The notes under the pieces: generated by a model
What the model was told of the DNA's origin: nothing
Databases searched by the model: none
The model's input: the letters and a program-made list of their open reading frames with translations, nothing else
Shown here: positions 1-64,000 of the stretch, in pieces
Position numbering within the stretch: position 1 is the stretch's first letter
Layout of the letters: each line of letters opens with the position of its first letter
Source: a virus
Taxonomy: Duplodnaviria; Caudoviricetes
IMG/VR virus record: IMGVR_UViG_2894625894_000003
Coordinates: 1 to 64,000 of that record
Reading direction: 5' to 3' (one strand)
Length of the DNA stretch: 64,000 nucleotides
Program-made: the position numbers and the translations under genes

Positions 1-231
1 ATGCTAACCAAATTAGGTGTCCATGAACTCATGGATCGAGCATCCATTGTCAGTCATACATTTGATGGTTTCATCCTAGATCACAGGGAAACCAAGTCAT
101 TACCTTTCGAAGTCTTGGAAACTGTAAGACAAGCCAGTGATCTACTGGGAGAGCTTTATATTCAGTTGGGAAACATCAAAATAGGTACCGACCCCAATTC
201 GGACCTCATTTTTGAACCAGACGATGAGTAA
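1..231 (+). CDS. hypothetical protein (may be 5'-truncated)
   Basis: ORF at window edge, overlapping the next ATG. Confidence 0.55.
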   Translation: MLTKLGVHELMDRASIVSHTFDGFILDHRETKSLPFEVLETVRQASDLLGELYIQLGNIKIGTDPNSDLIFEPDDE

Positions 232-403
232 GGAACTACTGGCTCCAGTTACCGAACAGTATGGGGATATAACCGTCACTAGTATCCCTGTACCAGATCC
301 TGGTCCACCACCTCCACCCGGACCCACCATATCCTTTGCCGGAATCCTGATATTGGATTTATCCGGGGAAACTGAATCCATCTTTATACCCGCTGTACTA
401 TGA
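224..403 (+). CDS. small Pro-rich hypothetical protein
   Basis: ATG at 224 overlaps the upstream ORF end; stop overlaps the next ATG (ATGA). Confidence 0.5.
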   Translation: MSKELLAPVTEQYGDITVTSIPVPDPGPPPPPGPTISFAGILILDLSGETESIFIPAVL

Positions 404-576
404 AAAGTCATAATTGGTTATTGTGGCTCCCTATTATCGGACCCTATTTTATCATCCTGGCCACCAAGTGGTTCAAGATTCCGACCAGCTGTTTTGTAGG
501 ACCAATCTGGCATTTCTACCAGTTAGTCTGTTGTCTGGTTGTCGTCATGTTTGGTATCCTACTTTTCATAGCCTAA
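400..576 (+). CDS. 58-aa membrane protein, absent from the ORF track (MKSHNWLLWLPIIGP...FGILLFIA)
   Basis: Manual translation; ATGA overlap with the upstream stop; two hydrophobic segments; ends 4 nt before the next ATG. Confidence 0.65.
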   Translation: MKSHNWLLWLPIIGPYFIILATKWFKIPTSCFVGPIWHFYQLVCCLVVVMFGILLFIA

Positions 577-580
577 AACC

Positions 581-1267
581 ATGGGAGATTTACAGTCAGA
601 AGAAAACCCACTGGGTAAGGGATTGTACTGGCTAATGGATCATCCAGAAGAATGGGAACATTTGCCCCGTGATAAGAAAGGACCTAGGACACCGCCAATG
701 GTTTGTAGTATTGAGCTGTATAAAAAACTCAAAGAATTATTTAAGAAAGAGTTTGAAAAACAGGGTCCAGCTATTATTGGAAATGACCATTCAGTTGGCA
801 AGTTACCCAATCTTCAGCCAGACTTGGATCTATTAGATCTGATGTGGAATATGGACCCTCCAACAGCTAATACGAAGAACACCTTCGGTATGAAGAACAT
901 AGGGGGCACACTGGGAGAACCTTTTGTACCCTCTTCAATAGAACCGGGTATGGATGACTGGATGTACATGTTCAACCGGTTACCGAGGATTGAATCCAAA
1001 CCCCTTTTCATACCGGCTCCCCATTACATACCCAGGCAGCAGGAATGGCCTCTTGAAGATTACATGTACAGGCCAATTGGTTATAATCTGGGTGAATCAT
1101 ACCATAACAAAAAACAGGAAAAACCCTACAAACCCCCGGGATCGACTCGGGAAATGGTTCCTGGGCCGGAAGGTAAAGCCTGGTACCTCAGCCAGTCTAG
1201 CCAGCAAAAGAAAGACCGGAAGAAAGCCCGGAAATCTCAAAAATTAGCCCGGAAAAGAAACCGATGA
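581..1267 (+). CDS. hypothetical protein with Lys/Arg-rich C-terminal tail
   Basis: 228-aa ORF in a tightly packed operon. Confidence 0.75.
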   Translation: MGDLQSEENPLGKGLYWLMDHPEEWEHLPRDKKGPRTPPMVCSIELYKKLKELFKKEFEKQGPAIIGNDHSVGKLPNLQPDLDLLDLMWNMDPPTANTKNTFGMKNIGGTLGEPFVPSSIEPGMDDWMYMFNRLPRIESKPLFIPAPHYIPRQQEWPLEDYMYRPIGYNLGESYHNKKQEKPYKPPGSTREMVPGPEGKAWYLSQSSQQKKDRKKARKSQKLARKRNR

Positions 1268-1473
1268 ATTTTTCCCCATCTACAAAAAGTATGTTAGCAG
1301 CACACATGTTAGCTGCCACCACCAGTATAGCATTAAATGAATCAGTCCAATCTTCACGGCCTGGGACAGGAGGTGGTTATTCTGGAAGTTCCTCAAAGCG
1401 ACGGGACATTCAATTACGGAAACGTCGGATAAATAAACAGAATAGAAAGGCAAACCGAAAAAACCGATGCTGA
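1264..1473 (+). CDS. small basic protein
   Basis: ATGA coupling; K/R-rich tail. Confidence 0.6.
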   Translation: MNFSPSTKSMLAAHMLAATTSIALNESVQSSRPGTGGGYSGSSSKRRDIQLRKRRINKQNRKANRKNRC

Positions 1474-1730
1474 ATCCTGAACAATATGAGCAGTTAAGTG
1501 GCCTGATTGCCAAGACCAAAGAAACAGCTACCGAGGTACGTACATTATACCTCAATCAAACAGAGGAACAAAGTACTTACCGGTCCAATTCAACCGAGTA
1601 TAACCAGACAAGGGACATCGCTCTCACCCTTGCCGATGCCTGGGTAGAATTGACCGACGCTGCTACGGCTTTAGAGGCCCTTCGACTTCGTTTGACTAAG
1701 CAACCAGCTGAGCCGGTCACAATCATCTAA
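1467..1730 (+). CDS. hypothetical helical protein
   Basis: ORF packing. Confidence 0.7.
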   Translation: MLNPEQYEQLSGLIAKTKETATEVRTLYLNQTEEQSTYRSNSTEYNQTRDIALTLADAWVELTDAATALEALRLRLTKQPAEPVTII

Positions 1731-1734
1731 TACT

Positions 1735-2193
1735 ATGATTAAAGATGGAGCCCACATACCAAGTATACCGGCGAAACCTGTAAGAGATTTAACGAAGGAT
1801 AAGATTAGTCGGTTGGTTGAAGAAATGTTTACTCTACCCTTTAGCGGCCGTCAAAACGGTTTTATGTTTATGGAAAACCCTCAAAAAACATACCTACCTC
1901 CGACTACTCTGGAGGAATTACAACAAACCGAATGGTATCGTACCCGACCATCCATAATTCAGGAGGCTATTGATTATCTACCTCCTCTGTATGTGTATAG
2001 ATTCAAAAACAGTGGGAAGCAGTGTGTCATTGTTTCTTATGGAGAACCAGAAGAGGAAGGCGGGCCTGTAACTGTTACTGTGCAGAAAACAGGTGAAGGG
2101 GGCTCCATGGCAGAACTTGGCTTGGGAATATTGGACCAACATCAGGTATTTGGGGTAAGTCTGGATGACCTAGAACGTGTTGAATCCAAATGA
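1735..2193 (+). CDS. hypothetical protein
   Basis: ORF packing. Confidence 0.75.
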   Translation: MIKDGAHIPSIPAKPVRDLTKDKISRLVEEMFTLPFSGRQNGFMFMENPQKTYLPPTTLEELQQTEWYRTRPSIIQEAIDYLPPLYVYRFKNSGKQCVIVSYGEPEEEGGPVTVTVQKTGEGGSMAELGLGILDQHQVFGVSLDDLERVESK

Positions 2194-2231
2194 ACTCAGG
2201 TAATTGGCCCCTCCCTGCCTGAAGATTATCA

Positions 2232-2597
2232 ATGAAAACCTATGCTGAGTCCCAAGGCCAGAAACCATTCGATTGGTGGAAAGCCTTAAAAACCCCAATG
2301 GATCTAATACCCATGTGGAAAACACTTTGGGATTTATCATCTGATTGGGTTACGGATGCTTGTGGTTATCAATCTAACCTTATAACCAGAGATGTTGAGG
2401 GGCGGCCAAAGGATCCTGAATTGGAAATTCTTGGATTTGATTTCTCACGGGCTGTTGGTGAAGCGTTCCAGGCTGCCACTAACCACCATCAGACAAAGTT
2501 TGGTATAGCTGTCCAACAAGCTCAAGCCTATTTACATGAAATTGAAAAGCGGGCCGAATTTTTATTGAACCAATTAGACCATCCAACACATGATTAG
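2232..2597 (+). CDS. hypothetical protein, tandem paralog 1 of 3
   Basis: Shares WxxxAxG, GxPxDxxLxxLG and IExR motifs with the next two ORFs. Confidence 0.8.
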   Translation: MKTYAESQGQKPFDWWKALKTPMDLIPMWKTLWDLSSDWVTDACGYQSNLITRDVEGRPKDPELEILGFDFSRAVGEAFQAATNHHQTKFGIAVQQAQAYLHEIEKRAEFLLNQLDHPTHD

Positions 2598-2949
2598 TTT
2601 CACGGAATCAGCCTTGGGTATTGACCCTGTAGATTGGCCTGCCAAACTGGAAACACCCCTCTCGGAACAGGATGACTGGTCAGAAATTACATGCCTGGCT
2701 GCTAACTGGTTTTATTGTGCCGTCGGTTCGATGGACTACCGAATTCCTCGTGGATATTATGGCCGAGGAGTACCGGATGATAAACAACTACGGGAGCTGG
2801 GTCAACACTTTACCAATGCCTGCTTTGACGCCTACACGGAAATTGTTCGAAACCGGCCTGACTATTTTGCTGATAAAGTAAACCAGGCCAAACAGATCCT
2901 GACAAATATTCAAATCCGTTCACAAAAAATCCTCAAGGACGCCGAATGA
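2590..2949 (+). CDS. hypothetical protein, tandem paralog 2 of 3
   Basis: WFYCAVG...GVPDDKQLRELG...IQIRSQKIL. Confidence 0.8.
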   Translation: MISFTESALGIDPVDWPAKLETPLSEQDDWSEITCLAANWFYCAVGSMDYRIPRGYYGRGVPDDKQLRELGQHFTNACFDAYTEIVRNRPDYFADKVNQAKQILTNIQIRSQKILKDAE

Positions 2950-3557
2950 TGACCTACTGTGAATCTAATGGCCAAGAACCATTCAACTGGTGGAAAGCCC
3001 TCAATGAAACCCCTTTAGATAACAACTATCAATGGACCGTACTTCACGAAAAAGCCGGGAAATGGATAACCTGTGCCTGCGGAAATCAGTGTTCCAGTCT
3101 ACCCAGAGCAGCTCATGGAGTTCCCCTTGACAATGTGTTAGCCAGTCTGGGTGTTACCTTTTCCGTCCTGGTCTACAAGATCAAGTGTCGAACCAATACC
3201 CAGACTTGGAAATCGGAAAGCCCCAAATTATTAGCACGGGCCAAAGAGGTACTCCAGATGATTGAGCACCGCTCCGATTATCTACTGAACCGGGATGGTA
3301 AACCTATATGGTATGCCATTCGTAACGAAAAGTCAGGTCAACATATCCAGGAGGGCTGGAATTTTCAGGACATGCACAAACTATATCATACCGCCCTGGA
3401 TGGTATGGAAAAACGGTGGAACCCTGATTCGAGTACGATGCCCGACTATGCCAGCAAACGGTTTTGTGATGCCCTGATGCTGCTCGACTGGACCCTGGAA
3501 TTCTCGGAGACCCCATTTACCCAATTACCGACAGACCTACCACCTATAAACTGGTAA
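2946..3557 (+). CDS. hypothetical protein, tandem paralog 3 of 3 with C-terminal extension
   Basis: WITCACG...GVPLDNVLASLG...IEHRSDYLL plus about 85 extra aa. Confidence 0.8.
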   Translation: MMTYCESNGQEPFNWWKALNETPLDNNYQWTVLHEKAGKWITCACGNQCSSLPRAAHGVPLDNVLASLGVTFSVLVYKIKCRTNTQTWKSESPKLLARAKEVLQMIEHRSDYLLNRDGKPIWYAIRNEKSGQHIQEGWNFQDMHKLYHTALDGMEKRWNPDSSTMPDYASKRFCDALMLLDWTLEFSETPFTQLPTDLPPINW

Positions 3558-3591
3558 ATATTCGGAAAACTAGAATTTTTTCTTAAAACCG

Positions 3592-3622
3592 TTTGAACTA
3601 CCAACAAACCGGTATACCTTTA
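3592..3622 (+). promoter_or_regulatory. Bacteroidota sigma-70-like promoter (-33/-7)
   Basis: TTTG-N19-TACCTTTA in an AT-rich intergenic gap. Confidence 0.6.
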
Positions 3623-3644
3623 TATCCACAAAACAGTACACGAA

Positions 3645-4064
3645 ATGATCGACCTGGTCGTAGAACCCACGGATACCATGACCACTTTAAAAGAAAAATT
3701 GGGGCGATTCCTGGGAAAAAGCTACCTCTTCAAATCCAATGACAAGCTAGAACCCTTCTCGTACGTAGAATTCGATGTGATGCCCTCCTCCAACTGGGAC
3801 CGACTAAAGCGATGGATACAGGATAGGCTGGGAGCTCCTCAGCAGCAACAACCGACTTCCGAGCTCGTTCAGATTTTCGGTAAAGAAAACCAGTCCATCC
3901 GGCATTCCCTTCGTTCGTACCTACATAAGGATATGGTGGTTTTCACCCGCCACGTAGACGGTCGTTGTTTTATTCGGGTAGGTAGTATCCTGGACAACCG
4001 GTTCTATGGGGTTCAGACCATCCGGTATGACCAAGTTGTTGACCCATTCCCCGTGTTACTGTAG
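3645..4064 (+). CDS. hypothetical protein
   Basis: ORF downstream of the promoter. Confidence 0.7.
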   Translation: MIDLVVEPTDTMTTLKEKLGRFLGKSYLFKSNDKLEPFSYVEFDVMPSSNWDRLKRWIQDRLGAPQQQQPTSELVQIFGKENQSIRHSLRSYLHKDMVVFTRHVDGRCFIRVGSILDNRFYGVQTIRYDQVVDPFPVLL

Positions 4065-4074
4065 GCTCCCCTAC

Positions 4075-4320
4075 ATGAAACACATCTTTATGCTTGTCCT
4101 GGATCCTAGGACAACCCTCCTCTTCAAAAACCCGGATAACGAGTCTGGAACCATCAATTGCCGATTGGCAGGTCCCGAAGGAACACCTCACTGGCAAAGT
4201 TGTCTCTGGCAAATACAACCCCGAAAGGTTGGTTTGGCTGAGTTCACACTGACTCATACTCAGTATCGCCGGGTTGTTACCACCCTTTCGAGTACCACTC
4301 CTTCGGCCCAAGTCGGGTAA
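4075..4320 (+). CDS. hypothetical protein
   Basis: ATG 10 nt after the upstream stop. Confidence 0.55.
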   Translation: MKHIFMLVLDPRTTLLFKNPDNESGTINCRLAGPEGTPHWQSCLWQIQPRKVGLAEFTLTHTQYRRVVTTLSSTTPSAQVG

Positions 4321-4323
4321 TCC

Positions 4324-4569
4324 ATGTTTCATATCCCCTATGCTGGTGACTACCAGAAAGTAAAGAATCAGTTTGGGGGCTTCGCCTTCTTTCACAGCAA
4401 ATTATGTCTGGTAAAACCCGTTCGAGGTACCTATAAAGGGGTTATACAGGCCTGGATGGACCAGCGCCAGATCCCCTACGAATGGAGACCCTTAGTACCC
4501 AAATCAACCAACTCTCGAACCTTACGCCAACGGGCCTCTCGGCTTTTTATCCGATTTACCCATGTTTAA
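4324..4569 (+). CDS. hypothetical protein
   Basis: ORF packing. Confidence 0.6.
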   Translation: MFHIPYAGDYQKVKNQFGGFAFFHSKLCLVKPVRGTYKGVIQAWMDQRQIPYEWRPLVPKSTNSRTLRQRASRLFIRFTHV

Positions 4570-4954
4570 GGTAAAACTCGTAATCAATCAGAACATGCTT
4601 AAATTCAAGCTAACAGTCAATCTGAGGTGGGTAGCTGTCTTTCTGTTTGTGCTATTGGCAGGCTCCCTGTTACTGGCTATGATTAGTGCATTAATCAGCT
4701 GCCAGCCCGCCCAGGAAGACCTGCAGCAGTATCGGATTACGGTAACGTTCACGGATGGGACTCCCCAAACAACCACAACCGTTACTGCCAAGTCCTACAC
4801 TGATCCCACTGAAATCTATATGATTGGTGGAGTGCCCACGGCCTTCTATGAAGGGGTCGAATTCCGGTTCGTCAAAAAGGTCTATTTACTGGACCGACGG
4901 GACCGTCGTATAGACAGTACCGTGAGTATGTCGTATGACAATCAAATACATTAG
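4562..4954 (+). CDS. membrane-anchored protein, possible lipoprotein
   Basis: Hydrophobic helix followed by lipobox-like LISC. Confidence 0.6.
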   Translation: MFKVKLVINQNMLKFKLTVNLRWVAVFLFVLLAGSLLLAMISALISCQPAQEDLQQYRITVTFTDGTPQTTTTVTAKSYTDPTEIYMIGGVPTAFYEGVEFRFVKKVYLLDRRDRRIDSTVSMSYDNQIH

Positions 4955-6902
4955 TGGACAAACTGAATTAAACCGGGTTTGTCACAGTTTATCGGTTCTT
5001 GACGAGCTGGCAGGGGCTACCAAATTAGGGATGGACTTTGAAGCGGATGGGTTGGACCCCTACACGCTCCATCCGATTTTGCTGGGTATAACGGATGGCA
5101 CCACCAAATACGTCATTAACCTGCTGACCTTTGAGCCCAGTCACATTCGCCAAGCCATTAATAAGCTGTCCTCAAAGGTGCTCTGGATTGCCCACAACAT
5201 GAAATACGACTGGAAGCTCTTTAAAGTCCAGTATGGTGTTACCATGGAACGGGTCTGGTGTACCCAGGTGGCCAGCCAGGTACTTTACAACGGGATGGAT
5301 GCACTTCGGCATAGCCTGGATTCGGTACTGGAGCGCCACTTCCGAGTAAAACTGGATAAGACTGCCCGGAATACCTTCATCAACCGGGATCTATCCGAAC
5401 CAATCACCGATGGAGAGATTAACTACCTCTGTGGAGACTTGGGGTATTTGATTCCGTTGTATGAATTGCAGTACCGGAAAGGACACGAATTACAAATGCC
5501 TGCCTGTCTGGATCTGGAGATGGAGTTTCTGCCCATTCTGGCTCAGATGGAACTGGAAGGTATCCGATTGGATGTCGATGCCTGGAAACAGAATACGCGA
5601 AACAATGCCCGTAAGGCTGAAGCAGTCCACAAAAAGATTCTGGTTGAAGTGGGTAAGCTGGGTGAGTTATTCCCCCGGGCCTTAACCTCGGAAATCAAAA
5701 AAGCCAAAAAGCCAAAGCAGGTTGAGGATCACCCGTTTGCTCCCATTTCAGCCCAGCCCGCGGCAAAGGCTGTTTCGACGCAGCTTGGCCTGTTCGATGA
5801 TGCCCAGGTGGTTTCCAAGAAGAAGGTGGCCGAGCGGTTCAACGTAGGCTCAACCGTTCAGATTCAGGCTCTCTTTGAACGGTGTGGTGTTAATCTGGAT
5901 TCGACGGGTGAAGAGGTACTTCAGCAATATGTACTCAACAATCCGGCCTCACCGCTGGCCAAGTTCATTGAGTTATTGTTGGAATATCGCGGATTGATCA
6001 AACTGGTGGGTACATATGGCGACAAATTTCTGGAGGTGATCAACCCCGTCACGGGTCGAATTCACACCGATTTCAGTCAGGCCTTTACCGACACGGGGCG
6101 ATTGAGTTCCAGGTCCCCCAATCTCCAGAATCTACCCGCTACCGAGGAAATTAGATCCTGTTTTATTCCTGATTCTGAGGACTATCTGTTTGTGGATGTG
6201 GATATGTCGGGTCAGGAACTCCGCCTGGCAGCCTCCTACTCCCAGGACAAAATGTTACTAGCCAGTTTTACCGAAGGGCTTGATTTGCACAGTTACCTGG
6301 CTCAGGGTAGTTACCGGATTATCACACGAGATCCAACACTTATAGTAAGCAAGGATGTCAACAAGAAGTACCGGGGAAACCACAAGCCGGTTCTCTTTGG
6401 GGTGCTTTACGGAGCGGGTCCAGGTTCGATTGCTGGTACGTTGAACATCGACTTTGATACAGCCAAACTGGTGTACCGGGAGATTCTTCGAAACCTGCCC
6501 CAACTAGCTAAGTTTCAGGAGCGGATGAAAAAGCTGAGCCTTCAGACCAAGACGGTGCGCGATGGTAGTCGGTACAACCGGATCAAGTTCTTCAACCGGT
6601 TTGTCAAAAAAACCATGGAGGATCATCAGATCGAACGTCAGGCCTGCAACTTTCCCATCCAGAGTTCGGGGAGTAGCATGATGAAGGAGGCTGGTATTCG
6701 ACTGGCCAGGTTCTTTAAGGACAACAATCTGGACTGTAAACTGAAACTATCGGTCCATGATGAATACCTGGTCCAGATTCCCAAGTCTCAGCCCGAGCTG
6801 GGTGAGAAGATTAAAACTATCATGGAAGAGGTAGGAAGCAGTTTCCTGCAGGGGGTACGGATGGAATCAGAATTAATGGTGGGTGACCACTGGCTTCACT
6901 AA
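4935..6902 (+). CDS. polA: DNA polymerase family A with 3'-5' exonuclease
   Basis: Exo motifs DFEADG, AHNMKYD, YLCGD; TGRLSSRSPNLQN; motif A DMSGQELR; motif B RGNHKPVLFGVLYG; motif C VHDE. Confidence 0.97.
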   Translation: MTIKYISGQTELNRVCHSLSVLDELAGATKLGMDFEADGLDPYTLHPILLGITDGTTKYVINLLTFEPSHIRQAINKLSSKVLWIAHNMKYDWKLFKVQYGVTMERVWCTQVASQVLYNGMDALRHSLDSVLERHFRVKLDKTARNTFINRDLSEPITDGEINYLCGDLGYLIPLYELQYRKGHELQMPACLDLEMEFLPILAQMELEGIRLDVDAWKQNTRNNARKAEAVHKKILVEVGKLGELFPRALTSEIKKAKKPKQVEDHPFAPISAQPAAKAVSTQLGLFDDAQVVSKKKVAERFNVGSTVQIQALFERCGVNLDSTGEEVLQQYVLNNPASPLAKFIELLLEYRGLIKLVGTYGDKFLEVINPVTGRIHTDFSQAFTDTGRLSSRSPNLQNLPATEEIRSCFIPDSEDYLFVDVDMSGQELRLAASYSQDKMLLASFTEGLDLHSYLAQGSYRIITRDPTLIVSKDVNKKYRGNHKPVLFGVLYGAGPGSIAGTLNIDFDTAKLVYREILRNLPQLAKFQERMKKLSLQTKTVRDGSRYNRIKFFNRFVKKTMEDHQIERQACNFPIQSSGSSMMKEAGIRLARFFKDNNLDCKLKLSVHDEYLVQIPKSQPELGEKIKTIMEEVGSSFLQGVRMESELMVGDHWLH

Positions 6903-7135
6903 TGTCTTTATTATCACCACATACTCGTGTACTAAGGGGCCGTATCGAAGGCCTGCAGCTTAACCAGGGCATTTTAGTCCGTAAACAGGATTTGGGACCC
7001 GATTACCAAAACAAAGTACGGGCCGTCTGTGAAACCCGGGTTCAACGGATTATCAAGGATTTCCCGGCAATGGCTGAGCGGAAATTCCAGACCTGCCCCC
7101 ACGGCAATGGGATCTGGTTAAAACGAGTTCAATAA
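6902..7135 (+). CDS. hypothetical protein
   Basis: TAATG coupling to polA. Confidence 0.65.
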   Translation: MSLLSPHTRVLRGRIEGLQLNQGILVRKQDLGPDYQNKVRAVCETRVQRIIKDFPAMAERKFQTCPHGNGIWLKRVQ

Positions 7136-7144
7136 TTCCTGCCT

Positions 7145-7375
7145 ATGAAAAAGTACCTGTTTATCCTGATCTGTTTTTTGATTACCGCCTGTGATTCAGG
7201 AAAGATCGATGCTCCTTCTACCTACGAAAAAGACCGGAATGGTGCGGTGTACAAAGTAAAAGAAATTGACAGGTGTGAATACATCGAGGTACAGTTCGGA
7301 TCTTTTGAGGACCGCGTATACAGCCTTACCCATAAGGGTAATTGTAAAAACCCGATTCATCGGATGCACCAGTAG
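7145..7375 (+). CDS. putative lipoprotein
   Basis: MKKYLFILICFLITAC: basic N-terminus, hydrophobic core, lipobox Cys. Confidence 0.75.
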   Translation: MKKYLFILICFLITACDSGKIDAPSTYEKDRNGAVYKVKEIDRCEYIEVQFGSFEDRVYSLTHKGNCKNPIHRMHQ

Positions 7376-7377
7376 AG

Positions 7378-8321
7378 ATGCCACGGATTTGTTATCAGGA
7401 TATGACCTTTCAACCCTGGAAGATGGAGTTGATTACAAGGTCAATCAGGTTGTCAACAGTTATAAGGCCCAGGGGTATTCGCTCACCCTTCGTCAGGTTT
7501 ACTACCAGTTTGTGGCCCGGGATTGGTTACCCGAGCGGTGGGCCGATCCTAAGACGGGTTCGGTCAATAACCAACGTAGCTACAAAAACCTGGGAGAACT
7601 GATTAATACAGGTCGAATAGCTGGTCTCATTGACTGGACGGCTATTGAGGACCGAACCCGGGAGCTGACACATAATCCGCACTGGACCACTCCAGGTACC
7701 ATAATTGAATCGGCCGCTTACAGTTATGGGATCGATAAATGGTCCGATCAACCGGTTCGAATCGAGGTATGGGTTGAAAAGGATGCCTTGGAAGGGGTAG
7801 TGGCCAAACCCTGCCGGGAAAATGATGTGGCCTTTTTCTCCTGCCGGGGGTATGCCTCCCAAACGGCCCTCTGGGATGCCGGTCAACGCCTGAGTGAGTA
7901 TGTCGATGAAGACCAGGATGTGATCATCCTCCATCTGGGGGATCACGATCCATCGGGCAAGGATATGACCCGAGACATTGAGGACCGATTACGACTCTTT
8001 ATGGGCGATAATGCGGACCGGCTGGAGGTCAAGCGAATAGCCCTTAACATGGACCAGATCCGGTTGTATAACCCACCCCCAAACCCAGCTAAGATTACCG
8101 ATTCCCGGGCCGCTGGCTACATTGATGAATATGGGGAAGAAAGCTGGGAGCTGGATGCACTGGAGCCTTCAGTGATTAACAATCTGATTGTTAAGCACAT
8201 TGAGGAAGCTCGGGATGAGGACCTCTGGAAAGATGCGGTTATCAAAGAACGTTCGGATAAAGACCTACTGAACGATGCAGCTGCCCGGTGGGGCGAAGTA
8301 GCCTCGTTCCTTCAGGAATAA
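7378..8321 (+). CDS. TopoVI-A/Spo11-like TOPRIM-domain protein, split by a -1 frameshift near 7437
   Basis: TLRQVYYQ, VWVEKDAL, RGYAS, LGDHDPSG and WELDAL in the 7266 frame; the plausible N-terminus MPRICYQD starts at 7378 in another frame. Confidence 0.75.
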
Positions 8322-8334
8322 TCGAGTATACAGC

Positions 8335-8664
8335 ATGAAACAGTTCCTGCTTAGTACCATTAACGATATTCTCAAAGGGGCCAAACCACCCCTGGGTACA
8401 TTGGTTGATATTCACCCCCGTCAGCTGGCCCCTTTATTCGGATTACAGCACTGGGGTAAGATGCAACCCCCTCTTCTTTCGAATGAAGCCGAAATCATCC
8501 GGTATGTCCACAAACAGGCCCTTCTTAAAAACCAGGAGGTTCGAAATATAAAGGTTCACTGGACCAGCATGACTGTCCGCTACCAGTATAAGTCCCTGAA
8601 CCAAACCCAGTGGCGAGGTGAACGGCTAATGATTATCCCATTTCAACCAGAAATAACCGATTAA
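8335..8664 (+). CDS. hypothetical protein
   Basis: ORF packing. Confidence 0.7.
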   Translation: MKQFLLSTINDILKGAKPPLGTLVDIHPRQLAPLFGLQHWGKMQPPLLSNEAEIIRYVHKQALLKNQEVRNIKVHWTSMTVRYQYKSLNQTQWRGERLMIIPFQPEITD

Positions 8665-8676
8665 TCCGTTACGTGT

Positions 8677-9087
8677 ATGTTTACAATTGCTGTTGATTTT
8701 GATGGTACCATTGCCTACCACGACTGGGGTAAAACACCCCAATTTGTTCCGGGTGCCCTGGAGACGCTGACACTGTGGAACCAGCAGCCAAACATCCAAC
8801 TGGTGCTCAATACCATGCGGAGTGGAAAATACCTGGAAGAGGCCATCTGGTTTCTGGAAACCCACGGGATTAAGTTTGTTGGATATAACCAGAATCCAAC
8901 CCAGCAAAAATGGACATCAAGTCCGAAGGTGTACGCCAACCTCTACATTGACGATGCCAGTCTGGGTTGCCCCGTGACTAAACCTGACATCTTTACACCA
9001 GGTGGCCGTCCCTACGTAGACTGGGCAAAAGTTGATCAGTTGGTGTCCGAAATGGTCCTGTTTGTTGAACCCATTCACCAGGATTGA
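8677..9087 (+). CDS. HAD-superfamily phosphatase
   Basis: IAVDFDGTI motif I; TMR; KVYANLYIDD. Confidence 0.9.
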   Translation: MFTIAVDFDGTIAYHDWGKTPQFVPGALETLTLWNQQPNIQLVLNTMRSGKYLEEAIWFLETHGIKFVGYNQNPTQQKWTSSPKVYANLYIDDASLGCPVTKPDIFTPGGRPYVDWAKVDQLVSEMVLFVEPIHQD

Positions 9088-9088
9088 C

Positions 9089-9385
9089 ATGGTAGTCGGT
9101 GATATTTCAACCTGTATCCGGCTGGATACAACCCGGAAACGAGCGATCCTGATGCAGGACGATACCAAAAAACGGATCTCTCTGGGCGATGAATGGTCAA
9201 ACGATATGCGGGTTTCCCTACCCAATGACCAACAGTTACGTATTTACCTGGCGCCCGATTCCTATATCGGAGAAGCCTGGAAAGCCACCATTTTCCCTGT
9301 CGAGGACGGCATTGCCCTGATCTATGCCGGAGAAGACGTACCCGTCGAAGTAATATGGCCAGCACAGAACGATTGGCCGAATTAG
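9089..9385 (+). CDS. hypothetical protein
   Basis: ATG directly after the upstream stop. Confidence 0.55.
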   Translation: MVVGDISTCIRLDTTRKRAILMQDDTKKRISLGDEWSNDMRVSLPNDQQLRIYLAPDSYIGEAWKATIFPVEDGIALIYAGEDVPVEVIWPAQNDWPN

Positions 9386-9834
9386 GCATAGCCACTAGTG
9401 GCGAAGAGTTTGTTAATACCCTAATCAAGGATGCCGGAAAAGCCGGTATATTGAATGTCGGTCAGGTATCAGATGGTTATCATACGTTCGATGAACTCTA
9501 CGAACATCGAAACCTGCTCTGGGTTCTAGCCTGTACCCTGGCTCAACAACAATGGCAGGTTGTTCGGACAGACAAACAACGGATAAACAAGGGCACCGAT
9601 ATGCCTGAACACCTGGTTTGGAAGACTCGGGTTCATGCGGATGGTACCCCTAGTTATCCGGATTGGTTTGTACTGGGTTGGGGCTCACAGGCATCAACCA
9701 TGATCACCTACCACCTGCCAGATAAACTGTGGGATTTCTGCCCCTTTGTCGAGTTGGACCGGGTTCCTATTTTTGATGGACATACCTCAACCGACGTATT
9801 GGACCGAATTACCAATATTTTACAGGATCTATGA
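9355..9834 (+). CDS. WDGH-domain-like phage protein
   Basis: SDGYHTFDELYEHR, ITYHLP, FDGHTSTDV. Confidence 0.8.
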   Translation: MASTERLAELGIATSGEEFVNTLIKDAGKAGILNVGQVSDGYHTFDELYEHRNLLWVLACTLAQQQWQVVRTDKQRINKGTDMPEHLVWKTRVHADGTPSYPDWFVLGWGSQASTMITYHLPDKLWDFCPFVELDRVPIFDGHTSTDVLDRITNILQDL

Positions 9835-10019
9835 CCCCGATCAAGGTTGAACTGGCTACCTGGTGGAAACAGCTACTCTGCCACCATTACTACCGTTTTA
9901 CTAATCGTATTACCGCCTTCAAACCCAATGGCCGGACGCGTCAAACCCATTCCGGTACCTGTGTTCTGTGTGGTAAAAAACACACCCTTACGGAATGGAT
10001 TTCCTCAACTGGTACCTAG
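9831..10019 (+). CDS. small Cys/His protein
   Basis: LLCHH...CVLCGK; ATGA coupling. Confidence 0.6.
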   Translation: MTPIKVELATWWKQLLCHHYYRFTNRITAFKPNGRTRQTHSGTCVLCGKKHTLTEWISSTGT

Positions 10020-10249
10020 GCCTGCTGAAAGCCTGTTTTGAATACGATATAACCGTTTACTCCCAACCCTGGATCTACTGGGCGTTGTTGGTACCGGTTA
10101 CGTTTTATACGGCCTTTTTCATGGTGAAATGGGCCATTCTTACCCTTCCGTTCTGGTTGCCTATCCGGCTCATGTTCCCCTCGGAAGGAATAAAGATCTC
10201 CTTCAATACCTATAAATATGTCAGAAAACACAAGCCCAGCACCCACTGA
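9995..10249 (+). CDS. small membrane protein
   Basis: Hydrophobic, Trp-rich core. Confidence 0.65.
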   Translation: MDFLNWYLGLLKACFEYDITVYSQPWIYWALLVPVTFYTAFFMVKWAILTLPFWLPIRLMFPSEGIKISFNTYKYVRKHKPSTH

Positions 10250-10481
10250 AACCACTACCGACAAAGTGAATGCCTTCTTCTGGGATGCCGAAAAGAAACA
10301 GACGGTTTATGTGGTCTGTGAGGCTTCGACCGAAAAGCCGATACCCTGCTACGTAATCTGTCCTGTGAATACCCCCCGCAAACTGGTCATCATCCCAACG
10401 GTCCAGTTTGTCGAGCCCCGGTTTACCCCAACCGACTGGACTCCTCCCGTCCAAGCCGGTGCTTCCGCCCCAGCCGTTTAG
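10218..10481 (+). CDS. hypothetical protein
   Basis: ORF packing. Confidence 0.6.
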   Translation: MSENTSPAPTETTTDKVNAFFWDAEKKQTVYVVCEASTEKPIPCYVICPVNTPRKLVIIPTVQFVEPRFTPTDWTPPVQAGASAPAV

Positions 10482-10511
10482 GCTGTCGATTGACCCCATT
10501 CGTGAGTTTAC

Positions 10512-11936
10512 ATGAATGTTAAATCCCTAAGCCCGGAGCAAATCCGGGAACTGGCAGCAATCAGTGATGTCAATAAACGAAAGGATGGGTACCAGAAACT
10601 AGTTGTCGATTTTGCGGCCCGTGTTCGTTACCTGGCAGTGACCATGTTCACCCGGGGTGGCAAAACCGTACTGACTCGTCGGCTTGTCGAACGCTACCGG
10701 GCTGTCCAGCCTAACCGGCTCATTACCGTCATCGTTCCCACCCGTAAGCTCAAAGACGATTGGGAAACCGAGCTGGCGGGTATTCCCAACGTGGAGGTAT
10801 GGGTCATCCATACTTATGTGGGTACCTCGGGTAAGATCCTCTCGGAAGAACACTACCAGTCGGGTGTATTGATTGTCGATGAAGCCCACTGGGTGACGGG
10901 TGAATATTCGATGTACTATTCGACGGTCCTCTCCAAATCGACTTATGACTTTTGTTTGCTGCTGAGTGCCACCCTCAACGAGGAGCAGCTGACATTCCTG
11001 GAAAAACATGGAATTCAGCACCGGTTTGATCTGCCCCTGAAAACGGGCTATCTGCTGGGCGTTGTTCCCCCGTATGAGACCATCAACCTGGCTGTTCCGT
11101 TGACCCCTTCCGAGGAGATTAACTACATCAAAGCCCAGGAAGAATACAACCAGCATACCAAGTTCTTTGAGCAGTACTCCGAGCGGGGAGCCGCCTATCT
11201 GGCCGCTACCTGCATGGCTGGTAAACGGATTACGAAGTTTGATGACCGGACGATGAGTGGGAATGAATGGGCCGATGAAGTGGCCAACTACCTCTCCCTC
11301 AACGAGTTGGTCCCCGACCCAATAACCGGCGGACAGGTCATTGGCGTATCCTTCAAGTGGAATGCAGCCATGCGGTCCCGAAATTCGGTTCTCTACAATG
11401 CCCAGCGGAAGTCACGTTTCGCCCGGGGCTTGTTAAACCGATTGGGTCACCAGCGGATACTGGTATTCTGTTCCAGCATTCACCAGCTGGAAGAAATTGT
11501 TAAACATGATCCGTTAGCCCAGGGATACCACTCGAAGCTAACCAAGAAGCAGAAAAAGGATGCCCTGGATCGGTTTTATGGGGGCCAGTTCCCACACTTA
11601 ATCTCCTGCAAGGCTCTCAATGAGGGATTCACCGTGCACGATGTCCAATGGGGGATTAACCTGTCCATCTCGTCCCAAAGCCGGGAGCTGATTCAAAAGA
11701 TCGGCCGACTACTTGCCTACAATCCGGATCAACCCGATAAACAGGCCCGCATGATAAACCTCTACGTACCCGACTTCACCTACAAAGGCGTCGAGTACCG
11801 TAGCCAGGAAGCTGTTTGGTTAAAAAAGGCCCAGCAGGGACAGATGTTCGTTCAATATATGACCGATCCCTACCTGGTGGTGCCCGATGAGTACCGGGTA
11901 CTTAAACCCCCTATCCTGTACCCGAATGCTGCCTAA
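10512..11936 (+). CDS. superfamily 2 (DEAH-type) helicase
   Basis: TRGGKT, IVDEAH, LSAT, ALNEG, IQKIGR. Confidence 0.92.
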   Translation: MNVKSLSPEQIRELAAISDVNKRKDGYQKLVVDFAARVRYLAVTMFTRGGKTVLTRRLVERYRAVQPNRLITVIVPTRKLKDDWETELAGIPNVEVWVIHTYVGTSGKILSEEHYQSGVLIVDEAHWVTGEYSMYYSTVLSKSTYDFCLLLSATLNEEQLTFLEKHGIQHRFDLPLKTGYLLGVVPPYETINLAVPLTPSEEINYIKAQEEYNQHTKFFEQYSERGAAYLAATCMAGKRITKFDDRTMSGNEWADEVANYLSLNELVPDPITGGQVIGVSFKWNAAMRSRNSVLYNAQRKSRFARGLLNRLGHQRILVFCSSIHQLEEIVKHDPLAQGYHSKLTKKQKKDALDRFYGGQFPHLISCKALNEGFTVHDVQWGINLSISSQSRELIQKIGRLLAYNPDQPDKQARMINLYVPDFTYKGVEYRSQEAVWLKKAQQGQMFVQYMTDPYLVVPDEYRVLKPPILYPNAA

Positions 11937-11972
11937 GCCGGACCTGTCCTACGGGACATGGACGGCTTAGGC
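11931..11972 (+). promoter_or_regulatory. long intercistronic hairpin with cUACGg tetraloop
   Basis: GCCTAAGCCG/CGGCTTAGGC outer stem, TGTCC-TACG-GGACA inner stem, no U-tract. Confidence 0.6.
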
Positions 11973-11991
11973 CTCCTATAAATCCCGGACT

Positions 11992-12651
11992 ATGTTAGAC
12001 TTACTGAGACTATTCAAATATGCGAAAGTAACCGAATTAACCCTCGAAGAACATTGCCTGTTGTACACTGTGTATGTACGGAACCAGTTCCCGGACCAGT
12101 CCGAACTCCTGGAGCTGGCCAACTGGTACTACAACCGGTTTCACTTCTACGACCGCTCCCAGCAGCCCACCAACATTTCCTGGGGGCAAATGATCGAAAA
12201 GCTGATCCGGGATGAATACCTGATTGGTTACCCCGGTTACGCCAAAGTGGGCAAGAATGGTCGGCAGGAGTTCGACATGCGAAAGCTGGAAGCCACCGAC
12301 AAGTTCAAGGAAACCATCATCGATGACGACCGGGAAAAATGGTGGAATCTTTTTCTGGGCATTTACGGAACCAGCTTCTGGATGGCCAAGGAAAACAAAC
12401 CCGTCTCGACGCTGACCACCCCCAAGGAAGTCACCATGGAGGATGTCAAGAGTAAATTCTGGACCTTGTGTGGTAATGGATCCAAATACCACATCGGGCT
12501 GCTGCTGGAGAACGTGGAGGACTACGTCACTCTGTTCAACAACAACATGAGTATCTACAATTTCCTCCGGCAGTACGATTCCCTGATGATTTCCCTGCGG
12601 GCTCACCGGGCCACTCAGGAATCGTCCACCTATAATAATTCGATTATTTAA
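11992..12651 (+). CDS. replication-associated protein upstream of the DnaB-like helicase
   Basis: 219 aa, TAATG-coupled to the helicase; role inferred from position only. Confidence 0.6.
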   Translation: MLDLLRLFKYAKVTELTLEEHCLLYTVYVRNQFPDQSELLELANWYYNRFHFYDRSQQPTNISWGQMIEKLIRDEYLIGYPGYAKVGKNGRQEFDMRKLEATDKFKETIIDDDREKWWNLFLGIYGTSFWMAKENKPVSTLTTPKEVTMEDVKSKFWTLCGNGSKYHIGLLLENVEDYVTLFNNNMSIYNFLRQYDSLMISLRAHRATQESSTYNNSII

Positions 12652-13733
12652 TGGATTTCAGGGATGCCATGCTGTCGATCAAGGCCCGGATCGACATTGA
12701 AGATACCAGTTTACCTATTTCCTTACCCCGGTTCAATGAGTTTCTGGGAGGCATTTCGGACGAAGAAATGTATCTGCTGTTTGGGGCTACGGGCACATCC
12801 AAAACCAAACTGGCCATCAAGTTATTTGTGCTGGATTTGCTCAATCAATATCTGGAGAATCCGGATAACGACTTCCATGTCATCTATGCCACTCTGGAGC
12901 TATCGGCCACCGAGATCTATTACAACATCTTTTGTAATGCCCTTCACCGGCAGACAGGAAATAACTATTCCATTAAGTTTTTCAAAAATAAGATTCAGGA
13001 CGATCCCCTGACGAATGATCGGTACGAGGAGTTTAAGTTGATCATGCCCTGGCTGAAAAAGCTGGACAAGAAGGTTACGATCATCGACCACATCAAACAG
13101 CCCTCTAAACTGTATCAGTACATCCGGTGGAAATTAAACAATGAGTGGGGCACAGTTGACGAGACATCGAATAAGTACGTCAAACATAACCCAAGGAAAA
13201 AGATAATCATCATCACCGACACCATCAATGCCTTGCAAAAAGACACGGAGGATGCTGATGAGTATACCAGTATCAAGAGGTGGTCCAATTACTACTGCAA
13301 ACAGCTGTTGAAAATGTTCTATAAATGTTCGATCATCAACATTCAGCAGTCGGATAAACAGTCCACCACGGTGCAGTATACGGGTAAAGGGGAACGGATC
13401 GAGGATAAGTTTATACCAAGAGTTGAGAATTTGTCGACCGTAAAAACGACCCCGGATGATCATACCACCGTAATTTCCATCTACAACCCCAGTCGGTACG
13501 GTGTCAGTGAATGTGAGGGCTACAAAGTCGGTCCCCTTGGTAATCACTTCCGGTATCTCAACGTATTGAAAAATTCACACGGCGATGAAAACAAAGGGGT
13601 GGGTATTTATATTGACAATGCCCATCTGGAGGCCGTGGAACTGCCCCGGCCCGATCAAATCGATAATCTATGCGGTACCCTCAGTCTGCTTGGTATTGAC
13701 TATTTAAGCCGCCCTGGCGGGTTTGGCTTTTAA
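12651..13733 (+). CDS. DnaB-like replicative helicase (crAss-type)
   Basis: Walker A GATGTSKT, TLEL, IIITD, IQQ and VLKN motifs. Confidence 0.8.
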   Translation: MDFRDAMLSIKARIDIEDTSLPISLPRFNEFLGGISDEEMYLLFGATGTSKTKLAIKLFVLDLLNQYLENPDNDFHVIYATLELSATEIYYNIFCNALHRQTGNNYSIKFFKNKIQDDPLTNDRYEEFKLIMPWLKKLDKKVTIIDHIKQPSKLYQYIRWKLNNEWGTVDETSNKYVKHNPRKKIIIITDTINALQKDTEDADEYTSIKRWSNYYCKQLLKMFYKCSIINIQQSDKQSTTVQYTGKGERIEDKFIPRVENLSTVKTTPDDHTTVISIYNPSRYGVSECEGYKVGPLGNHFRYLNVLKNSHGDENKGVGIYIDNAHLEAVELPRPDQIDNLCGTLSLLGIDYLSRPGGFGF

Positions 13734-13790
13734 CCGGCTACCGCTTAATCAATCCAACAATTTACTAAAAACTCAAAATTCGTCTTAAAA

Positions 13791-13822
13791 CTTGTTAAAT
13801 CCGGTTAAAACCGGTTGTTTTG
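13791..13822 (+). promoter_or_regulatory. putative Bacteroidota-type promoter, possibly giving a leaderless mRNA
   Basis: CTTG-N20-TTGTTTTG ending 4 nt before the ATG at 13827. Confidence 0.4.
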
Positions 13823-13826
13823 TACT

Positions 13827-14525
13827 ATGGCAGAATCGCTCTTAGTCATTGGGCGCTCAGGAACGGGTAAATCCACCTCGGTCCGGGCTTTGAATCCCAA
13901 CGAAACCTTTGTTATCAATGTCGCCAAGAAACAGCTGCCGTTTAAGGGGTCTAAAACTCTCTACACCGACTTCATTCTAGGGGAAGACAAAAAGTCATCG
14001 ACCGGCAACTTGTTCAATACGGACAATCCCAAAAACATCCAGGGAGCCCTCAAACACATCAACGAATTTCGTCCCGATATTAAAAACATTGTCATTGACG
14101 ACATGCAGTACGTAATGACCAATGAGTACATGCGCCGGTCTAAAGAGAAAGGGTTTGACAAGTTTGTGGAAATGTCCTCGAATATGTTTAATACCATCTC
14201 GATGTTGAACGAGCTGCGGGGAGATCTGATGATTGTATGTATGTTCCACCCGGATGTGGACACCGATGAAACAGGCAACCGGATGATCCAGGCCAAAACC
14301 ATCGGGAAAATGTTCGACAAGTACGTTACCCTGGAAGGCTTGTTTGCCATCGTTCTGTATACCTTTTCCCGCCGGGGTGAGTCGAAAATGGAGTACGGTT
14401 TTACCACCCAAAATTCGGGACAGAATACCGGTAAATCCCCTGAAGGTATGTTTGAAGCCGAAGAAATCCCAAACGACCTACAACTCGTGCGGGATATGAT
14501 ATGGGCTTACAATTATGCTACCTAG
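13827..14525 (+). CDS. AAA_24/Sak4-like P-loop ATPase
   Basis: GRSGTGKST, IVIDDMQY, KTIGKM, KSPEGMF, IPNDL. Confidence 0.88.
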   Translation: MAESLLVIGRSGTGKSTSVRALNPNETFVINVAKKQLPFKGSKTLYTDFILGEDKKSSTGNLFNTDNPKNIQGALKHINEFRPDIKNIVIDDMQYVMTNEYMRRSKEKGFDKFVEMSSNMFNTISMLNELRGDLMIVCMFHPDVDTDETGNRMIQAKTIGKMFDKYVTLEGLFAIVLYTFSRRGESKMEYGFTTQNSGQNTGKSPEGMFEAEEIPNDLQLVRDMIWAYNYAT

Positions 14526-14605
14526 AGGCCGTAATTACTAATTCCAGTCTGTATTGTGGTCATTAATTACCATACTCAGCTGGATATACAAAATTTTAGA
14601 TAAAC

Positions 14606-14637
14606 TTTGCATAACCCACTCGAAAGATGTAATTTCA
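14606..14637 (+). promoter_or_regulatory. putative Bacteroidota-type promoter
   Basis: TTTG-N20-TAATTTCA in an intergenic gap. Confidence 0.45.
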
Positions 14638-14657
14638 ATTAAAACCAGACAGGGTCT

Positions 14658-15155
14658 ATGATCAATTTGGATGGGCTGAGATTTATTCCTCAGTCCAACG
14701 TGAAGACCGGGGAGCCTTCCCTGGACAAACTAGTATACGCCACCAATCGAAAAAGGCGGGACTTTGATCTTCGGTACGAAAAAACCAAGAAACGGTTTAC
14801 GATTGGTGGTCAATTTATCGGGGCTGCCAAAGATGAAAACGGTAGACCGGTCTATAACCAACCGGACGAATTAGGTTGGACAGCAGCTATCTACGGCTCC
14901 GACCGGGAACCCAAACTACTCCTGTTAAAAACACCCGCTGAAAGCCCAAACCCGGCTATTCAGGCAAAATTTTTAAAGCAACCCAAAGCCAACTATTTCA
15001 TTTCGGATTACCTGACACTACTGGTAGAAAAAGCCTTTTCTAAAACAGAGTTCTGGACCAGTTCGGAAGATATGTTGTACTTCCGGTTAGAAAAAACCGA
15101 CGTACAGGGATTGGATTATGATGCCTTTATGGTCATCGAAGACCCTGACGTATAG
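14658..15155 (+). CDS. hypothetical protein in the replication module
   Basis: 165-aa ORF. Confidence 0.75.
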   Translation: MINLDGLRFIPQSNVKTGEPSLDKLVYATNRKRRDFDLRYEKTKKRFTIGGQFIGAAKDENGRPVYNQPDELGWTAAIYGSDREPKLLLLKTPAESPNPAIQAKFLKQPKANYFISDYLTLLVEKAFSKTEFWTSSEDMLYFRLEKTDVQGLDYDAFMVIEDPDV

Positions 15156-15160
15156 TTCCA

Positions 15161-15252
15161 AACGCCCGGATCAACCGGGTGTTAATGCCCTCTCGCTTCC
15201 GGGATCTTCCCGGAAGTGGTGGTTCATTGTCTTACGTATAAACTTGAACCAC
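15161..15252 (+). promoter_or_regulatory. structured leader of three tandem hairpins
   Basis: Stems at 15161-15183, 15194-15218 and 15219-15252; G-U pairs favour the + strand RNA. Confidence 0.6.
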
Positions 15253-15254
15253 GC

Positions 15255-15923
15255 ATGTTTTCTTTTGACGACGTTGAAATAACTGAAAGTCCCGTCTTTA
15301 CGGCCATCAAACCCCTCGAAGGGGGAACCCCAAATGTGTTTCTCAAGAAATGGGAATGGACCACACCTGCTGGTAAACTAGCCCGTCTGGAGCTGACCCT
15401 GGAGCGCCGATACAAACCCGAGGGGGCCACTGAAACAGTTGTGGAAACCTCGATCATTCTCTTTAACGACCCTTCTCAGCTGCAATCGGGGGGAGATAAA
15501 CGGCAGGCCATCAGCCTGGAACAGTACGGCCGGATTATTCTGGCCTACCGCAAGGATTTAACGCTGGAGAGCCTCAAAAAACAGATTGGTAAAGTGCCTA
15601 CCTGGGAGGAGTTTACCAAGAAAGCCTTCGCCCTGTTGCCGACTGATTTTGCTACCAAGGAGTCGACCTGGAAGCTGATTTTCTTCCAGGGTAAGGGTCC
15701 AATGTCAATCGATACCAAGTATTGCGTCAAGCTGGGGACTCATACCTTCCCCTGGAATAAGACGTACGACCACACTGCCGAATCTGAGGAAAACCGCAAT
15801 AATCGCCGGTCTAATTCGGGGGGTACTTCTCAACCCGATGACGAGTCGCACTTTGCCGGGGCCGCCCAGGGGGGCAATCCGTTTGCCGGGGGTACTCCTT
15901 CTGACGACGACCTATTCAACTAG
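15255..15923 (+). CDS. putative single-stranded DNA-binding protein
   Basis: Lies between the ATPase and primase; Gly-rich linker and acidic tail PSDDDLFN. Confidence 0.65.
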   Translation: MFSFDDVEITESPVFTAIKPLEGGTPNVFLKKWEWTTPAGKLARLELTLERRYKPEGATETVVETSIILFNDPSQLQSGGDKRQAISLEQYGRIILAYRKDLTLESLKKQIGKVPTWEEFTKKAFALLPTDFATKESTWKLIFFQGKGPMSIDTKYCVKLGTHTFPWNKTYDHTAESEENRNNRRSNSGGTSQPDDESHFAGAAQGGNPFAGGTPSDDDLFN

Positions 15924-15950
15924 GTCCCATTTCCGGTTACTCTCTTTTAA

Positions 15951-15992
15951 AAACCGGCCCATCATTCCGGTGGGCCGGTTTCTTTGTCTCTT
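15951..15992 (+). terminator. intrinsic terminator or attenuator after the SSB gene
   Basis: AAACCGGCCCATC-ATTCC-GGTGGGCCGGTTT then a T-rich run. Confidence 0.7.
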
Positions 15993-17003
15993 ATGTCCGA
16001 GTTTTCCTTTACCGAACTGACCGCTGAGCAGTTTGAAGGGGGTTTTTCACCCACCTGGGACTGGGTATTTGCCCGGGTCTCTCAGGAAGCCGTTATGCAA
16101 TATTACCTGGGCCTGCCGGTACGGTTTGGCCACCACCGGTTTACCTCCCCCCTGCGGGAGGATACCCGGCCGGGTTGCTATTTTCAATGGGAGACAAGTG
16201 GAAAATTAGAATTTAAAGACTGGGCCTGGAAAGCCCACGATGCTGTTGGGGTCGTCCAGAGTCGGTTTCGACTTAACTACAATGATGCCCTCTGGCGGAT
16301 TACCAATGATTTTAAATTACGGGGTTCCTCTCCGGTTCAGTTTGCCCCCCTGCGGGATACCGAAGAGGTTAAACAGCACCGCCGGCTCACCGATTACGTC
16401 ACTATTGCGGTGAAACGACGGCTCTTCCAGAAACGGGAGCTGGACTTCTACAGTCTTCCCGACTGGAAAGCTACCCAGGACGAACTCAACAAACACGATT
16501 TATGGGCTTTATCGGATGTCTGGTGGAACGGTGAACACTGGGTCCAGAACAAAACCGGGGTCATCGGTCATAAGCTCTTTCATCCCGATGGCTGGCAGAT
16601 CTACCGGCCTTTTGCTGACCGGCAATACCGGTTTCGGGCCTCGACGACCGAACGGGTTGTGGGACTTAACTGGCTCCGGAAGGACGATCATTTATTGATC
16701 ACCAAATCGTTCAAGGACTGTTTTTATTTGCGGCTGGCCGGTTTTAATGCCTGCTGTGTGCTGTCGGAAAACAAACTCTTTACCGAGGCCGAATGGAGTG
16801 ACCTCCGCCGGTTTTCAAGCAATCTAATTCTGTTTTATGATAACGACGAGACGGGCCGTAAATGGGCCACCCAATGGGCTAATCAGGAGAAGATCTCCTA
16901 CATCGAACTACCCAAGGAATGGGGTAAGGATTATACGGACCTCTGCAAAGAACAGGGGTTATCGGTTGCCAGGGATTGGTTAGAGTCGTCCATTTATGGA
17001 TAA
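15993..17003 (+). CDS. DNA primase (DnaG-like TOPRIM, crAss-type)
   Basis: SPLREDTRPGC N-domain, LITKSFKD, FYDNDETG, GKDYTD. Confidence 0.88.
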   Translation: MSEFSFTELTAEQFEGGFSPTWDWVFARVSQEAVMQYYLGLPVRFGHHRFTSPLREDTRPGCYFQWETSGKLEFKDWAWKAHDAVGVVQSRFRLNYNDALWRITNDFKLRGSSPVQFAPLRDTEEVKQHRRLTDYVTIAVKRRLFQKRELDFYSLPDWKATQDELNKHDLWALSDVWWNGEHWVQNKTGVIGHKLFHPDGWQIYRPFADRQYRFRASTTERVVGLNWLRKDDHLLITKSFKDCFYLRLAGFNACCVLSENKLFTEAEWSDLRRFSSNLILFYDNDETGRKWATQWANQEKISYIELPKEWGKDYTDLCKEQGLSVARDWLESSIYG

Positions 17004-17036
17004 ATTGTAAAATACCGGATAAATTGGCTAATTTTG
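17004..17036 (+). promoter_or_regulatory. putative Bacteroidota-type promoter
   Basis: ATTG-N21-TAATTTTG; the -7 box matches TAnnTTTG exactly. Confidence 0.55.
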
Positions 17037-17063
17037 TTTCAGTTAGCTATATCCTATCCACCC

Positions 17064-17537
17064 ATGACCTGGCTCTATAATCGTCAACCCATTGAGGAGC
17101 TTCCCTCGGAAGCCTTTGGTTTTGTGTATCTGATCGAGCACCTCCCAAGTAAACGGCGGTATATCGGCCGCAAAAACAAAACCTCGGTTAAAACCAAAAA
17201 GATGACCAAGGCGGACCTGGCCGCTCAGAAGCTGACCTGCCCGCGTTGCCGAAAAACCAAAATGAAGGTTTCGTCCGAATCAGACTGGCGAACCTATTTC
17301 GGTTCTAATCAAACCCTAAAAGAACTCGTTAAACAGGAGCCAACCGCTCATTTCCGGCGAACCATTCTGGAATTGGCCCATGGTCCCAAACACTTAACGT
17401 ATCTGGAGATGAAACACATCTTTGCCCACAATGCCCTGGAAGATCCTCGGTATTTTAATGACAATATTCAAGGAAGTATCTTCCAGCGGGACCTCGTCCC
17501 ACACAAACATGGAGCCGAGGCCGAAGCCGGAGTCTGA
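17064..17537 (+). CDS. GIY-YIG endonuclease (T4 endonuclease II-like)
   Basis: GFVYLI...RYIGRK, ESDWRTYFGSN, YLE, YFNDNI. Confidence 0.85.
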   Translation: MTWLYNRQPIEELPSEAFGFVYLIEHLPSKRRYIGRKNKTSVKTKKMTKADLAAQKLTCPRCRKTKMKVSSESDWRTYFGSNQTLKELVKQEPTAHFRRTILELAHGPKHLTYLEMKHIFAHNALEDPRYFNDNIQGSIFQRDLVPHKHGAEAEAGV

Positions 17538-17985
17538 TTTCCTGCCGGCCCTGCCGGTGTTGCCAATTCTGGAGGGTATCGAACCTAAATCAAAGGAAGA
17601 AATCCAGAGCTGGGCCATGGAGCGGGTCACCGAATTACTAGCCTGGCAAAACACCTTTAAAGTGTTGGATAGTCTGACCCGGCTCAAGGAAATTCTCACG
17701 GTAATGGAGCCCATTGTCCGGGAAGCAGCCTCGACAGAAATGGCCGGTAAACGGGACGCCTTTTACGGTATCACCCTGGAAAAACGAAATGGGGCAGTCC
17801 AATACGATTTTTCGACAGATCCCACCTGGGTGCAACTGGACAAGGCCAAGAAAGACCTGGAGAAATACCTGAAGAAATTAACCGGACCCGCCCAGGAAAC
17901 GGATCCGGAAACGGGGGAGGTAACTACGTTTTACCCACCCGCCAAAACCTACGGCAAGGACTCCCTGGCCGTCAGTCTGAAATAG
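17509..17985 (+). CDS. hypothetical protein
   Basis: ATG at 17509; helical; DPETGEV motif. Confidence 0.7.
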   Translation: MEPRPKPESDFLPALPVLPILEGIEPKSKEEIQSWAMERVTELLAWQNTFKVLDSLTRLKEILTVMEPIVREAASTEMAGKRDAFYGITLEKRNGAVQYDFSTDPTWVQLDKAKKDLEKYLKKLTGPAQETDPETGEVTTFYPPAKTYGKDSLAVSLK

Positions 17986-18006
17986 CCGGTTAGATACCGG
18001 TTTTTT
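17984..18006 (+). terminator. intrinsic terminator
   Basis: AGCCGGT-TAGAT-ACCGGTT followed by TTTT. Confidence 0.55.
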
Positions 18007-18063
18007 CGGGCTTCCTGACTACTCAAGAGTGGGTAGTTACTTGGTTCTTTGACGTATTGGATT

Positions 18064-18471
18064 ATGGAAAAATTACCAAAAACCCGGAAAGCCTATGAGC
18101 AGACACTTCGTCAGGTGGCCGAATCGGCCCATGGCTATGTCTACGAGATTTCCTATAACAGCCATGTGCTAGGCTATGAGGTATTTCAAAAGCGGACTGA
18201 GCTGGCCGGCAGTACCACCATCCATGGAAAGATGGTCAGCTGGCCCGATCGGGAAGTGTATCCCAGTAGTTCGGATTTCGGAGACTGGGCCTGGGCACCC
18301 CGTTCCCTGGAACGAGCCATGGAAATCCTGGTCAGCTTTACAGCCCGGGTGCAGACCCAAAAACAGGAGAAGGATACAATCTATCCGGCTCCTTCCCCTC
18401 AGCCAGTGCCCAAACCGTCTGTTCGGGACTATCCCGAAATGAGGTTCCATGTACTGGGTTTATTCGCTTAA
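18064..18471 (+). CDS. hypothetical protein
   Basis: YEVF and YPSSSDFGDWAW motifs. Confidence 0.7.
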   Translation: MEKLPKTRKAYEQTLRQVAESAHGYVYEISYNSHVLGYEVFQKRTELAGSTTIHGKMVSWPDREVYPSSSDFGDWAWAPRSLERAMEILVSFTARVQTQKQEKDTIYPAPSPQPVPKPSVRDYPEMRFHVLGLFA

Positions 18472-18485
18472 GTAGACGACTATGT

Positions 18486-18812
18486 ATGTTTCTTAGCCCC
18501 GACAAGGTTGAAGACAGTCTTAAAGACCTGGAAGCCTTTCTGGGTTTGAGTGTAGACAACGAGGATGGAAATGCGGTAGCCGAACGACTGGCCGAATTAA
18601 ATGGCTGGTATACGTACGCCAGCCGGTTGGTAGCTTCGGCTGAATTCCACAAACGAAAAAACAAGAAGGATGATGCCATCTGGTGTATGGCTATACTGGC
18701 TGATAAACTTAGTTCGGCCTGCTCCTACCAGATCCGGTCCCTGATTACCATTCTGTCGGCCCTAAAGGAAGACCGGCGAATTCACAGCCTTAACGGCCGT
18801 AATGTCATTTAA
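18486..18812 (+). CDS. hypothetical helical protein
   Basis: ORF packing. Confidence 0.7.
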   Translation: MFLSPDKVEDSLKDLEAFLGLSVDNEDGNAVAERLAELNGWYTYASRLVASAEFHKRKNKKDDAIWCMAILADKLSSACSYQIRSLITILSALKEDRRIHSLNGRNVI

Positions 18813-18830
18813 GTAAAGTTATAATTCGGT

Positions 18831-21239
18831 ATGCTCCTAGTCAATGAAGCACCGGAAACCCTGACTATCGGGGTACCTTCAGAGGGCCAACAGGCCTATA
18901 TAGCCCAGGAGAACCTGGGAATTGTCTTTGATACGTTAACCAAAAACCTCTACCAGAACCCCATCGAGAGTATCGTCCGGGAACTCTGTAACAATGGCCA
19001 CGATGCCATGGTCGACGCCGGTATCAATCCGGTGGTGACCATCCGCTTTGATTCGGATGACCGGTCGATTCACTTCATTGATCAGGGTACCGGCATGTCA
19101 CCCGAGGTAATGACCAAAATCTATTTGTCACTCGGAGAATCGACCAAGCGGCAAAGTGATGATTTTATCGGATCGTTCGGGATCGGGTCCAAATCCCCAC
19201 TCTCCTACACCTCGGCCTTTTACATCAACACGGTCGTGGATGGGGTTGAATACGAGTACATGTATTCTAAGGTGAACTTGATTCCAGAGATGGAATTAAT
19301 CGATAGTACGCCAACCGACAAACCCAACGGAACCGATGTCTGGTTTTACCTTAAACCCAAGACCTACAGTTACTATGACCAGGAACGGGCCTCTTTTTCG
19401 GACGCCATCAAAAAACAGCTGAAGTATTTTGATTCGGTTATCCTGGTGGGCTTTCCCGAAATAACCAACAAATACACTCTTTATAAGGGACAACACGTCA
19501 TTATTCGGCCCAATTATGCCAACACCTCCGGGTTCCTGGAGATCTGCTTTGGTAAAAACGTGTATCCCATTGACTGGGCAGCTCTGGGTATAGAGGATAA
19601 AGATAAAATAAGCTCGGACTGTGGGTTATACTTCAATATCGGAGAGCTGACGGTAACACCCAACCGGGAGCAGATCCGGTACACCGAGGCCACCAAACAG
19701 GCAATATTGGCCAAAATAGAAGCCGCCCGGAAGGAACTCTCGGCCATGTACCATAAAAAGTACAGTGCCATTAAAACCCTACAGGAGTACTTCTATCAGT
19801 TGGACAACCTTCAATACCTAGGGCTGGGTACCAGTGATCGGTTATCTCTCAGGGGATGGAATTTACCGGTTAGTATTGGGTGGGCACCCATCCAACATCT
19901 TCATCTGTCGATGCCTCCTCATTGGGAAGATATTTTGGACTGTTATACGGTTAAACGAAATCGATCGACCCGAAAGAAAGGGGAATATAAACCCATTCAC
20001 GAGGCCTGGTACCAGGGGTTTGTTAGTCAAATAGGCAAATCAAATCCGCGTCGAAACCAATCCATTCAATGGGCTGTACTGTTACTGGCCAAACGGGCAG
20101 AAGCCGAGGAAGTGCTGGAAACGGACAATCCAAATGCGGTTAATGCGGCCTTACGGCTGTTTTATACCAGTAATCAATGCCGGTACGTGGATACCCGGTT
20201 TGGTAGTCTGGAGGATTTCGTATCCGCTGCCGCCCATGAAGCTACCGTCATTGCCAAAGAACTGGCCAAGCAGGCAGAACTGGCTGAATTAATTGACGAG
20301 GAGGAGGAAGAGGATCAGGAAACCGAGGATGAATACCTACTGGATTTTCGGAGTTTACGGATGTCTGAATCCGAACGGAAAGCCCGGTTGGCACTACCTG
20401 CCAGCTGGGAGCTGTATAATCCGAAGGGTATTGATTATGCCGCAGAAATCCGGGAGTTTTATGAGCTGGTGCGGGCCGATATTACGGCTACCATGACAGA
20501 TTATGACAGCCTGCCCATTCCCCGTCAGGATCGGTATTTGGTTTTACGGGATCCGACAGAGGTCAATGTTAGTTACAACGGAGATAGTCAATCCTGGACC
20601 ACCTGCCGCCGGTTACACGAGCTTTCCCATCACCGGATTATTTGTACTGATAAGGAGGAGGCCAAAATGCTCTGGCAACTGGTGCATCAACATTGGGGTA
20701 ATCGGTACAGTAAAAGTCGGAAGGTAAAGGGCAAAAATGTTAAGGTCGAAAACAAACGACTACTGTCAGTTATCTGGTCTCCAGCCAAGTACACAAAAGC
20801 CATGCTGGCAATCCCCGGTAGTATGACGGCCGATGACTTTCTGAAAAGTCGGATGCTGGAACGACTACTCCGGTTTTACTGGATGGAACGGCAGTTTCTC
20901 AAACTCGGCGGTATAAACAGTTACCATCTGAGCATTGTATCGCCGTCGGTGCATGAACAGTTCAAAACTCTTAAGCAGTGGCAGGGTGACTATAACCTTC
21001 AATCTGGGAATACTTTTCCAGCAGAACTTATCCATTACCTGGGTATGGCTACCCGGTTTTCTCAGCAACAGGGAGAGGCCCTTTACGAACTGGAACAGAG
21101 CATTCAGGAGGTTAAAGAAGACTTACAGCTCATTTACCGGGACTACAGCGGTATCGATTACTTCCGGGTGGTTGCCGAAAACAGAACACTAAAACAACAA
21201 TTGGCCCAATGTCAGCAGCAAAACAGCCCATCGGTTTAA
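18831..21239 (+). CDS. rIIA: rIIA-like protein with GHKL ATPase domain
   Basis: LYQNPIESIVRELCNNGHDA, DQGTGM, STK, IGSFGIGSKSP, PNREQI; followed by an rIIB-like gene. Confidence 0.88.
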   Translation: MLLVNEAPETLTIGVPSEGQQAYIAQENLGIVFDTLTKNLYQNPIESIVRELCNNGHDAMVDAGINPVVTIRFDSDDRSIHFIDQGTGMSPEVMTKIYLSLGESTKRQSDDFIGSFGIGSKSPLSYTSAFYINTVVDGVEYEYMYSKVNLIPEMELIDSTPTDKPNGTDVWFYLKPKTYSYYDQERASFSDAIKKQLKYFDSVILVGFPEITNKYTLYKGQHVIIRPNYANTSGFLEICFGKNVYPIDWAALGIEDKDKISSDCGLYFNIGELTVTPNREQIRYTEATKQAILAKIEAARKELSAMYHKKYSAIKTLQEYFYQLDNLQYLGLGTSDRLSLRGWNLPVSIGWAPIQHLHLSMPPHWEDILDCYTVKRNRSTRKKGEYKPIHEAWYQGFVSQIGKSNPRRNQSIQWAVLLLAKRAEAEEVLETDNPNAVNAALRLFYTSNQCRYVDTRFGSLEDFVSAAAHEATVIAKELAKQAELAELIDEEEEEDQETEDEYLLDFRSLRMSESERKARLALPASWELYNPKGIDYAAEIREFYELVRADITATMTDYDSLPIPRQDRYLVLRDPTEVNVSYNGDSQSWTTCRRLHELSHHRIICTDKEEAKMLWQLVHQHWGNRYSKSRKVKGKNVKVENKRLLSVIWSPAKYTKAMLAIPGSMTADDFLKSRMLERLLRFYWMERQFLKLGGINSYHLSIVSPSVHEQFKTLKQWQGDYNLQSGNTFPAELIHYLGMATRFSQQQGEALYELEQSIQEVKEDLQLIYRDYSGIDYFRVVAENRTLKQQLAQCQQQNSPSV

Positions 21240-22543
21240 AACAGATTGGGGACACGGTTATCGTCTACCTGGAGGACAAAAAGAAAGTCAAATTCCCCAA
21301 ACCGGTTGAAGCCTTCGACAAACTGGTAGCCCTCATCAATCAGTTTAATATGTGGTTTCGGGCGAAAGACCGTATGGACATCGGTAAATTACTGGACAAG
21401 TTCACCCAGCCAATCAAAACGGATGAACAGCAGCAACAGGAGAAAAAGGTTCAGACGAACCGGATTCAACGGAAGAAGATCGAAAAAAAGATCAAAACCG
21501 TGGCCCAGGAAAGCATCCCGGTGGAGCCTGTTGTCGAACTAATTCGGGATGTGCCCGGAATCAAGGTTCACTCTGATGGTACCGCCCGGTTAGAAGGGTT
21601 TGGCTTCCCCCTTCCCAAGTTTATCCTGCAGAAATTCAGAGAGTGGCACGAAGCAGGAGAAGACCTCACACCACTTCGCAATTTTACCCTACTGCTGGCA
21701 GCCAACCCCAACCCGGATGTCCGGGAAGACATCCTGCCCTGGTTGCTGAAACATCACTTCATGCTGACGCCCAATGGGTACGTCGTTGCCTACCGGTACG
21801 TGAATATAAAGGAACAGGGAGGAGATCGAAATCTATTGGAAGCCATTACCCGGGCGTATGCCAATGTTCGTTCCAGACGGAGAGCCACCAAAGAGTTCTC
21901 CCTGTTTAAACTGAAGGATGGAACGTATACCTGGGACTATAACCACAAACAACCGGAAGGAAGTAAAGTGGTTGGTATTGTCCAGGATTTATACAAAGGT
22001 TTGGATAAACAGGCACAACCCGTGTATACCGACAACCACACGGGTAAATTCCGAATCAAACTGGGAGAAGTTGTCGAAATGGATCGAACCAAAACCAGTG
22101 CATCCCGTGCCGATTGCTCCTATGGGTTACACATGGGCAATAGCCACTGGGTAAAGACCTCCAGTTATGGTTCTGAATTGCTCCTGTGTCTGATTAATCC
22201 GGCGGACATTGTCAACGTTCCCAGCGGTGAATGGAAATTCAGATGTTGCCAGTATTATCCAGTTGCCCGAATCGAGCTGGAAGATATTGACAAACTGGAA
22301 GCGGAACAACTCCGTGTTTTCGACGGGGATTATGCCACGCTGGAAATGGAGACACTCATTAAATCCATTCGTCAGGATCCAACCCTAAAGGAGTTTGCCG
22401 GTAAACGGGTGGACAAGAAAACACCGCTGATCAAACAGCTTCGGGAACTAAAAGGGACCCAATCAATCCGAACCTGGTCAACTCATTTACCCGAAGAGGA
22501 CCAGCAGGCTATTCTTGAAAGCCGGGTTGCCTTGATTGCCTAA
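21209..22543 (+). CDS. rIIB: rIIB-like protein
   Basis: ANPNP, LTPNGYVVAYR, CSYGLH, INPADIVNVP, FRCCQY. Confidence 0.88.
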   Translation: MSAAKQPIGLKQIGDTVIVYLEDKKKVKFPKPVEAFDKLVALINQFNMWFRAKDRMDIGKLLDKFTQPIKTDEQQQQEKKVQTNRIQRKKIEKKIKTVAQESIPVEPVVELIRDVPGIKVHSDGTARLEGFGFPLPKFILQKFREWHEAGEDLTPLRNFTLLLAANPNPDVREDILPWLLKHHFMLTPNGYVVAYRYVNIKEQGGDRNLLEAITRAYANVRSRRRATKEFSLFKLKDGTYTWDYNHKQPEGSKVVGIVQDLYKGLDKQAQPVYTDNHTGKFRIKLGEVVEMDRTKTSASRADCSYGLHMGNSHWVKTSSYGSELLLCLINPADIVNVPSGEWKFRCCQYYPVARIELEDIDKLEAEQLRVFDGDYATLEMETLIKSIRQDPTLKEFAGKRVDKKTPLIKQLRELKGTQSIRTWSTHLPEEDQQAILESRVALIA

Positions 22544-22548
22544 TCAGT

Positions 22549-22575
22549 AAACCGGTGGTTTCGGCCACCGGTTTT
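22549..22575 (+). terminator. intrinsic terminator after rIIB
   Basis: AAACCGGTGGT-TTCG-GCCACCGGTTTT. Confidence 0.75.
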
Positions 22576-22589
22576 AATAACGTATATAT

Positions 22590-22916
22590 ATGAGCGTTAT
22601 ATATTCTAAAACACAAACTGGGGTATTCCTGGAGGTATCCACGGCCCACCTCAAAAAACAGGATGCTCAGTGGCTGGACCTACAGGCAATAGCGGGAGAA
22701 TTTAGTAACTGGACCGTGGCTAAATATCCGGAAGGTTACTTTGTAGTAGTTCCTGCCGAATTAAACGACCAAGCAGAAATTAACTCTGGAACCTTTGAGC
22801 ATGTTCCCATTCGAGTATTACAGCATTGGCTGATGGCCGATAAAGCCGGTTGTCGGATCATTCGCTATGACCGGGATGTAGAACCTTATCCAGACCTGGA
22901 TCGCTATGAGTGGTAA
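22590..22916 (+). CDS. DUF5983-like protein
   Basis: EVSTAHL, YPEGYFV, GCRIIRYDRD. Confidence 0.6.
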   Translation: MSVIYSKTQTGVFLEVSTAHLKKQDAQWLDLQAIAGEFSNWTVAKYPEGYFVVVPAELNDQAEINSGTFEHVPIRVLQHWLMADKAGCRIIRYDRDVEPYPDLDRYEW

Positions 22917-23184
22917 CCTTTTTGGAAATACTCCTTCCATTGCAAACAGGACCACCAAAATCTTTGACATCCTACTGGAATATTACCAGTTAGAGGGTAA
23001 TGGAGCAGAAGACGCCAGCCGGGATTTACTATCTGACTTAATGCACTATATGGCAGAAAACCAGCTGAATTTTGCAGACATGTGGCGTACCGCTCTCAAC
23101 CATTTCGAATTTGAACGGGGAGAGGAAAACCTGCCCGGTTATCCATTTTTAGACACCAACTCCGCAGATGAGCACACTACTTGA
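22906..23184 (+). CDS. hypothetical acidic protein
   Basis: DLLSDLMHY...HFEFE motif. Confidence 0.7.
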   Translation: MSGNLFGNTPSIANRTTKIFDILLEYYQLEGNGAEDASRDLLSDLMHYMAENQLNFADMWRTALNHFEFERGEENLPGYPFLDTNSADEHTT

Positions 23185-23719
23185 GTACGAAAATATCGTT
23201 GTCCCCCATCCACTGGCAAAGGCCTTGAAACAGGCTGGGTATGCGGACCTTACCTTCTTCTGGTATGAATTGATAAAGGAAACTGGCGCTTACCGATTAA
23301 TGTGGCCTACTCCCGAGGCAAGACCACATACCCATTTGAGTAATGCTAGTCATCGGATGTATCAAGGGGCTAAAGTTGAAAAAGTGTCAGCTCCTACCTG
23401 GGACCAAGCCTTTGCTTTAATGAGGAAATGTGGTTGGCATGGGGTCACCATTTATAATTCGGATATTGAGGGGGATGATGGCCATTTGTACCATAATTCC
23501 ATCATGGATCTGGACAAGGAGATCGAATATAATCTGAATGACGATTCGTGGGTATTAGCATTACAATCCGATGATTTTGAAACCCAGATTATCTGTTACG
23601 ATAATGTCGAGGAGGCTCGGTATGACTTGTTAAGGGCCATGATTCTTCATCTGGACCCAACCCCGATACTTACCTACCAGGAATACCTGGAATCCATTTC
23701 GGTACCGGAAACAGCCTAA
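23168..23719 (+). CDS. hypothetical protein
   Basis: LAKALKQAGY...APT motif of Bacteroidota phage proteins. Confidence 0.7.
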   Translation: MSTLLEYENIVVPHPLAKALKQAGYADLTFFWYELIKETGAYRLMWPTPEARPHTHLSNASHRMYQGAKVEKVSAPTWDQAFALMRKCGWHGVTIYNSDIEGDDGHLYHNSIMDLDKEIEYNLNDDSWVLALQSDDFETQIICYDNVEEARYDLLRAMILHLDPTPILTYQEYLESISVPETA

Positions 23720-23724
23720 TAACC

Positions 23725-23931
23725 ATGGCCAACGACAAAAAATACGAAGTACCCGAACCAGATGAAACCATTAGGACCATAATTGACCGGGCTAGTCAAT
23801 GGACTGGCTGGTTAGAAAACCGTATGCCTGGGATTTCACCCGAGTATCGGAAAGGTCTGTTTTTGTTTGCCCTGACCGAATTTGGGAAGGAATGTATAGA
23901 GGCCCAAAAGCGGCATACCGAAGACAATTAG
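23725..23931 (+). CDS. hypothetical protein
   Basis: ORF packing. Confidence 0.6.
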   Translation: MANDKKYEVPEPDETIRTIIDRASQWTGWLENRMPGISPEYRKGLFLFALTEFGKECIEAQKRHTEDN

Positions 23932-23978
23932 GGAAAAAAGACAACGTAAGACTGTGTACCAGGTTAATCTGAAGTGAT

Positions 23979-24827
23979 ATGGAGGCTCCTAGCAAAGATT
24001 CATTAATAGGCCGAAGATTCGGCCAGCTTGTGGTTATTGATGTTTTCCAGAAGTTTTCCGGAAACCAAGTCAGAAAGTTCGCCCGGTGTGCTTGTACATG
24101 TGGAAAACAGAAGGACATATGCGGTTATAGCCTGGAACGAGGAAACACAACCTCCTGTGGTTGTTATGCAAAGGCCCAGCGACTGCTTGGTACATCGAAA
24201 TATAACTACAATACCCAGTTTTTTAGAGAAGCAGCACCCGAGGCACAGTACACACTCGGATTAATACTTACCGATGGTAACCTCCATCGAAATAAGAACA
24301 TATTCAGTATCACTCTCCATCAAGAGGACATACATGTTCTGAAACAAGTTGGGTTTTTGGTCCGGGGAGATGACACATTACATTTCCCTGTTAAGTCAAA
24401 CTGTGTAACACTTTACTGTACAAATAGTGAATTGTACTCTGATCTTTGTGGATTAGGCTTTACACCTAATAAGTCAACATCTACGTCCATACCGACACAG
24501 CTACAGAGTAGTAGTCACTTTTGGAGAGGGGTTATAGATGGAGATGGAAGTTTATTCATTTCAGGTAATTACCTCTACTTGAGCATGTGTGGTACCCGAG
24601 CTGTTTGTCAGTCATTTTTAGATTGTACAAGGAGTATTGGAATCCAAACCAAGGCCAAAGTCCGACCCAAGAAAGGGTATTCCTTCGAGTTTTGTGAAAC
24701 CCAACTCAGCGGTACAGCAGCCTATCGGTTTGCTAAATTCATTTACCAAGATGCCGGTAATCTTAGAATAGATAGAAAATACCAGGCATACTGGTCTTAC
24801 AAACAGATGAAGTATCCAAATGAATAA
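23979..24827 (+). mobile_element. free-standing double-motif LAGLIDADG homing endonuclease with N-terminal Cys-rich domain
   Basis: YTLGLILTDG and FWRGVIDGDG; N-terminal GRRFGQL..CTCG..SCGC. Confidence 0.85.
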
Positions 24828-25257
24828 ACCCCGATTTGAGTTTACCCCGGATCGTATTAATAGGTCCGTTTTATTTGAAAACCAGGAAATCCTGGTATTT
24901 CCGTCAAATACCGAAGGGAAACACGGCATGGGGTTGGCCCGATTGGCATACAATCATTTTGGAGCCATTTACGGTGTTCCGATGGGTTTACAGGGCCGGT
25001 CTTATGGAATCATTACCAAGGACCTCAAACAATCCGATCTATATGACTCAGATTATCAGACACGGATGTTGTACCTGATTAAAAAGCAGGCCGCCACTTT
25101 ATGGTGCTTTGCCGAATTCTGCCCACAATTTCACTTTTATATACCCTTGATTGGTACTGGACTAGCTGGTTTACGGCCATCTGCAGTACGGGAATCTATC
25201 AAGGTTTTCCGGGAACGGCCCCTGCCCAACATCATTTTACCCAAAGAGTTTGCATGA
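24820..25257 (+). CDS. macro-domain-like phage protein (A1S_2505-like)
   Basis: ILVFPSNTEGKHGMG, FGAIYG, GLQGRSYGI, IGTGLAG. Confidence 0.75.
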   Translation: MNKPRFEFTPDRINRSVLFENQEILVFPSNTEGKHGMGLARLAYNHFGAIYGVPMGLQGRSYGIITKDLKQSDLYDSDYQTRMLYLIKKQAATLWCFAEFCPQFHFYIPLIGTGLAGLRPSAVRESIKVFRERPLPNIILPKEFA

Positions 25258-25439
25258 ATCAGATTATCATCGAGGTCCAGGGTGGCATTGTCCACCAGGT
25301 TCTCGGTATTCCGGAAGACACCCAGGTTCTGGTAAAGGATTATGACATTATGGACATAAATGGATTAGACCTCCAACAAGATAAGAATGGGGTCTATACC
25401 GAAAACACCTGGATTCCGGGTGATGTCATGCAATTCTAA
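25254..25439 (+). CDS. small hypothetical protein
   Basis: ATGA coupling; IIIEVQGG...DYD. Confidence 0.6.
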   Translation: MNQIIIEVQGGIVHQVLGIPEDTQVLVKDYDIMDINGLDLQQDKNGVYTENTWIPGDVMQF

Positions 25440-25482
25440 CCAGGTCTCCTGGATATTCAGAAACATTCAGATTACTGTTTTA

Positions 25483-26511
25483 ATGGCACATGCAATTGAT
25501 GAGACTACCGGTATAGCTGCCGCCTGGTCAAATGAGTTAACCTCCTGGCATGGACTGGGTTCTGTAACCACCGGAATCAATACCTCCGAGGACATTATCA
25601 AACTAGCCGGTTTGGATTTCGAGGTAGTCAAGAAACCTATTTTTGTGGAGGATGACACGGATCTGTTTGAGACCTCCTATACGAAAATAGAGGGCCATTT
25701 CTCAACAGTACGGACCGATACGCACAAGCCCCTGGGGATTGTGGGTAAAAAATACGAGGTCATTCCTAATACGGAGGCTTTCCGGTTCTTTGATTCAGTC
25801 ATTGGCAAGGATAATGTACAGTATGAAACTGCCGGGGCACTTAAAGATGGCCGTGTGATCTACGTTACGGCCAAAATGAAGGAGCCTATGTTGATCAATG
25901 GGAAGGATCCACACGATATGTACGTGGTATTCACCAATTCCCATGACGGGTCCAGCTCAGTCCGGGCCTTTATTACCTCGGTTCGGATTGTCTGTGCCAA
26001 TACGTTTGCGGCTGCCATAGCCAACATGAAGGGCCGTAAGAAGTCTGGGGAAAGCAACTACCTAACGGTTCGCCATCTTTCCGGTTACCAGAACCAGATG
26101 GCCCAGGCAATGCAGGTACTGGCCCTGACGGAAAAGGTGACCCAGGAACAACAGGGCCTGTTTGAACAACTCCAGAAGATTAAACTAAAGGATGATCAGA
26201 CCAAACAGCTGGCCCTTCAATTGATTTGTGACCAGGCCGAACTGAACATCCTGGGTACCGGCGCTGATGTCCAGAATGTACTATCGGCCCGGAAGTTCAA
26301 CACCTATAACCGGATTCTGGAATCCTGCTTCGGTCCAGCCAGTCAACAGGACATCTTGGGAACGGCTTATGGATTTATGAACGGGGTAACTTACTACACC
26401 TCCCACGTGAAGGACAAGGAAAGTCAGGATGCAACCATCTACAACCATTTGTTTGGTACCAGCCGGGAGCTACAATCCAAAGCCGTTCAGTTGGTAACCA
26501 GTCTGGTATAA
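25483..26511 (+). CDS. DUF932 (TIGR03299-like) protein
   Basis: MAH, WHGLG, AGLDFEV, ETAGAL, NSHDGS, RIVCANT, VRH. Confidence 0.9.
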   Translation: MAHAIDETTGIAAAWSNELTSWHGLGSVTTGINTSEDIIKLAGLDFEVVKKPIFVEDDTDLFETSYTKIEGHFSTVRTDTHKPLGIVGKKYEVIPNTEAFRFFDSVIGKDNVQYETAGALKDGRVIYVTAKMKEPMLINGKDPHDMYVVFTNSHDGSSSVRAFITSVRIVCANTFAAAIANMKGRKKSGESNYLTVRHLSGYQNQMAQAMQVLALTEKVTQEQQGLFEQLQKIKLKDDQTKQLALQLICDQAELNILGTGADVQNVLSARKFNTYNRILESCFGPASQQDILGTAYGFMNGVTYYTSHVKDKESQDATIYNHLFGTSRELQSKAVQLVTSLV

Positions 26512-26906
26512 TGAACCCAAGTATTGATCAAATCAAGGAGGCTATCGGAGATATGTTTTTCCGGCAGCCTCCTCCGGTCAAACGAACCTATTCAAATGGA
26601 GTCGATCCTTTCTGCAAGTGCTGTAACAAAGACACGTTCGACGATAACCGGGACTATTATATGGTTCGGGATGAGGTTTGGTTTCAGATTATGCCCACTA
26701 AAAAAGGTATGCTTTGTATGGACTGTCTGGAAACCAAACTCGGCCGAAAACTGACTGCTGCCGATTTGACGCTGTGCCCCTTAAATATGGACCCACTACC
26801 AATAGGGAATCAGTATACTCGGCAGTTGCTGCTTGATTCAGGGGTGATTCTACCTGATGGTGCAGTAATTCTGGCAGAATACGAGAAACTGTTTATACAT
26901 GGATGA
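26511..26906 (+). CDS. Zn-binding hypothetical protein
   Basis: CKCC...YMVRDEVW...LCMDCLE.KLGR. Confidence 0.7.
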   Translation: MNPSIDQIKEAIGDMFFRQPPPVKRTYSNGVDPFCKCCNKDTFDDNRDYYMVRDEVWFQIMPTKKGMLCMDCLETKLGRKLTAADLTLCPLNMDPLPIGNQYTRQLLLDSGVILPDGAVILAEYEKLFIHG

Positions 26907-27255
26907 ATTATCCTTACTCCAGGAACAACTGGAGACCAGTAAACTGAACCTTGAAGTAAATCGGAGAGGCAGATGCTGGTACGAAATTTACACCCCTGGA
27001 CCAGCTGGGGGTGTGCTTAAATCCCATTGTGTGGGCAATATGACCACTATCCGGGCCTATATCCAGGGTTACACGGATGGAAAGAAAAAGGGTCTAACTG
27101 AAACCCTAACCCGAAAAAAGGGTCGGATTACCAAACTACGTAACCGGTTACGAGCTGCTGAGAACCGAGGGTACCTTCAAGCTGTCGAAGAAATCGACGG
27201 AATCCATAACGGGATCATTCCCGACAAACACAATCCAACACTAAATAATGGCTGA
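26899..27255 (+). CDS. hypothetical protein
   Basis: ORF packing. Confidence 0.65.
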   Translation: MDELSLLQEQLETSKLNLEVNRRGRCWYEIYTPGPAGGVLKSHCVGNMTTIRAYIQGYTDGKKKGLTETLTRKKGRITKLRNRLRAAENRGYLQAVEEIDGIHNGIIPDKHNPTLNNG

Positions 27256-27511
27256 GTTTCCAGAACACGAGCACAAGTATCTGCCGGGGGCAGCTGACCA
27301 ATACACGAACCACGAACTGGCAGCCTGGTCCCTATTATTTGCCAAAAGGGCTACACACCGGGATCCTTCCAATGAAGAGGGTAAACGGAAACAGGAAAAG
27401 GATCAACAGGACTCCAGTAATTATCAGCAAATGCTGATTGATCGTGTGGGGGTTGAAAGAGGCAGTCAAATTTTCCGGGAAGTTTCACATACTCTTAGCC
27501 GATCAGAATGA
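27248..27511 (+). CDS. hypothetical protein
   Basis: ORF packing. Confidence 0.65.
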   Translation: MAEFPEHEHKYLPGAADQYTNHELAAWSLLFAKRATHRDPSNEEGKRKQEKDQQDSSNYQQMLIDRVGVERGSQIFREVSHTLSRSE

Positions 27512-28209
27512 ATCTAGCCTACGAGTTAATCCTGGCCGAACGTAACCGACAAATCACTGCACTTGGTTACGCTCCCCATCATGACAATCAGTATGTCAAT
27601 CACGAGTTGGAAAAGGCAGCGGATTGTTATGCTACCCATCCTTCCTCCCGGGCTTTGATGCAAGAATCAACAATTCCCATTGACTGGCCTTGGGATCCGA
27701 TATGGTGGAAACCTGGGGATCGTAACCGGGAACTTGTTAAAGCAGGAGCACTTTATTTGGCCCAAAAAGATCTATTGGTTCGAAAAGGTGAGATCATTCC
27801 ACAGATTCTTCGGATAAAGCTGGATGCCGTAGAACAGGAACTTCAAAAACGTCTTGCTCCTGCTCAGTTGTCTGGTCGTATTTATAAGTATCTCAAAAAC
27901 TACCTGGTCAATGAACTGGGATTTGGTCGACTTGCAGTAGAGAATTTGTTCTATCAACACCTCCGGCATATTCTGACCCAACTGGTTGAAAGGGAACTGG
28001 AATCGGCCTGGATGCAAAGAGTGATCAAAAAGGCCGTGTTTGATTATCTGGAGATACCATCCGTAGCAAGCCAATGGGGATATGACGGAAGACAGTCCAT
28101 TAAATTCTCAACCTACGTGGACAAGTTGGCCAAAGAAGTTGTCCGGGAGGAAATTGTGAAACGAGTGGATTTCGATGCCATTCAGTTAAAGTCAGTCAAT
28201 GAATCGTAG
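27508..28209 (+). CDS. phage protein with ERxRQ...WPW...LVKAGAL domain
   Basis: AERNRQ, HDNQY, WPWDPIWWKP, LVKAGAL. Confidence 0.75.
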   Translation: MNLAYELILAERNRQITALGYAPHHDNQYVNHELEKAADCYATHPSSRALMQESTIPIDWPWDPIWWKPGDRNRELVKAGALYLAQKDLLVRKGEIIPQILRIKLDAVEQELQKRLAPAQLSGRIYKYLKNYLVNELGFGRLAVENLFYQHLRHILTQLVERELESAWMQRVIKKAVFDYLEIPSVASQWGYDGRQSIKFSTYVDKLAKEVVREEIVKRVDFDAIQLKSVNES

Positions 28210-28558
28210 GGACCTATTAAAAGGATTGGGGGCACTGGTATTCGTGCCTCCAATTCTGGAAAATTTGGCAGCCCCATTAGCTGAAACATTACCAGCCATT
28301 TCTCCAGATGCCCTTATCAAAAATTTTGATATGGTATTGCCTTGGGGATGTAATGTTGGAGACATTTTGGTAACTCCACACTGTGAACTCATTGTCAGAA
28401 GAGTTGATCCATGTGGAAGGGGGCTGGCTGAAATTTTATCAAACGATCCGGAATTTGGAATTCCCTTAAGTGATGAGTGTAAGTTAAATGACATTGTTGC
28501 TCATGTCCATTCCAGCTTTAAACCCTTCAGAACAATCCACGGTCGGACAACCGGGTGA
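28199..28558 (+). CDS. protein with twin-arginine (Tat)-like N-terminus
   Basis: MNRRDLLKGLGAL matches the RRxFLK-type consensus. Confidence 0.65.
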   Translation: MNRRDLLKGLGALVFVPPILENLAAPLAETLPAISPDALIKNFDMVLPWGCNVGDILVTPHCELIVRRVDPCGRGLAEILSNDPEFGIPLSDECKLNDIVAHVHSSFKPFRTIHGRTTG

Positions 28559-28739
28559 TATACTCCTGGAAGAGATGTGGGCCTGGTTGGGTGATACACC
28601 CATTAATGTGAATGACGAGATCGATGAGCCCTTTTTGGACTGGCCAAAAGGGACTCATCGGGAAGATATTTGGCACTTTTTTGACGAGCACCACTCGAAG
28701 GGGGTAGCCTGGTTAATGCAGCACAACAATACCGTTTAG
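28488..28739 (+). CDS. small acidic hypothetical protein (start uncertain)
   Basis: WPKGTHREDIWHFFDE motif. Confidence 0.6.
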   Translation: MTLLLMSIPALNPSEQSTVGQPGDILLEEMWAWLGDTPINVNDEIDEPFLDWPKGTHREDIWHFFDEHHSKGVAWLMQHNNTV

Positions 28740-28759
28740 AAAACGATAGAATCCAATCC

Positions 28760-30886
28760 ATGAAGAATTTCAATCAAAAGATACAGAACAAGTTTACACA
28801 AATGACCCAAACTGGTAAACTGTTTCGGGCTAACCTGACGGGTCAACAGATTTGGGATTTGTATCTTAATGCCTTCGCTAAAGAGGACAACCCTGTTTTC
28901 CGGGATCCGGCGAGTAGTGTTCATAACTGTAATTACTGTAACAACTTCATCCGGCGATATGGCAATATCGTAGCCATAACCTCCGACTTCAAACTGGAAA
29001 CCATGTTTGATGTGGAGGCTGATCCAGAATATGCCAATTCCGCCAAGGCTATTTCAGAAGCTATCCGGAGTGCCGTTATTGAAGATGTTTTCTTTGAAAC
29101 CTTTCAAGAACTTCAGTACCTGTCTTATGCCCCCTGTTCGAAAAACAACTCGACCTTCCAGCTTGGTGTAGCTAGTAACGTTAAACGGTATACCCAGGAA
29201 GAGGCTGACAAATTTGGTGTTGTAAAGGCTAATGAAATCCGGACCTTTAATCACCTTCATCTTCAACTCGATACTGCTTTTGTGGACAAAACTGGTAAAT
29301 CGATTGAGGCCATTATGAGTGGTTATCGGGATGCCAAACAGGTATTCCAGCGGGCCATGGAAACAATTCCACTGGATACGTTGCTACTAGTCCGGGATTT
29401 GATTCAACAGGGTTCTCTTCTGGACGGTACAACTCATCTGTACAAGATTGAACAAATCATCCCTCTGAAACGGGAATATGACCAGTTACCGGCGGCTCAG
29501 CGGGATAATTGGTGCTGGGCCACATCATACCAATTACCCTTTGCTAAATTCCGCAATGAATTAATTGGAGTGCTGTGTACAGACCTGGCTGAAGGGGAAG
29601 AGCTAAATAAAGCCTGCCAGTCCTGGAATAAAAGGGTCGATCCTGCCAACTACATGAAGGCTACGGCTCCCATCACCAGGAAACAGATCGAGGAAGCCCG
29701 TCTCTTTGTGGAGGAAAACGGATACACGGATTCTTTCAACCGTCGGTTTGCTACCATGGATGATATTAAGGTGTCCGAAATCCTGCATAGTAATGTGGGT
29801 ACCAGCCCATTGAAAACCGTATCCATTTTTGATAGTGTCAAACCCACGGCTACTCGTCATAAACAGAATGAGTTTGATGGTATCGAGTCGGTACCCATCG
29901 ACAAGTTTATGGTGGATATTCTACCAAACTGTTCGGGTATCGAGGCATTTTTCAACCCCCGTCTGTCCGGCAACTTGGTGTCACTAACTACCGCAGCTCA
30001 GGCAGGAACAAAACCCTTGTTTAAGTGGAATAATGATTACTCCTGGACCTTTAACGGAAATCTGGCCGGTAAATCCCAGATAAAGGAAGCTGTAAAATCG
30101 GCCGGCGGTAAGATCGATGGAGTACTTCGGTTCTCCATGATCTGGAATGAAATTGGGAAAGACGAATCCGATCTGGATGCCTGGTGTCAACAACCAGATA
30201 GTGACCGGATTGGATTCAGTACTGGGTATCGTAAGGACGATGGAAATAGGTATTCCCTTTTGGGAGGCCAACTGGATCTGGACAATAGGTACCCAGGGGG
30301 TAAACTAGCCGTAGAGAACATCTACTTTAAAGATCTCAGTAAGATGAAAGACGGTGTTTACAAATTCTGGGTCCATCAATATTCAGCCCGAAACTCCCAG
30401 GGTTTCAAAGCCGAAATTGAGTTTGACGGGGAACTATATACCTATGAATATAACCGTCCGGTATCTGGTAATGTAGTTGTGGCTGAAATTACTCTTTCAA
30501 AGGGTGTATTCACAATTAAGCACCATCTACCAGCAACCGGAGCAGGTTCCAAAGAGATTTATGGTATTACCACAAACCAGTTCCATAAGGTAAACCTGGT
30601 TTGTTTATCTCCCAATCACTGGGGAACCAACCAGGTGGGTAACAAGCACTATTTGTTTATGCTGGATGGGTGTAAGTCTCCGGTAGCCATCCGAGGTTTC
30701 CATAACGAAAACCTTCTTCCCGAATTAGCTCAGCACCGGAAAGTACTGGAAGTCTTGGGAGCAACTAACCTGATAGAATCCACAGATTCCCAACTATCCG
30801 GTCTTGGGTTCAATGCCACGGTCCGCGACGAGCTGATTGTCCGGTTGCAGGGTAGCCACAAACGAGTTATCAAAATCCAATTTTAA
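28760..30886 (+). CDS. large phage protein with CxxC N-domain and YfaP/DUF2135-like domain
   Basis: HNCNYCNNFI; LRFSMIW, DLDAW, GQLDLD, AVENIYF. Confidence 0.75.
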   Translation: MKNFNQKIQNKFTQMTQTGKLFRANLTGQQIWDLYLNAFAKEDNPVFRDPASSVHNCNYCNNFIRRYGNIVAITSDFKLETMFDVEADPEYANSAKAISEAIRSAVIEDVFFETFQELQYLSYAPCSKNNSTFQLGVASNVKRYTQEEADKFGVVKANEIRTFNHLHLQLDTAFVDKTGKSIEAIMSGYRDAKQVFQRAMETIPLDTLLLVRDLIQQGSLLDGTTHLYKIEQIIPLKREYDQLPAAQRDNWCWATSYQLPFAKFRNELIGVLCTDLAEGEELNKACQSWNKRVDPANYMKATAPITRKQIEEARLFVEENGYTDSFNRRFATMDDIKVSEILHSNVGTSPLKTVSIFDSVKPTATRHKQNEFDGIESVPIDKFMVDILPNCSGIEAFFNPRLSGNLVSLTTAAQAGTKPLFKWNNDYSWTFNGNLAGKSQIKEAVKSAGGKIDGVLRFSMIWNEIGKDESDLDAWCQQPDSDRIGFSTGYRKDDGNRYSLLGGQLDLDNRYPGGKLAVENIYFKDLSKMKDGVYKFWVHQYSARNSQGFKAEIEFDGELYTYEYNRPVSGNVVVAEITLSKGVFTIKHHLPATGAGSKEIYGITTNQFHKVNLVCLSPNHWGTNQVGNKHYLFMLDGCKSPVAIRGFHNENLLPELAQHRKVLEVLGATNLIESTDSQLSGLGFNATVRDELIVRLQGSHKRVIKIQF

Positions 30887-30910
30887 TCAATTCAAAACCA
30901 AGTAAAACAC

Positions 30911-31282
30911 ATGGAAATTTTCAAATCCGCCAGTCAGTTAAAGTTACGTTTTCAAACCTCAAGAGGAGTCCTGACCACCGAACAGTTATGGGATCTTACC
31001 CTTATAGAATTAGATGCATTGGCCGTCGCACTGGAGACCGAGCACGAGAAATCCGGAAAGAAATCCTTCCTGGCCAAAACATCGGATAAAAATAAACTGG
31101 CCAAGCTCCGATTTGATGTAGTCCTGGAGGTACTAACTACCCGTGTAGCTGAAAATCAGGAAGCAGCTGAAGCAGCTGAAATCAAGGCCCATAACCAAAA
31201 GATCATTGCCCTGATTGCCGAGAAGGAGGATGAAACCCTCAAGGGCAAATCGGTTGAGGAATTGACAGCTATGTTAAAATAA
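30911..31282 (+). CDS. coiled-coil partner of the upstream large protein
   Basis: KLRF..RG.LTTEQLWDL N-terminus; adjacent to the large gene. Confidence 0.75.
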   Translation: MEIFKSASQLKLRFQTSRGVLTTEQLWDLTLIELDALAVALETEHEKSGKKSFLAKTSDKNKLAKLRFDVVLEVLTTRVAENQEAAEAAEIKAHNQKIIALIAEKEDETLKGKSVEELTAMLK

Positions 31283-31290
31283 AATAAATG

Positions 31291-31334
31291 AGTCACCCGG
31301 TATCGAGTTCAGGGAGGACTGGTATCAGGTGACT
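31291..31334 (+). promoter_or_regulatory. imperfect long intercistronic hairpin
   Basis: AGTCACC/GGTGACT closing stem with G-U-rich inner stems. Confidence 0.45.
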
Positions 31335-31351
31335 ATTAAAACACAACACAC

Positions 31352-31738
31352 ATGTCATTAAGTAAAGAAAATCCCCGTGACATTTCCATTGCCGAATGGC
31401 TTGGATGGAAACTGGTCCGTGAAAATGAACTACCCTCTTTTCATCATCAAGCCGGTTGGGTGGTACCAGATCAGGGCTATGGTATAATTATCCGAAACAA
31501 ACTCAACTTCCGGTATGACTGGCAGCAGTTAATGGCTGTTGTTGACAAGATTGAGGCCGATGTGGATTCAGAAGGTTCCCGACCACGTGTTACTATCGAT
31601 ACCCGGTTTGTCCGGATTGATGACAAGGAGTACCTAATAGTGGATGGTAAACCCAAACAGGATATAGTTTGGGCCGCTGTATCCGATTACTGTTTAGCCC
31701 ACCCAAAGAATGAAAACAATATCGTTACCCCTGGATGA
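31352..31738 (+). CDS. hypothetical protein
   Basis: IAEWLGW...DWQQLMAVVDKIE motif. Confidence 0.7.
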   Translation: MSLSKENPRDISIAEWLGWKLVRENELPSFHHQAGWVVPDQGYGIIIRNKLNFRYDWQQLMAVVDKIEADVDSEGSRPRVTIDTRFVRIDDKEYLIVDGKPKQDIVWAAVSDYCLAHPKNENNIVTPG

Positions 31739-32135
31739 ATACCAAGCCCTGGTTGATTTTAAGGCCTCCCGAACCGTGGAGGTTATTTTTTCCGGATTTT
31801 CATTTAAGGAAATCAAAAATGAAGAGGCCCTACAAGATAAGACTAGGGACTTAATCCGGGAAATGGAACGGCTTATCAACCAGTGTAAGGTGGAACGGGA
31901 TAATATGAACCGTGAACGGAATAGTTTAAACACACAGAAACGAGAATTCTTTAATCAAAAATCGGAACAGGAAGCCAGAATCAGCCAATTAGTGCTACAC
32001 AATCGAGACCTCCAGGAATCACTCGATACGGTTCAGGTAAAGTACACGACCCATTTGAAATTACAGGGGAATACGCCAAAATGGATACGAAATCTGATTC
32101 GTAAAATATACGGCAACCATGCAAGAACAATCTGA
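31710..32135 (+). CDS. coiled-coil protein
   Basis: Heptad-rich, charged sequence. Confidence 0.7.
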   Translation: MKTISLPLDEYQALVDFKASRTVEVIFSGFSFKEIKNEEALQDKTRDLIREMERLINQCKVERDNMNRERNSLNTQKREFFNQKSEQEARISQLVLHNRDLQESLDTVQVKYTTHLKLQGNTPKWIRNLIRKIYGNHARTI

Positions 32136-32253
32136 CATCTATGATTGTGACGGATGCGGTCACGAATTCCATTCGGACAAATTGGTCCAGACAGATAATG
32201 GAACCTATTGTAAAAAGTGTCTACCCTATGAAGCGGATCAAACCCACTCCTGA
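32119..32253 (+). CDS. 44-aa zinc-finger protein, absent from the ORF track
   Basis: Manual translation MQEQSDIYDCDGCGHEF...TYCKKCLPYEADQTHS; two CxxC motifs. Confidence 0.65.
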   Translation: MQEQSDIYDCDGCGHEFHSDKLVQTDNGTYCKKCLPYEADQTHS

Positions 32254-32389
32254 TCAAATAATAGCCTTTGGATTAGTGGTTAATAAATATGGATATATGA
32301 ATAAGCCATCTAAAGACCTGTATCCATATGATGCCGCTACTGGATGGCAAAATCTCAATAATGCCAGATTAATTTATGGTAACCGGTAA
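32228..32389 (+). CDS. small hypothetical protein
   Basis: ATG at 32228 overlaps the end of the zinc-finger ORF. Confidence 0.5.
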   Translation: MKRIKPTPDQIIAFGLVVNKYGYMNKPSKDLYPYDAATGWQNLNNARLIYGNR

Positions 32390-32403
32390 ATCCAACAATA
32401 ATT

Positions 32404-32820
32404 ATGACTGCGGAATTTGATAAAATGGATCCCGAGTTAAAAACCAAACTGGTGGCAGCCCTCCGGTCAGGTAAATACATAAAGTGGGAAGGGGATCTAA
32501 AATTCGTAGAAGCTACCATTTGCCGGCACTGCACCATGGGGGTATTAGCGGATCTAAAGTATCCAAACAAGTGGATTGAACGCTATGAGAGGCAGAACGG
32601 AATGACCATGGAAGTCCCGGGTTTAACTCTGGAAGGATTAGGCTTAACAGCTACACAACGAAATATGATTGTTAAACTAAACGATTGGGCTCAGTACGGG
32701 AGAAGACATCTGGAACAAGTGGGTATACCAGAAGAATTTCTAAACAAGATCGACCCGGATGGTACACTGGAACAAACTACCTTCGACCACATGGCCGATT
32801 TCATAGAAAACTATTTCTGA
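32404..32820 (+). CDS. hypothetical protein
   Basis: ALRSGKY, CTMGVLADL, TFDHMADFIE motifs. Confidence 0.75.
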   Translation: MTAEFDKMDPELKTKLVAALRSGKYIKWEGDLKFVEATICRHCTMGVLADLKYPNKWIERYERQNGMTMEVPGLTLEGLGLTATQRNMIVKLNDWAQYGRRHLEQVGIPEEFLNKIDPDGTLEQTTFDHMADFIENYF

Positions 32821-32821
32821 T

Positions 32822-32995
32822 ATGGAAGGCCTAACACTCTCACCAGCTCCCCAGGATCAATACCCCCTGGAGGACTGGAAATACGAAGTAGCCAACAACC
32901 AGACCCAACTCGGTTACCGGGATTGGGTCGAGAGTTGTCTGGAACGTGATACGTTCGATAATGTGGTTGATGACAATAACCAAGGAAGCAATTGA
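32822..32995 (+). CDS. 57-aa acidic protein, absent from the ORF track
   Basis: Manual translation ...YPLEDWKYEVANNQTQLGYRDWV...; fills the gap between neighbours. Confidence 0.65.
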   Translation: MEGLTLSPAPQDQYPLEDWKYEVANNQTQLGYRDWVESCLERDTFDNVVDDNNQGSN

Positions 32996-33797
32996 CAACC
33001 GGCTGGCCCAGCTGCTACGGGGCGATAAGAAACTCTTACACTCGGGGAATGATAATGCCAAGCTGGCCAAGAACTCGGTCGAAAGCTACATCCTGAATCT
33101 ATCCCCTTTTACTCAGAATTCGAAAGGCACTAACCTGTGCCCTGGATCAACACCAGGGTGCCAGACAGGTTGTTTGTCTACAGCGGGACACGGACGGATG
33201 CCGAGTGTAGTACAGACTAGGCTATTGAATACCGAAGTGTTCATCCACCACCGGAAGTTCTTCCTGAATAGATTGTTGGATGAGCTCAGAGCTCTCAATA
33301 TCCAGGCCATCCTGGAAAACACCCAATATGCTATTCGGTTGAACGGCACCTCAGATCTGGAATGGGTCCGATTGATTCAGACCATGACAGGGGAAAACAT
33401 TCTGGACTTCTCAAACCTGATCTACTATGACTACACGAAGATCGAAAACTGGGTCCATAAGTACTTCGGAACCAAATACCATCTGACTTTTTCAAGATCG
33501 GAAACCAACTGGGATCAGTGTAAAAAATTACTGGATTCCGGTCTTAATGTGGCGGTTGTCTTCCACCCTTACATTCCTTACCAATACGGTGGCTATCCAG
33601 TAATCTCCGGAGAGGAAAACGATATGCGGTTCACGGACCCAAAAGGAGTTGTTGTGGGCCTGCTGGCTAAAGGAAAGGCTAAGCAAGATAAACGGGGATT
33701 TGTGGTTGAGCACAAAGACTGGGGTTCCAGTATTGAAGGATGGAAAGCAGGACCGGAGGAACGTATTAAACGAGCTACTCAAACATTATTACCATGA
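32970..33797 (+). CDS. GP88-family (radical-SAM-like) protein
   Basis: NAKLAK, LCPGSTPGCQTGCL, RLNGTSD, YYDYTK, YHLTFS, DMRFTDP. Confidence 0.8.
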   Translation: MTITKEAIDNRLAQLLRGDKKLLHSGNDNAKLAKNSVESYILNLSPFTQNSKGTNLCPGSTPGCQTGCLSTAGHGRMPSVVQTRLLNTEVFIHHRKFFLNRLLDELRALNIQAILENTQYAIRLNGTSDLEWVRLIQTMTGENILDFSNLIYYDYTKIENWVHKYFGTKYHLTFSRSETNWDQCKKLLDSGLNVAVVFHPYIPYQYGGYPVISGEENDMRFTDPKGVVVGLLAKGKAKQDKRGFVVEHKDWGSSIEGWKAGPEERIKRATQTLLP

Positions 33798-34489
33798 ACA
33801 GGCAAAATGTACAGGCCCTTCGAGTTGAATGGGCCAATATAAAACCTCGGGCAATCAATCTATTCCACCAGCTGCTCATACAGATGGGGCGATTTGGTGT
33901 AAAGTGGGTGTTATTTATCGATGGTATGGGCAATGATGACCCGATTGAGTTAAACCACCGAGATATACCACACGTCACAGGACTGAATTTAAAACCAGTA
34001 GATGTAGACAGCCACGACATCGTGGTATGGGGTATAATGGCAGATGGGTCTCTTCTGGCTGAAAGTAGCCAAAACGGTGCAAGTTTTAAGATGTCCGTTG
34101 ATACAATAGATACGGACCATTTACTACAAATTCTGGATTCAGGATACCTCTACCTGGATGAACCAAAATCCCATACTGAACCTGTTGAAGGTCCGCTAAC
34201 ACTGGATACCCCCTTTACGATCTGGTGGTCCCCTGAAACTGAAGAAGAGGCACGTGAATGGCAAAAGGATGCCAAAGACAAAGGGGATGTATCCTGGTAT
34301 ACAGTTGATACAGAGCATTATCGCCAAGACGGTCAACCCCAAATGGATTTTTTCATCAATACTACCATTGGCCGGGCACTTACCTATTACGAAAGACCGG
34401 ATGCTATTGCCCAGTATTTCAAGGAAGTAGAGGATGCCTTTGACCAGATTAACCAACTTTTTAAGGGGAAGCATGGCACAAGTGTTTGA
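33794..34489 (+). CDS. hypothetical acidic protein
   Basis: ATGA coupling. Confidence 0.7.
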   Translation: MNRQNVQALRVEWANIKPRAINLFHQLLIQMGRFGVKWVLFIDGMGNDDPIELNHRDIPHVTGLNLKPVDVDSHDIVVWGIMADGSLLAESSQNGASFKMSVDTIDTDHLLQILDSGYLYLDEPKSHTEPVEGPLTLDTPFTIWWSPETEEEAREWQKDAKDKGDVSWYTVDTEHYRQDGQPQMDFFINTTIGRALTYYERPDAIAQYFKEVEDAFDQINQLFKGKHGTSV

Positions 34490-34871
34490 ATTAATCCGGG
34501 ATGAACGGGTTACGATCTGGCACCGGTATTCTGTTAGTGTAGAAGCAGACAATATGGAGGAAGCCGTCAATAAACTAAAAGGGGACGGATCGCTTGGATA
34601 TGATTGGGCTAGTCAACCAGGTATAGTGGCAGGTCCCTGTGTTCCACTATGGGATACAGAAGAACTTACCGAACCGCAAGAACTCGGTTCATTTGGAAGC
34701 ATTGAAATAACCTTACCAGATGATAATCAAGGAGGTGAACCAAGCCTACTATGGTCCAATGCTAAATATCAAGAACCTGAAATAATGCACCCTGAAGATC
34801 CTGTAAATATAGGGCAGGACAGGAAATCGTACTCGGGCAATCAGGATCGGGAACACTACACAACAGATTAA
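34473..34871 (+). CDS. acidic protein with VEAxxxEEA motif (DpnD/PcfM-like)
   Basis: SVEADNMEEAV. Confidence 0.6.
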   Translation: MAQVFELIRDERVTIWHRYSVSVEADNMEEAVNKLKGDGSLGYDWASQPGIVAGPCVPLWDTEELTEPQELGSFGSIEITLPDDNQGGEPSLLWSNAKYQEPEIMHPEDPVNIGQDRKSYSGNQDREHYTTD

Positions 34872-34873
34872 CT

Positions 34874-35110
34874 ATGAAAGTTCAAACTGTTAATTATAAC
34901 CGAGTTCTCTCAGCCGGGTATACTGGTACAAGTGGAAACGGCAACACGAGGGGTATTCAATTAACACCCGTACTCCACAGTCGTCAGGTAGAAATGGTCC
35001 CACTAACCAGCCGGGGGAAACCGGCCTCCTGTGAAATCTGTGTTCCTATCGAGGAGATAGATGCTTTTATCGAAGCCCTTCAGGAAATCAAAACCAACTG
35101 GCCCAAATGA
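34874..35110 (+). CDS. hypothetical protein
   Basis: ORF packing. Confidence 0.65.
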   Translation: MKVQTVNYNRVLSAGYTGTSGNGNTRGIQLTPVLHSRQVEMVPLTSRGKPASCEICVPIEEIDAFIEALQEIKTNWPK

Positions 35111-35706
35111 CACCGACTGAATTCATATTACAGTATATGCCCTTTCGGTACCGGATATTTAGGGTAGACGAGTATGAGAAATGGCGGGCTGAAAATCCGA
35201 GACATACGTTTAGTACATCTCTTCTTGCCGAAAGACTACCTAGTCTATACACAGAAGATCAAATTAAACAGGTTTGGGTAACTGCTTTCTTTCGGGGTCG
35301 GGAATATAAATTACCTGAAAGTAATCCACATTTCAGAACCCGGTCTGCCGACAGGCATTCTCAAAATGGATGGACTTATTGGTATACGTTAAGTGACAAT
35401 AAGCCAACCTTTGATGACACTTTCGGCATTCTGATGAGAGAATGTATGAGTGCCTGGGACTGTAACGACTTTACAGAATACCTGATATACCTTCAGGAAC
35501 TCCAGACAGATCTGAACAAACTGGATCTAAAAGTGACCGAATATCAGTTTGACCTATTTGGTAAAATGTACCTAGTACTGGCTGAATTATTAGGTAGTGC
35601 TTATACGGAGTGGAGCTTGAACATGAATTTCAAGGCAGTTCAAGAACTCAAAACCGGAGAGTTTGAAGATTTTCTGGAGGCTTACCTGGAAGAAGTTGAC
35701 TATTAA
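35107..35706 (+). CDS. hypothetical protein
   Basis: ATGA coupling. Confidence 0.7.
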   Translation: MTPTEFILQYMPFRYRIFRVDEYEKWRAENPRHTFSTSLLAERLPSLYTEDQIKQVWVTAFFRGREYKLPESNPHFRTRSADRHSQNGWTYWYTLSDNKPTFDDTFGILMRECMSAWDCNDFTEYLIYLQELQTDLNKLDLKVTEYQFDLFGKMYLVLAELLGSAYTEWSLNMNFKAVQELKTGEFEDFLEAYLEEVDY

Positions 35707-35708
35707 CG

Positions 35709-35999
35709 ATGCCCCAATACATTATTCCCTGCTATTTCGAATTTCACGGCAAAGTAGCTGTGGAAGCAGACACGTTGGAAGAGGCTGTTGAACAGGTCAC
35801 CCAACAACAGGACCTAAATGGAGACGAGAGCTTCCGGAAAGGAAACGTTTCCGATCTGCACTTTACTGAACACGTAAAACTGGATACTCCCGGTATTACC
35901 GAGTACAATAGTCAAAAATTTCCAGGTGAGGTTGAAGCCTTTAAAAAACTGTCACTGGACCAACTCAAAGAACTATTTGGATCAGACCATGTTGAATAA
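35709..35999 (+). CDS. acidic protein with VEAxxxEEA motif
   Basis: AVEADTLEEAV. Confidence 0.6.
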   Translation: MPQYIIPCYFEFHGKVAVEADTLEEAVEQVTQQQDLNGDESFRKGNVSDLHFTEHVKLDTPGITEYNSQKFPGEVEAFKKLSLDQLKELFGSDHVE

Positions 36000-37563
36000 C
36001 CCTGAGTTTTACCCCACCCCAGAAGCCGTTATACGGCGCATGCTGGAACCCTACAAAGGACTTGATGACAAACACGTTCTGGACCCCGAAGCAGGGAGCG
36101 GGGCCATACTGGATTATCTAAACAGTACCAGACACCGTGTACCTCGCAACAAGCTGTACTGCCTGGAATCCGATCCCGAGCTGCAATTCACCCTTCAAGG
36201 GAAGGGCTACCGGTTTTTAGGCCCGGATTTTCTGGATTATCAGGGTGATTACCGGTTTGATCTGGTTGTAATGAACCCACCTTTTTCGAACGGAGATGCC
36301 CATCTACTCAAGGCCTGGGAGATCATGCGGAACGGTGACATCGTTTGTCTTCTGAACTGGGAAACCATTAATAATCCCTATACCAAACGGCGTCAGGAAT
36401 TAGTGGCACTTATTGAGCAGCATGGCACGGTTGAGAATATCGGACCCGTCTTCGATGAGTTAAACGTACTGAGAAAAACCGACATCGATATTGCTCTGGT
36501 ACGGCTCCAAAAAACCGAATCTGATCCGCTGCTTGACTTTAGCCATCTACGCTCGAAGGACAAGCCGGTTGATTTATCATTCGACCTAAACAGTGCAGAA
36601 ACGACCTTGATTAAGGAAGACAAAATCGGGGCCATGTTGGATCTGTTTGAGAAAACCAAGGAGATGTTTGTTGGGCTGCTGAAAGCCCGTAATCAGCTGA
36701 GTTATTACGGTAATCATCTCATTGACCAGAATATCTTTGAGATTGCCGACAATGCCCTTAAAAATGGTAGGAGTACGAATGATGTATACAACCTATTCAT
36801 TCAGGAGTATGGTGGTGCCGCCTGGGCCAGCATCCTACGTAAACTCAGTGTGGAAAAATACTTGACATACAAGGTAAAACAGGATTTCGAAAAATTCCGG
36901 CAAACCCAGGGAAGCATGTCGTTGACCAGAGAAAACATCATTGCCTTAGTGCAGATGCTGATTACCAACCGGCACGAAATTATGAAAAAGGCCGTGGTGG
37001 AAGTGTTTGATCAGTGTACCAAGTACTACCATGAGAATCGTATGATGGTAGCTGGCTGGAAAACCAATGATGCCTGGAAAGTCAACAAACGGATTGTGTT
37101 ACCACGATACATTAGTTCAGAAAACCGGGAATACCGGTCTCAACCGCAAATGTTTCGTATCAACTGGAATTACTCGGATCAATTCAGAGACATCGAAAAG
37201 GTGATGTGTTACCTGACTGGCCGTGACTGGGATAAAATAACCCGGATGGAGGACATTATTAATACCATTCCGTTCGGCAAAACAGCTGAGACCGAAACCG
37301 AATTCTTTTGGATACGCTGTTATCTGAAAGGTACGATCCACCTCCGTTTTAAAGATGATAAACTCTGGGAACGATTCAACAGGACGGCAGCAGAAGGTAA
37401 AAACTGGCTAGGGTATGATCCAAGTTACAAACCCGATTCAAAACAAACCCCTTCATCCAATCTGGTACCTATTAAACCAGTTCCTCAGGAGGAATTGGCC
37501 GAGCAATACGGCAGTGTTCTTACTCCTGAACAGAACGGTCAACTGGCCCTGGTGCTCGTTTAA
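35989..37563 (+). CDS. amino-methyltransferase (N6-adenine type) fused to a DUF4942-like domain
   Basis: FYPTP, VLDPEAGSG, MNPPF; C-terminal WKTN and YLKGTIHLRF. Confidence 0.88.
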   Translation: MLNNPEFYPTPEAVIRRMLEPYKGLDDKHVLDPEAGSGAILDYLNSTRHRVPRNKLYCLESDPELQFTLQGKGYRFLGPDFLDYQGDYRFDLVVMNPPFSNGDAHLLKAWEIMRNGDIVCLLNWETINNPYTKRRQELVALIEQHGTVENIGPVFDELNVLRKTDIDIALVRLQKTESDPLLDFSHLRSKDKPVDLSFDLNSAETTLIKEDKIGAMLDLFEKTKEMFVGLLKARNQLSYYGNHLIDQNIFEIADNALKNGRSTNDVYNLFIQEYGGAAWASILRKLSVEKYLTYKVKQDFEKFRQTQGSMSLTRENIIALVQMLITNRHEIMKKAVVEVFDQCTKYYHENRMMVAGWKTNDAWKVNKRIVLPRYISSENREYRSQPQMFRINWNYSDQFRDIEKVMCYLTGRDWDKITRMEDIINTIPFGKTAETETEFFWIRCYLKGTIHLRFKDDKLWERFNRTAAEGKNWLGYDPSYKPDSKQTPSSNLVPIKPVPQEELAEQYGSVLTPEQNGQLALVLV

Positions 37564-37576
37564 TCCAACACTCTTT

Positions 37577-37831
37577 ATGATTGTTAATATTCCGGACCGC
37601 TCGGTGACGGAAGGGGTCAAGGTATCCCGGTTTGAAATCGGGAACACTTGCCCGGTTTGCGGGGGTCCCAGGGGTCTCAACCGGTGGCAAGTGAACCACT
37701 ATGACGGAAAACAGGTCCTACTAGTTGACATTTGGACCAATCCCTGTGGGCATGTTGATCTGCAAAGTAGTGCCCGCCAGGAAGCTGCTCAAATCCTAAA
37801 AGAGCAGGAAGAACTGGCTAACACCGGATAA
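37577..37831 (+). CDS. small Zn-binding protein
   Basis: CPVCGGPRG...WTNPCGHVD. Confidence 0.7.
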   Translation: MIVNIPDRSVTEGVKVSRFEIGNTCPVCGGPRGLNRWQVNHYDGKQVLLVDIWTNPCGHVDLQSSARQEAAQILKEQEELANTG

Positions 37832-37874
37832 ATACCGAAAAACCGGTAGAACTAATCAATAAATAATTACCTTT

Positions 37875-38696
37875 GTGCTCAAACCGGCAGAAATAACCGA
37901 TCTGGATGATCTTATCGGATCGGGTGCCCTGTTCATCGCAAATCATTCTGGCGGGAAGGACAGTGATGCCATGTACGATTATCTGGCCAGGACTATCCCG
38001 GCCCCCCAATTAATCGTTGTCCATGTCGCCCTTGGCCACATCGAATGGCCTGGACTCATCGAACATATTCAAACGTATCTACAGCCCGGACATGATTTCC
38101 ACGTCATCAGCTCCCACAAAACGCTGTTTGATATGGTTAACAACCGGGGCATGTGGCCGTCTCCTGAGAACCGGCAGTGTACGTCCGATTTAAAACGTGA
38201 CCCCGTTGCCAAGCTGGCCCGGAAACTATCCAATGAACGCAATATTCCGATCATTGTGGATTGTCTGGGTCTTCGATCCCAGGAATCCGCAGCCCGTTCC
38301 AAACAACCAACCTGGAAACTTAATACCCGGCAGACCAATACACTCCGTACAGCCTATACCTGGCATCCAATTCTGGACTGGACAATTGAGGATGTCTGGG
38401 CAAGCCGGGGGCATACTGTTCTGGAGCTAGTTGAACGTCAGGAAATTTGGGAATATGACCCCGTAGCCGCCGTCAAAGGCTGGAATTTTCACTGGGTTTA
38501 TCCCGCCGGCATGGAGCGGTGTTCGTGCAGCTTCTGTATCATGGCCAAGGATTCGGATCTGAAACGGGCTGGAAAACTTCGACCTGATTTATTGCTGGAA
38601 TACGCCAAGCTGGAACGATCCATTGGTCACACCTTTCGGATGCCCAGGAAAAACCAACCCAAACTCTATCTGGATGAACTCTGCCTTTTATCTTGA
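37875..38696 (+). CDS. PAPS reductase-family (PP-loop) protein
   Basis: HSGGKDS, RQCTSDLKRDP, GLRSQESAAR, HPILDW, RCSCSFC; GTG start. Confidence 0.88.
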   Translation: MLKPAEITDLDDLIGSGALFIANHSGGKDSDAMYDYLARTIPAPQLIVVHVALGHIEWPGLIEHIQTYLQPGHDFHVISSHKTLFDMVNNRGMWPSPENRQCTSDLKRDPVAKLARKLSNERNIPIIVDCLGLRSQESAARSKQPTWKLNTRQTNTLRTAYTWHPILDWTIEDVWASRGHTVLELVERQEIWEYDPVAAVKGWNFHWVYPAGMERCSCSFCIMAKDSDLKRAGKLRPDLLLEYAKLERSIGHTFRMPRKNQPKLYLDELCLLS

Positions 38697-39090
38697 CTGT
38701 AAAGATCCAGATGGAACCAGTCACTTATTTGCTCTTATTCCCATATTTGATAATACAGAGGTCTATGATGTCTACGTTGGGTTAAAAGATCCTTCAATCA
38801 GTATATTCTCCTTTACCTGGCCATTTGGTGAGAATCAGTATGTTTGGATTACCAAACGGGTTACCAAACTTATTGGTGAAGTTGGTAAGCCCGGTGTGGC
38901 TGAAGCCGTATTCGGATCTCTGGATAAACCAGATTTACGATCTGTATGGATCCAAGGAGAAACCAATCAATTGGCTGGCTACTCCCTCCCTCTTTCCCCA
39001 AAGCATGCTTTGGACATGACCATTCGACAACTGGGGTTACTTGGGGAAAATGATACCCCATCCCGGATTGTGGTTTTACAACTAGAATGA
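38674..39090 (+). CDS. hypothetical protein
   Basis: ATG at 38674 overlaps the upstream gene end. Confidence 0.6.
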   Translation: MNSAFYLDCKDPDGTSHLFALIPIFDNTEVYDVYVGLKDPSISIFSFTWPFGENQYVWITKRVTKLIGEVGKPGVAEAVFGSLDKPDLRSVWIQGETNQLAGYSLPLSPKHALDMTIRQLGLLGENDTPSRIVVLQLE

Positions 39091-39695
39091 CACATACTTC
39101 CGAATTGATTGTTGAGCTACTGGTTAACCATTTCGAAAAAGAAGACCAGGGAAGTTATGACCTCTCTCCCATCGTGTTTGAAAACGGGTGGACAGTACAC
39201 GGTGTATTTCGGAATGAGGATAAAACATGGTCAGTCAGTTACAGCACTCCCCATCTCTTTGGAGCCATGGATGACATAGAAATCCAGTATCTCTGTGAAG
39301 AGGAACTGTTCCTGTTGGCCAATGCCTTTATTCCAATCGCTACCCCAGTCTTTGCCGAAGGCATTCCGATTTACGGAGAAGATGTCAAAGGACTTCCCAT
39401 GGGTATGTATCTGGGTTTATTTCACGGTTTTGTTTCTGAACTAGACCGTCAACGTAAACAAGACTGGGGCTCCTGTGGACCAATTATAGGACCACTTTCG
39501 TATGCACAAAACACCTATAGAGGGCATCTGAAATACCAATTTGCCATTGGATACGAGGACCGAGCCAAACTATACGGACTGGAACCTGAAGGGATGCTCG
39601 ATATTACCGAAGGTGTTCTTCAGTACCAGGGTTTCGGATACGGTGACTGGACATGCCACCCGGTTAATCTTCCTGAAAAAACTAACAACCAATAA
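39087..39695 (+). CDS. hypothetical protein
   Basis: ATGA coupling; GMYLGLFHG and YGDW motifs. Confidence 0.7.
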   Translation: MTHTSELIVELLVNHFEKEDQGSYDLSPIVFENGWTVHGVFRNEDKTWSVSYSTPHLFGAMDDIEIQYLCEEELFLLANAFIPIATPVFAEGIPIYGEDVKGLPMGMYLGLFHGFVSELDRQRKQDWGSCGPIIGPLSYAQNTYRGHLKYQFAIGYEDRAKLYGLEPEGMLDITEGVLQYQGFGYGDWTCHPVNLPEKTNNQ

Positions 39696-39703
39696 TACCA
39701 ATT

Positions 39704-39970
39704 ATGTCAAGTACCCAACAAGTGTCCCGTCGCCGGCCCCTTACGGAAAATGAACGTAGACAGATCAACCCCCTACTTCGCCGGTTTTACGGGGATCGGG
39801 AGGATCAGGATCGTAAAGTGGACGGATTTAAACCCGCTGACTGGTTCAACGTCGATGAGCACAAATTAGTCAGTGGAGATCTGCTGTACGTCAAGAAGCT
39901 ACCGGCCACCCGCCAACAAGTAGCCGGATTTTACTGGTGGATCTCCAGTCCGGACCTGGTCCATGCTTAG
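39704..39970 (+). CDS. hypothetical protein
   Basis: ORF packing. Confidence 0.6.
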   Translation: MSSTQQVSRRRPLTENERRQINPLLRRFYGDREDQDRKVDGFKPADWFNVDEHKLVSGDLLYVKKLPATRQQVAGFYWWISSPDLVHA

Positions 39971-40916
39971 TCTGGAAACAGCCCTGACCGAAAACGTTAC
40001 CTACCTTCGAGCCGACCTGGTTGGAGACCGCTGGACTGGATTGCCAGTTGGAGATCTGCAGCAGGCTGCCCGGCAAGGTCAGAATGTAATGCTGGTCGAT
40101 GCCTCGGTCCGCAAGAACATCCTCTACCCTGCTTTTTTGCTGGAAGAGCTCTGCGGCTGTACTGATGCCGGCCAATATCCGCACATGAGCCTGGCTCATT
40201 CAGATTCGGACATGAACCAGTTACCTCCCATTTCTAACTATGACTGGGAACTACTCAGCCGGTTTCATGGCAGTTGGTATACGGCCCTCTATGACTACCT
40301 ACATACCGACGAATTCAAACAGATTCTCCGGGACATCTCCCAGTTACGGAAAAAGGAGACAGTTTTTCCGGATGTCCACCAGATGTTTGCTGCTTTCCTG
40401 ATGCCCTTGCAAAAAATCAAAGGTGTCTGGATGGGGCCAGGTCCGTTAAATCAGCCAGGTTTAGCCAATGGACGATTATGGGCTATAGACGGCGGGGGCA
40501 GGCTTTGGACAAAATCCTCACTGTATAAATCGGTAGAAATTAGTTTAATCCAGGAATGTATACGAAAAACAGCAAATCTCTCGTTTAACTGGGAATTACG
40601 GGGAGATTTAGTAAATTTGACCCAGCAAGGTGTTTTCTTGTTACAGGCGGGACTTACCGGTAACAAATCCCCTTTAGCCCACCTGAGTATTTGGAAACCA
40701 TTTACCCAGCAAATCGTAACTATTTTAAACAATCGTCCAGGTCTTGGATGGATTCTGTTCGGATCCGATGCCCAGAGCTGGCATAGCGCAATCAACCCGG
40801 ACCATGCCGTCTGGACACTGTCACATCCCCTCCAATACGTACGTCAGGGTATTAGCCTGGACACCGACGTATTTGTTCAATTTGCCGAACAAATCGGCAT
40901 CTCCTATGACGACTAA
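39963..40916 (+). CDS. family-1 uracil-DNA glycosylase homolog with degenerate catalytic motif
   Basis: VFP, FAAF, ANG, QQGVFLL, WKPFT, LFG and SHP align with UNG; GQDPY is replaced by GPGPL. Confidence 0.75.
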   Translation: MLSLETALTENVTYLRADLVGDRWTGLPVGDLQQAARQGQNVMLVDASVRKNILYPAFLLEELCGCTDAGQYPHMSLAHSDSDMNQLPPISNYDWELLSRFHGSWYTALYDYLHTDEFKQILRDISQLRKKETVFPDVHQMFAAFLMPLQKIKGVWMGPGPLNQPGLANGRLWAIDGGGRLWTKSSLYKSVEISLIQECIRKTANLSFNWELRGDLVNLTQQGVFLLQAGLTGNKSPLAHLSIWKPFTQQIVTILNNRPGLGWILFGSDAQSWHSAINPDHAVWTLSHPLQYVRQGISLDTDVFVQFAEQIGISYDD

Positions 40917-41688
40917 TCAGATTGCAACCAAGGAAGATTTCCTGACCAACTGGCAACCCTACCTGGTCAGCCAGGAAATCGACTTTGGCCTCGTTGATAA
41001 AAAACATTTTAACCGGCAACGACAGGAAGTCACCCTGTTTTCGACGGAGGTCCGGGCTCAGACATTTATTGTAGTAAATAACCTGGTCTACAAGTTAACC
41101 CAGCGAAAAGAGGACCTCGAATTTAATATTAGAGGTCAGTACGGAATTGCCGTCAAACTGCCATTCGAGGAAGAGTATTTCCGGCCAGTACCGCTCTTCC
41201 AGCTAAACACCATTGATCAACCCCCAGTTGCCGACGTTACCCAATCCATCAATACGGTTTCAGCCGGCACCCAGGTTGATTTATACTCTGCCGTAGCAAC
41301 CATGGAAGCCGTGGTGGATTCAGTACCGGGGGATGATGCTTTCAATGTCTTCCTGGACAAACAGCTCAATCAGATCCGGCATATCCTCATTGTCAAAGCC
41401 CGGGAATACGTCCGCAACAACAATCGCTGGCACAACTTCGAATCCATTGGAGGGCTCAATATGGAGACCCCCGAACGGGCTCTTTGGGGACTGGTTTCCA
41501 AACAGATCATTTCCCTTCGGGATATTGTGCTGGATCTGGAAAACCGTCAGATTACTCCGACTCAGGCCATGATCGATGAAAAGTGTGGGGACGTGGAGGT
41601 CTATACCCTTTTATTACACGGATTATTCAACAAACGAATTGTAGATAATGCCGGCAGGCTTTCCGAAGCAGCCAACCAGGCGGCATAA
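40906..41688 (+). CDS. protein with C-terminal nucleotide-modification-associated/MazG-like helical domain
   Basis: KAREY..NRWHNF, K.ISL.D, EKCGDVEVY..LL. Confidence 0.6.
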   Translation: MTTNQIATKEDFLTNWQPYLVSQEIDFGLVDKKHFNRQRQEVTLFSTEVRAQTFIVVNNLVYKLTQRKEDLEFNIRGQYGIAVKLPFEEEYFRPVPLFQLNTIDQPPVADVTQSINTVSAGTQVDLYSAVATMEAVVDSVPGDDAFNVFLDKQLNQIRHILIVKAREYVRNNNRWHNFESIGGLNMETPERALWGLVSKQIISLRDIVLDLENRQITPTQAMIDEKCGDVEVYTLLLHGLFNKRIVDNAGRLSEAANQAA

Positions 41689-41696
41689 CTACTATA

Positions 41697-41723
41697 TACC
41701 CGGTTGGTCTTTCTGACCGGGTA
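41697..41723 (+). promoter_or_regulatory. intercistronic hairpin
   Basis: TACCCGGTTGG-TCTTT-CTGACCGGGTA, no U-tract. Confidence 0.45.
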
Positions 41724-41733
41724 ATACAACTCT

Positions 41734-42231
41734 ATGAACAGAAGACAATTTAAACTAACCAAAACATACCCGGGTTCACCTCCTGAAAATACAATACGGG
41801 AATATGCCTGGACAGGAAGCCTGAACGCACCCCCCTACTTGGCTAGTCAGCGAGAATTTAGAGAATGTATAACCTTTCCCGAATTCTGGCAGGAAATTGA
41901 TGTAGCTACACCCACCGTGATATTAACTACTCAGGATGGAGTAGCCATTACGGATCCGGAACAGCCCGTATACTGGTTACAGTGCATGCATAACTGGCAA
42001 CGGGACAAATGGGTAGCCCGGCAATGTTTTACCAAAGACTGGTCGGGAGAAGAACAGCCCAAGAAACGGTTAACAGATCCTAACTACAAGGCCTTCTCTA
42101 CGGTGGAGGCACTGGAAGTTTATGAATACTGGAACCGGCCCCGGGTATCGTATACGGTCATTAATGGTTTGTTAGAACGGTTTAACCCCGATTTGATTCG
42201 AGACCAGCTCCAACAATTAATCCATGCGTAA
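41734..42231 (+). CDS. hypothetical protein (YPGSP / TxDGV motifs)
   Basis: KLTKTYPGSP, FPEFWQE, TQDGV, FST. Confidence 0.7.
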   Translation: MNRRQFKLTKTYPGSPPENTIREYAWTGSLNAPPYLASQREFRECITFPEFWQEIDVATPTVILTTQDGVAITDPEQPVYWLQCMHNWQRDKWVARQCFTKDWSGEEQPKKRLTDPNYKAFSTVEALEVYEYWNRPRVSYTVINGLLERFNPDLIRDQLQQLIHA

Positions 42232-42595
42232 GCCAGTCGTTAAACCCCTAAATGCTGGTGATACGGTATATCGGTTGACCCGGCGTGGCGTAAGTGAACA
42301 TGTGGTTGTCGATGTCTGGAAACATATCGTGAGTATTCGAATAAACCACGGTATAGTCAAACTGAATCGATACCTGGTTGATGGTGAAAAAGCAAGAAAC
42401 AGTTCCGACACGTACCGTACTCATACCTTCTACCGGAACCGAAGCCATCCCGATCTGGAACCCTATCCCACAAATCAGCAACGGGATCAGATTAACGGGT
42501 TACTGGCTAAACTTCGATATGAAGTGAGAAACAAAACCACCCAGAGCCGGCTGGCAGTAATTTACCGGATGTTAAATCAACTTGTTAATACCTAA
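42224..42595 (+). CDS. hypothetical basic protein
   Basis: ORF packing. Confidence 0.65.
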   Translation: MRKPVVKPLNAGDTVYRLTRRGVSEHVVVDVWKHIVSIRINHGIVKLNRYLVDGEKARNSSDTYRTHTFYRNRSHPDLEPYPTNQQRDQINGLLAKLRYEVRNKTTQSRLAVIYRMLNQLVNT

Positions 42596-42604
42596 TTTAT
42601 CGAG

Positions 42605-43096
42605 ATGGATTACCCATTACTGTTACCTAGTGACCCCTATTTACCCCTGGTTACCGAATTTTACCAGGCAAGTCAGACACCCTTTCTATCCCGTCCGGCT
42701 TTTCCATCGGTGGCCCGGCAAGAGTTACGGGCAAGACTGCTTCAGGAAGAGCTGGACGAATACATTGAAGCACTCCGGGAAGGAAATTTAACTAAGGTCC
42801 TGGACGCCCTGGCCGATTTGCAATATATCCTGACAGGCACCGTTTTAGAGTTCGGCATGGGGACTGTCTTTGTTCCCGCTTTCCGTGAAGTTCAACGGTC
42901 AAATATGAGCAAATTCTGCATCACTGACCAGGAGGTTACCGATACCATCGAATCATATCGTTCAAAGGGCATAGAAACCAAGTCAGTAACAACTGGTAAC
43001 CAAACAGTTATACTCCGTACAGAAGACGAAAAAATACTCAAATCTGTGCAATACTCTCCTGCAGAATTAGCTAAATTTGTTCAAAGCGACAACTAA
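42605..43096 (+). CDS. MazG-like/PRA-PH NTP pyrophosphohydrolase
   Basis: LLQEELDE, DALADLQY, EVQRSNMSK, KILKS. Confidence 0.88.
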   Translation: MDYPLLLPSDPYLPLVTEFYQASQTPFLSRPAFPSVARQELRARLLQEELDEYIEALREGNLTKVLDALADLQYILTGTVLEFGMGTVFVPAFREVQRSNMSKFCITDQEVTDTIESYRSKGIETKSVTTGNQTVILRTEDEKILKSVQYSPAELAKFVQSDN

Positions 43097-43100
43097 AACA

Positions 43101-43280
43101 ATGGGCAACGATACTAAAACAGATAGTAGGTCACAGGAGGATACCATTCAGGTTGAGTGCAGTACGGGTAGAAATAACCAGATTACTAAGCTCCAGGTTC
43201 GTGTTGAGGGAAGAATGGACCCCGAGGCAATTTGCCGATTGTTAGATGAAGCCAAGATTCAGTTACTGGCGGCTGACTAG
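43101..43280 (+). CDS. small hypothetical protein, last gene of the + arm
   Basis: ATG at 43101 after an A-rich spacer. Confidence 0.55.
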   Translation: MGNDTKTDSRSQEDTIQVECSTGRNNQITKLQVRVEGRMDPEAICRLLDEAKIQLLAAD

Positions 43281-43299
43281 GTAGTGCACTATAAACAGA

Positions 43300-43326
43300 A
43301 AAAGGGTCCTGTATAAGGACCCTTTT
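43300..43326. terminator. bidirectional intrinsic terminator
   Basis: AAAAGGGTCCT-GTATA-AGGACCCTTTT between convergent arms. Confidence 0.8.
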
Positions 43327-43337
43327 GAGACAACAAC

Positions 43338-43368
43338 AGGAAGTGGCTATAGCCCCACTTCCTTTTTT
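43338..43368 (+). terminator. second intrinsic terminator
   Basis: AGGAAGTGG-N8-CCACTTCCT followed by TTTTT. Confidence 0.75.
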
Positions 43369-43381
43369 ATTTTAATTGGGT

Positions 43382-44530
43382 TCAGGAACCGGTCAACCGA
43401 AACGAACGGGTTTCGAGAAAACCGATAAGTAGCTCTGCAATGGCCTGCTGGCCTGCAACGTTCCAGTGAACCCGGTTACCGGAAGTCGACGAGTCTGTTG
43501 TGGTGAAATACGTATCGCCTACATTGGAAAAAGCTGATCCCAGATTGAGGTACATTACTTTTGAAGGCTGATTAAACTGAGCAACAACCTGGGCATCAAT
43601 GGCCCGGATATAACCTGCCAGGGTTTCACCCGATGAACCGGCTGAACGAGGACCAGGTCCCAGGATAATCAAGGGGGCCTCATACTGTTTTAGCCAGTCA
43701 TTGATAAATCTATTCAGATTTACACGGTAGGCAGCCGTATCCGAATCATTGGTTCCTAATGCCCATAGGCCCAGGGAGGGATCTTTGATCCCTTGTAACC
43801 GTCCTCCTCCCCTGATCTTGTCAAATAAGACAGAGCTTTGTCCAGCAGCGGATTTGTCGACCAGGTGGATTGGTTGATTTTTACCTTTAAAGTAAGCCTT
43901 GAGTCGCCAAGTCCAAACTTCCCATCGAGAGGTAATGCCGGCTACGGATGTACCCTCCGTATTAGAATCGCCATAGATATACAGATGGTAGGGAGCTTCA
44001 TAGTCATTGTCAGCACTGGCCGTATAACCATGAACACCAAAACCCAAAGCACCTCGCCGGGTTGTATCCGTCTTGCCCTGCAGTCGAAGGGAAATGGCAC
44101 CATCTCCGCCATAAATGACGGCATTGGCTGGGTAGCTATTGCTGCCTGTATAGAGTTGAAGATCTCCCGAGTTGGGACGGCCCATACTCACCCGGGCGAA
44201 TACGGGGATGGTTGTTCCTAACGTGTAGTGGTCGATATACCACTTTTTGGTAATGGGTGGATTGAAACCACCTACGGTAACCGGACTACCAAACGTACCG
44301 AACGATAAGGTGGATGAATTGGCGACAGTTGTGGTAGTAGAAGCCGGAAAACCTGTGGGATAGGTAAGACCTGCCGTCTCCAGGTCCAGTCCTTCGATAC
44401 GTATCCGTTCAGCTTCGGTATAGTTGACGGTTCGAACGGTATTCAGTAAGGTAGTGGGAAAACCGCTTGACTGGCCCTTCGACAAAAGGGGAAGGATCAG
44501 CAGCAGACAAAGGGAAAGGTATTTGAACAT
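43382..44530 (-). CDS. SGNH/GDSL hydrolase with Sec signal peptide
   Basis: YGDSNT, AAG, LGTND, VHWNVAG; N-terminus MFKYLSLCLLLILPLLSKG|Q. Confidence 0.85.
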   Translation of the reverse strand: MFKYLSLCLLLILPLLSKGQSSGFPTTLLNTVRTVNYTEAERIRIEGLDLETAGLTYPTGFPASTTTTVANSSTLSFGTFGSPVTVGGFNPPITKKWYIDHYTLGTTIPVFARVSMGRPNSGDLQLYTGSNSYPANAVIYGGDGAISLRLQGKTDTTRRGALGFGVHGYTASADNDYEAPYHLYIYGDSNTEGTSVAGITSRWEVWTWRLKAYFKGKNQPIHLVDKSAAGQSSVLFDKIRGGGRLQGIKDPSLGLWALGTNDSDTAAYRVNLNRFINDWLKQYEAPLIILGPGPRSAGSSGETLAGYIRAIDAQVVAQFNQPSKVMYLNLGSAFSNVGDTYFTTTDSSTSGNRVHWNVAGQQAIAELLIGFLETRSFRLTGS

Positions 44531-44543
44531 GAGCTACCGGTTG

Positions 44544-44813
44544 TTAACCGTTTGGATTAAATAAGCCAGCCAGGTCTCGTAGCTGAGCATCAAGTTGGGA
44601 TGGATCAATGGTATTACCGTTTTCATCCACCAGGGTATCCTTAATAATGCCGGATTTCTGCCCAGAGAGTAGTAGGGAGTCCGCCAGATAAACAACAGGA
44701 CGGAATACGGCGGCCAGGTCCATAATTGTCTGGAGCTGACTACCCGAAATGGTAAACTGATCCTCTTTGTTCCAGGTAGAGGTACGATGAATGGTGGTGG
44801 GCTGTTGGGCCAT
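44544..44813 (-). CDS. hypothetical protein
   Basis: ATG at 44813 (MAQQPTT...). Confidence 0.7.
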   Translation of the reverse strand: MAQQPTTIHRTSTWNKEDQFTISGSQLQTIMDLAAVFRPVVYLADSLLLSGQKSGIIKDTLVDENGNTIDPSQLDAQLRDLAGLFNPNG

Positions 44814-44815
44814 AA

Positions 44816-44879
44816 AGCAGGTTTTTAGTATACAATCGGTCGTAACAAGTAGAACCCAAAAATACACCAAAAACCTGCT
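44816..44879 (-). promoter_or_regulatory. 18-bp RNA stem abutting a start codon
   Basis: AGCAGGTTTTTGGTGTAT/GTATACTAAAAACCTGCT, fully paired with three G-U pairs on the - strand only. Confidence 0.6.
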
Positions 44880-44904
44880 GACCCCAGTACCCGAAAGTCG
44901 GTAC

Positions 44905-45096
44905 CTATTCCACCTTAATACATCCCGGAAAAACAGTACAGTTGGCTAGACGACGGATTTTGTTTCGAACAGCCCCGTCTTCCAGGAAAACGGCTACTTC
45001 GGGAATGGCCAGTACATTAGCCTGTTTGATGATAATATCAGCCAGCTGATCCTTGGTCAGGGCTGTTAACTGGCTACGTTGGGTGTAGATCTGCAT
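44905..45096 (-). CDS. small hypothetical protein
   Basis: ORF packing. Confidence 0.6.
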   Translation of the reverse strand: MQIYTQRSQLTALTKDQLADIIIKQANVLAIPEVAVFLEDGAVRNKIRRLANCTVFPGCIKVE

Positions 45097-45107
45097 GGGT
45101 GTGTGGA

Positions 45108-45611
45108 TTAGGCTTCAGTTTCGCCAGGAGTCTCATCCGGCTCTGGTGTTGGGGCAACGTAACCCCCATATTTATTTCGGCTTACGGACCGGTTCATTTC
45201 CCGCAGCAGGAATGATCGGATGATTTCCCACAGTGTCGTATTATCGGAGATAACCATTCCCATGTCCCGAAGTTTACCCAGCGTCAGGCTTTGGAACCAG
45301 GCTTTCTGGGAGATGGCATCAGGAGTCCCTTCTTCAACAAGATCCCCCACCTCATTGACGAACGATTCCTGAGTTGTGGTTAATACAACAATGGGCTGAG
45401 AACTGGCCAGGTAGGCCTGACGAGTGGCCGAGTCATAGTTCAGGTTTTGGGCGGCAGCCTGATACGTTTCCCCGGTTTGCAGTAAAGGGTGGCATTCGGT
45501 TCGCTGGATCAACTCGCCATACCGATTGATCATAAAATAGTCGTTGATGACTATACGGTCCTGGGCAGATCCAGGAAGCGTAGGGGCAGGTATACTGATT
45601 AACTCGCTCAT
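45108..45611 (-). CDS. hypothetical protein, possible fibre chaperone
   Basis: ATG at 45611 directly after the collagen-like gene. Confidence 0.65.
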   Translation of the reverse strand: MSELISIPAPTLPGSAQDRIVINDYFMINRYGELIQRTECHPLLQTGETYQAAAQNLNYDSATRQAYLASSQPIVVLTTTQESFVNEVGDLVEEGTPDAISQKAWFQSLTLGKLRDMGMVISDNTTLWEIIRSFLLREMNRSVSRNKYGGYVAPTPEPDETPGETEA

Positions 45612-45613
45612 AA

Positions 45614-46531
45614 TTATGTGAAGGAAATGTACGATAAGGTGCCGGCATCGTTCCAATACAATCGCCTCCAGCCGGCACTTGTGTTTTTGACTAACCGAAA
45701 GGTCCCATTGACAATATCAGTAGCCGTGGGATCCTGGGTTATAACTAGGGGGCTAACGGGCACCCAGCTGCCGCTTACATAAAACAACATGTCCCCCGGG
45801 TTCCCAACTGGTAAATTGCTCTCGCCTTTTTCGCCTACAGCCACTACGGTCGATCCTGGAGCTATGGTATTACCCGCCCCCATACCAATAGAGCTGGTTC
45901 GTTGCAGATAAACCGTTTGTGTACCCAGTTTACCGGCAACCTTGTAGTAGCCGCCGGGGGATCCAGTGGCCACATTGAAGATGTAGAGGTTCATTCCCTG
46001 AGCAACCCAAACATTTGTTGCCAAAGAAACGGTAGCCAAGGCACCCATCACGGCTGGCTGGGTAAAGGCGGCTGCTAGGGTTGAATACGCCCCAATACCC
46101 GTAGCTCCTGTATCTCCCTTTGGACCCGGCACCAGGCTGGCATCACCCTTTGGAATACCCAAGCTAAGTACCTGATTGGGTGGGGTACCCGTTACTTCAG
46201 CCGTTGCCTGAGCCCCCGGAGCCAGGGTAGAAACTGTTCCAATAGTTAATTTAGCCGGAGGTCCAGCAGGACCTGGTTCACCAGGAATGCTTTCCCCTGC
46301 CGGCCCTTGTGGACCAGTAGGCCCTTCTGGTCCCTGTATACTGTTTAGGTAATCAGAAAAGCTGGCCCCTGGGTTGTGTTCGACATACTGTTCATAAGCA
46401 GTCTTTCCTGGAAGCCCCTGGGGGCCTCTGGAACCTACCTGATTAGTTTGTTGACGGGCTTCCAGTGTGGCAACCCGCTGACTTAACTGGGTAACAAGTC
46501 CAGCTAGTGAGTCTTCAGTGATGTTTGCCAT
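45614..46531 (-). CDS. collagen-like fibre protein
   Basis: GPQGLPG, GPEGPTGPQGPAG and GPKGDTGATG repeats; LTIGTVSTL..GIPKG. Confidence 0.85.
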   Translation of the reverse strand: MANITEDSLAGLVTQLSQRVATLEARQQTNQVGSRGPQGLPGKTAYEQYVEHNPGASFSDYLNSIQGPEGPTGPQGPAGESIPGEPGPAGPPAKLTIGTVSTLAPGAQATAEVTGTPPNQVLSLGIPKGDASLVPGPKGDTGATGIGAYSTLAAAFTQPAVMGALATVSLATNVWVAQGMNLYIFNVATGSPGGYYKVAGKLGTQTVYLQRTSSIGMGAGNTIAPGSTVVAVGEKGESNLPVGNPGDMLFYVSGSWVPVSPLVITQDPTATDIVNGTFRLVKNTSAGWRRLYWNDAGTLSYISFT

Positions 46532-46941
46532 TATCGTTTAAGTTGGCCCATTCGGGCGTAAGGCCCCCGGCCAAAAATGCGGACAGCCAGGTAGCGAAGG
46601 TGGTTATCGACCCAGCTTCGGGGCAAGGGTCGGAGGTGTTTCATCAGGAGTAAAAATTCCCGGTCCGCGTCTGCCCGGCTTAGCAGATGGGAAGCGTACA
46701 GATAATCATGGACTACATCCGCTAAAATGTGGTCCCCAACCGGAGGAAAGATCCACCAGAGAAGTTTTGGCACTGAGGCAAAGTCGGTACAAAACCCAGC
46801 TGGTATAGTCAGAGTTAACCCTGTTGATAAAGTAATTACTAGGGATTCTACTAGCCAGAAACATTGCCGACTCTGCCCTTGACGATCCTCAGTATACGTT
46901 GGATATTGGACGGCTACATAACGGGGTAAGATTGGGGTCAT
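46531..46941 (-). CDS. DUF1353 protein
   Basis: IPAGFCTDFASVP, VHDYLY, AD..F, YLAVRIFG. Confidence 0.85.
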   Translation of the reverse strand: MTPILPRYVAVQYPTYTEDRQGQSRQCFWLVESLVITLSTGLTLTIPAGFCTDFASVPKLLWWIFPPVGDHILADVVHDYLYASHLLSRADADREFLLLMKHLRPLPRSWVDNHLRYLAVRIFGRGPYARMGQLKR

Positions 46942-47219
46942 TATGTCCGGGCGACCAGAGGGGAAGCATAATAATTTTCCCCATCATAAAAGGTTAGGGA
47001 TTGACCAAAGTCTTCGTCTTCGGTCAGAATAAAAATGGCGGGTTGGCCTTCAATCACCATAGTACGGGCACTGGTCAGAGTGGTTGTTACGGATACAGTC
47101 GGCCTGGTTTCTTCCAGGCCCAACACCTTTTTGAGGAGTTCAATAATTAGCCGATATAAACCATCCGGGGATTTATCGACCTGTCCGGGTCGGAGCAACA
47201 GGCAAGCAGGGGTGTTCAT
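46941..47219 (-). CDS. small virion-module protein
   Basis: ATG at 47219; KVLGLE motif; C-half resembles 51087-51317. Confidence 0.6.
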   Translation of the reverse strand: MNTPACLLLRPGQVDKSPDGLYRLIIELLKKVLGLEETRPTVSVTTTLTSARTMVIEGQPAIFILTEDEDFGQSLTFYDGENYYASPLVART

Positions 47220-47279
47220 AGACGCAGTGGGTAAGCCGAACAATCCAACATAAGTTATAGGAAGAGTTGTCCGAAAGAC

Positions 47280-47852
47280 TTATTCATTACCGGTTGTTGG
47301 GGTTTGTTCGGATTCCGGGATGGTTTCTTCTTCAGGAACAGAAGGTTCCGAAGGCTCACCGTCCCCTGGATCTTCATCGAATGGTTCATCCAATGGATCG
47401 GTTTCTTCTGCCAGTTCCTCTACAGGCTCCTCGGGCTGGGGTTGCGGCTCTGGTGTCGGTTCAGGCTCAGATTCTGGTTCGACTACCGCAACAATAGGCG
47501 GCTTAAACTCCGGCATGGTGCCCCCGTTAGCCACAATGACATCTGCTAGAACATCCGGTTCAAGCTGCATGATCAGACCAGCTACGGCGTACATCGTTTC
47601 TGGTTTCAATGTTCGTTTGGGGAGCCAGTCCACGAACGGGGTAATGATTTCTCCCGTGGCCAGGAATCGGTAGTTGGATCGAACAACGGCCTGACCCGTA
47701 TACGTTCGGCTTATAACACGCTGATTGGTGTCGGCTTCAACGACAATGTCAACGATTTCATCATCGAGCAATTGTTGAATCTGTTCAGGGGACAGGAATT
47801 TCCAGTTAGCACGGAGCATTTCCACCGTGTCCAGTACTAGGGTTGGAGACAT
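47280..47852 (-). CDS. hypothetical protein with Glu/Pro-rich tail
   Basis: EPE low-complexity C-terminus. Confidence 0.75.
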   Translation of the reverse strand: MSPTLVLDTVEMLRANWKFLSPEQIQQLLDDEIVDIVVEADTNQRVISRTYTGQAVVRSNYRFLATGEIITPFVDWLPKRTLKPETMYAVAGLIMQLEPDVLADVIVANGGTMPEFKPPIVAVVEPESEPEPTPEPQPQPEEPVEELAEETDPLDEPFDEDPGDGEPSEPSVPEEETIPESEQTPTTGNE

Positions 47853-47896
47853 TATGGTAATTGGTTAAAGGGAGAGGTTACCGACCAGATCGGCAG

Positions 47897-49168
47897 TTAT
47901 TGAGTGAGTGATTGAAGAAGAGAGTTACTGACTTGACGGGGATAATAAACGACCTTTCGAATCCAGGCACAGAGATTGTTTGTTCCGTTCGGGTTTGACC
48001 CTAAGGAAATCTGGGTAACTGAACCGATACTTGTTGCACTAGTATTGGGTGTTAAGCCTTCTCGCGTAAGCACACGATTTGAAGACGAATAACTCATTCC
48101 GTGCCGAACGGTGCCTGTACTCGTAACCCCTTGCTTAGTAAAAGAAGCCGTCCCATTGTAACTTTCAGTATCCTGTTGACCTGTTGATCGGATCCCTAAG
48201 AAGTTGTTCGCACCATCATAGCCAATAATTCTGGCCGTAACTCTTTGGCCAAGCACCGTTTCAGCAATCCAGGTACCCTGCGAGGGATTAAACCAATTGA
48301 GGTTATTTAATAGGCATAAATCACCTGATCTTGTAACCGAACTCGCTGCTGTGGGGATGTACGAGGTTACGAATGCGCCTGATTCGAGTTGAGCACCAAA
48401 TAAATATAGCCCTTCACCGCCTGACAGATTTGTCGGTGCCTCTTCACCACTTGTACCCACAAGGCAAACTCCTGTCACATTTGTGCCTGTAGCTTCTGTT
48501 ATGGTTCTGGTTGCCCATATTCTATACCACCCGTTACCAACAGACTGATAACCGTAAGACTGGTAAGAAGATAGGTTTGAGCCACCCCAAGTAAGGGTAG
48601 TCAAATTGAACATGGCGTGAGTCCCTGTACTTGCAACCCTAAGGCCGACATAATCGTAGTTATACCGTTTTACGAATGCAGAAACGGTATAGGTTGCACC
48701 ATTTGTTAGGGTTAGAGACTGTCGAACAAAACAGTGTAGCTTACTGGTATTAGTAGTAAACAAAGCGGCATTAGTTGTGCCTGTAGGAGATACTTCGACA
48801 TTATCCGTAACAACTGCAACACCACCCCCTTTTGTCCAGGTCCCATTCGCGAAGTTTTCACTGCGCAGAAACAGATTCGTCCTCGACTCCTCAATCAAAA
48901 TCCCCCTCGCCTGCAACGTAACAGGATCGTAATCAAATCGAGGCTGGTTAGCCGCTACAGTTTCGATTAACCCTGTTGAATTAGTTCGAGTACCGATACT
49001 GTTTCGAGTAAATGTCAATCGAGAATCTAATGTCTCCGTATTGGTGAACGACAAATTCAGACTCGGAGTAAACTGGCTGATTGTACCTGACAGCTGGGCC
49101 GAACAGGTACCTATATACGTCATCAGGATAAACATCCAGACGACGAGTTTTTTCAGGAAATGCTTCAT
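47897..49168 (-). CDS. head-spike/fibre-like protein with lectin-like C-domain and Sec signal peptide
   Basis: TFTRNS, NQPRFDYDP, GILIEESRTNL, GNGWYR, GAQLE..TSYIPT; N-terminus MKHFLKKLVVWMFILMTYIGTCSA|Q. Confidence 0.8.
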   Translation of the reverse strand: MKHFLKKLVVWMFILMTYIGTCSAQLSGTISQFTPSLNLSFTNTETLDSRLTFTRNSIGTRTNSTGLIETVAANQPRFDYDPVTLQARGILIEESRTNLFLRSENFANGTWTKGGGVAVVTDNVEVSPTGTTNAALFTTNTSKLHCFVRQSLTLTNGATYTVSAFVKRYNYDYVGLRVASTGTHAMFNLTTLTWGGSNLSSYQSYGYQSVGNGWYRIWATRTITEATGTNVTGVCLVGTSGEEAPTNLSGGEGLYLFGAQLESGAFVTSYIPTAASSVTRSGDLCLLNNLNWFNPSQGTWIAETVLGQRVTARIIGYDGANNFLGIRSTGQQDTESYNGTASFTKQGVTSTGTVRHGMSYSSSNRVLTREGLTPNTSATSIGSVTQISLGSNPNGTNNLCAWIRKVVYYPRQVSNSLLQSLTQ

Positions 49169-51084
49169 TATTGTTTCGAGTAGAATCCGTCGAGTTCGGT
49201 AGTCGAGCTGGCCACAATGTCGAACACAGTGACACCATCTACAGCGGTGTTGAGATCAACAGTAGCACCGCCAGGGAATCGGATGGCTGCCGGCAGGGTG
49301 AGTGTATAGCCTCCGGCTCCTCCCTGCTTGACGCGGAGGTATAGGTGTTTACCAGCTGTGTAGTTCGTCAGGGTAATCGTCGTGTTACCGGTGATTGTAA
49401 TGTAGTGGTACACGTTGTCCGAGAGGGACATGTCGATCGTGTACGTAGTAGCAACAGAGGTGTTTGTTGTTGTTAGGTTTGAACCACGTACTCCACCAAG
49501 AAATGAACCACCCCCGTAACTCTTCAGAAATATAGGAGTAGTACTGTTACCCAAAAACAGCGTATTATTCTGTGTTCCCGTTTCTCCATTACCGGCATCT
49601 ACACCAAGAAATATATTATTACTTCCAGTAAATCCAGCAGCAACATTTCGACCTGCATTATACCCTAAGAACGTGTTATTGCTTAAAGTTGCATAGATAG
49701 AATTAAATCCTGCTGATCTACCTACTGCTGTATTATTGGCACCAGTACTTACTTGTTGAAGTGCTGATTCTCCAATAACTGTATTAAATGCTCCTGTTGT
49801 TAGTGCTGTACTGGCACTACTACCTACAATAGTGTTTCCAGCCCCGGTTAATGTTATATTTCCATTGCCACCTAGAAATAAGTTATTAGTGCCCGGAGTT
49901 TTAGCTAAATCAACACCTCCTAATGTATATTTCCCTGTTACATCGATGCCAGAAGATGTAGCAATTAAAACATTGGTTCCTGCTTGTTGTAAGCGAACAC
50001 CAGATGCAGCACCGTTTATAGTAACTAATCCATTCCCTCCATTTGCATTAATTGCAAAGTCACCTCCTGTTGATGCTGCACTTGCATAGCCGATAGTACC
50101 TTGATAGGAGCCGTCATTCCCACGTGCAAAATTTATTTGTCCGGCATTATTCGTACTACCGAAATAATGGTTTCGAGTTGTTAGGCTTAGTGAACCGGGA
50201 CCGCCAATTATGCCATTGGTGTACGTATTGCCTGTAAATTCTGCAATGTTCGTACTAGATACCTGAGTAGTAGAACCGAATGTCCAGCCGCCGTTTTCCT
50301 GCATTTTTGAGAATGCATTAACGGCGTTGTTTCTGAATAAAATGCCGCTACTACCAGTTCTGGCACTTAATACCTCAGTAAATACAGTGCCTATTCTTGC
50401 ACCACCAAATGCCTTTCCTGATATACCGACATTCCCACCTCCATCAGTTGGTGGATAAACATCGTTGCCGACCTGAATAGGCTGATTAAACGTAACAGCT
50501 CCCGTACTGATGAAGTTAACAACACCTGCATCGGTGATAGCCATGTAACCCGTGTTGCCGAAATTTCTGAATGCTGTTGTTAGACCTGTTTTCCCTCGGA
50601 ATATTTGGGAATAAATCTGGTTATCAACCGTTAGGTCCCGACTGAAAAAAGCATCCCGCCAGCGAGTAGTTAAGTTACCGAAGTCGTAGCCATTGTCAAC
50701 ACCTGGGAACAACGAGTTAGCTACCGTGAAATTACCCGTATTAGCCGCTAGATAAATCCCATTGGTGGCCCCGTGTCGAAACACAATACTCCTGTTACCA
50801 CCAGCCTGTATCGTAATACCAGCCTGAGCTGATGTCTGATCATTGATGACTAGCTGGGTAGCACTACCCCCCATGGCGGCTGTCGTTGCCGTTCCGAGAT
50901 TCAAGCCACCTACAACGGTGAGGCTGTTGAACTGCCCTGTCGATCCGGCTACAACCAGTGTCTTCCAGGCTGTTGCTACATTAGGACGGTATTCTAGCTT
51001 TCCGTTATTTTCCCGAAACCCTACCTGGCTAAATCCAGGCAGACCGGTTAACAACAGGGCCAGTAATACAAGATACTTTTTCAT
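49168..51084 (-). CDS. Gly/Asn/Thr-rich tail-fibre/adhesin-like protein with Sec signal peptide
   Basis: YDFGNLTTRW fibre motif, NTxxG beta-roll repeats, KQGGAGGYTLT C-domain; N-terminus MKKYLVLLALLLTGLPGFS|Q. Confidence 0.8.
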   Translation of the reverse strand: MKKYLVLLALLLTGLPGFSQVGFRENNGKLEYRPNVATAWKTLVVAGSTGQFNSLTVVGGLNLGTATTAAMGGSATQLVINDQTSAQAGITIQAGGNRSIVFRHGATNGIYLAANTGNFTVANSLFPGVDNGYDFGNLTTRWRDAFFSRDLTVDNQIYSQIFRGKTGLTTAFRNFGNTGYMAITDAGVVNFISTGAVTFNQPIQVGNDVYPPTDGGGNVGISGKAFGGARIGTVFTEVLSARTGSSGILFRNNAVNAFSKMQENGGWTFGSTTQVSSTNIAEFTGNTYTNGIIGGPGSLSLTTRNHYFGSTNNAGQINFARGNDGSYQGTIGYASAASTGGDFAINANGGNGLVTINGAASGVRLQQAGTNVLIATSSGIDVTGKYTLGGVDLAKTPGTNNLFLGGNGNITLTGAGNTIVGSSASTALTTGAFNTVIGESALQQVSTGANNTAVGRSAGFNSIYATLSNNTFLGYNAGRNVAAGFTGSNNIFLGVDAGNGETGTQNNTLFLGNSTTPIFLKSYGGGSFLGGVRGSNLTTTNTSVATTYTIDMSLSDNVYHYITITGNTTITLTNYTAGKHLYLRVKQGGAGGYTLTLPAAIRFPGGATVDLNTAVDGVTVFDIVASSTTELDGFYSKQ

Positions 51085-51086
51085 AG

Positions 51087-51317
51087 TTAAATGTTGGATA
51101 GATCGAGTACCAGTGGTTTAAGGCTGGTTGGTGTTTTCTGGTAGGTAGTATCCGTTTCCAGGATATAAACCAGGGTAGCTCGGGTGACCGTCAAGTCAGT
51201 GGCATCCTGGAGCGTGGTCACCGTGATCAGACCGGATCCACCTGACTGGTTTTGTTCCAGCTGGTTTATTCGGGCCTGTGCACAGCGTAGCATGTTGGTA
51301 AGCTGTGTGGTAGTCAT
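51087..51317 (-). CDS. small virion-module protein
   Basis: RINQLE motif followed by an SGGSG linker. Confidence 0.65.
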   Translation of the reverse strand: MTTTQLTNMLRCAQARINQLEQNQSGGSGLITVTTLQDATDLTVTRATLVYILETDTTYQKTPTSLKPLVLDLSNI

Positions 51318-51328
51318 GTAAGGAAGGG

Positions 51329-52039
51329 TTAACCCAAACGGGCAATTCGGCCCCGTACGGCAAAAGAACCCGCCGGAGGGGTGATAACATCACTAGCGGG
51401 GGTATAATCGAGAGCTTTAAGAAAATCGGCTACAAAGCGGTGTCCCACCTGATTGATATGGAGCCCTTCCGCTGACATCTGATTGAGGTTGGGGGCCAGC
51501 TGCATGGCGTGGTAAACATCGGCCAGCACACAGTGCTGTTGCCTGGCAACATCAATAGCAGCCTGTACGTAGGCATCCGCTATTTCCCGGGTGGGTGCCT
51601 GGGTAACCCCACACTCCCCGACTGAAAATCCCAAATTCGGAAACCAGTAGCCCGTATGAATGACAATGTCTTCCGCCTGCCACCCCTTTTCTATACAGCC
51701 CAGTACAGCACGGTTTAAGGTCAATTTAAAATTGGTGGGGTTAAGCAGGTTCGTAATATTGATTAACAGGTCATTGGTTCCGTAGGCTAAAAAGAGTCGG
51801 CCATGAGCCGAAGTTTTTTCAGGCACCAGTTCAACGTCAAACCAGGCCCGATTACACCCCAGGGTGGAAACTGTAGACTGCAAACATGCCCCACCCACAC
51901 CCTGGTTATCTTCGATGCCGTTTCGTTCCGCACATAACAAGCTACTCCACCGATTGGCGTAGCCACCGGCCAGATACCCCTCCGTCATGGAATCTCCAAA
52001 AAAGACGGCTATCTTACCTTCAAAGTCAAGTGCTATCAT
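51329..52039 (-). CDS. SGNH/GDSL hydrolase without signal peptide
   Basis: FGDSMT, GVGG, YGTND, GLHINQVGH. Confidence 0.9.
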   Translation of the reverse strand: MIALDFEGKIAVFFGDSMTEGYLAGGYANRWSSLLCAERNGIEDNQGVGGACLQSTVSTLGCNRAWFDVELVPEKTSAHGRLFLAYGTNDLLINITNLLNPTNFKLTLNRAVLGCIEKGWQAEDIVIHTGYWFPNLGFSVGECGVTQAPTREIADAYVQAAIDVARQQHCVLADVYHAMQLAPNLNQMSAEGLHINQVGHRFVADFLKALDYTPASDVITPPAGSFAVRGRIARLG

Positions 52040-52773
52040 GGGTAAAGGGTCAATTTAGGAGCATACACTTTCCCCGAGTTGTTCATCGACAGCATCAAAT
52101 ACACGTTACCAATCATGGGTGTCAGGGTAAGTATATCGATCCAGGTGATGTTGTCATTAGACTCCTGGAGTTTAACTGCCCCATCAGCTTCCCGGATGAT
52201 ACCCACATAGGTAACTACCGTGTTTTTGACGGTTGTCTGTACGTTGTTTTCCCATCGAAGTATCCGCTGATTACCCTGGAAGTACGATAGTTGAATGGAA
52301 TCCACAAAGTCAGTATGATTACCAGTGCCGGTGGTACTCAAGCCCAGGATAAAATCAGAATCAGTATTATCGGCTCTCATCCATACCCGACCTTTCTTGC
52401 CATCAGGTATAACCTGTTGAGCGGGAGCCGCCGTGTGGTAGGTTGGCCCCGACTGATACGTAATGGTAGTAGCTGTTTCCGTATAAGCATTACCAAACGT
52501 CAAAGGAGTTGACGTAGGAATGGTTGGCCCCGAGCCACCCCCTCCGCCCCCAATGACACTTAGGGGATTCGCTGCCGTTCCGACACCAGCAAAGTGTTCC
52601 TCGTTAAAGTAGATGGCTGCCTCCTGGAGTTTCTGATCGACAAAACTTTCCAGACTACCTCCCGATGGTATTGATCCCGTACCGGATTCCAGGGCGGCTA
52701 CACGGGCAGCTAATCGACACAGATCGCGGTGCATGGCGGGTATATCATAAAACGACGGTCGACGGAGATTCAT
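52036..52773 (-). CDS. fibre-like protein with beta-rich C-domain (start 52773 or 52833)
   Basis: RVAALE, GVGTAANPL, poly-Gly linker. Confidence 0.7.
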   Translation of the reverse strand: MNLRRPSFYDIPAMHRDLCRLAARVAALESGTGSIPSGGSLESFVDQKLQEAAIYFNEEHFAGVGTAANPLSVIGGGGGGSGPTIPTSTPLTFGNAYTETATTITYQSGPTYHTAAPAQQVIPDGKKGRVWMRADNTDSDFILGLSTTGTGNHTDFVDSIQLSYFQGNQRILRWENNVQTTVKNTVVTYVGIIREADGAVKLQESNDNITWIDILTLTPMIGNVYLMLSMNNSGKVYAPKLTLYP

Positions 52774-52877
52774 AAAATGATTGGGTGGAGAGAAAGCAAT
52801 TACCAAATTTGGTAAAAACACCTTCTCATCCACCCTATTTTAGAAAAACCCAAACTGGGAATATAGCCGTTTCAACC

Positions 52878-55800
52878 TTACCGGCTGTTCTTGAAAACCA
52901 TCTGAAGGTACTGCAGCTGCTGCTCGGGATTAAGCAGTTTCATCACCTGCCAGAAGGGAGCAAAGATGGATTTATAGAGCTTGTTTTCCAGTTTATAGTC
53001 CCCCTGTTGGTACCCAGGGCCTGACCGGTTATACTGATCGTTAAACGTAAAGTTGATCCCCTCCTCCCCGTATTCAACACCCACCAACTGGCCGAGTAAT
53101 CCTACCGTGGCATCATACGAACGGATCTGGGCTAGCGGGGACTTGACGATCTGCAGGGCCTTGTCCCATGTAAATACCGGTCCCAGATGGCCTGGTACGA
53201 TATACCAGGGTAAGTACATACCCACATCATCGGCCATCCGACGGGCAAACAACTCCAGGTTCAAAAGGACCACCGACCGGTCTTCATCGTCATCATCCTC
53301 GTTGAGCGCATGTAGACCAGCGGCCAGCAATCCCATCATACCAAACACAGCCAGCTCAAAAGTTGTCCGGTACATGGCCGAGCGGAGATCCCCGGTAGCA
53401 TCTCCGTAGACAAACTGATCGAAGCCTTCCAGGTTTTTACTGAGCCGGCGCCCCGACAGAGCATCCAGAGCACCCGCTGTGGGTCTCAGGGCTACGTTCT
53501 TCAGCCCATACCAAGCCAGCTGGGCAATTCCTTTCTGGTCATAGACCTCCTTGTAGAGCTGAGCCAGGTACTGCCGGAAGTAGCCCTCTGTCACGTCCCC
53601 CGATTCCCAGTCAAACCGCCGACGGGAAAACCGGCTCCGGAAGCTGGAATAGAGATACTTCTTGAACATCATGGCCATCTTGCCCAGCCATCTTCGCTGG
53701 AGCATCCCCTTATCGAGTTTGTTGTAGTGGCCATGCAGTTCCTTATTAACCGAGTGGAGCCGTCTCTGGAAATCCCGCAGTATCTCATCCGAGACCTCAC
53801 TGGACCAGCTTACTACCTCACCTGGCTGGTGTTCGACCGCTTCCCACAATGATTTACCGGAAGGGAGTTTGTAGCCCCGCATGAGCTGGACCATCGACTG
53901 GGTCTGGATCAGGTGTTCGGCTCCCGACTGAGTCCAATACAAGGCTCGGTCCTGCATCTTCTGGGCATTACCGATACGGCTTAATTCCCCAAACTCGTCG
54001 ATGGCCTCCCCCTGGATGGCATCAAAATACAACGTCAGCTGACCCAGCTTTGACTTTTTATTCAGACTGGGCTCCCGCAGGTCCTTGAAGAAATCCCCGT
54101 TCCGCATGGCCGTCCAGTAGTCTCCCATTGCTGCCTTGGCATCGGCCGCCGTCGAGTACCGACCCGAGATCGCTTCACTCCAGTTGGAGAACAGCCCCAT
54201 CCCTACGTTGCCAAACATGGAGGTTACGTTCCAGGCCAGGGATGTAAAGGAGGCATAACCCATCATTCCCTGAGCCGCCTTGTTAAGATCCAGATTGCCG
54301 AAGCCCGGCATATTCAAGAAGGCCTCGTGGGTTTCCTCTCCGTAAACGACATCATCGATAAATTCCAGGAGCTTCTGATTCAGCCGGGGACCCTGGGTCT
54401 TGAGTCGGTTGTCAAGACCTTCCAGCAATTTCCGACCCCGGGCTGGTAGCCCTTCCGGGTTGTATTGGGTAGCTGTCCGGGCATTGATGCCCAGTAGAGA
54501 ATCCCCCGCAACCAGCGTTCGTAGTAACTGTACCTGGGGCTCCAGTTGCCGCATGGACCGGTATTGGTTGGCCCCCATCCGGTAGGCCATTACCGATCGA
54601 AACAGATCCATCTCCAGTTTATCCTCGTCAATGAACTGTACGTGACGAACCGGGATCCGCCGGACTGGGTCATTGTTGAGATACTGTTCGACGGCGGGAC
54701 GCCCGGTTGCCTGATCCGGTTGGTTAAGCTGTAGGTTCTGCCAGTAGTCCAATTTCAATACCCCCCGGAGCCAGTCCCAAAAACCGTCCCACCGGGATTT
54801 AGCCAGTTGGGTAGCGGAGGTTTCGATAGCTGCCACCTGGGGTAGGATGCCGTGTTTGAGGCCGACTCCCCCCAGCTTATAACCCGCTCCGTCCCAGGCC
54901 GCATAGAGTTTCTGATAATAACCCAACATGGGCTCATCCTGGCGGAGGTTTTGCCAGGCCTGTTTACTGAGTCCGGCAAAGCCCCCCGCTTCCACGTGGT
55001 ACTGGTCTTTGCGGAGCCGTTGCATGTCCCCGCCCCAGTAAGCATAGCCCACTACGTTCTGATGAGCCGTAGCACTACTAAGGTTAACCCACTCCCATTG
55101 CCGGCTTTCCCCAACCTGTTTCTGGACCAGCAGATAGCGGTTAGCCCCATCGTGATAGCCCGCGAGGTTATCAACCCAGTCGGCATTCTTTTTATCCTTC
55201 CAGGAAGCAAACAACTTGGCCACATCCTGGTCTTCCCGAATCCGCTGGTAGCTGGTATTGTTCCGCAGGTAATTAGACAGATGCTCGGTTGTGGGCTGGG
55301 TAGGCCTGCCCTGCCGGTCCAATACCCCATTCTCGTGGAGTTTCTGTAGCCGCTCGGTACCGGTGACGGTCTCCTGGTGTTCCCCGTAGAACTGGCCAAT
55401 CAGTGTATTTTTTATGTTCCGGCGGAGCAGGTAGGGTTTGTCTTTGGACCAGGCCCAGTCCTTCAGCACGGGTTCGGTGGTTTTCTGCCCCTTGCGGAAA
55501 TTATCGAATAACCGGGTACGAATGGCATCATACGCCGGATTACCCTGACGACTAAGCAGGAAGTTAAACAAGGCCCGATCATCCGGCACCCCGTCTTCCT
55601 GTGGCATCACGATGTCCCATAGCGCGGATACCCGGCCAGGCAGCTGGTTATAGAAAGCCGTCTGGTGAGCTTCCCATTTGGCCGTATCAAACTCAGTCAG
55701 AAAGGCCTTTTTGCGGTGAGCTTTAAGCTGCCTGGTTTCCCCAAAGACCGTAACCGGTATGACTGGGTTGCCCGCTTCGATCCAGGCCTCATCAGCCTCC

Positions 55801-57434
55801 TGGCCCGATACGTGAGGAACCAGAATAGAGTGAGTCATGGCCTGGTGCTTGTCCCGGATTTCGGAGGCCGACAGCCCCTGACTCTCCCAGCCCAGCTCGT
55901 CGCGGACAGCCGAGAGTTTTTGGGCAATTTCTACTGTTTCTCCGTGAGCCTGATAGACCGCATCGGATACAATACTGGCTACACCAGCCAGCACCGGATC
56001 GTGGGACTTAACGGCCGCATCGACCCAGGTTTTAACGAAGTCCTCATCCCGGTCGGCATTCCTGAGCAAATCCTTCAGTTTCTTCTTGTCGAGCAGGAAG
56101 GCTTCGTCGGGATGGGTTTCATTCGGGTGGTCTTTCTTCCAGGCCTCGATTGTCTTACGAATGTCGGTTTGCCGGCTTTCCAGCGTAGGCCATAACCAGT
56201 CTTCTACCAGCTGGTAGTGAATGTCAGTCAATTGGTCCCGCAGCACTCCGTACTTAGCGACAGCCGAATCCAGGATGGTATCAATGGTTCGAATCCGGTA
56301 GGTATCAAAGAGTTTCTTGAGGTCTTCGGTAAACTGCTGCCCGTCAGCTACCGTTAGATCCGAAGAGTCGGTACCAAATCGTTCCTGAATTAACCGGAAC
56401 AGGGCCTCTTCCGAGACAGCCGGCGACGAGAGTAATTCATTGATGGAAGCGACCGATGAAGACAGGAGTTTCCCTTCCAGTAAATCCGTTAGGGCATCCC
56501 GGAATTCTGGTCCCAGATTCAGTGTCGAGCGGGCAGACGGCTTGTAGCCCGCTGCTGCCATCTCCTGGCGGAGTTGCACAATCCCGTTAAACAGGTACAG
56601 GTAATGCTTGGACTTGCCAATCTGACGGGCTAGTTGTTTGAGCTCATCTACTTTCTCGGAGGCCTCAAGATCCGTGTTAGCCTGTAAGGCTTTAAATCGG
56701 GCCAGTACCCCTTTTTGAGGGTCAAAGAAATTCTGGTCGATCTTATCCAGCCAGTTGGTAGTCTCCACCACGTACTTGGACAGCGATTCAGCCATTGCCT
56801 CCGTCGTATTATCAGTAAGCTGGGCCACCTGGGCAAAGAGCCGGTTGCTGGTTAGCCGCTTGTCAGGAGACTCAATAGCCCGCTGGGCAATATTCTGGGC
56901 GTAGGTCTGTAGGGTAGATTTGAGTCGGGTGAATTTATCCTTGAACCAGTCAGCATGTTCACCGACATATTCAGTCCATTCGTCCTGAATCGACTGTTGG
57001 TGATCGGCATTGATCTGATCCGTCAGTAGTGTCTGCAGGTCACGGTCCGAGAGGTCCGCTACAGGGGCGGGCTCGTTGACCTGAATTTGATCGGCTGGAC
57101 TAGCCAGCGGCCGGACATCGACGGCTAATGCCCAGATGGGATTCCCCTGAGCGTCGGTTCGGGGAATGATCCGCAGGATGTCGTCGAGTACGCCGTGCTC
57201 AGCCTGCAGCCGCTGGTTGATCGTCTGGATGAGGGGCTGCTGGCGGGTAAACAAACCCGAAGTGGGATGGCCTACCCGCAGGAATCCCTCTCGCACCGGA
57301 AATAGCGGGGAGGTCGTATCCTGGGGATCGACGGCAGCCCGTATTTCCCGGGCTGTGTCGTTGTGGAGTTGACGGAGCCGGCTTAGTTCCGGCCCCGTAT
57401 AGTGGTTGTCTAAGTAGGGTATTTTACAGGACAT
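52878..57434 (-). CDS. giant virion cargo/ejection-like protein
   Basis: 1518 aa, helical, directly downstream of the virion RNAP; HGHYN, MMFKKY and EGYF motifs; C-terminal hydrophobic helix. Confidence 0.7.
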   Translation of the reverse strand: MSCKIPYLDNHYTGPELSRLRQLHNDTAREIRAAVDPQDTTSPLFPVREGFLRVGHPTSGLFTRQQPLIQTINQRLQAEHGVLDDILRIIPRTDAQGNPIWALAVDVRPLASPADQIQVNEPAPVADLSDRDLQTLLTDQINADHQQSIQDEWTEYVGEHADWFKDKFTRLKSTLQTYAQNIAQRAIESPDKRLTSNRLFAQVAQLTDNTTEAMAESLSKYVVETTNWLDKIDQNFFDPQKGVLARFKALQANTDLEASEKVDELKQLARQIGKSKHYLYLFNGIVQLRQEMAAAGYKPSARSTLNLGPEFRDALTDLLEGKLLSSSVASINELLSSPAVSEEALFRLIQERFGTDSSDLTVADGQQFTEDLKKLFDTYRIRTIDTILDSAVAKYGVLRDQLTDIHYQLVEDWLWPTLESRQTDIRKTIEAWKKDHPNETHPDEAFLLDKKKLKDLLRNADRDEDFVKTWVDAAVKSHDPVLAGVASIVSDAVYQAHGETVEIAQKLSAVRDELGWESQGLSASEIRDKHQAMTHSILVPHVSGQEADEAWIEAGNPVIPVTVFGETRQLKAHRKKAFLTEFDTAKWEAHQTAFYNQLPGRVSALWDIVMPQEDGVPDDRALFNFLLSRQGNPAYDAIRTRLFDNFRKGQKTTEPVLKDWAWSKDKPYLLRRNIKNTLIGQFYGEHQETVTGTERLQKLHENGVLDRQGRPTQPTTEHLSNYLRNNTSYQRIREDQDVAKLFASWKDKKNADWVDNLAGYHDGANRYLLVQKQVGESRQWEWVNLSSATAHQNVVGYAYWGGDMQRLRKDQYHVEAGGFAGLSKQAWQNLRQDEPMLGYYQKLYAAWDGAGYKLGGVGLKHGILPQVAAIETSATQLAKSRWDGFWDWLRGVLKLDYWQNLQLNQPDQATGRPAVEQYLNNDPVRRIPVRHVQFIDEDKLEMDLFRSVMAYRMGANQYRSMRQLEPQVQLLRTLVAGDSLLGINARTATQYNPEGLPARGRKLLEGLDNRLKTQGPRLNQKLLEFIDDVVYGEETHEAFLNMPGFGNLDLNKAAQGMMGYASFTSLAWNVTSMFGNVGMGLFSNWSEAISGRYSTAADAKAAMGDYWTAMRNGDFFKDLREPSLNKKSKLGQLTLYFDAIQGEAIDEFGELSRIGNAQKMQDRALYWTQSGAEHLIQTQSMVQLMRGYKLPSGKSLWEAVEHQPGEVVSWSSEVSDEILRDFQRRLHSVNKELHGHYNKLDKGMLQRRWLGKMAMMFKKYLYSSFRSRFSRRRFDWESGDVTEGYFRQYLAQLYKEVYDQKGIAQLAWYGLKNVALRPTAGALDALSGRRLSKNLEGFDQFVYGDATGDLRSAMYRTTFELAVFGMMGLLAAGLHALNEDDDDEDRSVVLLNLELFARRMADDVGMYLPWYIVPGHLGPVFTWDKALQIVKSPLAQIRSYDATVGLLGQLVGVEYGEEGINFTFNDQYNRSGPGYQQGDYKLENKLYKSIFAPFWQVMKLLNPEQQLQYLQMVFKNSR

Positions 57435-60400
57435 CAGGCAGGGGTTGAGCAGTCATTGATCTGCTGGTCAGTATCCGAGAGGGGTGGCTGGGGGGCCATC
57501 TCAGCTTTCTGGCTGAGGGCGGTGACGGTTTGCCGGTTTCTTGACAGAGCGACGTATTTGAGAGCGTTCTGTTCGTTGAGGTAGGGCTGGCCTTTGGATT
57601 GGATAACCCGGTCGGCCTGGGTATTCTCCAGGTTGTCGTAGTCCACAAAGGTATGACTATAGGTAGACCCTTGTGATTTGTGTACCGTAACTGCGTAACC
57701 GTAATCGATATTTTTCTCAAAAACGGCCTTCTGGGGTTCCCGTTCGAAAGGCATCATGCCCGTGGCATCCTTTTCGAAGAGTTCAGGGTGCTGTTTACGA
57801 AGCATACCCATCGTCGTCATCTGCCCTCGGAAACTAACCAGATCCTGGGGCATCTGGTAGGTCGAGAAGAAATCATCGAAATCCTTACTGGCCGCCTGCC
57901 GGAACTTCCAGGGAACGGACCGGTTGTCGACAAAGGACTTCCAGGCCACCAGCTGGCGAAACAGAGGTATGTTGTCGGGATCCTCCGGGTTGAGTATTGT
58001 CACCCGGCTGGGTTTGAGCAAGTCATCCTCCCCCAGCTCCCGCATCAGGGCCTGATCCTCGGGCGTAAACAGGGGCTGCAAGCTGACCTTATAGCCTGAC
58101 AAAGACACTTTAGGAGCCGGTTGGCCGTCGATCAGAAACGGAATCCGGATTTCTTTCTGGATGTATTCCGATTCAAGAATCTGGTAGTCCATACCATTCT
58201 GGACTTCAGGGTTTTCGCCAGACTGGTTGTAGCCCATCAGAATGTCCCCTACTGCATACTCACCCGTCTTACCCTGCACAGTCCGAATCAACCGGTTATA
58301 AGCGGCTACCGAGGAATTGGTATAGCTGAGCACTTTGGCAAAAAGAGGGTCCGTCTGGTAGCTGGTCGAGGTAAAGGCCCGCTCCAGAGCCTGCTGGAAG
58401 GCATTCCGGTTTTTGGTAAAATACACCCCGTCTCCATTGCTGGCCTTTTGGGTGTACATCGGATACTTCTCGGCCCGGTTCAATAGGTTCTGCCGGATAG
58501 TCGTCAAAATACCAAGCTGAGGGTTTTCTGAGGAAATCCGTTTAACCTCCGTCAGCTCAACCCCGTCCTGGGGACCCGTAAACTGTAGGGCATCCGAGAG
58601 GGTTGTCTGCCCTACGGGAGGGAGCTGAGCCGGATCCCCCATGAAGATAATGCTGGAGCCTTTCTGGCGGGCCAGCATCATCAGGTCGTCGTAGTCCGAA
58701 CGGGCAATCATGGACGATTCATCCATAATCAGAATACCATTCTGGGGCATCTTGTTATTCATGCCCAATACCCACTGACCGTCTTCCTTGCGTTTATTGA
58801 GAATCTTGGCCATCGTAAACGATTCGGCCCGAATACCACCCCGCAGCATGGACAACTTGAGAATCAACCGGGCTTTGTGGGTAGGGGCTCCCAGCATGAT
58901 CGGTTTAAAGCCGGATTTCTTATTCTGCCGGAAGTACTGAACAATAAACTTGGAGATTGTCGACTTACCTGTACCGGCATACCCCCGTAAAACGAACTGG
59001 GTTTGTCCCGCCTTGATCGCATCGACAGCCGCCTGGAGGGCAGCTCCCTGCTGGGATCCCAGTTCAAAGCCTGTCTCGATTACCGTTCCATCGGTAAAGG
59101 TGAACACCGGTCCCGAGGGTGTTTTAGCGGAAGCCGTTTCGGTTTCGGGCTGACCGGCCGTTTGTGGATTCTGCCCATTATTTTCATTATAGGCATCTAC
59201 AACTTTCTGAACCCGGGCTTTAAACTTGGTATGGGTCTCCCCCGCTCCCTGGTTCAGTAATGCATCAAAGGCCCGGTTGTTTTCGTCGAGGAGTACGTCC
59301 ACTTTCTGACCATAGTAGTTGTAGGTGACCGTAGTGGTTTTAGGTTCGTCCATTTTAGGAGCTTCCACTACTGGTACTTCCTTCGGCTCAACCGGTTTCC
59401 CAACCGTGTTAGCCGTCTTGGTCAGTACGTCCCGAATGGCCTGACGACCCGACTCCTTGAGATCCCGTGAGCCTATACCCGCAAAGTTTTTGGTCAGTGT
59501 GGGGGTAACTGTCGGCTCCCAGGTCCGGGTGGCAGGGTTCCAGGTATTCCAGTTCCCCGCCGTCTGGTCAAACACATATACCGGTTTTTTATCCAGTATG
59601 GCCCCGTAGATAGCATAGATCGTACCTCGGTCCAGCGGGACATTAGTACGACCCGCCCGGGTACCAAAGCCTTTCGAGATGGCAAAGACAGCGTCCGAAT
59701 AATACACCTGGCCATAATTTCGATACCGGTAGTGACCGTAACCCCGGTCGACATTTTCCCCAAAGAACTTGTCGATGGTATCAGCTACCTCTTTCCCCCG
59801 GGCATAGATAGCTTCATCCAGTGGGGTAGCCTTCCGACCTTTGTTACGTAGGGTCATTGAATCGACCGATCCCTGTCCAGGCTCCCGGTAGTGAATCGAC
59901 TTTATACCCAGTCGTTCTCCTTCCAGATCCCAGGCCTCATCAGCCCCCTGAGCCCCACCACTGTGGTTGACAAAGTCTGTTAATACCGCATCCACAGTAG
60001 GAACCGGAGTTGTGGGGACCTCCACCAGATCTGTTCCTAACACACTCCGGTAATAGTTACGGATGGGCTCCCCACCTGGTGACTGAATCCAGTGTCGAAG
60101 TAGCTTTCGGGACTCTTCCATCGGCTGGGGATCCGTAGTGACTGGACTCACGGCCCGTACTCCCAGTGGAACACTCTGCAGATAAACCGCCCGGTACCCT
60201 TTTGCTAGTTCACTACCAGCTGCATCGGCTTTTTGCTGACTGCCAGCCGTATCGTAGTAGCGGAATAGCTCGTATACCCGATCTCTATAGGTAATGGTTC
60301 GGGGGAAAGCGACACCCTCCACATCACCCCGCAGACCCAGGCTGTTGATCAATGGTACTTTCTGGTTTTCGTTTTCGGCCGCTATCAGGGGGTTCATGTC

Positions 60401-63400
60401 AAAAGCCAGCATCGAGGGCCGGGTTTTACCCCGCAGATTCATGGGCTGCCCGTCCATACTGTAACCCGTCAACATCTTGTAGGCTTCCACCTTTTTGGCT
60501 AGTTCCGAATCGGCACGGGGTAGCCGGGTTTTCTGTAGCAGGGGTATGTAGCCGGCGTGGAGTTTCACCCGGTTGAGCAACTGATCTTCGTAGACCTCAT
60601 TGGGTTTGCCCGTAATAGAAGCCAGGCTCCCTGTTTCCATAAACCGGTTCAGCATCTGGCTCAGATCCGAGAACATGGCCGTATGAAAGATCTTGGAAAT
60701 ACTACCCATCCGAAACTGCCCCCCATCCTTCATCATAAAATAGTAGAACAGCTGGTGGGCCAGGCGGGGGCCTACATACCCCTCTTCGGCCGTATTCTTA
60801 TACTGATATAGATCAACGAAGGCATCCATCAACCCCTCCTGCTCTTCGGGCCGGAGTTTGGCAATCGAGTCGAACTTGAGTGTATCAACCCCGTCGGCCT
60901 CCGAGCCGAACTGACTGATGACCTTACGGAATAGTAGGTTTCCCCGTAACGGATGCTGAAAAGGTATTCCGGTATCGGCTTCCGCTACCAGACCCGGCTC
61001 CAGCTCTGTTCGGTAAAAATCCGACCAGGCCCGGGCCATCGTGGGTTCGTCTCCCGTTTGGAAAACCAGACTGGCTTTAAAACTCGTCGATGGATGGGCC
61101 GGTGAATCCTGCTGGCTCAGCCAGTGACTGTAGAGGGTAGTCAGTAGGTAACTCTCCACGTCATCGGCAACTCGTTCCCGGTCGGTCGTTGACAAATAGC
61201 CCAACTGCCCCTCAAGCCGTTGCTGGAAGCCGACAAAGGCGGGTGTTCGGCGGAGGAACAACTGCTGCTGAAGGGCCTGCTGACCGGGAAGAATCCGGCG
61301 GATGTAGTTGTGCAGCTGGGCCGCTTTTTGCTTATTTACCGGCGCTTCCAGGGCATCGGCTACCCAGACGGCACGGCTGTTTTTATACTCCTCATAATCC
61401 TCCCGCAGGCTGCCGTCCTGGTTGTAGCCGAGGTTAGCCCGGCTGGTAACCAGGTTATCAAAACTAGCCATATCCGAGCCGAAGCCTTTCTTGAGTTTGA
61501 CAAACCGGGTTAGATCCGACAGATGATTATTCATCGTTTCCAGGTTGACATAGTCAAACAGGATCTGAGCTTCCAGGCCCGGATTACCCAGTGGGTTCAC
61601 GCCCAGCTGTTGATAGTCTGTAGCGGGCACCGACGTTCCAGCCCGGTTGGCCAGCAGTAGGCCGGTTAGCTGATCAGTCGTATAGGTCAGCTCATGGTCC
61701 TGGAAGGGAGTATCCCCCAGTAGCTCGGATAACAGTTTCTGACGGCTCTGTATCCGTAGACTGGATTCAGAGTCTCGCAGGACGGCATAGTCCTTAAGTC
61801 GGGAAGCCTGTAGATACCGTTGTATCACCGGTTGGTTGACAAACAGCAGGGCCTCTTTCAACGAATACTGCCCCGTGGCAATGAGCTGGATAACCACCCC
61901 CTGAGAGGAGTCAGTCAGACCGAAAAAGGCATTGAGCTGCTCCTTGGCCTCGTCGGTATCCGCCGTGATGATCGTCGAAATCAAATCGAAGACCCGGGTC
62001 ATCCGGCTGGGATCCGTAGCGTCTTTGGTCATGGGCTGAAACAGAGCCCCACCCCGGGCCAGCGCCTGGGTTTTAAACCCGTTCAGCCGGGGTAAAAAGT
62101 TTGGGTTGATCACCACACCCAGATCCATAGCCCGGATCAGCGTCAGGTTCCCGTTTACCCCGATACCGATTAACCCTTTTCCCGTCATATTACCCCGGTG
62201 AACCCGGCTGTGGGCACCAAACCAGTGCAGGGCAATGGGCTGGCTGGTCTGCCCAAACAAACTGTGCTTACGGCCTTCCGTATCCGTATAGGCACTATCC
62301 TTCAATTCATTAAGGGCATCTAAACTAGCTGGTGTATTGTAGATGGCGTCACCATCCAGACCACCCAGTGTCTGGGTATTAACCAGCGCCTGCTGCTGAA
62401 GAGCCAGTAACTGGTTGTTGACCCAACCATTGTTGAGTAGGTTCCCTCCTTTTTCCAGCCAGTCGGTAACGTTAGTCGGCAAACCAAACTCGGCCATAAT
62501 TATATTCTCCTGCTGGCGAATTAAGGAGGACAACTCCCGGGTGGGCTCCAGCAGCTGCCGGCGGACATCGTTCAATATCGACAGCGTCTGGTAGGCATCC
62601 CGTTTGTCGGCCGAGAGGGCAAACAAAAACTGTCGATCGTCCCGATCCAGTTCACCATCCAGATCCAGCAGCCGGGTCATGGACTCTTTTATCTGTTGGA
62701 TTTCCTGATAACCGGCCTGACTGGCTCCTTTGATCTGATCCAGTTGAAACCGGAAGTCAGCCACCCGTTGTTGTAGGGTCTGGTACAAGGGGGTGTCCAG
62801 CAGGGCTTTTTTCCGTAGACTGGTCAACACCTTGGTATGGGAAAAAACATACTTCCGGTAGTCTTCGTAATTACCCTCATCGGTGGGCTGGGTACCGTAG
62901 GCTACGAATTGACCGGCTTTCCAATACCCTTCCGTTTTTAAGGTGTACTCTTTATCCACGTCAAAGTCACCCCCCGACAGTTCCACAACCTCAGCTGGCA
63001 GAATGATCGATGAGCCCAGGTAGTGAGGCAAGGCATCGACCCACTCCATGTTCATGGCCGAGTGCTTATCCTGGGAAGGAATCCGGATACCGACCATATC
63101 CCGAAGGGCCTCTTCCCGGCCCGTCATCCGGGCTTCCCAAGGCGGCAACAGCATTTCCGAGAAATAGCCTGTAACAGCGCCAGCCTCCCAGCGAGGCTTG
63201 ACATGTCGTAGCCGGTCGATAATATACGGATTACCCGATTCGATAGCCTGCCGGGCAGTAATATACCAATCCCCGCTCTGTTCAGATTCCGTGCCTGCCC
63301 AGCTGGCATTCAGCTTGCCGTCTGTATAGGTATGGAAAAACCGTTTATCGGACAACTCAGTAGTTTGTATTCCCGACATACTCAGCCGGTAGTAATCCGG

Positions 63401-64000
63401 ATCATCTTCCCGAATGACATCCCAACTGATATGGGGCCGGCCCTGACTATCCAAAACGGGTTGACCACTGGCATCGGTAACGTAGCGGAGTTTCTTGAGC
63501 AGCTTGTGCCCGTAGGAGCTCACGTGAGCCGGGGCATCACCTGCCCGCTTGTGGCTCAGTACCTCTTTGGTGAAATGAGAAAAGAACTGGGCTACGAACT
63601 TATCGCGGCTCAGGGGCATATTCAGATTGAATTGCCGGGCGGGGTCGAAAAATTCGACGAGTTGTTTATCCCCTCCCGAAGCCAGCAGACCCTGCACCGC
63701 TTTTTCCTTGAAGCGGTCGAGCCGGATTTCCAGCTCCCCGTTCACCTCCCCCGTCACCAGCGTTTTCCAGGCCAGCTCGTAGGCATTTTTATCCCGAGCC
63801 GTCTGCAGCTGCTGCCAGAGTTTGCCCACTTCCAACGCTTTAATGGGTTTGCCCTGGTAGTGAACCACCAGTTCCCCTTTCAGCTCGTTGAGGGTAATTT
63901 CCAGCATCTGGGTCGGATCGACAATCTTGGTTTTACCAGAAGGGTTGTCAGTCTGCAGCCCGTAAAAATTGGCATCGATCAAATTGACGTGGTGGCTGGA
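57434..64000 (-). CDS. giant virion RNA polymerase fused to SLOG-like and RecD/Dda-like SF1 helicase domains (5'-truncated by the window)
   Basis: GIRIPSQDKHS and SGGDFDVDK (DFDVD at 62954-62968); NHSGGAQGAD; GYAGTGKS, APTHKA, DESSM, GDPAQLPPV, TVHKSQGSTY, YVALSR; frame open to 64000. Confidence 0.88.
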   Translation of the reverse strand, partial: SSHHVNLIDANFYGLQTDNPSGKTKIVDPTQMLEITLNELKGELVVHYQGKPIKALEVGKLWQQLQTARDKNAYELAWKTLVTGEVNGELEIRLDRFKEKAVQGLLASGGDKQLVEFFDPARQFNLNMPLSRDKFVAQFFSHFTKEVLSHKRAGDAPAHVSSYGHKLLKKLRYVTDASGQPVLDSQGRPHISWDVIREDDPDYYRLSMSGIQTTELSDKRFFHTYTDGKLNASWAGTESEQSGDWYITARQAIESGNPYIIDRLRHVKPRWEAGAVTGYFSEMLLPPWEARMTGREEALRDMVGIRIPSQDKHSAMNMEWVDALPHYLGSSIILPAEVVELSGGDFDVDKEYTLKTEGYWKAGQFVAYGTQPTDEGNYEDYRKYVFSHTKVLTSLRKKALLDTPLYQTLQQRVADFRFQLDQIKGASQAGYQEIQQIKESMTRLLDLDGELDRDDRQFLFALSADKRDAYQTLSILNDVRRQLLEPTRELSSLIRQQENIIMAEFGLPTNVTDWLEKGGNLLNNGWVNNQLLALQQQALVNTQTLGGLDGDAIYNTPASLDALNELKDSAYTDTEGRKHSLFGQTSQPIALHWFGAHSRVHRGNMTGKGLIGIGVNGNLTLIRAMDLGVVINPNFLPRLNGFKTQALARGGALFQPMTKDATDPSRMTRVFDLISTIITADTDEAKEQLNAFFGLTDSSQGVVIQLIATGQYSLKEALLFVNQPVIQRYLQASRLKDYAVLRDSESSLRIQSRQKLLSELLGDTPFQDHELTYTTDQLTGLLLANRAGTSVPATDYQQLGVNPLGNPGLEAQILFDYVNLETMNNHLSDLTRFVKLKKGFGSDMASFDNLVTSRANLGYNQDGSLREDYEEYKNSRAVWVADALEAPVNKQKAAQLHNYIRRILPGQQALQQQLFLRRTPAFVGFQQRLEGQLGYLSTTDRERVADDVESYLLTTLYSHWLSQQDSPAHPSTSFKASLVFQTGDEPTMARAWSDFYRTELEPGLVAEADTGIPFQHPLRGNLLFRKVISQFGSEADGVDTLKFDSIAKLRPEEQEGLMDAFVDLYQYKNTAEEGYVGPRLAHQLFYYFMMKDGGQFRMGSISKIFHTAMFSDLSQMLNRFMETGSLASITGKPNEVYEDQLLNRVKLHAGYIPLLQKTRLPRADSELAKKVEAYKMLTGYSMDGQPMNLRGKTRPSMLAFDMNPLIAAENENQKVPLINSLGLRGDVEGVAFPRTITYRDRVYELFRYYDTAGSQQKADAAGSELAKGYRAVYLQSVPLGVRAVSPVTTDPQPMEESRKLLRHWIQSPGGEPIRNYYRSVLGTDLVEVPTTPVPTVDAVLTDFVNHSGGAQGADEAWDLEGERLGIKSIHYREPGQGSVDSMTLRNKGRKATPLDEAIYARGKEVADTIDKFFGENVDRGYGHYRYRNYGQVYYSDAVFAISKGFGTRAGRTNVPLDRGTIYAIYGAILDKKPVYVFDQTAGNWNTWNPATRTWEPTVTPTLTKNFAGIGSRDLKESGRQAIRDVLTKTANTVGKPVEPKEVPVVEAPKMDEPKTTTVTYNYYGQKVDVLLDENNRAFDALLNQGAGETHTKFKARVQKVVDAYNENNGQNPQTAGQPETETASAKTPSGPVFTFTDGTVIETGFELGSQQGAALQAAVDAIKAGQTQFVLRGYAGTGKSTISKFIVQYFRQNKKSGFKPIMLGAPTHKARLILKLSMLRGGIRAESFTMAKILNKRKEDGQWVLGMNNKMPQNGILIMDESSMIARSDYDDLMMLARQKGSSIIFMGDPAQLPPVGQTTLSDALQFTGPQDGVELTEVKRISSENPQLGILTTIRQNLLNRAEKYPMYTQKASNGDGVYFTKNRNAFQQALERAFTSTSYQTDPLFAKVLSYTNSSVAAYNRLIRTVQGKTGEYAVGDILMGYNQSGENPEVQNGMDYQILESEYIQKEIRIPFLIDGQPAPKVSLSGYKVSLQPLFTPEDQALMRELGEDDLLKPSRVTILNPEDPDNIPLFRQLVAWKSFVDNRSVPWKFRQAASKDFDDFFSTYQMPQDLVSFRGQMTTMGMLRKQHPELFEKDATGMMPFEREPQKAVFEKNIDYGYAVTVHKSQGSTYSHTFVDYDNLENTQADRVIQSKGQPYLNEQNALKYVALSRNRQTVTALSQKAEMAPQPPLSDTDQQINDCSTPA

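What the first reader, a model, noticed from the sequence alone, without database searches (positions are those of the whole stretch)
43382..51084. Three virion-module fibre/esterase proteins carry Sec signal peptides followed by Gln: possible export route for phage appendage proteins
Seen: the SGNH hydrolase (43382-44530), the head-spike-like protein (47897-49168) and the Gly-rich fibre (49168-51084) each start with Lys, a hydrophobic core and a small-residue cleavage site followed by Gln (SKG|Q, CSA|Q, GFS|Q). Neighbouring fibre genes and the second SGNH gene lack such leaders. Known: Gln at +1 after SPase I cleavage, converted to pyroglutamate, is typical of Bacteroidota secreted proteins, whereas tailed-phage virion parts normally assemble in the cytoplasm. 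Inference: these late proteins go to the periplasm or cell surface. They could join virions at or after lysis, be kept away from assembly, act as receptor decoys, or remodel the capsule for superinfection exclusion or release.
Basis: partly seen in the sequence, partly recalled or inferred. Interest (0 to 1): 0.82.

Follow-up and report, generated by a model that had tools for sequence, protein, structure and literature searches.

The report
Phage tail-fibre proteins carrying export signals
A large prophage in a soil-type Bacteroidota genome puts genuine-looking secretion signals on a sugar-binding fibre pair and an esterase inside its tail-fibre gene block. Related prophages keep these signals on both fibre partners together. 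This suggests that these phages send some appendage proteins through the cell's export route, which I could not find described for tailed phages.

Summary
Three late-operon proteins start with K/R, a 12-15-residue hydrophobic core and a small -3/-1 site before Gln: SGNH esterase 43382-44530, lectin-like "head spike fibre" 47897-49168, and fibre 49168-51084. Their neighbours do not. My crude scan finds this pattern at 17% of the host's long ORFs and at 0.13% of internal-Met controls. A fourth case, a 1580-aa enzyme-like protein, lies outside the window.

The leaders are conserved. Homologues in Spirosoma, Fibrella and metagenomic prophages at 31-69% identity keep them. The module [fibre with a conserved C-domain]-[lectin]-[small leaderless protein] recurs at tail-module ends of five other loci. 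In every locus the first two proteins either both have a leader (5 loci) or both lack one (1, Fibrivirga). The leader is a clean addition in front of an N-terminus that matches leaderless virion fibres. Lipoprotein paralogues sit in host polysaccharide loci.

Export is well supported but inferred. Where the proteins end up is open: free glycan-directed factors released at lysis, docking onto particles at lysis, or an envelope role in the lysogen.

This scan had already noted Sec leaders on tail-locus proteins in another phage genome. P. gingivalis phage ORFs obeying the Q-rule are published. I call this a new variant of a known kind, with interest of about 0.65.

The parts
43382..44530 (-). 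SGNH382: Sec-leader-bearing SGNH/GDSL esterase. Residues 20-~180 form an unknown N-domain; residues 186-367 are the SGNH domain.
   Evidence: PF13472 E 7.8e-8, 33.4 bits against a cut-off of 32.9. phrog_15881 'tail protein' matches its C-part 347-552/554. GDS, GxND and His blocks were read in the sequence. Homologues P0242 and P0243 keep leader+Q.
44474..44530 (-). Leader of SGNH382 (residues 1-19, ...LLSKG|Q)
47897..49168 (-). p423: leader-bearing 'head spike fibre' lectin-like protein with two ConA/LamG-type jelly rolls
   Evidence: NF048003 GTA_spike_fiber 144.5 bits against a cut-off of 36. A profile hit to PDB 6tb9 Rcc01080, E 2.5e-74. AF2 model with pLDDT 87. Foldseek matches to Pa193/E217 baseplate proteins and to CBM/LamG folds. 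phrog_5939 positions 341-762/801.
49097..49168 (-). Leader of p423 (residues 1-24, ...GTCSA|Q)
49168..51084 (-). p638: leader-bearing Gly/Asn-rich fibre. It has an N-module after the leader, a poorly modelled shaft with YadA/MAT-like repeats, and a conserved C-domain.
51028..51084 (-). Leader of p638 (residues 1-19, ...LPGFS|Q)
49171..49482 (-). p638 C-terminal beta-sandwich domain (residues ~535-638). A fibre carrying this domain lies immediately upstream of a p423 homologue in all six loci examined.
   Evidence: pLDDT 95-98. It is 44-59% identical to the C-ends of L007 573 aa, L008 590 aa, L020 471 aa, L136 590 aa and L128 286 aa. Weak fold matches to Pa223 capsid spike (Z 8.3), KP1 baseplate (Z 8.2) and CBA120 TSP4-N residues 78-180 (Z 7.2).
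47280..47852 (-). p190: leaderless small protein that follows the p423 homologue in every cassette. It has an acidic Pro/Glu tail here.
   Evidence: 30-53% identity to L007 143 aa, L008 129 aa, L020 132 aa, L128 124 aa and L136 159 aa. No family or fold was found.
51087..51317 (-). p76: unlisted 76-aa ORF filling the apparent gap upstream of p638. It carries the R[VI]xxLE coiled-coil motif (RINQLE) shared with the leaderless fibre proteins p265 (RVAALE) and p305 (RVATLE).
   Evidence: Read from the sequence and from the translations.
51329..52039 (-). SGNH236: second SGNH esterase, leaderless, start overlapping the end of p265
   Evidence: PF13472 E 1.1e-14. No leader.
52036..52833 (-). p265: leaderless fibre-region protein with a coiled-coil anchor motif
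45614..46531 (-). p305: leaderless collagen-like tail-fibre protein
   Evidence: Many tail-fibre PHROGs. No leader.

Best explanation
The three proteins, and a fourth 1580-aa enzyme-like protein further along the prophage, are real late phage gene products made with cleavable Sec signal peptides.

Proposed route:
1. They are translocated unfolded across the inner membrane.
2. Signal peptidase I cuts them just before Gln.
3. The host glutaminyl cyclase caps them as pyroglutamate.
4. They fold in the periplasm, apart from the particle, which is built in the cytoplasm.
5. They have no T9SS tag, so they stay in the periplasm until holin/endolysin lysis releases them together with the virions.

p638 and p423 most likely form one two-part, polysaccharide-binding fibre. 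In this reading the lectin is held by its short N-terminal peptide on the conserved C-domain of the fibre. SGNH382 and the 1580-aa protein are glycan esterase/depolymerase-type enzymes.

My preferred reading is that they work as free, extracellularly stable factors that bind or modify the host's surface polysaccharide. That would strip or mask receptors on debris and on neighbouring cells. They would not be obligatory parts of the particle.

Shown here: the leader features, their conservation and concordance, the homologies and the gene contexts. Inferred: export, cleavage, pyroGlu capping, the p638-p423 complex and the function.
For: Leaders and starts.

Statistics: 17.4% of host N-termini against 0.13% of controls. 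Q at +1 in 42% of host leaders. The host has a glutaminyl cyclase.

Conservation:
- SGNH382 homologues P0242 (69% identity) and P0243 (56%) keep leader+Q.
- p423 homologues P0002, P0008 and P0027 (36-54%) keep it, and P0003-5 carry lipoboxes.
- The seven leader-bearing members form one clade, SH-aLRT 81.

The cassette recurs at tail-module ends in L007, L008, L020, L136 and L128. Leader state is concordant: fibre and lectin both have a leader in 5 loci and both lack one in 1.

Glycan theme:
- The RcGTA head-spike-fibre homologue binds capsule.
- p423 has ConA/CBM-like folds.
- There are SGNH domains.
- Host lipoprotein paralogues lie at the ends of glycosyltransferase clusters.

Support for 'accessory, not core':
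- The phage has leaderless fibre proteins with a shared coiled-coil anchor.
- p638/p423 form a low-GC island: GC 0.45, GC3 0.37-0.41, against 0.49-0.55 in neighbours.
- An SGNH382 paralogue sits as an insert between the major-tail and chaperone/TMP genes of a second prophage.

No T9SS CTD was found. A published analysis shows that Q-rule capping stabilises extracytoplasmic proteins (PMC10653852, abstract).
Against: - No experimental or transcript data.
- SignalP was not run.
- The mature N-terminus of p423 (QLSGTISQFTPSL...) matches, residue for residue in length, the start of leaderless homologues (MSLSNNFPTTRPSL...). In RcGTA residues 2-10 are the virion anchor. The p638-type N-module also exists leaderless. 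So both proteins look fully equipped to sit on a particle.
- The Fibrivirga cassette is leaderless at the same position, so the module can work without export.
- A periplasmic lectin could be trapped by nascent polysaccharide.
- p190 is always leaderless and unexplained.
Confidence: 0.4

Rival explanations
1. Lysis-gated arming. The export and processing are the same as in the best explanation, but p638/p423, and perhaps the esterases, are true virion appendages. Particles would be built fibre-less in the cytoplasm. They would receive the periplasm-matured fibres when the holin breaches the inner membrane and the two compartments mix. Docking could use the conserved p638 N-module, on a leaderless stub such as p76 or another tail protein.
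For: - The leader is a clean N-terminal addition to proteins whose leaderless relatives are virion fibres.
- The cassette occupies the classical distal-fibre slot, just before the lysis genes, in L007, L008 and L020.
- A leaderless orthologous cassette exists in Fibrivirga.
- The p638 C-domain weakly resembles gp10/TSP4-type docking domains.
- p76 with a fibre-anchor motif sits directly upstream.
- An earlier follow-up in this scan reached the same reading for another phage.
Against: - I found no precedent for tailed phages in the papers searched.
- Lipoprotein members of the same clade (P0003-5, L107, possibly L020 426 aa) cannot easily be virion parts.
- Each phage also has conventional leaderless fibres, so the pair is not needed as the sole receptor binder.
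- Dilution at lysis would make assembly inefficient.
- crAss001 fibres gp21-26 have no leaders.
Confidence: 0.3
2. Lysogenic conversion or superinfection exclusion. The cassette would be expressed, also or mainly, in the lysogen. The exported lectin/fibre and esterase would stay in the envelope and bind or de-acetylate nascent surface polysaccharide. That would change the receptor for related phages or change adhesion, as the host's own lipoprotein paralogues in polysaccharide loci may do.
For: - Host lipoprotein paralogues nest inside the leader-bearing clade and sit beside glycosyltransferase, WecG and CpsB genes.
- The cassette is compositionally foreign.
- The SGNH paralogue looks like a moron insert.
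- P. gingivalis phage Q-rule ORFs were proposed to modify the outer membrane (PMC10367356).
Against: - The genes are packed without gaps into the long late operon, with overlapping or 2-13-nt junctions.
- The consensus promoter scan was at background, 17 found against 13.1 expected, and is not suited to Bacteroidota.
- No repressor-proximal location.
- No expression data.
Confidence: 0.15
3. The leaders are not used for export. They would be relics of genes captured from host secreted proteins, or hydrophobic N-terminal helices with another role such as membrane-associated assembly or removal by a phage protease. The proteins would then assemble in the cytoplasm like ordinary fibres.
For: - Host-encoded relatives exist.
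- p638's repeats resemble cellular leader-bearing tail-fibre-domain/MAT-like proteins, one with an almost identical leader end...ITGFSQVG.
- p423 has internal Met12/Met16 that could give a leaderless isoform.
Against: - The leader is retained across 31-69% identity in several prophage backbones, with -3/-1/+1 Gln preserved.
- Leader state is concordant between partners.
- Alternative starts are absent in SGNH382 and p638.
- Relics would decay quickly.
Confidence: 0.1

Closest known systems
RcGTA head spike fibre Rcc01080 (PDB 6TB9; NCBIfam NF048003 GTA_spike_fiber; Bardy et al. 2020, PMC7296036)
   Same: p423 matches the family model well above its cut-off and matches the PDB chain at E 2.5e-74. 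It is a flexible capsule/polysaccharide-binding appendage protein. A short N-terminal peptide precedes the conserved P-S-L-x-L-D-F block.
   Different: Rcc01080 has no leader, and its residues 2-10 anchor it to a pentameric base on the capsid. p423 has a 24-aa Sec leader in front, a second jelly-roll domain, and no base-protein homologue identified nearby.
Q-rule signal-peptide ORFs of Porphyromonas gingivalis prophages (Matrishin et al. 2023, PMC10367356)
   Same: Bacteroidota prophage genes whose predicted SPase I cleavage exposes Gln. The authors inferred use of the host's general secretion system.
   Different: Those five genes are of unknown function and were not described as tail-fibre or receptor-binding homologues. 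Here the leaders sit on identifiable fibre, lectin and esterase proteins inside the tail-fibre block, with concordance between partners.
Mosaic adhesive trimer (MAT) fibres of Bdellovibrio (Caulton et al. 2024, PMC10769870) and the cellular 'tail fiber domain-containing proteins' of Bacteroidota
   Same: Signal peptide followed by a phage-tail-fibre-like, repeat-rich shaft. p638's central repeats hit many such proteins.
   Different: MATs are chromosomal, carry a conserved ~130-aa N-domain and often an S74 chaperone. p638 has no PF13884 hit, lies in a phage late operon and ends in a different conserved domain.
Branched receptor-binding complexes on gp10-like adaptor domains (T4 gp10; CBA120 TSP4-N, PDB 7REJ/7RFV)
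   Same: The p638 C-domain gives its best fold matches to these and to other phage spike/baseplate beta-sandwiches. It always precedes a second binder.
   Different: The matches are weak (Z 7-8, Foldseek E >= 0.09). Known adaptors are N-terminal, leaderless and cytoplasmically assembled.
SGNH esterase tailspikes / tail proteins (phrog_15881; from memory, G7C gp63.1 type O-antigen deacetylases)
   Same: The SGNH382 C-part aligns to the C-terminal SGNH domain of a 554-aa phage tail protein family.
   Different: The ~350-aa virion-binding N-part of that family is replaced by a Sec leader plus an unrelated ~160-aa domain.
Exported phage accessory proteins known from other systems (from memory: T5 Llp and Cor-type exclusion lipoproteins; signal-peptide or SAR endolysins)
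   Same: Phage proteins that use host Sec/Lol routes to act in the envelope.
   Different: Those are small exclusion proteins or lysins, not homologues of virion fibres, and are not encoded as a fibre/lectin pair in the tail module.

Membership tests
Sec/SPase I signal peptide obeying the Bacteroidota Q-rule | Positively charged n-region, uncharged hydrophobic h-region of about 10-15 residues, small residues at -3/-1 | tested here: met
   All three proteins, and p1580, pass my heuristic. Neighbouring ORFs fail. SignalP was not available.
Sec/SPase I signal peptide obeying the Bacteroidota Q-rule | Gln at +1, and a host that follows the rule and has a glutaminyl cyclase | tested here: met
   SKG|Q, CSA|Q, GFS|Q. 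Q is at +1 in 42% of host leaders against 4.4% background. PF05096 hit at 280 bits.
Sec/SPase I signal peptide obeying the Bacteroidota Q-rule | Actual translocation, cleavage and pyroGlu formation | not testable with these tools
   Needs N-terminal proteomics or reporter fusions.
GTA/phage head spike fibre (NF048003) | Family HMM above the curated cut-off | tested here: met
   144.5 bits against a cut-off of 36, residues 91-281. PDB 6tb9 E 2.5e-74.
GTA/phage head spike fibre (NF048003) | N-terminal peptide that anchors the monomer to a virion base protein | tested here: inconclusive
   The mature N-terminus has the same length as in leaderless homologues. There is no Leu-Gly repeat as in Rcc01080, and no base-protein homologue was sought.
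SGNH/GDSL hydrolase (PF13472) | Family HMM above the gathering score | tested here: met
   33.4 bits against 32.9, which is borderline. The paralogue P0242 scores 28.8, below the cut-off.
SGNH/GDSL hydrolase (PF13472) | Catalytic blocks: GDS (Ser), Gly, GxND, DxxH | tested here: inconclusive
   Read: YGDSNTEG, AAGQSS, GTNDSD, NRVHWN. Ser, Asn and His are present, but the acid at -3 of His is Asn.
T9SS cargo (surface or secreted Bacteroidota proteins) | C-terminal sorting domain (PF18962/TIGR04183 or PF13585/TIGR04131) | tested here: not met
   No hit in Pfam or NCBIfam for SGNH382, p423, p638 or p1580.
MAT fibres / S74 tail-fibre-domain proteins | C-terminal Peptidase_S74 intramolecular chaperone | tested here: not met
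   No PF13884 hit in p638. Only the central repeats match such proteins.
gp10-like adaptor (docking) domain | Fold match of the small beta-sandwich to T4 gp10 / CBA120 TSP4 XD domains | tested here: inconclusive
   Z 7.2-8.3, rmsd 2.7-3.4 over 87-93 residues. Foldseek E 0.09-5.
Lipoprotein-type phage exclusion proteins (Llp/Cor-like) | Lipobox with Cys at +1 | tested here: not met
   The three window proteins have SPase I-type sites. Lipoboxes occur only in homologues P0003-5, L107 and possibly L020 426 aa.

The most novel reading that the evidence does not exclude
Lysis-gated arming of a tailed phage. Particles would be completed fibre-less in the cytoplasm. Their polysaccharide-binding fibre, p638 with the lectin p423 on its C-domain, would be exported by Sec, trimmed before Gln, pyroGlu-capped and folded in the periplasm. 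It would dock on the particle only when the holin opens the inner membrane. Virion assembly would then span two compartments, and infectivity would be switched on at release.
Probability: 0.3. Interest if true: 0.9.

Novelty: new variant of a known kind. Interest (0 to 1): 0.65.

Why it matters
Tailed-phage appendages are taken to be made and attached in the cytoplasm. Here, homologues of virion fibres and tailspike-type esterases carry host-adapted export signals that selection has kept. Both partners of a fibre/lectin pair gain or lose the signal together.

If the proteins are free factors, these phages export receptor-binding and receptor-modifying proteins ahead of lysis as a separate weapon. 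That bears on host-range prediction, plaque halos and debris avoidance. It also warns against calling every tail-module gene a virion protein.

If they dock at lysis, virion assembly would cross a membrane, which would be a new assembly principle.

The host lipoprotein paralogues in polysaccharide loci also show traffic of one lectin family between phage tails and the cell envelope.

The question can be tested directly by prophage induction, virion and periplasm proteomics, and leader fusions.

Tried and rejected
- Megablast and tblastn of the region, of p638, p1580 and the L018 1062-aa protein against 50,697 phage records found no match. Only p423 has relatives there, all distant and leaderless, for example Nonlabens phage P12024S.
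- Of 80 IMG/VR loci of the p423 family, only one carries a leader. It is the Spirosoma KUDC1026 prophage already seen.
- An order-level search of 301 genomes found only 3 with a match.
- The crAss001 fibre proteins gp21-26 have no leaders, so this is not a general crAss-like or Bacteroidota-phage trait.
- Sequence search of SGNH382 and p1580 against PDB found nothing.
- p190 has no Pfam, PHROG or NCBIfam family and no usable Atlas neighbour.
- The AF2 model of p638 is reliable only for the C-domain.
- The sigma-70 promoter and terminator scan was at background and is unsuited to Bacteroidota.
- The O-glycosylation motif D[ST][AILVMT] is absent from p423 and p638: 0 in 1061 residues where about 4 would be expected from neighbours. 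I take this as a curiosity, not evidence.
- Literature searches for Sec-exported tail fibres found no direct description. One of them was wasted on 'crass*' word matches.

Full report
**Setting.** The window is G000:C33:416622-480621 of a 7.5-Mb, 62-contig genome. The nearest relatives of the genes studied come from Spirosoma, Fibrella and Fibrivirga, in the Spirosomataceae of Cytophagales.

The window lies in a very large prophage-like block next to tRNA-Arg (L002:18370-18444). On the + strand this block carries DNA polymerase, helicases and rIIA/rIIB. On the - strand it carries a long late operon with ORFs of 890, 1993, 3594 and 1518 aa. The 3594-aa ORF runs across the window edge and ends in an SF1 helicase domain. 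Other first-stage readers called the element a temperate crAss-like phage. I did not re-derive that.

Downstream of the giants the - strand reads: p265, SGNH236, a 76-aa ORF, p638, p423, p190, p100, p136 (DUF1353), p305 (collagen-like fibre), p182, p108 and SGNH382. It ends at a convergent terminator region.

The three N-termini read MFKYLSLCLLLILPLLSKG|Q, MKHFLKKLVVWMFILMTYIGTCSA|Q and MKKYLVLLALLLTGLPGFS|Q.

The starts are not gene-calling artefacts:
- The p423 ATG overlaps the p638 stop.
- The p638 ATG follows the stop of the 76-aa ORF after 2 nt (CT, 51086-51085).
- The SGNH382 ATG follows the upstream stop by 13 nt.
- SGNH382 and p638 have no nearby alternative Met.

A simple leader scan of my own required net positive charge, a 9-18-residue uncharged core with mean Kyte-Doolittle hydropathy of at least 1.7, and small -3/-1 residues. 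In 43-53 kb it flags only these three ORFs.

Calibration on the host:
- 1150 of 3637 long ORFs are leader-like, and 42% of these have Gln at +1 against 4.4% Gln overall.
- 'Leader plus a site before Gln' occurs at 17.4% of true N-termini and at 0.13% of 22,377 internal-Met controls.
- The prophage has 4 such ORFs among 96 ORFs of at least 150 aa.

The fourth is a 1580-aa protein (L004:13215-17957, -; MNKRILLALLLLVSQLSPA|Q) with an SGNH-like GNSF...HWNDAGH stretch. Its residues 10-609 are homologous to leaderless 719/727-aa tail-module proteins of other prophages. The host encodes a glutaminyl cyclase.

The Q-rule itself is published (Bochtler 2018, cited; PMC10653852).

**What the proteins are.**
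- **p423** belongs to the 'head spike fibre' family. NF048003 scores 144.5 bits, and a profile hit to RcGTA Rcc01080, PDB 6tb9, has E 2.5e-74. The AF2 model (pLDDT 87) shows an N-terminal helix, which is the leader, and two ConA/LamG/CBM-like jelly rolls. In RcGTA this protein binds capsule. It is held on the capsid by its residues 2-10 only.
- **SGNH382** is a borderline-scoring but motif-bearing SGNH esterase. Its catalytic part aligns to the C-terminal domain of a 554-aa phage tail protein family.
- **p638** is modular. It has a short N-module after the leader and a Gly/Asn-rich shaft whose repeats match cellular and phage 'tail fiber domain' proteins. It ends in a ~100-residue C-terminal beta-sandwich modelled at pLDDT 95-98. 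The best fold matches of that domain, all weak, are phage spike and baseplate domains, including CBA120 TSP4-N and T4 gp10.

None of the four proteins has a T9SS C-terminal domain.

**The leaders are conserved, and they are additions.**

For SGNH382, both detectable homologues keep a leader ending before Gln. These are P0242, 69% identical, and P0243, 56% identical. P0242 is a paralogue in a second, siphovirus-like prophage of the same genome. There it is wedged between a major-tail-like gene and the chaperone/tape-measure genes.

For p423, most of 2,822 relatives are leaderless and begin a few residues before the conserved P-S-L-x-L-D-F block. The seven nearest carry either SPase I-type leaders (P0001, P0002, P0008, P0027) or lipoboxes (P0003-5). 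They form one clade in a maximum-likelihood tree of 53 same-length homologues (SH-aLRT 81; 98 with one leaderless sister). Longer and shorter homologues were left out.

The mature p423 start (QLSGTISQFTPSL) has the same length as the full start of leaderless members (MSLSNNFPTTRPSL). So the leader is a clean 24-residue prefix.

The same holds for the p638-type N-module (L-T-Y-R-Q-G-N-x-N). An exhaustive profile search finds it with leaders (P0245-7, P0250, P0252-3, P0256, P0260, P0264). It also finds it leaderless, starting right at the motif (P0263, P0270, P0273, P0276, P0277, P0280, P0285).

**A recurring cassette with concordant leaders.** A fibre ending in the p638-type C-domain lies immediately upstream of a p423 homologue, which is followed by a p190 homologue, in these loci:
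- this window;
- Spirosoma sp. KUDC1026 (L007);
- S. litoris (L008);
- a metagenomic prophage (L020);
- Fibrella forsythiae (L136);
- Fibrivirga algicola (L128).

In L007, L008 and L020 the cassette ends the tail module just before holin-like and endolysin genes.

In five loci both the fibre and the lectin have leaders. In Fibrivirga both are leaderless. The p190 homologue never has one. This is six loci from related hosts, so it is not a statistical test. Still, it is what is expected if the two proteins must meet in one compartment.

More tail-module proteins carry leaders in these phages: L007 1326 aa, L020 676 aa, L018 630 and 1062 aa, L136 669 aa, and L019 226 aa. Each phage also keeps leaderless fibres.

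By contrast, the lipoprotein members P0003 and P0005 sit at the ends of host glycosyltransferase/WecG/CpsB clusters, not in prophages. L107 is a third such host gene.

Leaders are absent from the family in 79 of 80 IMG/VR loci, from Nonlabens phage P12024S and from crAss001 gp21-26.

**Interpretation.** The evidence that the leaders are functional Sec/SPase I signals is indirect but convergent. It rests on host-specific cleavage-site grammar, retention over deep divergence, switching between SPase I and SPase II forms, and partner concordance. I put export at about 0.85.

What happens next is open. I slightly prefer free, periplasm-matured, lysis-released glycan-binding and glycan-modifying factors (0.4). 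My reasons:
- The enzymes lack any recognisable virion anchor.
- The p638/p423 pair is a low-GC insert.
- An SGNH paralogue looks like cargo in another prophage.
- The same clade includes envelope lipoproteins.
- The phage has conventional leaderless fibres sharing an R[VI]xxLE anchor motif (p265, p305, p76).

Docking on particles at lysis (0.3) is the most interesting rival, and some evidence favours it. Both proteins keep the N-terminal modules of virion fibres. A leaderless orthologous cassette exists. The C-domain is docking-domain-like.

An envelope role in the lysogen (0.15) and unused leaders (0.1) are less likely.

**Comparison with the known.** Exported phage proteins are known. Matrishin et al. 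2023 reported Q-rule leaders on five unknown ORFs of P. gingivalis prophages. Leader-bearing tail-fibre-like proteins of cells are also known (MAT fibres).

What I could not find described is Sec leaders on identifiable homologues of virion fibres and tailspike esterases inside the tail-fibre block of tailed phages, conserved and concordant between partners.

An earlier follow-up in this scan reported the same kind of thing in a 74-kb myovirus-type genome (e1-5344288). So the phenomenon has been seen before in this scan on other DNA. I did not check that report.

Noticed in passing
window 51087-51317 (-): A 76-aa ORF below the listing threshold fills the apparent 244-nt gap before p638. It carries the same R[VI]xxLE coiled-coil motif (RINQLE) as p265 and p305. 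It could be a fibre stub or adaptor.
   Followed up: partly
window 57434-64000 continuing to L005:55-10839 (-): The ORF cut by the window edge is a single 3594-aa protein with AAA_30/PIF1-type SF1 helicase motifs near its C-end (residues ~3053-3230). ORFs of 1993 and 890 aa precede it.
   Followed up: partly
window 7145-7375 (+): A 76-aa ORF in the early/replication region has a lipobox leader (MKKYLFILICFLITA|C). It is a candidate small envelope lipoprotein of the exclusion type.
   Followed up: no
L004:13215-17957 (-), about 33 kb beyond the window end: A 1580-aa leader+Gln protein with 10 Cys and an SGNH-like segment. Its N-part is homologous to leaderless 719/727-aa tail proteins of L007 and L020. 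It has no Pfam, PHROG, NCBIfam or PDB match.
   Followed up: partly
L009:9222-10622 (-) = G000:C2: A second prophage in the same genome carries a 466-aa leader-bearing SGNH paralogue (69% identity), inserted between a major-tail-like gene and the tail chaperone/1470-aa tape-measure genes. A 751-aa leader-bearing protein lies divergently beside its head genes.
   Followed up: partly
L015:10001-11278, L016:3721-4983, L107:3953-5194: Lipoprotein members of the head-spike-fibre family are encoded in host chromosomes. Two lie at the ends of glycosyltransferase/WecG/CpsB polysaccharide clusters. This suggests exchange of a lectin family between phage tails and envelope polysaccharide machinery.
   Followed up: partly
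L007:4297-8277 against L019:3-1667 and L019:1676-2356: The C-terminal ~215 residues of a 1326-aa leader-bearing F5/8-type-C protein exist in another phage contig as a separate 226-aa gene with its own leader+Gln. This is a split form in which the new piece acquired its own signal.
   Followed up: no
window 47897-51084: p638 and p423 together contain no D[ST][AILVMT] motif, the Bacteroidota O-glycosylation sequon known to me from memory. Neighbouring proteins have about 0.4 per 100 aa. The pair is also a low-GC3 island (0.37-0.41).
   Followed up: no
window 47280-47852 (-): The p190 family is always leaderless, always follows the lectin, and has no detectable family or fold. Here it carries a long acidic Pro/Glu tail that is absent from the shorter (124-159 aa) homologues.
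   Followed up: partly
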